NCBI GenBank assembly: GCA_026993485.1
Contig: JALWSU010000056.1
Location: forward strand, 1-29,618
DNA length: 29,618 nucleotides
Direction of reading: 5' to 3'
Origin: Thiotrichaceae bacterium
GTDB lineage: Bacteria > Pseudomonadota > Gammaproteobacteria > Beggiatoales > Beggiatoaceae
Shown piece after piece: positions 1-29,618 of the stretch (within the stretch, counting starts at the first letter, position 1; the number at the start of each line of letters is the position of its first letter). The position numbers and the translations under genes are program-made. Below the pieces are notes generated by a model. That model did not search any database and had not been told where the DNA came from. It worked only from the letters and a program-made list of their open reading frames with translations.

Positions 1-8924: not shown

Positions 8925-9048
8925 ACTCGTTCTCAAGCTCCAGCTTGGGAAACGAAGTAAGCGTAGCTAATGCATTCAGGGACGCTCCGCGTCCCGCGAC
9001 GCAGAGCGTCGCCATAGGCGTTCCCAAGCTGGAGCTTGGGAACGAGTA
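8925..9048. repeat. Large palindrome with a GC-rich double sub-hairpin core between the convergent surface-protein and mfd genes
   Basis: Arms 'tactcgttctcaagctccagcttgggaaacg' (8925-8955) and 'cgttcccaagctggagcttgggaacgagta' (9019-9048). Core 'gggacgc-tccgc-gtccc' plus 'gcgacgc-agagc-gtcgc'. The arm sequence cgttccYaNgctSSagc recurs at 3312, 5164, 5432 (inverted) and 12782. Confidence 0.7.
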
Positions 9049-9060
9049 AAAGCCTTCAAA

Positions 9061-9096
9061 TCAGACCTCCGAGGTTTTGAAAACCTCGGAGGTCTT
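9061..9096 (-). terminator. Hairpin 'agacctccgagg-ttttgaaaa-cctcggaggtct', probable mfd terminator
   Basis: It lies 33 nt past the mfd stop codon. On the minus strand the stem is followed by ttt. The same cctccgagg stem recurs at 24764-24833. Confidence 0.45.
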
Positions 9097-9128
9097 TGAA
9101 ACTCCAACGGAAATTTAACCTATCAGGT

Positions 9129-12100
9129 TTAGCTTAATTTAAGTTGCTCTAACAGCCACTCCAATTTTTCACAACGTTTTGAAAATTCTTCACATTCTTC
9201 TAATAAATGCAATTTACCATCTCTACTTAATTTATATTTATTCGGTTGCATTTGTATCAAATCAATTAGCTTACCCCGATTAAAGTCTGAATTTTCATTA
9301 AATACAATATAACCACCTGCTGAACCAAATTCGATTTTATTTATACCTAGTTCCGTACTTTTTAGTTTAATTTCGGTACTTTTCAGTAAAGCTGTAGCTG
9401 CTGCTGGTAAGAGACCAAAACGATCTATCATTTCTATTTCTAAATCATTCAAAGTTGCTAAATCAGTAGCATTGGCTATGCGTTTGTACATAATTAAGCG
9501 AGTATGTACATCTGTTATATAGTCATTTGGTAGTAAGGCAGTTGTATATAGATTCACTTCAGCACCATGCGAAAGTGATTGATTTAATTCAGGTTGTTCT
9601 CCAGATTCTAAACTTTTTACAGCTTTTTCTAATAATTCAGTATATAAATCATAGCCAATTTCTTGTATATGTCCACTTTGTTCGCCGCCTAAAAGTTCTC
9701 CAGCTCCACGAATTTCTAAATCATGACTAGCTAGAGTGAAACCCATTCCTAGTTCTTCGAGTGAGCCTATAGCATCTATACGTTTTTGAGCATCTTTTGT
9801 CATAGCTTTGCGTGGAGGAACTATTAAGTAAGCGTAGGCGCGATGGTGGGAACGTCCAACTCTGCCTCGAAGTTGATATAATTGCGCTAATCCCAACTTA
9901 TCAGCTCGGTTGATAATGATTGTATTTGCTGTAGGTATATCAATACCCGTTTCAATTATAGTAGTACAAACTAAGACATTAAAGCGACGGTGATAAAAGT
10001 CTTGCATTACAATTTCTAATTCGCGTTCTCGCATTTTGCCATGAGCGATTTGTATGCGTGCTTCAGGGACTAATTCTCCTAATTCTCGCACCATTTTTGG
10101 AATACTTTCAATGTCATTGTGTAGTAAATACACTTGTCCGCCGCGTTTTAATTCTCGTAAAATGGCTTCTTGAACTAAACTGTTTTCCCATTCACTAATA
10201 AAGGTTTTTATCGCTAAACGGCGAGCAGGAGGGGTAGCAATAATTGATAAGTCGCGTAATTTAGAGAGAGCCATATTTAGGGAACGTGGAATTGGAGTGG
10301 CAGTGAGAGTAAGTATATCTATTTCAGCTCGTAACGATTTAAAGCGTTCTTTCTGTTTAACTCCAAAACGGTGTTCTTCATCAATAATAACCAAACCCAA
10401 TTTCTTGAATTTAACATTATTTTGTAGCAATTTATGCGTACCAACCACAATATCAACTGTGCCTGCGGCTATGGCTTTTAAGCTTTCTGCTTGTTGCTTC
10501 TGAGAACGAAACCTTGATAATTGTGCAATTTTTACAGGCCAATCAGCAAAACGATCTTGAAATGTTTGATAATGTTGTTGCGCTAACAATGTAGTTGGAA
10601 CTAGTACTGCTACTTGTTGTCCATCCATTACAGCTATAAAAGCGGCTCGCATAGCAACTTCAGTTTTACCAAAACCAACATCGCCACATATTAATCTATC
10701 CATTGGACGCTCTGAAGACATATCATCAAGTACAGCAGCAATAGCTTTTTGTTGATCTGGAGTTTCCTCAAACGGAAAACTTTGGGCAAAGGCTTCATAA
10801 TCATTTGCCGCGATTTGAAATCTATGCCCCTTTTGTGCAGCTCGTCGAGCATAAATATCTAATAGTTCAGCAGCAACATCACTAGCTTTTTGGGCAGCTT
10901 TAGCTTTAGCTTTTTCCCATTTATCTGAACCTAAACGATGTAATGGCGCATGTTCTGGGTCTATACCAGTAAAACGTCGCACTAAATGCAAGGAATAAAT
11001 TGGTACATAGAGTTTATCTCCTTTAGCATATTCTAATTGTAAAAATTCGGCTTCTATACCACCAACAGTTAATGTTACCAATCCTTGATAACGTCCAACT
11101 CCATGCGTTTCATGAACTACAGGTGCGCCAATAGTTAATTCAGTTAAATCACGAACAATTGCATCAGTTTCCCGTTCAATACTGCGTAATCGGCGTTGAG
11201 CTACTCGTTCCCCAAACAGTTGAGTTTCGCAAATAACCGCAAGATTGTTTTGAGTTTTAGACTCAAATTCTAATACTAATCCTTGTTGCAACGGCGCAAC
11301 GGTGAGACATAATCTAGCTTGATTATCTAAAAAAGCTTGCCAATTTTTTACAAGAGTAGGTTTTAAACCATGTTTATTGAACAAAGTTAATAAACTTTCA
11401 CGTCGTCCAGTAGTTTCAGCCGCTACTAAGACACGTCCTTGAAATTCTTGAATAAATTGTTTGAATGCGCCTAATGGTTCAGAGGCACGAGCATCAACAG
11501 GTAAAGCTGGCGGTTGACGAGTTGCGAACTGAATACCGATAGATTTTTCTTCTTGACTCAAGTTAATATGGCGATAATTATTACATTCGGCAAACACTTG
11601 ATTAGCTTGCAAAAATACTTGCGTAGGAGGCAAAATTGGGCGTAATTGGCGCAATTGTTCATAACGCCGATTAATTTCTTGCCAAAATTGTTCCGCCGTT
11701 TCTAACACACCGTCAAGGGTAAATATAATGCTATTTTTGGGTAAATAATCAAATAAGCTCTGAGTTTGTTCAAAAAATAGCGGCAAATAATATTCAATAC
11801 CTGCTGGAGCTAAACCAGCACTTACATCTTGATAAATTTGAGATTTAATCGACTCCTTAGAAAAGCTGTTTATCCAATTTTTCCGAAAATTATTAATAAA
11901 TTCACTAGTTAAGGGAATTTCCCGCGCCGGGAGTAAACGAATTGAATTATAATCTGTATGTAAGCTACGTTGAGTGTCTAAATCAAAACCTCGAATATTT
12001 GTAATATTATGATTTGATAACTCCAAACGATAGGGTTGCGTCTCGCCCATTGGAAATAAGTCGATTAATTCGCCATGTATTGCAAATTCGCCATGCTCCA

Positions 12101-12575
12101 TTACTTCTGAAACGCCACGATAACCATTTTTACTTAGTAAATTGGCTAGTTCCTCTAAATTTTGAACTTGCCCAGTACTAAGCAATAAACTGTTATTTCT
12201 CACATAATCTGTTGGAGCGAGACGCAACATAAGGGTATTAACAGGTAAAACGAGTAAACCTTGCTCAAGACTTGGTAATTCATATAAGGCATTTAGACGT
12301 TCAGAAATAATATCAGGATGCGGAGAAAACAAATCATAAGGCAAAGTTTCCCAATCAGGAAAAGTTAATAAAGGCAAATCAGAAAAAAAATGAATATCCT
12401 CAATTAATTGCTGTGCAGATAATGAATCAGGGGTTATTACAATTAAAGGCGCGAATTGAGCCGCTTGACTAATAGCTAAACTGACGCTACTACCATATAA
12501 ACAGCTCCAATCTTGGCGTTGCTTGGGTTTACAATTTAGGGGTGGATTTAAGGGATTGGTATAATTTTTAGTCAT
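9129..12575 (-). CDS. mfd: Transcription-repair coupling factor Mfd
   Basis: 1148 aa. UvrB-homology N-terminal region, RNAP-interacting domain, superfamily-2 helicase motifs ('LICGDVGFGKTEVAMRAAF', 'DEEHRFGV', 'LTLTATPIPR', 'QLRGRVGRS') and the TRG motif region. Confidence 0.95.
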   Translation of the reverse strand: MTKNYTNPLNPPLNCKPKQRQDWSCLYGSSVSLAISQAAQFAPLIVITPDSLSAQQLIEDIHFFSDLPLLTFPDWETLPYDLFSPHPDIISERLNALYELPSLEQGLLVLPVNTLMLRLAPTDYVRNNSLLLSTGQVQNLEELANLLSKNGYRGVSEVMEHGEFAIHGELIDLFPMGETQPYRLELSNHNITNIRGFDLDTQRSLHTDYNSIRLLPAREIPLTSEFINNFRKNWINSFSKESIKSQIYQDVSAGLAPAGIEYYLPLFFEQTQSLFDYLPKNSIIFTLDGVLETAEQFWQEINRRYEQLRQLRPILPPTQVFLQANQVFAECNNYRHINLSQEEKSIGIQFATRQPPALPVDARASEPLGAFKQFIQEFQGRVLVAAETTGRRESLLTLFNKHGLKPTLVKNWQAFLDNQARLCLTVAPLQQGLVLEFESKTQNNLAVICETQLFGERVAQRRLRSIERETDAIVRDLTELTIGAPVVHETHGVGRYQGLVTLTVGGIEAEFLQLEYAKGDKLYVPIYSLHLVRRFTGIDPEHAPLHRLGSDKWEKAKAKAAQKASDVAAELLDIYARRAAQKGHRFQIAANDYEAFAQSFPFEETPDQQKAIAAVLDDMSSERPMDRLICGDVGFGKTEVAMRAAFIAVMDGQQVAVLVPTTLLAQQHYQTFQDRFADWPVKIAQLSRFRSQKQQAESLKAIAAGTVDIVVGTHKLLQNNVKFKKLGLVIIDEEHRFGVKQKERFKSLRAEIDILTLTATPIPRSLNMALSKLRDLSIIATPPARRLAIKTFISEWENSLVQEAILRELKRGGQVYLLHNDIESIPKMVRELGELVPEARIQIAHGKMRERELEIVMQDFYHRRFNVLVCTTIIETGIDIPTANTIIINRADKLGLAQLYQLRGRVGRSHHRAYAYLIVPPRKAMTKDAQKRIDAIGSLEELGMGFTLASHDLEIRGAGELLGGEQSGHIQEIGYDLYTELLEKAVKSLESGEQPELNQSLSHGAEVNLYTTALLPNDYITDVHTRLIMYKRIANATDLATLNDLEIEMIDRFGLLPAAATALLKSTEIKLKSTELGINKIEFGSAGGYIVFNENSDFNRGKLIDLIQMQPNKYKLSRDGKLHLLEECEEFSKRCEKLEWLLEQLKLS

Positions 12576-12653
12576 TTTTGGTTATCGAAATTTGGGGTTA
12601 AAAGCAATATTTTTTATAATATAAATATATTGGATAAAAGACAATATGTTCGC

Positions 12654-12739
12654 TATATTGGAGTCCAAAGCTTTAGCTTTAGCTTCGCTTACTTCGTTTG
12701 GGCGACCAGTGCCAAAGCTAAAGCTTTGGACTCCAATAT
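12654..12739. repeat. ~86-nt hairpin with 29-bp arms ('atattggagtccaaagctttagctttagc' / 'gccaaagctaaagctttggactccaatat') in the divergent mfd/methyltransferase intergenic region
   Basis: Near-perfect inverted repeat (one mismatch) with a ~28-nt loop. Confidence 0.7.
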
Positions 12740-12863
12740 GTTAAATAATTCATCGTTCAGTACATACTTATGTATAAGAGAGTGCGCTGGAGCGTGGGAA
12801 CGATAGTGCGTAACATCAGTTAATTTATATATTTATCTTACAGTCTTTCTAGTTTGATTAATA

Positions 12864-13862
12864 ATGAAAGGAAACAATATGTTAATGAGCATAAACCATG
12901 AGCATTCGGCTTATCTACCTAAAGCAGTCTCTAGCTTAGCAAATCCCCAGTCAGATATTCCTCGTATTGCCAAAAATAAAAATTTATTAAAGCAAATAGA
13001 GGCTTCAGTTCAACAGATACCCACAACACATAAGCTATTTCAAGTTGATGCACGTCAACTATCTTTCATTTCTGATAAATCAGTTCATCTGGTAGTGACT
13101 TCTCCTCCCTATTGGACATTAAAAAAATATCGTAACCATGAAAACCAGCTTGGGGACATTGAAGATTATGAACTGTTTCTAAAAGAACTAGATAAGGTAT
13201 GGAAACACTGTTACCGAGTATTAGTTCCTGGTGGAAGATTGGTTTGTGTGGTGGGTGATGTATGCCTATCAAGGCGCAATAACAAAGGAAGGCATACAGT
13301 TGTGCCACTTCATGCGTCCATTCAAGAACATTGTAGAAAAATAGGTTATGATAATCTTTCACCTATCATCTGGTACAAAATAGCTAATGCACAATATGAA
13401 GCTAATGGTAATGGCGCAGGTTTTATGGGAAAACCTTATGAACCCAATGGTATTATCAAAAACGATATTGAATTCATTTTAATGGAACGCAAGCATGGTG
13501 GTTACCGAAAAACCTCGCTTGCAACTCGTATTCTTTCCATCATATCAGATGAAAATCATAAGCAATGGTTTCAATCTATTTGGGCTGGTATAACTGGGGC
13601 TTCTACCCGTAACCATCCAGCACCATACCCAGAAGAACTAGCAGAACGTTTGATTAGAATGTTCTCTTTTGTAGGTGATACGGTTTTAGATCCATTTATG
13701 GGTACGGGTACAACAACGGTTGCCGCTGCCAAATGGGGACGAAATAGCATAGGGATAGAACTTGAACCATACTATTTTAAATTAGCTGAACAACGTATTT
13801 ACAAAGAAACTGGTTCTTTGTTTTCCAATGTTGAAATTAATACAACAATTAAGAAAAAATAA
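12864..13862 (+). CDS. DNA amino-methyltransferase (N4-cytosine or N6-adenine), beta-class, SPPY motif
   Basis: 332 aa. Motif IV 'VVTSPPYW' precedes motif I 'DPFMGTGTT', which is the beta-class order. The ATG at 12879 has the better Shine-Dalgarno (aaagga), so the true start may be there. Confidence 0.8.
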   Translation: MKGNNMLMSINHEHSAYLPKAVSSLANPQSDIPRIAKNKNLLKQIEASVQQIPTTHKLFQVDARQLSFISDKSVHLVVTSPPYWTLKKYRNHENQLGDIEDYELFLKELDKVWKHCYRVLVPGGRLVCVVGDVCLSRRNNKGRHTVVPLHASIQEHCRKIGYDNLSPIIWYKIANAQYEANGNGAGFMGKPYEPNGIIKNDIEFILMERKHGGYRKTSLATRILSIISDENHKQWFQSIWAGITGASTRNHPAPYPEELAERLIRMFSFVGDTVLDPFMGTGTTTVAAAKWGRNSIGIELEPYYFKLAEQRIYKETGSLFSNVEINTTIKKK

Positions 13863-13864
13863 TT

Positions 13865-14581
13865 ATGGATTATTCAGATAAGGTAGCGCAAGCAGTTCAA
13901 CATTTTTGGCAAACCCGACTCAAACAATATAAAAACCAAGGTTCAACTACTGGTATTAGGGACGCAGGTAACAGAAGCGCAGTAACTGGTGGGGCACAAC
14001 TTGATGGTTTTATTCACTTGCTTGCATCGATTCTTGAAGATGCAGGATTGAAAGAGCATTCGATTTATACCAAGAAAACCGTTTTACCTGGATATTTCAG
14101 ACCTACAAAAAATTGGGACTTGGTTGTTGTCGTAGATGGTGAGCTATTGGCAACCTTAAAATCTCATGTTGGACCGTCATTCGGCAACAATTTTAACAAC
14201 CGTGTTGAGGAAGCATTAGGAAGTGCCACCGATATATGGACAGCATACCGTGAAGGGGCATTTAAACCTTCTCAAAAACCTTGGTTGGGATGGTTAATGT
14301 TGTTGGAAGACACCGAAAAGTCACAATCACCTGTACGGGTATCAGAACCACACTTTTTAGTTTTTAAGAAATTTCAAAACGCATCTTATGCCAAACGATA
14401 TGAATTATTTTGTGAACATTTGGTACGCGAACGCTTGTATGATGCAAGCTGCTTGCTGTTATCAGATAGAGAAAATGGTCTAAGTGGTGGATACTCAGAA
14501 CCGAATGCGGAAATTAACTTCAAAAATTTTGCCAGTTCTTTAATGGCACACGCAATTGCCCATGCTAAGATGCGTGAATGA
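13865..14581 (+). CDS. Probable type II restriction endonuclease, cognate to the upstream methyltransferase
   Basis: 238-aa ORF that starts 2 nt after the methyltransferase stop on the same strand. It contains a PD-(D/E)xK-like stretch 'DLVVVVDGELLATLKSH'. The call is by context; the family is not identified. Confidence 0.5.
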   Translation: MDYSDKVAQAVQHFWQTRLKQYKNQGSTTGIRDAGNRSAVTGGAQLDGFIHLLASILEDAGLKEHSIYTKKTVLPGYFRPTKNWDLVVVVDGELLATLKSHVGPSFGNNFNNRVEEALGSATDIWTAYREGAFKPSQKPWLGWLMLLEDTEKSQSPVRVSEPHFLVFKKFQNASYAKRYELFCEHLVRERLYDASCLLLSDRENGLSGGYSEPNAEINFKNFASSLMAHAIAHAKMRE

Positions 14582-14625
14582 TACAACGCAGAACTGCTAA
14601 TTAAAGATTGGGTTGAGAAATTATC

Positions 14626-14650
14626 GGAGTGCAAGGTAACCTTGCACTCC
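14626..14650 (+). terminator. Hairpin 'ggagtgcaagg-taa-ccttgcactcc' after the R-M operon
   Basis: A perfect 11-bp stem 45 nt after the endonuclease stop, followed by a T-rich stretch. It belongs to the same family as 322-348. Confidence 0.45.
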
Positions 14651-14723
14651 TATTAGTCTTAGTCTTTATAAAAAAACTTGATCATCAAGTTTCATAGATA
14701 CCAAAGTTGGTGGAAACATTTGT

Positions 14724-15494
14724 TTATTTTCGTTGATGAGTTTCGCTACGCCATTTCCAAGAATACCCTTCGCCTTCAGCAAAACTTAAATCCAAAATAC
14801 CTATTTCCTTATTAGGTAAACCATTAAAGGCAATCTTTCCGTTTGTTGTTATAACTTCCATTTGTCCATCTATATCAACCACATTGATTAGAATATCAAA
14901 AATGGAGGAAGAGGAAATTAATAAAAAATTGAGTTCTTCTAATGGACTATCTGAAATGGCGATGACAATGTTCTTTTTGTTGGGTTTTAATAGATTGAAT
15001 AAGAAACTAAAATCGTTTGCTCTATATAAATTGTATCTTTTTAACAGTTTATCAATACTTTCAATATAGGTCATATTAACCAGATAAATCATGGTTTCTG
15101 AATTTAATTCAATCATTTTGACTGCCGTTTTATAATCAGTAAATTTTGGAACAATATTGCCATTGAAAATTTTCTCAGCATGGTTCTTAAAAACCGTTGT
15201 TGATAAAGCCATATTTTCCAATATTCCTTGTCTAAGACAAATAATATCTACCTTATCAAGCACTTCTGTTTCTTTTATGAGGGTTTCATCAACCATCGCT
15301 ATCACTACATTCTCAGGATTTTGTTTTTTCCACTTTTCCAGCATTGCGGGTGATGGTAAAGATTGCGAAAAATACAAAATTGAGAAAAGATTAGACTTTT
15401 GAGCCGTCATCGCTTCATCATCAGCAATAACTAAGTTGGTGAAGCAGCTGAAAAAAAGGGAACAAATCAGAATAATGATCGGAATTATTTTCAT
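14724..15494 (-). CDS. Secreted hypothetical protein
   Basis: 256 aa with an N-terminal signal peptide 'MKIIPIIILICSLFFSCFTNLVIA'. No recognised domain. It is the last gene of the minus-strand cluster. Confidence 0.5.
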   Translation of the reverse strand: MKIIPIIILICSLFFSCFTNLVIADDEAMTAQKSNLFSILYFSQSLPSPAMLEKWKKQNPENVVIAMVDETLIKETEVLDKVDIICLRQGILENMALSTTVFKNHAEKIFNGNIVPKFTDYKTAVKMIELNSETMIYLVNMTYIESIDKLLKRYNLYRANDFSFLFNLLKPNKKNIVIAISDSPLEELNFLLISSSSIFDILINVVDIDGQMEVITTNGKIAFNGLPNKEIGILDLSFAEGEGYSWKWRSETHQRK

Positions 15495-15582
15495 ATTGAT
15501 TTTCTGGAAGTTATGAGAATGAACTGGATGAATTTCCCCAAAACAACCGTTTTTTCCGTGATTTGGGGAAAATTATAATTGC

Positions 15583-17364
15583 TTACTCCACTAGAGTAAT
15601 CCTACCCTTAGAACCACAATAAGAAATGTGTTTGTTCGCTCCATAATGTTTTTCGATATAGTTAATCACAATAGGAGTGGGATTAGATTCATATTCACGA
15701 CGGTCTTCTGGCACTTTCTCCAACATCTTATATCCATCGCCACCTGTTGCTACATAACTGTTGGTCACCACTGTGTACATTTGGTCTGGATCAAGAGGCA
15801 TACCGTCAATTTCTACTTGTTGGACTCCAATATTAGGATCCAAGATAAAGCTGATACCAGATACCTGTAAAAAACCACCTTTACCAACTTGGGTTGCATT
15901 ATAATTTAGAACAGTCATTAATTCTTTACCTGTTAATGTCAGTAGATGGGTTCTGTTGGTTGGAAAAGGTAAGACAGCCATGATATCTCCTATTGTCACA
16001 GGACCTTTCACCAGAGATGCTCTGATTCCACCACTGTTATAAATGGCAACATCGGCCCGAAAATGAAATTTTAAAATATCAGTCACAAAATCACCTAAAT
16101 TGGTTTCTTGCTCTCTAATAGTGTGCTTCGTTCCTTCCAAGGAACAATCATTTTGCGCTATGATTTTGCCATATTGTCGTTTCAGTTCGCTTTTCTTCGA
16201 TTGGATATATCTGCTAATGCCAGGATCAGGTGTTACCGTTTCATCAAGTGGTATCAGTTTAGCGTCAAAGCTGCTAAGTTTGCCTTCCCACAAGGTTACT
16301 TCCAGATGTCCTAAATATTGTCCTTCGGCACCTGCCTGCACAATGCAAGTCTTATTATTTTTGTTCTTGACCATCTCACATCCTTCAATAGCAGTGTGAG
16401 AGTCTCCGCCTATGATAATGTCAATACCTTCAACTTCTTTAGCCAGCTTTTTATCATTCTCAAGCCCAAGGTGGTTGACGAATACCACTAAATCAACACC
16501 CTTCTTTTTAAAATAAGACACTATTTCTTTTGCTTTCTTAAATTCGTCTTCAACACTACTATTCTTTAAGAAAATGGGATCCACCTTGGGCATTGCGAGA
16601 GAAAAATCTTGAGAAGCTACCAAACCTGCAACGCCCATTTTAATGCCGTTGACTTTCTTAATCAGCACCTTGCCAACTGGTTTATTTCTGATTTTATAAT
16701 TGGCAGTAACACAAGGGGCTTTGATTAAGCGACGCAGGTTTAGCAAATTATCTTGTCCAAAATCAAGCTCATGATTACCCATGGTATAAAATGATAAGCC
16801 CATCCGATTGAAAACTTCAGCTTCAATAGCCCCTTTAGAGGAGTTTGACAACAAGGAGCCTTGGATAAAATCTCCAGCATTGACGAGATAAGTGGGAATG
16901 TTGTACTGCCTATTTGCAGCTCGCAGTTTTTTTACCATTGTTGCCATTCTGGCAATGCCATTCACTTCATACTTCACTTTTTTCCCGTTAACCTTTTTCT
17001 TTTTTGTCCTTGGTTCCAAAGCACCATGGAAATCGTTGAAATATAAAAAGGCGAATTTTTGAAAAGTAAAAGGTTCCACAGTACCGTTAGCACTAGGTTC
17101 TGTTGGTGAAACACTGCCCGCCATTTGCGGTGGCGCATTGGGAATTACTAGCCGTTGGCCGACTAGTAGTTTATTGGGGTTCTGAAGCTTGTTGGCTTTG
17201 GAAATCTGTGGCCATTTATTGCCGTCACCATATACCTTCTGGGCTATAGTTGACAGCCATTCACCAGGTTTCACCACATAGTAATTATCTGCCCACATTG
17301 GGCTTGTAAACAATACTGTTAGCAAAAACGCAAAAACAGTAGTTATCCAATGACGTTTTCTCAT
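15583..17364 (-). CDS. Periplasmic bifunctional metallophosphoesterase/5'-nucleotidase (UshA/CpdB-like) with an N-terminal LysM domain; copy A
   Basis: 593 aa. Signal peptide 'MRKRHWITTVFAFLLTVLFTSPMWA'. LysM 'YVVKPGEWLSTIAQKVYGDGNKWPQISKANKL...LVGQRLVIP'. Calcineurin-like motifs 'YFNDFHG', 'GNHELDFG' and 'GGDSHT'. C-terminal 5'-nucleotidase domain 'YNSGGIRASL...SGISF'. Confidence 0.8.
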   Translation of the reverse strand: MRKRHWITTVFAFLLTVLFTSPMWADNYYVVKPGEWLSTIAQKVYGDGNKWPQISKANKLQNPNKLLVGQRLVIPNAPPQMAGSVSPTEPSANGTVEPFTFQKFAFLYFNDFHGALEPRTKKKKVNGKKVKYEVNGIARMATMVKKLRAANRQYNIPTYLVNAGDFIQGSLLSNSSKGAIEAEVFNRMGLSFYTMGNHELDFGQDNLLNLRRLIKAPCVTANYKIRNKPVGKVLIKKVNGIKMGVAGLVASQDFSLAMPKVDPIFLKNSSVEDEFKKAKEIVSYFKKKGVDLVVFVNHLGLENDKKLAKEVEGIDIIIGGDSHTAIEGCEMVKNKNNKTCIVQAGAEGQYLGHLEVTLWEGKLSSFDAKLIPLDETVTPDPGISRYIQSKKSELKRQYGKIIAQNDCSLEGTKHTIREQETNLGDFVTDILKFHFRADVAIYNSGGIRASLVKGPVTIGDIMAVLPFPTNRTHLLTLTGKELMTVLNYNATQVGKGGFLQVSGISFILDPNIGVQQVEIDGMPLDPDQMYTVVTNSYVATGGDGYKMLEKVPEDRREYESNPTPIVINYIEKHYGANKHISYCGSKGRITLVE

Positions 17365-17375
17365 ATAGTTACCTT

Positions 17376-19979
17376 TTATCGTATAGGAATCAAATCTATC
17401 ATGTTAATCAAATCCAATTTTCCAGTATAGTCTTTAGCAGAGCAGGTTTGATCATTACGTTCTATATATTTCACACGATTGTCAGAGATAAAATAGATCT
17501 GTTCTTCATTCCTGGAAAATACTGGAAACTTGGCCTTAAATCCACACGGTATTTCTACAATCTCTCCGTTTCGGAAATCAGGCTGGAGCAATAATGTTGA
17601 TTCATTAAGCGTGCGACTGAACGCGAAAAGTAGAGATTGACTGTTCATCGCAGGTGTAAGAAATTCAATATGTTGAGCATAGTTTGTCAACCATTTAAAT
17701 TGCTGAGCACTTGGACGATCAGGTTCATATAACACCACTTCCATGTGATTTGAAGTTACTTCTCTCCCTAAGAAGACAATATTCTCACTATCATTTAAGA
17801 AAGTGGGGCTTTGAATTCTGGCTATTTCGTGTGGCAGTGAGATTGGAATTATTTTCGGTTGAAAATCGTCGTTTAACTCGTATAAATTCATAATTTCCAG
17901 TGATTGAGAATCATAATCAATGGGAATATAAACTATTTTTTTACCATCTGGTGAAATAGAAGGCATTTTTCCAGGATCTTTGCAATCATTGATAATCGCT
18001 CTCGTTTCTAAGTTTACTAGGCAGATTTTCGCGTTTTTACCCAAGCTTTGTTGGAAAACTAGTAAATGTTTATCCTTTGAAATACTTGGATAAAGTTGAT
18101 AGTCTTCATGCTCTTTTAACAAGAGTTCGTTTTCGCCAGATGATTTCACCAAGAACAGTCTTTTCCAAACTTGATTACCAGACCCGCTCCGAGCGCAAAC
18201 GATAAAATCAAATTCACCAATTGGTTGCTCAGGCGGCACAGGCGGCGGCACAGGCGGCGTCACAGGCGGCACAGGTGTCACAGGTGGTGGTAGGAAAAAT
18301 AATACGACAAATGTGACAACTATCATTCCAACCACTGCCCAAAGGTATTTGTTTTCTTTCAAATCTACAAAATTATTGAAATCTAAGAAAATGTTCACCA
18401 GCCCTTTTTTAAGGGTAGCCACAATACCTAGCTTTATGAGGTATTTTTTTTCAATTTCCTTAGCTTTGTCTTTTGATATTCTTCTGTTTAAAACATAAGT
18501 ACTTCGTAAGCGTTTTACCTCATTTGTTTCTACACCATGAGGAGATTGCTTGCTTAACTCCTGACAACTATCTTTGTATTCATTTACCCAATCTATTTTC
18601 CTGATCTTATTTTCTATCTCCTCCGCTTGTTCGTGCTCTAAATGCAATTCTGTCAAGGCTTTATCTAACTCTATTCTTGCTGCTAGTGTAATAACGCCAT
18701 ACATTTCTACTTGTTTTGCATAAAATTTTTTCCTTTCTTCTATTGACAGCAGTGGCCGATCTATTGGTTCTTTAGTCCAAGAAGGTGGCCATATAGAACC
18801 ACCTCCCATAGGTTCAATATACTCTCCTGAAGGGAATTTATAAGCAATCCAATGTCTTAGTATATCAATCCTGAAACGGTAATTATTATTTTTTGTTTCT
18901 AATAGACGTGTGAATTTAATAAAGCCTGCGAGTGTTTTAAACAAATCGGGTTTAGAAACATTAAATCTTTGATTTTTTATTGTTTTGAAAATTTTGGAGG
19001 AGCTAACATACTTATTAGAGTCTTGAATGGTATTAGCCAAGGCGGCTAAAATTTCCTGCCCATACTTTGGCGCAGTATTTGGATTAGAAAAACTTTTCCA
19101 TGTTTCTTGAATATGCCCAGCGGGATTACGCATAATAAAATCAATAACAGCCTTCAAATCCTCTGCAACCACATAATTGCGTTTTAGTTTATCATTGACA
19201 TGATTAACTAAGCTATGACAAATATATTGCGTATAATAGGGCTGCCCTCCTGATAATCGGTAAATTTTCTCTAGGACTTTATCATCATAACTTAAATTTT
19301 TTCCTATGGGGTTTTGAATCAAATCCAGTGTATCAGGCATTGATAATTCTAGGATTTGGTACATTTGAGTAACAGGTTGCAATATCTTTTGGACATTAAT
19401 ATCTTCAAAGTCACGAGAACTGGTCATAACAAAGTGAACTGGCAAATTGAGGATTTCTGTTATCCAAAATAAGGCATTCGCCGATAAACTAGATTTGAAA
19501 AGCGGCTCAATAGAATCAAATTCATCACATAAAATAATGAGCTTTCTAGGTTGAATCTCGTTGAGACAATTTTGCACTAATTGTTCTAAACGAACTGTCC
19601 ACGAACTATTCTCTTTTTTGTCCATAAATTCAGCTTCAAATTGCTGAAATTTAGAATTTTCCAAGATAGCTTTTCCCACTTCAAAAGGAAAATCTTCATC
19701 TTGTTTAATCCTTGGAACCATCTTATGAAAATCACATAAAACTGCTTCACCAGCTTGATGAAATCTACCTTTCCGAATTTGCCATAAAATCGAGCTTTTT
19801 CCGGAGCGACGACCACCAATCAATAAAATCACTTTAGGACCATCAGTCATAATCCAATTTTGGATTATTCTTAAATCCTCTTTACGACCAAAAAACATTT
19901 CTTTGGATTTGATCGCATTGCCTACAATATAAGGATTTTGGATTGGTTTAAAGTCCTTGTATGTTGTTAGTTTGTTCAT
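17376..19979 (-). CDS. Membrane-anchored P-loop NTPase (AAA_16/STAND-like) fused through one transmembrane helix and a Pro-rich linker to a PD40/TolB-like beta-propeller; copy A, fused form
   Basis: 867 aa. 'FFGRKEDL...KVILLIGGRRSGKSSIL' is Walker A and 'LIILCDEFD' is Walker B. The transmembrane segment is 'YLWAVVGMIVVTFVVLFFL', followed by 'PPPVTPVPPVTPPVPPPVPP'. The C-terminal ~300 aa carry PD40-like repeats ('KMPSISPDGKKIVYI', 'YPSISKDKHLLVF', 'FPVFSRNEEQIYFIS'). It ends 11 nt before the nucleotidase gene. Confidence 0.7.
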   Translation of the reverse strand: MNKLTTYKDFKPIQNPYIVGNAIKSKEMFFGRKEDLRIIQNWIMTDGPKVILLIGGRRSGKSSILWQIRKGRFHQAGEAVLCDFHKMVPRIKQDEDFPFEVGKAILENSKFQQFEAEFMDKKENSSWTVRLEQLVQNCLNEIQPRKLIILCDEFDSIEPLFKSSLSANALFWITEILNLPVHFVMTSSRDFEDINVQKILQPVTQMYQILELSMPDTLDLIQNPIGKNLSYDDKVLEKIYRLSGGQPYYTQYICHSLVNHVNDKLKRNYVVAEDLKAVIDFIMRNPAGHIQETWKSFSNPNTAPKYGQEILAALANTIQDSNKYVSSSKIFKTIKNQRFNVSKPDLFKTLAGFIKFTRLLETKNNNYRFRIDILRHWIAYKFPSGEYIEPMGGGSIWPPSWTKEPIDRPLLSIEERKKFYAKQVEMYGVITLAARIELDKALTELHLEHEQAEEIENKIRKIDWVNEYKDSCQELSKQSPHGVETNEVKRLRSTYVLNRRISKDKAKEIEKKYLIKLGIVATLKKGLVNIFLDFNNFVDLKENKYLWAVVGMIVVTFVVLFFLPPPVTPVPPVTPPVPPPVPPEQPIGEFDFIVCARSGSGNQVWKRLFLVKSSGENELLLKEHEDYQLYPSISKDKHLLVFQQSLGKNAKICLVNLETRAIINDCKDPGKMPSISPDGKKIVYIPIDYDSQSLEIMNLYELNDDFQPKIIPISLPHEIARIQSPTFLNDSENIVFLGREVTSNHMEVVLYEPDRPSAQQFKWLTNYAQHIEFLTPAMNSQSLLFAFSRTLNESTLLLQPDFRNGEIVEIPCGFKAKFPVFSRNEEQIYFISDNRVKYIERNDQTCSAKDYTGKLDLINMIDLIPIR

Positions 19980-20017
19980 ATTTTTATTTTTACATGAATT
20001 TAGTAAAATTAATTGAA

Positions 20018-20050
20018 AAACGAACTAAATTTTAAATTTTTAGTTCGTTT
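20018..20050 (-). terminator. Hairpin 'aaacgaactaaa-...-tttagttcgttt' between copy B and copy A
   Basis: An 11-bp inverted repeat 22 nt after the 20072 stop. On the minus strand it is followed by ttcaattaatttt. Confidence 0.45.
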
Positions 20051-20071
20051 ATCCACGTTAATAAGCTACAC

Positions 20072-21661
20072 TTACTTCACTAAAATAATCCGATTCTTAG
20101 ACGCACAATAAGATATGTGTTTACTCGCTCCATAATGTTTTTCGATGTAGTTAATCACAATAGGAGTGGGATTGGATTCATATTCACGACGGTCTTCTGG
20201 CACTTTATCCAACATCTTATAACCATCGCCACCCGTTGCTACATAACTGTTGGTAACCACTGTGTATATTTGCTCTGGATTAAGAGGCATACCGTCAATT
20301 TTCACTTGTTGGACTCCAATATTAGGCTCCAAGATAAAGCTGATACCAGATACCTGTAAAAAACCACCTTTACCAACTTGGGTTGCATTATAATTTAGAA
20401 CAGTCATTAATTCTTTACCTGTTAATTTCAGTAAATGGGTTCTGTTGGTTGGAAAAGGTAAGGCAGCCATGATATCTCCTATTGTCACAGGACCTTTCGC
20501 CAGAGACGCTCTGATACCACCACTATTATAAATGGCAACATCCACCCGAAAGTGATCCTTTAAAATATCAGTCACAAAATCACCTAAATTGGTTTCTTGC
20601 TCTCTAATAGTGTGCTTTCTTCCTTCCAAGCGACAATCATTTTGCGCTATGATTCTACCATATTGTCGCTCCATTTCGTTTTTCTTCGATTGGATGTATC
20701 TGCTAATGCCAGGATCAGGTGTTACCGTTTCATCAAGTGGTATCAGTTCAGCGTGAAAGCTGTTAGGTTTACCATTCTGCAAGCTTACTTCCAAATGTCC
20801 TAAATATTGTCCTTCAGCACCTGCCTGCACAATGCAAGTTTGATTATTTGGGTTCTTGACCATCTCACAGCCTTCAATAGCTGTATGAGAATCTCCGCCT
20901 ATGATAATGTCAATACCTTCAACTGCTTTAGCCAGCTTTTTATCATTCTCAAGCCCAAGGTGGTTGACGAACACCACTAAATCAACACCCTTCTTTTTAA
21001 AATCAGACACTATTTCTCTCGCTTTCTTAAATTCGTCTTCAACACTACCATTCTTTAAGAATGTTGGATCCACCTTGGGTATTTCGAGAGAAAAATCTTG
21101 AGCCGCTACCAAACCTGCAACGCCCATCTTAATGCCGTTGACTGTTTTAATCAGCACTTTGCCAACTGGTTGATTTCGGATTTTATAATTGGCAGTAACA
21201 CAAGAGGCTTTGATTAAGTGGAGCAGGTTTAGCAAATTATCAGGACCAAAATCAAGCTCATGATTACCCATGGTATAAAATGATAAGCCCATCCGATTGA
21301 AAACTTCAGCTTCAATAGCCCCTTTAGATAAGTTTGACAACAAGGAACCTTGGATAAAATCTCCAGCATTGACGAGATAAGTGGGAATATTGTGGTTCTC
21401 ATTAGCTGCCCTTATCTGTTTGACCATAGCTGCCATTCTGGCAACGCCATACACTTCATACTTCAGTTTTTTCCCATTAACCTTTTTCTTTTTTGTCCTT
21501 GGTTCCAAAGCACCATGTAAATCGTTAAAATATAAAAAGGCGAATTTTTGAAGTGAATCACCAGGTTTCACCACATCGTCAGTCTGTGCCCATACTGGGC
21601 TTGTAAACAGTACTGTTAGCAAAAACGCAAAAACAGTAGTCATAAAATGACGTTTTCTCAT
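20072..21661 (-). CDS. Periplasmic metallophosphoesterase/5'-nucleotidase, copy B (LysM domain deleted)
   Basis: 529 aa. It matches copy A along its whole length, with long stretches of near-identical DNA. It has the same signal peptide, but 'VVKPGDSLQK|FAFLYFNDLHG' shows an in-frame loss of ~64 aa covering the LysM domain. Confidence 0.8.
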   Translation of the reverse strand: MRKRHFMTTVFAFLLTVLFTSPVWAQTDDVVKPGDSLQKFAFLYFNDLHGALEPRTKKKKVNGKKLKYEVYGVARMAAMVKQIRAANENHNIPTYLVNAGDFIQGSLLSNLSKGAIEAEVFNRMGLSFYTMGNHELDFGPDNLLNLLHLIKASCVTANYKIRNQPVGKVLIKTVNGIKMGVAGLVAAQDFSLEIPKVDPTFLKNGSVEDEFKKAREIVSDFKKKGVDLVVFVNHLGLENDKKLAKAVEGIDIIIGGDSHTAIEGCEMVKNPNNQTCIVQAGAEGQYLGHLEVSLQNGKPNSFHAELIPLDETVTPDPGISRYIQSKKNEMERQYGRIIAQNDCRLEGRKHTIREQETNLGDFVTDILKDHFRVDVAIYNSGGIRASLAKGPVTIGDIMAALPFPTNRTHLLKLTGKELMTVLNYNATQVGKGGFLQVSGISFILEPNIGVQQVKIDGMPLNPEQIYTVVTNSYVATGGDGYKMLDKVPEDRREYESNPTPIVINYIEKHYGASKHISYCASKNRIILVK

Positions 21662-21672
21662 ATAGTTACCTC

Positions 21673-22899
21673 TTATTGTATAGGAATTAAATCTATCATG
21701 TTAATCAAATCCAATTTGCCAGTATAGTCTTTAGCAGAGCAGGTTTTATCACTACGTTCTATATATTTCACACGATTGTCAGAGATAAAATAAATCTGTT
21801 TTTCATTCATGGAAAATACTGGAAACTTGGCCTTAAATCCACACGGTATTTCTACAATCTCTCCGTTTCGAAAATCAGGCTGGAGCAATAAGATTGATTC
21901 CTTATGCGTGTGACTTAACTCGAAAAGTAGAGAACGACTGTTCGTCGCAGGTGTAAGAAATTCAATATGTTGAGCATAGTTTGTCAACAATTTAAATTGC
22001 TTATCACTTGGACGATCAGGTTCATATAACACCACTTCCATGTAATTTGAAGTTACTTCTCTCCCTAAGAAGACAATATTCTCACTGTCATTTAAGAAAG
22101 TGGGCCTTTTAATTTTGGCTATTTCGTTGTGTGACAATGAGATTGGAATTCTCTTTTGCTTAAAATCGTTTAAATTCATAATCTCCATAGAGTTAGAATC
22201 TTCAATTGGCACATAAACTATCTTTTTGCCATCAGGAGAAATGGAAGGCATCTTGCCAGTGTGCATACAATTATTGGTAATAGCTCTAGTCTTTAAGTTG
22301 ACGATGCATATTTTGGCACTTTTAGCTAATCCTCTTTGGAAAACCAGCCATTTTTTATCCCTTGAAATACTGGGATGTAGTTGATAATTTTTAATATTTT
22401 TTAAAAATAGTTCTTTTTCTCCTGATGATTTTACCAAGAAAAGTCTTTTCCAATCTTTCTCAGATGGACTCCGAGCGCAAATGATAAAATCAAATTCACC
22501 CATTTTGCTTAGTGTTTTGTCGGGTAGCCCTTCTTGCCATTTTTGCCACTCTTCTTGTAATAATGCGACAAATATAATGACAACTATTATTACTACCACT
22601 ATCCAAAGATATTGGTTTTCTTTAAAATTTAAGAAAACATCCAACTGCCTTTTTAAGGTAGTAAGAATACTTGGTTTTGAGAGATAGTATCTTTCAATTT
22701 CCTTAGCTTTATGTTTTGAGATTTTTTCAGTCAAAACATAAGTACTTTGTAGGTGTTTTAGCTCAAATTTTGGCACGCCATTAGGATATTGCTTGCTTAA
22801 ATTTTGACAACTATCTTTGTATTCTTCTATTTCCTTTTCTCGTTCATTTTTCATACTATAATTAGCTACACTAACGATAGAATTTTCTCTTGAAATCAC
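21673..22899 (-). CDS. Transmembrane PD40/TolB-like beta-propeller protein, copy B; corresponds to the C-terminal half of the 867-aa copy A protein
   Basis: 408-aa ORF. It matches copy A from the linker '...EYKDSCQNLSKQ' through the transmembrane helix 'YLWIVVVIIVVIIFVALL' and the whole propeller. The real start is probably at 'MKNEREKEIEE' near 22854. It overlaps the upstream NTPase ORF by 29 nt in another frame. Confidence 0.7.
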   Translation of the reverse strand: MISRENSIVSVANYSMKNEREKEIEEYKDSCQNLSKQYPNGVPKFELKHLQSTYVLTEKISKHKAKEIERYYLSKPSILTTLKRQLDVFLNFKENQYLWIVVVIIVVIIFVALLQEEWQKWQEGLPDKTLSKMGEFDFIICARSPSEKDWKRLFLVKSSGEKELFLKNIKNYQLHPSISRDKKWLVFQRGLAKSAKICIVNLKTRAITNNCMHTGKMPSISPDGKKIVYVPIEDSNSMEIMNLNDFKQKRIPISLSHNEIAKIKRPTFLNDSENIVFLGREVTSNYMEVVLYEPDRPSDKQFKLLTNYAQHIEFLTPATNSRSLLFELSHTHKESILLLQPDFRNGEIVEIPCGFKAKFPVFSMNEKQIYFISDNRVKYIERSDKTCSAKDYTGKLDLINMIDLIPIQ

Positions 22900-23944
22900 T
22901 CAAGAAGTCTTTTATTATACTAAAGATATTCGGACTAGGTGGTGGTATTCCTATCCGTTCACGAAAAAAACGTTCCATTTGCCCTGCCGAAATTTCACGT
23001 TTATCTCTTGTAACCCAACCACGATCAACGAGATAATTATCCACTATCAAGTTTTTCTTCTTACGGCGACTTAGAATACTTACGATACTTTCTAGCTGTT
23101 GTGTTGTTAATGAAGAATAAATTTCTTCATAATAAGGAAGACACGCTTGATAAGCCTCATCAATTACCTGCTGAAATGATGATTCGCCAGTTTTTTCATA
23201 GTGTGATACCCATACCTTGCCCGCTTCTTGGAGCGGATAGGGGCTGTAGCCAAATTGTCCAATTAATTCAAAAATATCCTTTTCATTATTTTGCAAAGCT
23301 TCTGGCAATCTTTCAGAAATTAGACGGGTTACTTCAGTCAGGCTAAGTGGAAATAAGGCATAATAATCAAAAATGTTAAAAAAGGGAGAACCAGCTAACT
23401 CCACCGTCATTGCTAAATCCAATAAAGGCATTGGTGAAGTCACAATACACCCAACTGGACTATGCATGTAAAGCCATGATCTTAAACTTTCAAAAAAAGC
23501 AAGCTTATATTTTGGGTTAGCCACTATCAGATTGAAATTATCAATAATTAGAATTAACCTGCGGTTATTTTTTTCCAACCAATCTAAAATTTTGTCGTTA
23601 TCTGAAAAATCTTTTAAATTAGGTATGGCTAATACTTCTTCTATTTTGCTATAAATGACTTTGAAAAAAGCAGTTTCATCAGTTAATTGATGTTTAGCTG
23701 TATCAAAATATAGAAAAATATATTGATTTGCTTTGTCACCCAAGTAATGTTTTACAACGCTAGGTTCCTGAAGATATTTAACCAAAGACGTTTTGCCTTC
23801 CTTACTAAAACCATAAATGGCAAAACTTTGAACATCATCAGTTCCCAATCTTCCATAAGCATGTTGTAGCACAGTTCCTCTACCAACATGCTCTTGTGGA
23901 TTAAGACAGGGCCTTTCTGGATGAAAAGAGAATTTTTGTGTCAT
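22871..23944 (-). CDS. P-loop NTPase (AAA_16/STAND-like), copy B; a separate gene whose sequence diverges from the copy A NTPase
   Basis: 357 aa. 'HVGRG...FAIYGFSKEGKTSLVKYL' is Walker A and 'RLILIIDNFN' is Walker B. Its architecture matches the N-terminal domain of the 867-aa protein but the sequences are dissimilar. It starts 1 nt after the upstream 265-aa gene. Confidence 0.65.
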   Translation of the reverse strand: MTQKFSFHPERPCLNPQEHVGRGTVLQHAYGRLGTDDVQSFAIYGFSKEGKTSLVKYLQEPSVVKHYLGDKANQYIFLYFDTAKHQLTDETAFFKVIYSKIEEVLAIPNLKDFSDNDKILDWLEKNNRRLILIIDNFNLIVANPKYKLAFFESLRSWLYMHSPVGCIVTSPMPLLDLAMTVELAGSPFFNIFDYYALFPLSLTEVTRLISERLPEALQNNEKDIFELIGQFGYSPYPLQEAGKVWVSHYEKTGESSFQQVIDEAYQACLPYYEEIYSSLTTQQLESIVSILSRRKKKNLIVDNYLVDRGWVTRDKREISAGQMERFFRERIGIPPPSPNIFSIIKDFLSDFKRKFYR

Positions 23945-23945
23945 G

Positions 23946-24743
23946 TCATTTGCTCACTATCATTGCAATTAAATCTTTCCAATCAGGCTGCTGTTGTTGC
24001 GCGATGATATTGAGTTTTTGAATTTTCTCATCATCAAGTCCCAAGGTGATACCAAATTGGTATAAAATATCATAGTCCTTTTTGCTCAGCACTTTATCTT
24101 TCATGCCCAAACGATTGGCGGTGGTATATAACCATGATTGGTAAAAAATAAAGGAAAAGGCTTTCAAAGTATTAAAATCATCATCAGCTAAATAGCTTTG
24201 AAAAAATGCCGTCCATTCCCACGGCATTTTGCCGGTTTTTTCTAAATCGCGCCAATTGGCGAAATCACCAAAATCAAAAAGTTCAAAGAAAAACTGAATA
24301 ATCCCTTCCTTATTGTACTGTACCGTTGGTAAAGGCGGTAACCACCCACAAAATCCACTCGGATGAAGATAAAGATGTGACATTTTCCATGAACTATTTA
24401 AGCCTTTTTCTTGTGCATAAATCTCAAGCGATAGCGTTTGTTTGACAATCAATAGCTTTTCAATATTGGAAAAAGATAAAATAATGCTTTTGCTAGGTTT
24501 AAATTGACTCAGTTTTTTAGATAAAATGGTGGCTTCTAAAACTGGCTTGCTATCCAATTCTTGGCTATTTATTTGAATTTCATCAATATCTAAAATAGCT
24601 GGATGTAGCAAAGTTTGCCATTGCTGTAAGAAAGATTCATATTGTTTAATAACATTTTGTGCATCTTCCAAATTGGGTATTGGAATGGTGGCGACTAATT
24701 TATTATCTGTTTGAATCCAATTCGTTTGAGTTTCAATATTCAT
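23946..24743 (-). CDS. Hypothetical protein, first gene of the NTPase-propeller-nucleotidase operon
   Basis: 265-aa ORF with no signal peptide and no recognised motif. It is separated from the downstream NTPase gene by a 1-nt intergenic gap, and tandem hairpins lie upstream. Confidence 0.5.
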   Translation of the reverse strand: MNIETQTNWIQTDNKLVATIPIPNLEDAQNVIKQYESFLQQWQTLLHPAILDIDEIQINSQELDSKPVLEATILSKKLSQFKPSKSIILSFSNIEKLLIVKQTLSLEIYAQEKGLNSSWKMSHLYLHPSGFCGWLPPLPTVQYNKEGIIQFFFELFDFGDFANWRDLEKTGKMPWEWTAFFQSYLADDDFNTLKAFSFIFYQSWLYTTANRLGMKDKVLSKKDYDILYQFGITLGLDDEKIQKLNIIAQQQQPDWKDLIAMIVSK

Positions 24744-24763
24744 TTTATAGCCTTAAAATCAGA

Positions 24764-24833
24764 CCTCCGAGGAGAACAATACCTCGGAGGTCGTTGTATC
24801 TGTAACCTCCGAGGTATTGCTTTCCTCGGAGGT
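24764..24833. repeat. Two tandem hairpins built on the cctccgagg stem ('cctccgagg-agaacaata-cctcggagg' and 'acctccgagg-tattgcttt-cctcggaggt') separating the secreted-protein genes from the operon
   Basis: Perfect inverted repeats. The second is followed by ttttt on the plus strand. The stem sequence is the same as in the 9061-9096 hairpin. Confidence 0.6.
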
Positions 24834-24870
24834 TTTTCTTAATAGCAAGCTTCAGCGTAGAAACCAGAAG

Positions 24871-25311
24871 TTACTTATAACAAACCAAGACATTTGAATA
24901 ACCAGAACCGCTATACATTAACACCCCAATATAGTAAGTGCCTGACCATCTAGGAGAAACCGCCACTATTGGCGTTGCATCGCTTTTTTGATCACGGTCA
25001 ATTTCGTTATAATTTTCGTCCAGCATAATGATATCCAAGTCACGAACACTAGAATCGCCTGCTCCAATAATAAAATAGCTATTACCGCTGTACAGAGTAG
25101 TTCTGACTATATAGTAATCACCTTGACTCAAGTATTTGCCACTGGCATTATCACGGCAACCACCAGCCCCCCTATTTTCTATATAGCGTTTCACTTGACG
25201 CAATTTTCGCATTGACTGTGCATCCGACGCATAACTGATTGACGGAATAACCAATGCCATAAAGGCTGATACTAAAATAACCAATACTGATGTTTTACCA
25301 ATTTTCATCAT
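24871..25311 (-). CDS. Small secreted hypothetical protein (~147 aa)
   Basis: The ORF track gives 24871-25395. The likely start is the internal Met(s) at 25311/25308 ('MMKIGKTSVLVILVSAFMALVIPSISYA' is a signal peptide), which removes the overlap with the upstream gene. The protein is Gly/Ser/Tyr-rich and has no recognised domain. Confidence 0.5.
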   Translation of the reverse strand: MMKIGKTSVLVILVSAFMALVIPSISYASDAQSMRKLRQVKRYIENRGAGGCRDNASGKYLSQGDYYIVRTTLYSGNSYFIIGAGDSSVRDLDIIMLDENYNEIDRDQKSDATPIVAVSPRWSGTYYIGVLMYSGSGYSNVLVCYK

Positions 25312-25330
25312 TTTGATTTCCTCTAACCAG

Positions 25331-26146
25331 TTATTTAAATGAGAGTCTGAGTGCGCGAGCAATCTTCTTAACATCACCAAGGGTGATTTCACCACGTTTC
25401 TTGTTGACTATTGGTTTGATCTTTTTTAGCCCACGAACAAAGTTTTTAACAGTGCGATTGTTCCGAAATTCAGGAGTCGCTTTTTTTGTCAAGTGGTTGA
25501 TAAAATAATTAACCAGTTCTCCCCATCTGAACATGTCTAGTTGTTGACGGCTTGGTTGGGCATAACTTCCTACAGTACGGGCACCTAAGTACAAGGCTTT
25601 GAAATAAGCGGCGGCGAGTACAAGTACACCAGAATCACGTATTGACGGGTTTTTGTCCTTTTCTATCTGTGGAACAATTTCGTTGATTAAAGCATCCATT
25701 TTGTCACGCAAGGCTTTGCCTTTAAGCTTGCCAGTTTCCAGTTGATCTTTTAGCGTTTGTATTTCTGCTTTGATATTGGCAGGTAGTTCTAAAGAAACAA
25801 GCGCATTATAGGCTTGTTGTATAATTGCTTTTGAGGGCGGTGTGTCATCGTTACCACTATCCAAGACGACAAAGGCAATATCGGACAAGGTTTTGCCTAC
25901 TTCAAAAGAACGTTGTGGCAAACTCATTGATTGATAAGCTTTTGATTGGACAGTTATTAACTTGCCCCATTTTCCAGTAATGCCAGCATTTTTGGCATTT
26001 TTGTGGATTTCGTTGATTGAAGGCAAGTAGAGCTTTGCCTGTGTTTTTTGAGGCGTGAATGTGAATGTGGGTTTGCCATCACCTGCCCATGCTAAATTGC
26101 AAAATGACATCATGATAAATAATGTCAACAGTTTTTTTATAGTCAT
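25331..26146 (-). CDS. Secreted hypothetical protein
   Basis: 271 aa with signal peptide 'MTIKKLLTLFIMMSFCNLAWA'. No recognised domain; the C-terminus is basic. Confidence 0.5.
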   Translation of the reverse strand: MTIKKLLTLFIMMSFCNLAWAGDGKPTFTFTPQKTQAKLYLPSINEIHKNAKNAGITGKWGKLITVQSKAYQSMSLPQRSFEVGKTLSDIAFVVLDSGNDDTPPSKAIIQQAYNALVSLELPANIKAEIQTLKDQLETGKLKGKALRDKMDALINEIVPQIEKDKNPSIRDSGVLVLAAAYFKALYLGARTVGSYAQPSRQQLDMFRWGELVNYFINHLTKKATPEFRNNRTVKNFVRGLKKIKPIVNKKRGEITLGDVKKIARALRLSFK

Positions 26147-26202
26147 TGTTTCTCCTTGAGAAATTAATGTTAAAGTTGGAAAGGTTGTCCTTTCCGAGTG
26201 AT

Positions 26203-27636
26203 TTACCGATTACGCCATACAAAAGTAAGCCAAGCTAAGCTAAATGTAACAAGCGTTATCAGTAAAAGAATGAGCCATGTTGTTTGACTATGCTGTACTC
26301 TAAAAAATTTTAAGCGAGAGTCAATATTCATGGCATGAGCCAGTATAATTTGTTCTACTTCATTTAAATTTGTGCCAGTTCCGCGTATTACTTGTTCGAC
26401 TGCGTTTGAATAAACGCCACCTTCACCCCAAAAATTTTTGCCTGCTTCTTCTAAAAATTTAACTGAGGGTATGTGTTCTAGCAATAGTGTTGGTACAGTA
26501 AGCTTGCCATCAAGTTGTTCGGGATTTTCTCGACTTTGTTCTAGTTTGTCATAATATTCCTTTAAGACTTCAATATATTTAGATTCAGTTGCTGATACTT
26601 CTGGTGGTAGATCCTCGCTATCGCTGGCATAAAATAATGCTTCATACCAATAGTTGGCAATTTCCGGATGTTTATTGATTATTTCAGGTGGCCCTTTTTT
26701 ATCCCATTGTTTTCTTAATTCAGTAAGATAAGTACTGGGATCAAGTGATTTTAGACTTAAAGCTCCTGTGCCTATAAAGCTGCCACTCCTAAATTGCGTG
26801 CGTTCATCGTGTTCAATTTGATAGCGTGGCATTGAGACGTTTAAGTCTTGCTCAAATAAAAGGGCAGCGGCTTCAAAGCCCCAACGACTTACCATAAAAT
26901 CTGCGATAGTATGAACCATTGGATTCATACCAATAATCGGCTTAATAATGCTGCCACCTAATAGGATTTGAATAATCAATAAAAATGGTAGAACTGCATT
27001 CGCGGCTGAGCGCGTTTTAAAAAATGTTGATACAAACATCGCAACAGCGATAGAGGCAATAGCTGTTAGCCAGAGTAACAGAAAAAATTTAAAAAACAAG
27101 CTTGGCATTAAGATTGAGAAAAAACTGATAGATTCTGACTTAGCAATTATCAGCCCAGTTTCATACGGGTTTATCCAAGCTGGTAAAACGATAAAGATTA
27201 TGTGAAAAGTGAGAGTAAATAAAAAAACTTGTCCAAAAGCTATAATGGATAACGCTATAAATATAGAAAGAATAAAATCGAAACTGCTTAAAAAGCTCAG
27301 TCGCTCCTGTTGATATAAAATCATTGAACTTGGAATTTCGACTATGGCTTTAGACGTTCCAAACCAGACGGCTGTGAGTACGACTAGGAAAACAATGATA
27401 CTTACAGTATCTGAGGTTAGGTAATTTCGTAGTGGTTGAAAAATCTCACCGGCACCAAATGTTACAATAGTTTGAAAAACTAAGAAAAATGCAATTGCCA
27501 GAACTGGTGCTTGCAAAAAGGTGATACTTAAATCCGTCTTGTCTCTATAGAAGCTGAGTAAACGACGCTGAACTAATTTAAGAATCCGCTTTGAACGAGA
27601 ACTGGGGATGGCTGCAAAGTCGCTACTTGTTGTCAC
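26203..27636 (-). CDS. ABC transporter permease (ABC-2 type) with a large hydrophilic C-terminal region
   Basis: 477 aa with about six hydrophobic helices in the first ~250 residues. It overlaps the upstream ABC ATPase gene by 14 nt, suggesting translational coupling. Confidence 0.65.
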   Translation of the reverse strand: MTTSSDFAAIPSSRSKRILKLVQRRLLSFYRDKTDLSITFLQAPVLAIAFFLVFQTIVTFGAGEIFQPLRNYLTSDTVSIIVFLVVLTAVWFGTSKAIVEIPSSMILYQQERLSFLSSFDFILSIFIALSIIAFGQVFLFTLTFHIIFIVLPAWINPYETGLIIAKSESISFFSILMPSLFFKFFLLLWLTAIASIAVAMFVSTFFKTRSAANAVLPFLLIIQILLGGSIIKPIIGMNPMVHTIADFMVSRWGFEAAALLFEQDLNVSMPRYQIEHDERTQFRSGSFIGTGALSLKSLDPSTYLTELRKQWDKKGPPEIINKHPEIANYWYEALFYASDSEDLPPEVSATESKYIEVLKEYYDKLEQSRENPEQLDGKLTVPTLLLEHIPSVKFLEEAGKNFWGEGGVYSNAVEQVIRGTGTNLNEVEQIILAHAMNIDSRLKFFRVQHSQTTWLILLLITLVTFSLAWLTFVWRNR

Positions 27637-29059
27637 AGTTTTTTTCCTCAGAGAGTTTTGCCTCTAACTTTTTATAATAAGGAGACATTTTGTATATTTG
27701 GTGCCATTTTTCAGGTAGTGTTGTACGTTTTCCAGTTTTTGGATCTTTTTTCTCTAGGACATCAAATATGATTTTTGGCGATTTATAGGGAGAATGTTCT
27801 CCATGTGAAAAATATTTAATAGCCTCATCAGCAGGACCGTAGTATGCGATAAATCCACCGACATCAAGCACTAATAAGGTATCCATTAAGTCAAAGGCTT
27901 CAATATCAGGCGAGTGAATCGTTAATATAACCCCTTTGCCATTATCTGCAATCTGCCGTAGGTGTTTCAGAATGTTATCTGTATCTAAAGAGGATAGTCC
28001 CGAACAAACTTCGTCCGCCAGTAGAAAGGTTGGCTCTAACATTAATTCTAAAGCGAGATTAACCCTTTTTCTTTGCCCGCCAGAAATTGCCGAACAATAA
28101 TTATTTTGTTGTTTTTCTAAATTCATGGCTTTTAACAAGTCATCTACTTTTTGTTTTATAGCTTCCGGTGGCCAATCTGATGGGAGACGTAAGTTGGCGG
28201 CATAATGTAAATTTTCTTTAACAGTTAATTCGGGTATGACAACATCGTCTTGGGGTACAAAACCAATTTCTTTTAAAATTTCTGGATTTTTTTGAGTATT
28301 TTGACCTGACAAACAGATATGACCAGATCTAAGAGGAATGATTGCACGAATAGCTTTGAGTAAAGTTGATTTTCCTGCACCGCTAGGGCCAATAATACCC
28401 ATAAATTCACCAGATGGAATGCTTAATGAGCAATCGTGAATTAAATCTTGATGTTTGTTTTTGGGATGGGCGACATAAATATTTCTAAGCGTTAGGCAAT
28501 CATGAGTGGCTATTTGACTGGTTAATTTACCATTTGCTTTTAATTCTAGTTGATAAGAGCCTATTCTAATAATATTACCGTTTTGTAGTTTTTTGGTTTT
28601 TTTATCCGCTAAAAAACATATTTCCCATTGATTATTTTGACATTTTATTTCGAGAGCGTGCCAAGCTACGCGGGGAGAATAGAGTTGAATATCACAAATA
28701 TCTGATGCACCAACTAAGTTGGTTTTACCGTTTTGAAGCTGGTAATCAGTTTTGGATTGAGCCGAATCATTTTTGTTCTCTGAAGAAAAGCCGTTATTTT
28801 TGAGCAATTCTCCGAGCGTAAAAAAGACACCAGCGAGTTTTAGGGGCGTGAATTTATCAATACGCGCCATGACAACACCGCGTTGACGATGATCGACAGT
28901 CAGATTTTCCCGATTATCGCTTTTATTATGAATAAGATATTCAACAGCCGATACTGGGGTAACGGTTAGAAGAATTTTATCCGCCGAAGTGTCATCGGGT
29001 AATGGATAGGTACTGTTTGGCGTATTTCCTATTATAAGTTTTTTTTGGGTTAAATACAT
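27623..29059 (-). CDS. FHA-domain-containing ABC transporter ATP-binding protein
   Basis: 478 aa. The N-terminal FHA-like stretch is 'LVGASDICDIQLYSPRVAWHALEI...NGNIIRIGSYQLEL'. Walker A 'GPSGAGKSTLL', signature 'SGGQRKR', Walker B 'LLADE'. Confidence 0.8.
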   Translation of the reverse strand: MYLTQKKLIIGNTPNSTYPLPDDTSADKILLTVTPVSAVEYLIHNKSDNRENLTVDHRQRGVVMARIDKFTPLKLAGVFFTLGELLKNNGFSSENKNDSAQSKTDYQLQNGKTNLVGASDICDIQLYSPRVAWHALEIKCQNNQWEICFLADKKTKKLQNGNIIRIGSYQLELKANGKLTSQIATHDCLTLRNIYVAHPKNKHQDLIHDCSLSIPSGEFMGIIGPSGAGKSTLLKAIRAIIPLRSGHICLSGQNTQKNPEILKEIGFVPQDDVVIPELTVKENLHYAANLRLPSDWPPEAIKQKVDDLLKAMNLEKQQNNYCSAISGGQRKRVNLALELMLEPTFLLADEVCSGLSSLDTDNILKHLRQIADNGKGVILTIHSPDIEAFDLMDTLLVLDVGGFIAYYGPADEAIKYFSHGEHSPYKSPKIIFDVLEKKDPKTGKRTTLPEKWHQIYKMSPYYKKLEAKLSEEKNCDNK

Positions 29060-29251
29060 GATTTAATTATTTTAATTGTTAAAGTTCCAAAATTGCAACG
29101 CCCTTGTGTATGAGAAAATTACCTTGAATAAGGTTATGATAGTTTATTAATCATGGATGTCAAGATTGAGTTTGAATTTTTTGATTGTCTGAACAGTGAT
29201 TTATTTTGATTGTAAGGATTAACTGGGATTTGGTTTTTTTATCAGTTCCAA

Positions 29252-29412
29252 TCACAATAGTTCGGACAGTTTTTTGATTTTGTCATTTCGACGTAAGGAG
29301 AAATCTTGAATTATCAAGCTGTTAAAATTTATCAAGATTTCTCCTTACGTAGAAATGACAACAAGTTGTATCTATAAATCAATAAGTTGTAAAAAATGTC
29401 CGAACTATTGAA
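29252..29412. repeat. Nested palindrome: outer arms 'caatagttcggacag' / 'atgtccgaactattg', inner 28-bp arms 'gtcatttcgacgtaaggagaaatcttga' / 'tcaagatttctccttacgtagaaatgac'
   Basis: The inner arms are near-perfect reverse complements, 29278-29305 against 29336-29363. The outer arms are 29252-29266 against 29398-29412. A cagtgat/ttgtctgaac motif copy lies just upstream at 29181-29217. Confidence 0.7.
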
Positions 29413-29449
29413 AGGGACTACAGAAAAAAACTAAACTATGATCACCTAA

Positions 29450-29503
29450 TAAGCGAATTATCGCACAACACAATAAGCGAATTATCGCACAACACAATAA
29501 GCG
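29450..29503 (+). repeat. 24-nt direct repeats (iteron-like), 2.25 copies of 'taagcgaattatcgcacaacacaa', 20-70 nt upstream of a plus-strand ORF start
   Basis: Two exact copies at 29450-29473 and 29474-29497, then a partial third copy. Each contains the near-palindrome gcgaattatcgc. Confidence 0.7.
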
Positions 29504-29521
29504 TAGTTAAAATCATAAATT

Positions 29522-29618
29522 ATGGCAAAGCCTTCTGAAAAACTCGCTGAATCTCTTAACATTCTGCATAATCTTCAAGAGCGTGGCTTAGTGGCTATAC
29601 GCTCTAGCGATTTAACAC
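29522..29618 (+). CDS. 5' end of an unknown ORF that runs off the window (MAKPSEKLAESLNILHNLQERGLVAIRSSDLT...)
   Basis: The ATG at 29522 is followed by an open frame to the window edge. There is no convincing Shine-Dalgarno, and the call is by position after the iterons. Confidence 0.25.
   Translation, partial: MAKPSEKLAESLNILHNLQERGLVAIRSSDLT

Follow-up and report, generated by a model that had tools for sequence, protein, structure and literature searches.

Organization of the locus

The window, i.e. the whole 29,618-nt stretch of DNA that was analysed, contains a co-directional cluster of eleven genes on the minus strand (14724–29059). Besides two paralogous genes discussed below, they encode an ABCG-type exporter with two FHA domains, two secreted proteins, a pseudokinase-fold protein, an nSTAND2 NTPase, an NTPase–transmembrane (TM)–periplasmic-domain protein, its LysM-bearing periplasmic partner and one further secreted protein. 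The features are as follows.

29136–29163, minus strand: sequence resembling a promoter, TTGACA-16-TATCAT (11/12), some 75 nt ahead of the first cluster gene; a consensus match only, such sites being no more numerous in the region than expected from shuffling
27623–29059, minus strand: ABC ATPase (ABCG/White-like; Pfam ABC_tran, 9.4e-31) with two divergent N-terminal FHA-like modules (about aa 10–85 and 108–180)
26203–27636, minus strand: permease of the ABC-2 type, predicted to have 6 TM segments; its gene shares 14 nt with the ATPase gene
25331–26146, minus strand: sec271, signal-peptide protein of no known family, system-specific
24871–25311, minus strand: sec144, small signal-peptide protein, possible beta-sandwich; likely start ATG 25311 (the listed ORF reaches 25395)
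24762–24834, no strand: REP-like hairpin, two adjacent copies of CCTCCGAGG-N9-CCTCGGAGG, between sec144 and the pseudokinase-like gene
23946–24743, minus strand: pseudokinase-fold protein, 265 aa
22871–23944, minus strand: type-B partner NTPase, soluble, 357 aa (Pfam nSTAND2, 1.6e-13)
21673–22854, minus strand: truncated sensor paralogue, 408 aa (about 80 aa of juxtamembrane helices, TM helix, PD40-like domain, no NTPase), assigned from the Pfam PD40 match and the junction sequence
20072–21661, minus strand: 5'-nucleotidase paralogue B, 529 aa (signal peptide kept, LysM deleted, catalytic motifs intact)
20015–20053, no strand: hairpin between nucleotidase B and the 867-aa gene
18795–19979, minus strand: type-A sensor NTPase, cytoplasmic module of the 867-aa protein (aa 1–395), ORC/Cdc6-like AAA+ core plus winged helix
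18228–18752, minus strand: 867-aa protein, juxtamembrane helical domain (aa 410–535), TM helix (aa 545–563) and Pro-rich linker (aa 564–584)
17376–18227, minus strand: 867-aa protein, periplasmic PD40/TolB-like domain (aa 585–867; TolB profile and NCBIfam matches, low-confidence AlphaFold model)
15583–17364, minus strand: LysM-5'-nucleotidase A (signal peptide, LysM, Metallophos, 5_nucleotid_C), 11 nt after the sensor gene
15528–15576, no strand: hairpin after nucleotidase A
14724–15494, minus strand: sec256, signal-peptide protein of no assigned family

All five ORFs singled out in a preliminary description of this DNA were found where it had placed them, on the minus strand, together with the intergenic hairpins said to bracket them and the 1-nt spacing between the 265-aa and 357-aa genes. 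What it took for a self-contained three-gene unit is part of the eleven-gene cluster, which includes the FHA-ABC exporter and the pseudokinase-fold protein. The NTPase–propeller and nucleotidase genes appear to form only the outward-facing arm of a larger, eleven-gene membrane system. A third copy of the REP-like hairpin lies at 9066–9092.

The sensor NTPase and the LysM-nucleotidase

From its N- to its C-terminus the 867-aa protein is predicted to comprise an ORC/Cdc6-like NTPase with winged helix in the cytoplasm, a juxtamembrane domain made of helices, a single TM helix and a PD40-like domain outside. Its N-terminal P-loop NTPase, recognized earlier, matches Pfam ATPase_2 (34.4 bits) and nSTAND2 (24.7 bits), both barely over the cutoff, and carries the motifs FFGR, GGRRSGKSS and LIILCDEFD. 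The one hydrophobic helix (aa 545–563) is followed by a Pro-rich linker, as had been described. The proposed sidedness, with the NTPase inside and the propeller outside, is consistent with predictions for the whole family: a TM segment is found in the variable extension outside the NTPase module in 47 of the 56 relatives that have an extension. Both domain orders exist, the reverse one in some relatives being signal peptide, periplasmic domain, TM segment, NTPase. The start of the 867-aa gene has no obvious Shine-Dalgarno (SD) sequence.

The assignment of the outside domain to a PD40/TolB-like propeller held at the level of sequence matches: PD40 in the 408-aa paralogue (Pfam, 24.5 bits, 2.5e-5), NCBIfam TolB for the 867-aa protein (2.8e-9) and TolB again when a six-sequence profile was compared to the PDB (2.3e-6). 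The AlphaFold model of aa 590–867 is of low confidence (pLDDT 27–75), hence the propeller fold is not structurally confirmed. Like TolB of Tol-Pal, its best PDB and NCBIfam match, the domain has PD40 repeats, is periplasmic and stands beside peptidoglycan-associated partners. Unlike TolB, it lacks the TolB N-terminal domain, is anchored through a TM helix to an NTPase and is unrelated to a tol-pal operon; the match spans two or three blades and reaches 36 bits against a cutoff of 343.

A signal-peptide phosphoesterase with Metallophos and 5_nucleotid_C domains follows in both copies, as previously noted, with an additional LysM domain in copy A. Nucleotidase A is thus predicted to be Sec-exported and to bind peptidoglycan, and its gene is likely to be translationally coupled to the sensor gene. 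The two 11-nt gaps had been called identical; both contain an SD-like GG, but they differ at one base (AAGGTAACTAT versus GAGGTAACTAT) and are therefore near-identical.

Of the earlier UshA/CpdB-like assignment the UshA part stands and CpdB does not: the nearest enzymes are Thermus/CD73/UshA-type 5'-nucleotidases. With Thermus 2Z1A (E 4e-49), CD73, NadN and UshA the window proteins share domain composition, Sec signal peptide and the DxH, GD, GNHE and H motifs, which are intact in both; they score far under the equivalog cutoffs of UshA, CpdB, NadN and SoxB. They differ from these periplasmic or ecto-enzymes in the N-terminal LysM of copy A, in GGDSH in place of GGHSH across this clade and in an obligate linkage, sometimes a fusion, to a membrane NTPase. 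Since both window nucleotidases keep full catalytic motifs, an enzymatic role is as compatible with them as a sensory one.

A partial duplication of the sensor cassette

The preliminary description saw two copies of one three-part architecture and took the 357-aa NTPase as the split head of copy B. Only the C-terminal part of the sensor and the nucleotidase proved to be duplicated, in two repeat blocks (15582–17063 with 20071–21552, 92% nt identity; 17261–18581 with 21558–22824, 80%). The repeat spans the C-terminal 402 aa of the 867-aa protein (aa 466–867: juxtamembrane helices, TM helix, PD40-like domain) together with the nucleotidase. The 408-aa protein, whose probable start is ATG 22854 (the listed ORF starts at GTG 22899), is 68% identical in aa to that part of the sensor, and nucleotidase B is 86% identical to A; the first residues VVKPGD are all that remains of its LysM. 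The 357-aa NTPase is a separate conserved gene with 22% identity to the N-terminus of the 867-aa protein. In relatives without the 408+529 pair (L001, L004, L005, L013, L026, L028, L107), its orthologues (60–81% identity) immediately precede a sensor gene that is single and full-length, so copy B, a truncated sensor cassette, is left without an NTPase. An independent ENA assembly has the genes in the same order, 529-867-593, which shows that the duplication is not a mis-assembly.

The 408+529 pair appears to have arisen long ago by duplication of the sensor cassette alone, with partial gene conversion, and to be still under purifying selection (dN/dS 0.32–0.36 for both duplicated genes), and it could serve as a second, NTPase-less co-receptor pair or as a reserve cassette. 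We consider it unlikely, at perhaps one chance in a few, that the two genes are decaying leftovers of a tandem duplication with no function of their own. The loss of the entire NTPase module and of the LysM domain, the absence of the pair from the closest relative (L001) and a 408-aa start without a clear SD sequence would fit such decay. A missing SD is, however, also seen at the 867-aa gene, dN/dS is well short of about 1, both ORFs are open across 1.2 and 1.6 kb despite the AT-rich genome, and nothing has been lost of the catalytic motifs, the signal peptide or the 11-nt coupling gap with its SD.

The partner NTPase, the pseudokinase-fold protein and the exporter

The partner NTPase has an intact Walker A (GFSKEGKTS), and its Walker B reads DN where that of the sensor NTPase reads DE. 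The 265-aa protein had been listed as a head protein of unknown function; it does head the 357-aa gene, but its predicted fold is that of a pseudokinase, with EssB, YukC and TraF among its best structural matches. This assignment, which comes from the fold, goes with a weak profile-profile match to real kinases (hhalign probability 6%, E 0.006).

The ABC ATPase resembles pigment-precursor/PDR-type ABC proteins (NCBIfam) and has a weak Yop-YscD_cpl match (3e-3). The top four PDB profile matches of its FHA modules are all FHA domains, though weak (E 0.15–1.3), and orthologues have significant FHA matches (L106, 3.6e-16 over two stretches; L010, 1.7e-12).

No match to sec271 was found in Pfam, NCBIfam or the PDB, and a word-index search of a 5.8-billion-protein database returned only 17 protein clusters. 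Eight of these putatively share a contig with another component of the system, to judge by a longest contig equal in length to one that carries such a component, and reading the loci confirmed this for L004, L106 and L107. Adjoining sec271 in every full cluster, sec144 may be a beta-sandwich, its PDB profile matches being weak ones to lectin/PPC-type beta-sandwiches (E 0.018–0.9). Encoded after the LysM-nucleotidase both in the window and in L002/L003 (63% identity), sec256 is a possible accessory part.

Conservation and co-variation in relatives

Giant sulfur bacteria carry the system, as do a few other filamentous bacteria of sediments; its core genes recur in Beggiatoaceae/Thiomargarita, Desulfobacterota and Aminicenantes. 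Gene order is conserved within Beggiatoaceae/Thiomargarita (L004/L008, L005, L026, L028, L013, L001, L107); Desulfobacterota (L010, L011, L014) and a complete genome of Aminicenantes (L106) also keep the gene set, in rearranged form. The block common to all three phyla comprises the ABC genes, sec271, sec144, the pseudokinase and the type-A NTPase. Among 18 loci flanked by at least 2.5 kb of sequence on both sides, 14 contain a partner NTPase, and Pfam nSTAND2 matches 40 of 41 partner NTPases; L010 and L106 have no clear 357-type partner.

Five lineages belonging to two phyla (the window, L001, L002, L014 of Desulfonema, L032/L034) have the sensor gene next to the nucleotidase gene, with 11–14 nt between them or with overlapping stop and start codons. 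This neighbourhood survey and a fusion bear out the functional pairing proposed earlier and point to a real, conserved gene pair. In the fusion, NTPase, cadherin and nucleotidase are joined (a 1203-aa paralogue in L002, and L029). Elsewhere the pseudokinase is fused to the N-terminus of the nSTAND2 NTPase (L011, L014), and ABC ATPase to permease (L010, L106).

The outside domain and its partner co-vary: the propeller is paired with a nucleotidase in 5 of 5 lineages and, in 6 of 7, an FGE-sulfatase (lectin) domain with SBP_bac_3, which has a LysM wherever the gene is complete; these counts are small and the lineages not phylogenetically independent. In some relatives SBP_bac_3, Peripla_BP_6 or nucleotidase domains are fused directly to the NTPase. 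Such alternation of nucleotidase, SBP_bac_3 and Peripla_BP_6 next to or within the NTPase protein indicates that the slot taken by the nucleotidase is one for ligand binding. The fused nucleotidases and that of L010 have degenerate metal-ligand motifs (GIHE, GKHE, H to Y), whereas those of the separate LysM enzymes are intact, suggesting that catalysis is dispensable in some variants. Sensor-type outside domains of the family include PEGA, FG-GAP, sortilin, Reg_prop, CLec/FGE, SBP and cadherin, and output-type domains on the 41 partner NTPases include Pkinase (7), Trans_reg_C (4), Guanylate_cyc (3), DUF4062 (3) and TIR_2 (2).

A candidate outside-in signalling system

We give about even odds (probability near 0.5) to outside-in signalling across the membrane by a system whose core is a pair of STAND-type (nSTAND2/ATPase_2) NTPases, the nucleotidase acting as co-sensor and an exporter being the gated output. 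The NTPase–propeller protein and the nucleotidase would be its extracytoplasmic sensing arm; the kinds of domains present are what suggests the direction. The LysM-nucleotidase, held on peptidoglycan, would act as a hinge-type co-receptor whose nucleotide-bound or free state is read by the propeller. The signal would pass through the TM and juxtamembrane helices to the sensor NTPase, shifting its nucleotide state and its assembly with the presumably hydrolysis-impaired partner. The partner's pseudokinase adaptor would then touch the tandem FHA modules of the ABC ATPase, so that export of a substrate is probably gated by this contact. Being catalytically intact, the nucleotidase of the window would clear the signal as well. 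Distant relatives may use the same NTPase pair to drive kinase, cyclase, TIR or OmpR-type DNA-binding outputs.

In LuxP-LuxQ, TorT-TorS and the chemoreceptor-MBP pair, a two-lobed periplasmic hinge protein reports ligand occupancy to the outside domain of an adjacently encoded membrane transducer, which is single-pass or dimeric. SBP_bac_3 and Peripla_BP_6 proteins hold that position in sister loci. Here, unlike in those sensors, the transducer is a P-loop NTPase rather than a histidine kinase or MCP, and the partner in the window is an active-looking, LysM-tethered 5'-nucleotidase in putative contact with it.

The proposed output has precedents in which a kinase-fold protein is encoded with a transport ATPase having two N-terminal FHA domains. 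The pseudokinase YukC/EssB of T7SSb needs no phosphorylation to bind both FHA domains of the YukB/EssC ATPase (PMC9600267), and Rv1747, like the exporter here a 2xFHA ABC exporter, is regulated by PknF (PMC3138270). Unlike EssB/YukC, the 265-aa protein is soluble with no TM segment; the ATPase is of the ABCG exporter type, not FtsK-like; the cluster has no active kinase; and the FHA modules of the window are highly divergent.

The closest relatives appear to be the nSTAND2 two-gene systems (Kaur, Burroughs, Iyer & Aravind, eLife 2021, PMC8195603, Fig. 6C), themselves only predicted. Shared features are two adjacent genes each encoding a STAND-type NTPase with a winged helix, an N-terminal domain of unassigned nature in the first gene ('??+STAND'; here the pseudokinase-fold protein, fused or 1 nt upstream), a variable C-terminal region in the second and asymmetry of the pair (here the DN of the partner). 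As described from Pseudomonas, Enterobacteriaceae and rhizobia, those systems lie in the cytoplasm and have TPRs and GT4 or HEPN effectors (PMC8195603). In the present cluster, by contrast, the variable region is a binding domain on the periplasmic side of a TM helix, there are in addition a LysM co-partner, secreted proteins and an FHA-ABC exporter, Walker A is uneroded in both proteins, and the nSTAND2 model fits the first gene best while the sensor scores better with ATPase_2. No description of the system was found in the papers searched, in agreement with the earlier view that the three-part combination is not a described one, and the cluster is probably undescribed.

Alternative readings

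Defence against phages or other invaders, suggested earlier, is possible but improbable. The propeller and nucleotidase would detect phage adsorption, DNA ejection or released nucleotides, and the NTPase pair would set off a response that protects or kills the cell, perhaps by way of the exporter or of the secreted proteins. The nSTAND2 NTPases were defined within predicted counter-invader two-gene systems (PMC8195603), and in distant relatives TIR_2 or DUF4062 is found on some of the partner NTPases. In multicellular bacteria, the FGE/CLec domains that STAND proteins bear, some noted as periplasmic, have been proposed as antigen sensors (PMC10907252); FGE/CLec domains occur in sister loci and the phyletic pattern, filamentous multicellular bacteria, is the same. 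The sensor–NTPase switch–output logic is also that of the STAND/NLR-like sensors Avs, bNACHT and the STAND-CLec proteins targeted by DGRs. Those, however, are single, mostly cytoplasmic polypeptides to which a nuclease, protease or TIR effector is fused, whereas the present system divides sensor and output between two NTPases and has the sensor outside the cytoplasm; the window contains no DGR. The evidence is weak: no PADLOC system model matches the window, and the PADLOC/NCBIfam matches of the NTPases are marginal (PDC-S27, 3.6e-5; PDC-S60, 6.8e-5; DS8_antiphage, 5.5e-7). An XhoI-type R-M pair and a SocA/Panacea pair are among the window neighbours, but conflict-type genes surround most Beggiatoaceae loci read, so the neighbourhood discriminates poorly. 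Moreover, homologues were not found on plasmids, the cluster encodes no obvious toxic effector, many outside domains bind small molecules (SBP_bac_3, Peripla_BP_6) and several partner outputs are those of ordinary signalling (OmpR-type DNA-binding domain, cyclase, kinase).

Somewhat less probable still is a machine for envelope export, with the FHA-ABCG exporter, sec271 and sec144 as its core and a lipid, glycan or pigment as cargo. In that case the NTPases, pseudokinase, propeller and LysM proteins would be peptidoglycan-anchored assembly or regulatory factors, and the nucleotidase would be metabolic, e.g. hydrolysing a nucleotide-linked by-product, rather than sensory. The block common to all three phyla, the exporter type of the ABC ATPase (ABCG/White, ABC-2), the recurrence of peptidoglycan-binding or -associated modules (LysM, SH3_3, PEGA, TolB-like) in periplasmic parts, the intact motifs of both nucleotidases and the elaborate envelopes of the named hosts, all filamentous sediment bacteria, agree with it. 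It would leave unexplained the swap of propeller/nucleotidase for lectin/SBP while the remainder is constant, the retention of fused nucleotidase domains with degenerate metal ligands, and the distant NTPase pairs that have kinase, cyclase or DNA-binding outputs and no ABC exporter.

Inside-out control, in which the NTPase pair senses an intracellular cue and the TM protein switches the periplasmic nucleotidase or SBP/lectin as an effector rather than a sensor, is very unlikely: variable C-terminal domains of constant NTPases are usually read as effectors in Aravind-type conflict systems (PMC8195603, PMC7159879) and the nucleotidase is an enzyme with intact motifs, but the outside domains of the family are mostly non-catalytic binding modules, the fused nucleotidase domains have lost metal ligands, and catalytic or DNA-binding outputs are carried by the cytoplasmic partner.

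An 11-gene cluster shared with related bacteria

The cluster consists of 11 co-directional genes running from 29059 down to 14724, separated by anything from a 14-nt overlap to 127 nt. All open reading frames of the preliminary description are present, on the minus strand, as are the hairpins that it reported. In order of transcription the genes are:

1, ABC ATPase
2, ABC-2 permease
3, sec271, signal-peptide protein
4, sec144, signal-peptide protein
5, 265-aa protein
6, 357-aa nSTAND2 NTPase (the partner)
7, 408-aa truncated sensor
8, 529-aa nucleotidase
9, 17376-19979, minus strand, 867-aa sensor with a P-loop NTPase at aa 1-395
10, 593-aa LysM-nucleotidase
11, sec256, signal-peptide protein

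In order to evaluate its conservation, HMMs made from the cluster proteins were run on 107 related loci from genomes and metagenomes (L001-L107). The same gene set minus the 408-aa/529-aa pair was found on Beggiatoaceae/Thiomargarita-type contigs (L004/L008, L005, L026, L028 and L107), and L001 and L013 carry part of it, also without the pair, which is specific to the window. The set is rearranged in Desulfobacterota (L010, L011 and the Desulfonema locus L014) and in a complete Aminicenantes genome (L106). Several components are fused elsewhere: the ABC ATPase to the permease (L010, L106), the 265-aa protein to the nSTAND2 NTPase (L011, L014) and the nucleotidase to the sensor NTPase (L002, L029). 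These fusions indicate that the parts of the cluster belong together. In L005 (1919-4894) the ABC ATPase gene is in two pieces (419 aa and 87 aa) with an RRXRR/HNH endonuclease ORF between them, which looks like a mobile-element insertion.

Signal peptides are present in all three secreted proteins, sec271, sec144 and sec256, which match no Pfam or NCBIfam family even at E ≤ 1. PDB profile searches returned nothing for sec271 and only weak beta-sandwich hints for sec144. A word-index search of a 5.8-billion-protein database detected sec271 in only 17 clusters, 8 of which have a longest contig equal in size to one carrying another cluster component, and reading of the loci verified its presence in the cluster in L004, L106 and L107. 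By these searches sec271 is essentially private to this system.

A membrane-spanning sensor NTPase and its soluble partner

The 867-aa sensor matches ATPase_2 (PF01637, 34.4 bits, cutoff 33.2) and nSTAND2 (PF20702, 24.7 bits, cutoff 24), both marginally, and the 357-aa partner matches nSTAND2 with 51 bits (Pfam cutoff 24). The sensor contains the motifs FFGR, GGRRSGKSS (Walker A) and LIILCDEFD (Walker B), and AlphaFold models aa 1-395 as an AAA+ core plus winged helix with pLDDT >90. All elements of an AAA+/STAND core (both Walker motifs and the C-terminal winged helix) are found. The juxtamembrane region (aa 410-535) is confidently helical; next come one hydrophobic helix (aa 545-563) and a linker rich in Pro. 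The last 283 aa are beta-rich and match PD40/TolB repeats by sequence. The PD40 profile gives 24.5 bits with the 408-aa protein (cutoff 20.9) and 16.4 bits, below the cutoff, with the 867-aa protein; the TolB NCBIfam model matches the propeller region at 2.8e-9. A profile of six homologues matches TolB with a whole-sequence E of 2.3e-6, three blade stretches being sub-threshold at 8-11 bits each. The PD40 propeller initially proposed for this region is thus backed by sequence profiles, but not by the AlphaFold check of its fold, where the C-terminal alignment is shallow and pLDDT is low.

The partner keeps an intact Walker A, and throughout the subfamily of the window its Walker B reads DN rather than DE; both motifs are canonical in the sensor NTPases. 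Invariant arginines, to be compared with the arginine finger conserved in both proteins of the nSTAND2 two-gene system (a hetero-oligomer; Kaur et al. 2021), are R155 in the partner and R32 and R375 in the sensor.

The sensor-type NTPase family is rare but widespread: among 1.84 billion representatives, 191 clusters reach E ≤ 1e-30 and 1,536 reach E ≤ 1e-10. Its hosts are all uncultured or difficult to grow, so that tests need heterologous work. Of the 18 loci whose flanks extend 2.5 kb or more in both directions, 14 also encode a 357-type nSTAND2 partner, at most 1.5 kb away in 10 of these. An extension of 150 aa or more is present in 56 sensor-type proteins, and in 47 of them it contains a transmembrane (TM) segment, outside the NTPase module. 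Two domain orders were seen, NTPase-TM-domain and signal peptide-domain-TM-NTPase, both of which place the variable domain outside. These outside domains are binding modules (PEGA, FG-GAP, sortilin, Reg_prop, FGE-sulfatase/C-type lectin, SBP_bac_3, Peripla_BP_6, cadherin and PD40). The output domains found among 41 partners are cytoplasmic (Pkinase 7, Trans_reg_C 4, Guanylate_cyc 3, DUF4062 3, TIR_2 2). In three Spirochaetes loci (L016, L018 and L019) two partner NTPase genes lie about 1 kb downstream of the sensor NTPase, one with Walker B DDFH and the other with DEFE and an N-terminal adenylate/guanylate cyclase domain.

The nucleotidase occupies an exchangeable slot downstream of the sensor

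The 593-aa and 529-aa proteins are signal-peptide enzymes with Metallophos (2.4e-8 and 6.2e-9 in the window copies) and 5_nucleotid_C (1.2e-38 and 3.9e-38) domains; only the 593-aa protein has LysM. Their best PDB match is the Thermus 5'-nucleotidase 2Z1A (4e-49), and their nearest relatives are this enzyme, CD73, NadN and UshA. The UshA/CpdB-like assignment was therefore right as regards kinship to UshA-type 5'-nucleotidases, CpdB not being among the nearest. NCBIfam equivalog scores are far under their cutoffs (UshA 166 vs 600, CpdB 54 vs 486, SoxB 133 vs 550). A SoxB identity, which would have meant sulfur oxidation, was rejected on this score and because the PDB SoxB match (2.9e-13) is far behind that to the 5'-nucleotidase. 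The dimetal and catalytic motifs DxH, GD, GNHE and H are all present and intact in both copies; the last motif is GGDSH, not GGHSH (His to Asp), across the clade.

Each nucleotidase gene follows the 11-nt gap noted in the preliminary description and is preceded by AAGG or GAGG. The sensor gene and the gene downstream are closely spaced in every lineage: the window, L001 and L002 have gaps of 11-14 nt, L014 and L032 a stop/start overlap. Within the close subfamily, which gene follows can be predicted from the sensor's outside domain. A propeller is followed by a nucleotidase in 5/5 lineages (the window, twice; L001; the 948-aa sensor of L002; L014; L032/L034), and these nucleotidases carry LysM except in window copy B, the 408-aa/529-aa pair. 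An FGE-sulfatase domain is followed by SBP_bac_3 in 6/7 cases (the 885-aa sensor of L002, L004, L005, L007, L026 and L107; L032 is the exception), with LysM wherever the gene is complete. SBP_bac_3, Peripla_BP_6 or nucleotidase domains are sometimes fused straight to the NTPase. Metal ligands are lost in the fused nucleotidase domains and in the L010 copy (GIHE, GKHE, H to Y) and kept in the free LysM enzymes. Together, the interchange and the lost ligands indicate that two-lobed hinge proteins (SBPs and 5'-nucleotidases) swap in one slot and that catalysis is dispensable in some of them. 5'-Nucleotidases such as UshA undergo a strong rotation between their domains upon substrate binding. A co-receptor role for the nucleotidase fits better than that of a purely metabolic enzyme, and its interchange with SBP suggests that a hydrolase was co-opted for use as a receptor.

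One contig (L002/L003/L025, about 14 kb) carries an array of three paralogous sensor NTPases, each with its own downstream partner and with cadherin + nucleotidase, SBP_bac_3 + propeller, and FGE-sulfatase as outside domains; the sensor cassette appears to have expanded inside this genome. In Desulfonema (L015, 730-3504), a short sensor NTPase (498 aa) has a TM helix but hardly any outside domain, and downstream of it a separate gene encodes a 420-aa FGE-sulfatase protein. Here the outside domain has apparently split off to form a gene of its own.

A partial duplication generated the 408-aa/529-aa pair

The preliminary description saw two tandem copies of a whole module. The repeat is real, but it covers only the part from aa 466 of the 867-aa protein to the nucleotidase stop codon. 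By DNA alignment, 15582-17063 in copy A (the 867-aa/593-aa pair) corresponds to 20071-21552 in copy B with 92% identity, and 17261-18581 to 21558-22824 with 80%; copy B lacks the 197 nt coding for LysM. The 357-aa protein had been counted as the N-terminal part of a split copy of A. This was rejected since it is only 22% identical to the N-terminus of the 867-aa protein and is the orthologue of a separate gene elsewhere. L001, the closest relative (71% identity), has genes for 266 aa, 358 aa, 856 aa and a nucleotidase in this order and no 408-aa/529-aa pair; the pair is likewise missing from L004, L005, L013, L026, L028 and L107. Copy B is therefore not a split second copy but a truncated cassette of the sensor, inserted between the genes of the partner NTPase and of the full-length sensor.

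Identity along the repeat is mosaic, with 68-81% in the first ~740 nt and 87-96% beyond, and the synonymous divergence between copies drops from 0.92 to 0.18. As judged from these alignments, this pattern points to an old duplication that was later partly homogenised by gene conversion. An assembly artefact was rejected because an independent ENA assembly has the same gene order and both copies are under purifying selection. With dN/dS of 0.32-0.36 for both duplicated genes, the two copies are still constrained. That copy B is a decaying leftover without function of its own is rather unlikely; selection suggests a functional copy, and its loss of the NTPase and of LysM argues for a changed role.

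A pseudokinase-like protein and a probable FHA-ABC exporter

The 265-aa protein, of unknown function in the preliminary description, has a bilobal kinase fold. Its catalytic-loop region reads SSWKMSHLYLH, and no invariant Asp was found at the HRD and DFG positions in 18 homologues, hence the term pseudokinase-like. In hhalign, this family aligns colinearly but weakly with the true kinases that are fused to partner NTPases (probability 6%, E 0.006).

The ABC ATPase is ABCG/White-like. Its orthologues have significant N-terminal FHA matches (3.6e-16 over two stretches in L106, 1.7e-12 in L010). In the window protein these matches are weak and the sequence is divergent, yet it aligns colinearly with L010 and L011.

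Comparison with described systems

Among described systems, the closest in kind is the nSTAND2 two-gene system of Kaur et al. (2021), which is itself predicted. Both have paired STAND NTPases, an N-terminal domain on the first gene ("unknown" in that system) and, on the second, a C-terminus that varies. The two NTPase genes abut in L001, L004, L005, L026 and L107, whereas in the window the 408-aa/529-aa insert splits them. One partner of the described system has eroded NTP-binding motifs, a state to be compared with the intact Walker A and DN Walker B of the window partner. Its defining feature, a cytoplasmic effector of variable type (GT4 or HEPN, with TPRs) at the C-terminus of one NTPase, is absent from the window: in this family the C-terminal region contains no GT4 or HEPN and carries PD40-like, FGE, SBP or cadherin domains beyond the TM helix. 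The window system adds the TM helix, periplasmic sensors, a LysM co-partner, the pseudokinase and the FHA-ABC exporter. Neither LysM nor nucleotidase occurs in the supplementary files of Kaur et al. 2021 (PMC8195603), and one nSTAND2 operon table there lists cytoplasmic architectures only. The EACC1-caspase "membrane-associated two-gene system" (Kaur et al. 2020) was rejected as a match, the section on it describing a different system.

PADLOC-DB 2.0 returned no defined defence system. The NTPases gave marginal matches to the candidate singletons PDC-S27, S01 and S60, and the nucleotidases, propeller, 265-aa protein, sec271 and sec144 gave none. The literature searched, of incomplete coverage, yielded no transmembrane/periplasmic STAND sensor of this architecture and no paper on paired NTPases with a periplasmic sensor, LysM partner, pseudokinase and FHA-ABC exporter. 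The description of the system is wholly computational; its mechanism is coherent and testable.

A proposed outside-in receptor that may gate an exporter

In the mechanism that we propose, the LysM-anchored nucleotidase would report nucleotide occupancy to the propeller, and the TM and juxtamembrane helices would carry the signal to the sensor NTPase. The latter would alter its assembly with the hydrolysis-impaired nSTAND2 partner, whose attached pseudokinase would engage the tandem FHA of the ABC ATPase and thereby gate export. Two systems are direct precedents for this last step: the YukC/EssB pseudokinase binds both FHA domains of YukB/EssC without phosphorylation (PMC9600267), and the 2xFHA ABC exporter Rv1747 is regulated by PknF (PMC3138270). 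We give the whole mechanism a probability of about 0.5, the structural and comparative statements being much firmer than the direction or the output of signalling.

A role in defence is possible. The nSTAND2 lineage is predicted to act against invaders, TIR or DUF4062 occurs on some partners, and the host bacteria are multicellular; on the other hand no known system matched, no toxic effector is visible and many of the sensors bind small molecules. The preliminary description had argued for defence from the neighbouring genes, an argument that was not borne out, as the neighbourhood is uninformative in these genomes. A housekeeping envelope-export machine would account for the conserved ABC block but is improbable given the swapping of sensor and partner cassettes and the relatives without ABC genes. 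Inside-out control of a periplasmic enzyme is less likely in view of the census of outside and output domains.

STAND/NLR-type NTPases count as pattern receptors that act inside the cell, and histidine kinases, chemoreceptors and Ser/Thr kinases currently dominate the field of transmembrane signalling. An NTPase that reads a periplasmic domain through the membrane would bring the STAND switch into transmembrane signalling. Taken jointly, the data might even, although we hold this reading as tentative and somewhat doubtful, define an unrecognised class of transmembrane transducers in which an outside ligand-binding domain is linked by a single TM helix to a STAND/ORC-like NTPase rather than to a histidine kinase. 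The NTPase would signal by nucleotide-dependent assembly with a soluble NTPase that bears the output (kinase, cyclase, TIR, DNA-binding or, here, a pseudokinase gating an FHA-ABC exporter). The peptidoglycan-tethered 5'-nucleotidase of the propeller/nucleotidase subtype would serve as a receptor for extracellular nucleotides, and the NTPase-less 408-aa/529-aa pair as a swappable or modulating sensor cassette. Extracellular nucleotides are a possible cue in multicellular bacteria; if this reading is true, giant filamentous bacteria would be able to sense lysis or a "damaged neighbour". The cluster joins three motifs studied separately, namely paired nSTAND2 NTPases, pseudokinase-tandem-FHA coupling and ABCG exporters, and for all three the interaction predictions are testable.

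Other features of the window

No plasmid homologues were detected by tblastn against PLSDB, and Rfam gave nothing within the cluster, the sole match in the window being a tRNA gene (4950-5024, minus strand). A 30-nt inverted repeat (29280-29361), 97% complementary with a 22-nt spacer, lies a short way upstream of the cluster's promoter-like site. A REP-like palindrome, CCTCCGAGG-N9-CCTCGGAGG, has three intergenic copies (9066-9092 and 24764-24832), two of them back to back within the cluster between sec144 and the pseudokinase-like gene; six half-sites were seen and 0.07 expected.

An XhoI-type restriction-modification pair (12864-14581, plus strand; N6_N4_Mtase methylase and PF04555 XhoI endonuclease, 9.5e-82) directly adjoins the cluster on the opposite strand. 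At 383-1265 (minus strand), a 159-aa SocA/Panacea-domain antitoxin overlaps a 137-aa ORF without family match, and the two likely form a toxin-antitoxin pair. An 89-aa ORF (5647-5916, minus strand) matches only positions 1-78 of the 201-position PF09820 (predicted AAA-ATPase) and is probably a gene fragment. The 885-aa product of 6211-8868 (plus strand), with repeated CarboxypepD_reg, SdrD_B and prealbumin-like domains, is probably a surface protein; CarboxypepD_reg domains were also found in the outside parts of distant relatives of the sensor NTPase.

What the first reader, a model, noticed from the sequence alone, without database searches (positions are those of the whole stretch)
21673..23944. 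Fusion versus fission polymorphism: NTPase and TM-propeller are one 867-aa protein in copy A but two ORFs overlapping by 29 nt in copy B
In copy B the NTPase ORF ends at 22871 and the TM-propeller ORF is open from 22899 in a different frame. A single-nucleotide indel inside 22871-22899 would join them into a ~760-aa protein analogous to the copy A fusion. The split could be a recent inactivating frameshift, a real two-subunit variant, or a programmed-frameshift site. The homology to copy A starts right at the linker ('EEIENKIRKIDWVNEYKDSCQ' against 'EKEIEEYKDSCQ'), so the junction is exactly where the two domains meet.
Basis: seen in the sequence. Interest (0 to 1): 0.65.

Follow-up and report, generated by a model that had tools for sequence, protein, structure and literature searches.

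The report
Truncated gene duplicate, not a frameshift
The two overlapping reading frames are two real, separate genes: a conserved stand-alone NTPase gene, and next to it a shortened duplicate of a neighbouring membrane-receptor gene that lost its ATPase part through duplication and deletion, which is an ordinary kind of gene-family evolution rather than a frameshift.

Summary
The ORF geometry is as described, on the minus strand. A 357-aa NTPase ORF ends at 22871. A TM-propeller ORF is open from GTG 22899 in the +1 frame. The fused 867-aa paralogue lies at 19979-17376. The interpretation does not hold.

- **The NTPase next to copy B is not the counterpart of copy A's ATPase.** Profile identity is 18%. 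It belongs to a conserved stand-alone nSTAND2 family, and 24 homologues of 343-359 aa all end at about the same place.
- **The ancestral order has no copy B.** In all 8 related loci that reach far enough, this gene is followed by an A-type gene beginning with the ATPase domain. The closest relative has nSTAND2, then the fused 856-aa orthologue.
- **Copy B is a lineage-specific 5'-truncated duplicate.** It carries the TM-propeller plus a 5'-nucleotidase. The ~35 nt after the nSTAND2 stop match the spacer after the copy-B nucleotidase stop. This points to tandem duplication of [spacer + A + nucleotidase], then a ~1.4-kb deletion of the ATPase.
- **Copy B is old and constrained.** dS is 0.2-0.4 and dN/dS is about 0.3.
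- **No frameshift mechanism is visible.** There is no +1 slippery site. A second assembly reproduces the junction exactly.
- **The likely start is ATG 22854.** That gives a 16-nt gap, not an overlap.

The parts
22871..23944 (-). nB: stand-alone nSTAND2-type STAND NTPase, 357 aa. Walker A is GFSKEGKTS and Walker B is LILIIDNFN. It is a conserved separate gene.
   Evidence: Pfam nSTAND2 E=1.6e-13. 28 homologues of 42-81% identity were found. The 24 full-length homologues aligned are 343-359 aa and end within a few residues of each other.
22855..22870 (-). 16-nt spacer between the nB stop and the first ATG of copy B. It begins with TGTAGCTAATTA, a relic of the ancestral nB-to-A spacer.
   Evidence: The 12-mer TGTAGCTWATTA occurs only twice in the window, at 22859-22870 and 20059-20070, each directly after a stop codon. 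The anchored alignment of the 38 nt after the nB stop with the 40 nt after the 5NT-B stop scores 14, a value reached by 23 of 20000 random windows.
21673..22854 (-). Copy B: an ATPase-less paralogue of gene A, 393 aa from ATG 22854 (408 aa if GTG 22899 is used, as in the public annotation P0094). It has a cytoplasmic three-helix module (about aa 2-57), a TM helix (about aa 82-99, nt 22558-22611) and a periplasmic TolB-like PD40 beta-propeller (about aa 120-373).
   Evidence: 68% identity to A residues 465-867. Pfam PD40 24.5 bits against a cutoff of 20.9. AlphaFold model with pLDDT 68.8. Foldseek top hits are TolB, E=4e-11. dN/dS against A is 0.31 in the propeller and 0.38 in the linker.
20072..21661 (-). 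5NT-B: secreted 5'-nucleotidase (Metallophos + 5_nucleotid_C), 529 aa. It is a duplicate of 5NT-A that lost the LysM domain through an in-frame deletion.
   Evidence: Pfam. 92% nucleotide identity to 5NT-A. dS 0.19 and dN/dS 0.35, with the LysM gap visible in the alignment.
19980..20071 (-). Spacer between 5NT-B and gene A. It starts with TGTAGCTTATTA and contains an AT-rich hairpin followed by a T-run (about 20015-20053). It is probably the intact form of the ancestral nB-to-A spacer, with a terminator.
   Evidence: Fold -15.2 kcal/mol, z=-3.0. Inverted-repeat self-match at 20015-20053. 12-mer match.
17376..19979 (-). Gene A: the full-length receptor-like protein, 867 aa. It comprises an ATPase_2/nSTAND2-like NTPase (aa 1-~390), two helical linker repeats, a TM helix, a Pro-rich spacer and a TolB-like propeller.
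   Evidence: Pfam ATPase_2 E=2.5e-8 and nSTAND2 E=1.7e-5. 58 homologues besides gene A itself, most sharing ATPase + linker + TM, with variable C-terminal domains. The orthologue P0036 is 71% identical over its full length.
15583..17364 (-). 5NT-A: LysM + 5'-nucleotidase, 593 aa. It is the partner gene of A and marks the end of the duplicated unit at 15582.
   Evidence: Pfam LysM, Metallophos and 5_nucleotid_C. A/B homology ends 1 nt after both stop codons.

Best explanation
**Shown.** The locus is a conserved pair of distantly related STAND NTPase genes from a large sulfur bacterium (Beggiatoaceae-like).
- The first is a stand-alone nSTAND2 NTPase (nB).
- It is followed by an 'A-type' gene. 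In that gene a paralogous ATPase is fused through a helical linker and one TM helix to a variable periplasmic domain, here a TolB-like propeller.
- The A-type gene is followed by a secreted LysM-5'-nucleotidase.

**Inferred from sequence signatures.**
- In this lineage the roughly 4.5-kb unit [spacer + A + 5'-nucleotidase] was tandemly duplicated. The duplicated unit runs from the first base after the nB stop to one base after the nucleotidase stop.
- In the upstream copy, a deletion of about 1.4 kb then removed the rest of the spacer (including its hairpin terminator and A's start) and the whole ATPase domain. The likely deletion site is an ACGAAC microhomology.
- The deletion joined about 30 nt of former spacer to A codon ~448.
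- A new ATG (22854) in the former spacer now opens the frame 16 nt after the nB stop.

**Result.** Two separate genes, not a frameshifted fusion. Copy B is an ATPase-less, single-pass membrane protein that keeps the conserved juxtamembrane helical module, the TM helix and the periplasmic propeller. Its own LysM-less nucleotidase lies downstream.

**Inferred function.** B is probably co-transcribed with nB and translated by coupling or re-initiation. It probably works with its nucleotidase as a periplasmic unit. The same propeller + nucleotidase cassette exists elsewhere without any ATPase.
For: **nB is an ancestral stand-alone gene.**
- 28 homologues of 42-81% identity were found.
- 24 full-length homologues, 343-359 aa, have co-terminal C-termini.

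**Gene order in relatives.**
- In all 8 close loci with enough downstream sequence, nB is followed by a gene that starts with the A-type ATPase.
- The closest locus, L006, reads nB (81%) | 200 nt | full-length A orthologue (856 aa, 71%) | nucleotidase, with no copy B.

**nB and A's ATPase are only deep paralogues.**
- HHalign gives probability 93%, E=2.4e-7 and 18% identity.
- This fits the two-gene nSTAND2 operon described in PMC8195603.
- Adjacent nB-like and A-like pairs occur in 62 of the fetched loci.

**The fused state is ancestral.**
- Most A-type homologues match from the ATPase through the linker, and many through the TM helix. Only the periplasmic domain varies.

**Duplication boundaries.**
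- A/B DNA homology spans 18581-15582 against 22824-20071.
- The 12-mer TGTAGCTWATTA occurs only right after the nB stop and right after the 5NT-B stop.
- The 38 nt after the nB stop align with the spacer after 5NT-B, with an empirical p of about 1e-3.

**Constraint on B.**
- Propeller dN/dS is 0.31 against A and 0.34 against the L006 orthologue.
- Three-taxon branch estimates from the values give omega of about 0.33 on the B branch.
- Nucleotidase dN/dS is 0.35.
- The 393-codon frame is intact despite 20% nucleotide divergence.

**The junction is real.**
- A Logan assembly of SRR13853571 is 100% identical over 25253-22057.

**ATPase-less cassettes exist elsewhere.**
- P0095 (Zn-ribbon, TM, propeller) is followed by a LysM-nucleotidase.
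- P0099 is followed by a nucleotidase.
Against: - The order of events (duplication, then deletion) is inferred and cannot be distinguished from a single complex rearrangement.
- The ACGAAC microhomology and the de novo origin of the ATG rest on short, AT-rich alignments. The local alignment alone is reached by 147 of 2000 shuffles.
- Divergence is uneven. dS is about 0.34-0.43 in the TM-propeller and 0.19 in the nucleotidase. B is about as far from A as A is from the L006 orthologue. The duplication could therefore predate that split and have been lost in L006, or gene conversion has acted.
- The second junction (5NT-B to A, around 20071) has no independent assembly support.
- Expression and the true start codon of B are untested. 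No Shine-Dalgarno motif precedes either candidate start, although about half the genes in the window lack one as well.
- It is not known whether SRR13853571 is independent of the reads behind the window.
Confidence: 0.8

Rival explanations
1. Recent inactivating frameshift or sequencing error. On this reading, nB and the TM-propeller were one ~760-aa protein that a single-base indel in 22871-22899 split in two.
For: The two frames differ by one base and the mechanical ORFs overlap by 29 nt. The fused product would have the same overall architecture as gene A.
Against: - The 24 full-length nB homologues aligned are 343-359 aa and end at the same place. None is fused.
- nB is not the duplicate of A's ATPase, at 18-22% identity.
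- The sequence after the nB stop is homologous to an intergenic spacer, not to coding sequence.
- The overlap contains no homopolymer longer than 4.
- A second assembly is identical across the junction.
- B is old and under purifying selection.
Confidence: 0.03
2. Programmed +1 ribosomal frameshifting near the nB stop produces an nB-TM-propeller fusion in addition to free nB.
For: The downstream frame is open for 26 nt before the nB stop. It is +1 relative to nB, as at prfB-type sites that shift at a stop codon.
Against: - The codons before the stop (AAG AGA AAA TTC TAT CGT TAG) contain no known +1 shift motif.
- The only re-pairing site (A AAA) supports a -1 slip. That slip enters the third frame and terminates after 5 codons (read directly).
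- No Shine-Dalgarno-like stimulator is present.
- The region does not fold better than shuffled sequence (z=0.01).
- The arrangement is unique to this contig, so there is no conservation to support a recoding signal.
Confidence: 0.02
3. Copy B is a non-functional relic: a truncated duplicate that is no longer expressed or is on its way to decay.
For: - It lost the ATPase, the original start and promoter region, 10 linker residues and the Pro-rich spacer. Its partner nucleotidase lost LysM.
- The B branch is about 1.7-2 times longer than the A branch, as estimated from the pairwise values.
- No other contig carries it.
Against: - The 393-codon ORF is intact in a 36% GC genome after about 20% nucleotide divergence.
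- dN/dS is 0.31-0.38, no higher than for A against its orthologue.
- In the linker, B keeps ancestral residues that A has lost.
- All indels are in frame.
- ATPase-less propeller + nucleotidase cassettes are maintained in other organisms.
Confidence: 0.1
4. Genuine split receptor. On this reading B acts as a detached sensor subunit that docks, through its retained juxtamembrane helical module, onto the stand-alone NTPase nB or onto A. Together they form a non-covalent equivalent of the fused A-type protein.
For: - B retains exactly the family-conserved cytoplasmic module plus the TM helix and propeller.
- It is 16 nt downstream of nB, and the former terminator between them is deleted, so the two are probably co-expressed.
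- nB and A-type NTPases are a conserved pair and were proposed to form hetero-oligomers (PMC8195603).
Against: - nB precedes A-type genes in all relatives, so it is not a partner specific to B.
- There is no evidence of any physical interaction.
- The arrangement is found only once.
Confidence: 0.1
5. Assembly chimera. On this reading the tandem A/B arrangement is an artefact of joining two strains' versions of the same locus.
For: This is a metagenome-derived contig. The 5NT-B/A junction has no second assembly. The two nucleotidase copies are 92% identical, which can confuse assemblers.
Against: - The nB/B junction, which defines the truncation, is reproduced exactly in a second assembly.
- The spacer motif duplicated at both unit boundaries is what a true tandem duplication predicts.
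- B differs from A by structured in-frame deletions rather than strain-level SNPs.
Confidence: 0.05

Closest known systems
Two-gene nSTAND2 NTPase operon (Kaur, Iyer, Burroughs, Aravind, eLife 2021; PMC8195603, Figure 6C)
   Same: There are two adjacent genes that each encode a STAND NTPase of the nSTAND2 type. One is stand-alone and one is fused to variable modules. Pfam nSTAND2 hits both nB and A, and the two are collinear deep paralogues. The pairing is conserved in 62 fetched loci across Gammaproteobacteria, Chloroflexota and others.
   Different: In the published system the fused partner has eroded NTP-binding motifs and carries intracellular effectors (GT4, HEPN). Here the fused partner A keeps Walker A (GGRRSGKS) and Walker B (LCDEF). 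The solo partner has DN in Walker B. The variable module lies beyond a TM helix, in the periplasm (TolB-like propeller, FGE-sulfatase, SBP_bac_3, cadherin-like). The extra ATPase-less copy B is not part of the described system.
TolB (Tol-Pal system periplasmic beta-propeller)
   Same: The C-terminal domain of A and B carries PD40 repeats. The model's best structural matches are TolB crystal structures, E=4e-11 over about 254 columns.
   Different: Sequence identity is 13-14%. The TIGR02800 score is 34-36 bits against a cutoff of 343. There is no TolB N-terminal domain. The protein is membrane-anchored by an N-terminal TM helix, with a cytoplasmic head. The genomic context is a nucleotidase, not tol-pal.
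Gene fission by duplication and partial deletion (general mechanism for generating single-domain genes from multidomain ones; own knowledge of the comparative-genomics literature)
   Same: A full-length multidomain gene and a truncated paralogue that retains only the C-terminal modules lie side by side. The duplication boundaries are identifiable and a new start codon has been recruited from non-coding sequence.
   Different: The adjacent upstream NTPase gives the false appearance of a frameshift-split fusion. The missing domain was deleted, not retained as a separate gene.
prfB / dnaX-type programmed ribosomal frameshift sites
   Same: Two ORFs overlap in different frames, with the downstream frame at +1.
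   Different: There is no slippery motif, no stimulatory Shine-Dalgarno sequence or structure, and no conservation.

Membership tests
Frameshift-split (pseudo)gene | Homologues of the upstream ORF continue past its stop, with the similarity carrying on in the shifted frame. | tested here: not met
   All 24 aligned nB homologues (40-80% identity) terminate within a few residues of the window protein's end. None is longer than 379 aa among the close hits.
Frameshift-split (pseudo)gene | The two halves correspond to contiguous parts of one ancestral protein. | tested here: not met
   nB matches A's ATPase at only 18-22% identity, whereas B matches A at 68-72%. The sequence directly after the nB stop matches an intergenic spacer.
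Frameshift-split (pseudo)gene | Relaxed selection on the split parts. | tested here: not met
   dN/dS is 0.31-0.38 for B against A, and 0.34 for the propeller against the L006 orthologue (0.43 over the whole shared region).
Programmed ribosomal frameshift site | A slippery sequence that allows tRNA re-pairing in the required (+1) direction inside the overlap. | tested here: not met
   The overlap reads GTGATTTCAAGAGAAAATTCTATCGTTAG. It has no +1 motif. The A AAA site would give -1, into a frame that stops after 5 codons.
Programmed ribosomal frameshift site | A stimulatory element (upstream SD-like sequence or downstream structure) and conservation of the arrangement. | tested here: not met
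   No SD-like motif. Fold z-score 0.01. The arrangement is absent from all related loci.
Tandem segmental duplication | Adjacent, collinear, same-strand homologous segments. | tested here: met
   18581-15582 against 22824-20071, at 80% and then 92% identity.
Tandem segmental duplication | The junction shows the start of the unit repeated after the end of the unit. | tested here: met
   TGTAGCTWATTA and about 20 further alignable bases follow both the nB stop and the 5NT-B stop. Homology ends 1 nt after both nucleotidase stops.
Two-gene nSTAND2 system (PMC8195603) | Two adjacent genes, each with an nSTAND2-type STAND NTPase module. | tested here: met
   Pfam PF20702: nB 51 bits, A 24.7 bits (cutoff 24). 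HHalign probability 93% over 270 columns. Adjacency in 62 loci.
Two-gene nSTAND2 system (PMC8195603) | The NTPase fused to the variable module has eroded NTP-binding motifs. | tested here: not met
   The A family consensus keeps GgRRSGKTS and LcDEf. It is the solo nB that has D-N in Walker B.
Two-gene nSTAND2 system (PMC8195603) | The variable module is an intracellular effector (GT4, HEPN). | tested here: not met
   The variable parts follow a TM helix and are periplasmic-type domains: PD40, FGE-sulfatase, SBP_bac_3, cadherin-like, 5_nucleotid_C, PEGA.
TolB-like PD40 beta-propeller | PD40 repeat signature and a six-bladed propeller fold. | tested here: met
   PD40 24.5 bits against a cutoff of 20.9. 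The model is all-beta over aa 123-373. TolB is the top Foldseek hit, E=4e-11. Model confidence is only moderate (pLDDT 68.8).
TolB (equivalog) | Full-length match to TIGR02800 above the trusted cutoff. | tested here: not met
   34-36 bits against a cutoff of 343.
Known anti-phage defence systems (PADLOC) | A significant match to a defence-system protein model. | tested here: not met
   Only weak P-loop-level hits for nB and A (E about 1e-5 to 1e-3), and none for B.

The most novel reading that the evidence does not exclude
Copy B could be a naturally detached sensor subunit. On this reading it is a membrane-anchored periplasmic propeller that keeps only the conserved juxtamembrane helical module. 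It signals by docking non-covalently onto the stand-alone nSTAND2 NTPase (nB) or into A/nB hetero-oligomers. That would show that transmembrane STAND receptors of this family are modular enough to work in trans. It would also show that tandem duplication plus deletion is a route by which new sensor specificities are plugged into one NTPase core.
Probability: 0.1. Interest if true: 0.5.

Novelty: new member of a known kind. Interest (0 to 1): 0.25.

Why it matters
The main value is corrective. An apparent 'one indel away from a fusion' pair turns out to be two genuine genes, so it should not be annotated as a frameshifted pseudogene or a recoding site. The public 408-aa GTG-start model probably over-extends the gene by 15 codons.

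The locus is also a clean, datable example of how a multidomain membrane receptor gene gives rise to a domain-truncated paralogue. The steps are tandem duplication, internal deletion, and recruitment of a start codon from a former spacer.

The wider context is of moderate interest. It is a conserved pair of nSTAND2-type NTPases in large sulfur bacteria. One of the two is coupled through a TM helix to rapidly exchanged periplasmic domains and to LysM-tagged partner enzymes. This context is largely undescribed experimentally, but it was not the subject of the finding.

Tried and rejected
- **Exact-protein look-ups.** Look-ups for gene A, for the 408-aa B model and for 5NT-B found no further contigs. 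The second duplication junction therefore could not be verified independently.
- **Word-indexed homologue search with B.** It returned only 5 proteins and missed A and P0036/P0037. The exhaustive phmmer search was needed, and it showed that only A and B match over the full length.
- **Consensus terminator scan.** It did not list the AT-rich hairpin after 5NT-B because that hairpin has too few G-C pairs. Direct folding showed it.
- **Promoter-like hits.** They were no more frequent than in shuffled sequence and were not used.
- **PADLOC and NCBIfam.** They gave no informative family for nB, A, B or the neighbouring small proteins.
- **Cluster look-up.** It returned no names or organism for the window's proteins. 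The Beggiatoaceae assignment rests on the names attached to homologues.
- **Origin of B's ATG.** I considered that it might be A's original start codon, retained after an in-frame internal deletion like the one seen in L009. The similarity is weak (10 of 15 nt by eye). The collinear match of B's first ~35 nt to the spacer fits better, so I preferred the spacer origin. The alternative is not excluded.
- **Literature search.** A search for Beggiatoa + FGE-sulfatase gave nothing bearing on this locus.
Full report
**1. What is in the sequence**

All the genes concerned are on the minus strand. Reading 5' to 3' on that strand, they are:
- a 265-aa gene (24743-23946);
- a 357-aa NTPase, called nB here (23944-22871, stop TAG 22873-22871);
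- an ORF open from GTG 22899 to 21673 (408 aa), called B;
- a 529-aa 5'-nucleotidase, 5NT-B (21661-20072);
- an 867-aa protein, A (19979-17376);
- a 593-aa LysM-5'-nucleotidase, 5NT-A (17364-15583).

The stated coordinates, the 29-nt mechanical overlap and the different frames are correct. B's frame is +1 relative to nB and opens directly after a TGA at 22902-22900.

The first ATG of the B frame is at 22854 (MKNEREKEIEEYKDSCQ). With that start there is a 16-nt gap instead of an overlap. The public annotation uses the GTG start (P0094, 408 aa).

**2. The two 'NTPases' are not copies of each other**

- B matches A residues 465-867 at 68% identity (BLASTP) and 72% (phmmer). DNA homology runs from A 18581 / B 22824 to one base past both nucleotidase stop codons, at 80% and then 92% identity.
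- nB matches A's ATPase at only 22% over 146 residues.
- A profile-profile comparison of the nB family with the A-type ATPase family gives probability 93%, E=2.4e-7 and 18% identity over 270 collinear columns.
- Pfam calls nB nSTAND2 (E=1.6e-13). It calls A ATPase_2 (E=2.5e-8) plus a borderline nSTAND2 match.

The two are therefore ancient paralogues. They are not products of the event that made B.

**3. nB is a conserved stand-alone gene**

- A search of 5.8 billion proteins found 28 homologues of 42-81% identity. Apart from two partial sequences, they are 343-379 aa long.
- In an alignment of 24 of them, the C-termini end within a few residues of each other.
- Names attached to some hits place the family in Candidatus Parabeggiatoa, Candidatus Venteria ishoeyi, uncultured Thiomargarita and Candidatus Halobeggiatoa.

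The stop at 22871 is therefore ancestral.

**4. Gene order in relatives**

- In every related locus that extends far enough downstream (L002, L005, L006, L009, L012, L090, L091, L094, and the start of the gene in L089), nB is followed by a gene that begins with the A-type ATPase domain.
- The closest relative, L006, has nB at 81% identity and an A orthologue (P0036) at 71% identity over all 856 residues. It reads nB | 200-nt spacer | A orthologue | nucleotidase, with nothing corresponding to B in between.
- In more distant loci, mostly Chloroflexota, an nB-like gene of about 435 aa sits directly after an A-like gene of 850-1800 aa.
- Adjacent pairs were found in 62 of the fetched loci.

This is the two-gene operon of nSTAND2 NTPases described by Kaur et al. 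2021 (PMC8195603). Here, however, the fused partner keeps its Walker motifs and its variable module is periplasmic.

**5. The fused state of A is ancestral**

- 58 homologues of A were found besides A itself. Most share the ATPase and helical linker, and many extend through the TM helix (query coverage 58-70% in the closer hits).
- They differ after the membrane: FGE-sulfatase, SBP_bac_3, cadherin-like, PEGA, 5_nucleotid_C, or the PD40 propeller.
- The juxtamembrane 'YKDSC...KAKEIE' module with which B begins is conserved in members that carry quite different periplasmic domains.
- An exhaustive phmmer search of 1.84 billion representatives found only B itself and A as full-length matches.

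**6. How B arose (inferred)**

- The 12-mer TGTAGCTWATTA occurs only twice in the window: immediately after the nB stop (22870-22859) and immediately after the 5NT-B stop (20070-20059).
- The similarity extends further. The 38 nt after the nB stop align collinearly with the spacer after 5NT-B. Only 23 of 20000 random windows reach that score.
- The A/B homology ends one base after both nucleotidase stops.

This is the signature of a tandem duplication of the unit [spacer + A + nucleotidase].

The upstream copy then lost about 1.4 kb:
- the rest of the spacer, including an AT-rich hairpin with a T-run that still follows 5NT-B (-15.2 kcal/mol, z=-3.0);
- A's start;
- the whole ATPase.

Both partners carry ACGAAC at the inferred break: spacer ...AAACGAACTAA..., and A codons 447-449 ...CACGAACAAG... 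(read). B's ATG and first few codons therefore derive from former spacer.

Later in-frame changes removed 10 linker residues (NKIRKIDWVN, present in P0036), replaced the Pro-rich spacer, and deleted the LysM domain of 5NT-B.

The order of events and the exact breakpoints are inferences from short AT-rich alignments.

**7. B is old and constrained**

Nei-Gojobori estimates are as follows.

| Comparison | Region | dN/dS | dS |
|---|---|---|---|
| A against B | propeller | 0.31 | 0.34 |
| A against L006 orthologue | propeller | 0.32 | 0.28 |
| B against L006 orthologue | propeller | 0.34 | 0.37 |
| A against B | linker | 0.38 | 0.60 |
| 5NT-A against 5NT-B | nucleotidase | 0.35 | 0.19 |

- Three-taxon branch estimates from these numbers give omega of about 0.33 on the B branch.
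- In the linker, B retains residues shared with P0036 that A has changed.
- A 393-codon frame that stays intact after about 20% nucleotide divergence in a 36% GC genome also argues for function.
- The uneven dS, lower in the nucleotidase, suggests gene conversion. It leaves the age of the duplication relative to the L006 split unresolved.

**8. Artefact and recoding**

- A Logan assembly of SRR13853571 is 100% identical over 25253-22057, which covers the junction. Whether that run is independent of the window's own reads is unknown.
- The overlap has no homopolymer longer than four bases.
- A +1 shift would be needed, and the codons before the stop (AAG AGA AAA TTC TAT CGT TAG) contain no known +1 motif.
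- A slip at A AAA would be -1, into a frame that stops after five codons.
- There is no SD-like stimulator, and about half the genes in the window lack SD motifs anyway.
- The region folds no better than shuffled sequence (z=0.01).

**9. What B is likely to do**

- The model of B has moderate confidence (pLDDT 68.8). It shows a three-helix cytoplasmic module (aa 2-57), a long TM helix and an all-beta domain.
- The best structural matches of that domain are TolB propellers, E=4e-11. It is not TolB itself: TIGR02800 scores 34 bits against a cutoff of 343.
- Basic residues precede the TM helix, and A's ATPase must be cytoplasmic, so the propeller is periplasmic (inference).
- The nucleotidases carry signal peptides.
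- The pairing [membrane-anchored propeller] + [LysM-5'-nucleotidase] recurs without any ATPase. P0095 has a zinc-ribbon head, a TM helix, a Pro-rich spacer and the propeller, and is followed by a 599-aa LysM-nucleotidase. P0099 has linker repeats plus the propeller and is followed by a nucleotidase.
- In L007 a nucleotidase C-domain is fused directly to an A-type protein.

The propeller and the nucleotidase therefore look like a functional periplasmic unit with an exchangeable cytoplasmic head. B plus 5NT-B is most likely a working ATPase-less version of that unit. It is probably co-transcribed with nB, because the former terminator was deleted. Whether B talks to nB or A is untested.

**10. 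Verdict**

'Fusion versus fission' by frameshift is not what happened. The split is a truncated duplicate sitting behind an unrelated, conserved NTPase gene. This is an ordinary outcome of gene-family evolution in a rearrangement-prone locus. Interest is low to moderate.

Noticed in passing
L009 2614-3603 (uncultured Thiomargarita sp., contig coverage about 3x): The A-type orthologue downstream of nB has an in-frame internal deletion. ATPase residues 1-~186 (...LPVYFVMT) are joined directly to the juxtamembrane segment (VKEIYEYHLSKQSFVTTL..ENKYLW), the TM helix and the propeller. This would be a second, independent loss of ATPase sequence in this gene family, or a low-coverage assembly artefact.
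   Followed up: partly
L169/L170 6001-8956; L171 600-3466: A conserved two-gene cassette [membrane-anchored or linker-bearing PD40 propeller] + [(LysM-)5'-nucleotidase] exists without any ATPase. P0095 has a zinc-ribbon head. P0099 has only linker repeats. The neighbours in L169 include trypsin-like protease, PEGA, metacaspase and LysM-SBP_bac_3 genes.
   Followed up: partly
window 22871-29059 (minus strand) and L002/L005 2700-9065: nB is the last gene of a block conserved in relatives at 76-81% nucleotide identity. The block is: ABC ATPase with a long N-terminal extension (27623-29059), ABC-2 permease (26203-27636), a 271-aa and a ~142-aa secreted-looking protein, and a 265-aa protein whose stop is 1 nt from the nB start. 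The function of the block is unknown, and none of the small proteins has a Pfam, PADLOC or NCBIfam hit.
   Followed up: partly
window 24871-25395 and 25331-26146: The 174-aa GTG ORF overlaps the 271-aa ORF by 65 nt. Orthologues of this gene are 142-144 aa. The real start is therefore probably the internal ATG (MMKIGKTSVLV...), and the overlap is another artefact of using the longest ORF.
   Followed up: no
window 20072-21661 versus 15583-17364: 5NT-B has lost the LysM domain (about 64 aa) through a clean in-frame deletion, while keeping the signal peptide and the first residues of LysM (VVKPGD). LysM is present in 5NT-A and in the L006, L007 and L169 orthologues.
   Followed up: yes
L007 117-12812: Three A-type genes lie in tandem, each with a different periplasmic module: cadherin-like + 5_nucleotid_C; SBP_bac_3 + the same PD40 propeller; and FGE-sulfatase. 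This indicates rapid module exchange in the family, and it includes a Rosetta-stone fusion of the nucleotidase C-domain to an A-type protein.
   Followed up: partly
L006 2225-2360; L009 2405-2590; window 1351-1416, 3345-3476, 8878-8913: GC-rich palindromic, REP-like repeats (for example ...CTCGTTCCCACGCTCTGCGTGGGAATGCCTGCC...) fill the nB-A spacers of relatives. Related short repeats occur in intergenic regions of the window, but not at the nB/B junction.
   Followed up: no
window 12864-14581 (+) and 383-1265 (-): An XhoI-type restriction-modification pair (N6_N4 methylase + XhoI endonuclease, E=9.5e-82) lies just beyond the 256-aa gene that follows 5NT-A. A SocA/Panacea-domain antitoxin gene with an overlapping 137-aa partner lies at the window's left end.
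   Followed up: no
nB family alignment A1; window 23540-23530 region (Walker B): The stand-alone nB family has an invariant Walker A lysine, but D-N-F-N instead of an acidic pair in Walker B (D135 nearly invariant, N138 invariant). The fused A family keeps D-E. This is the opposite of the published nSTAND2 pair, where the fused partner is the degenerate one.
   Followed up: partly
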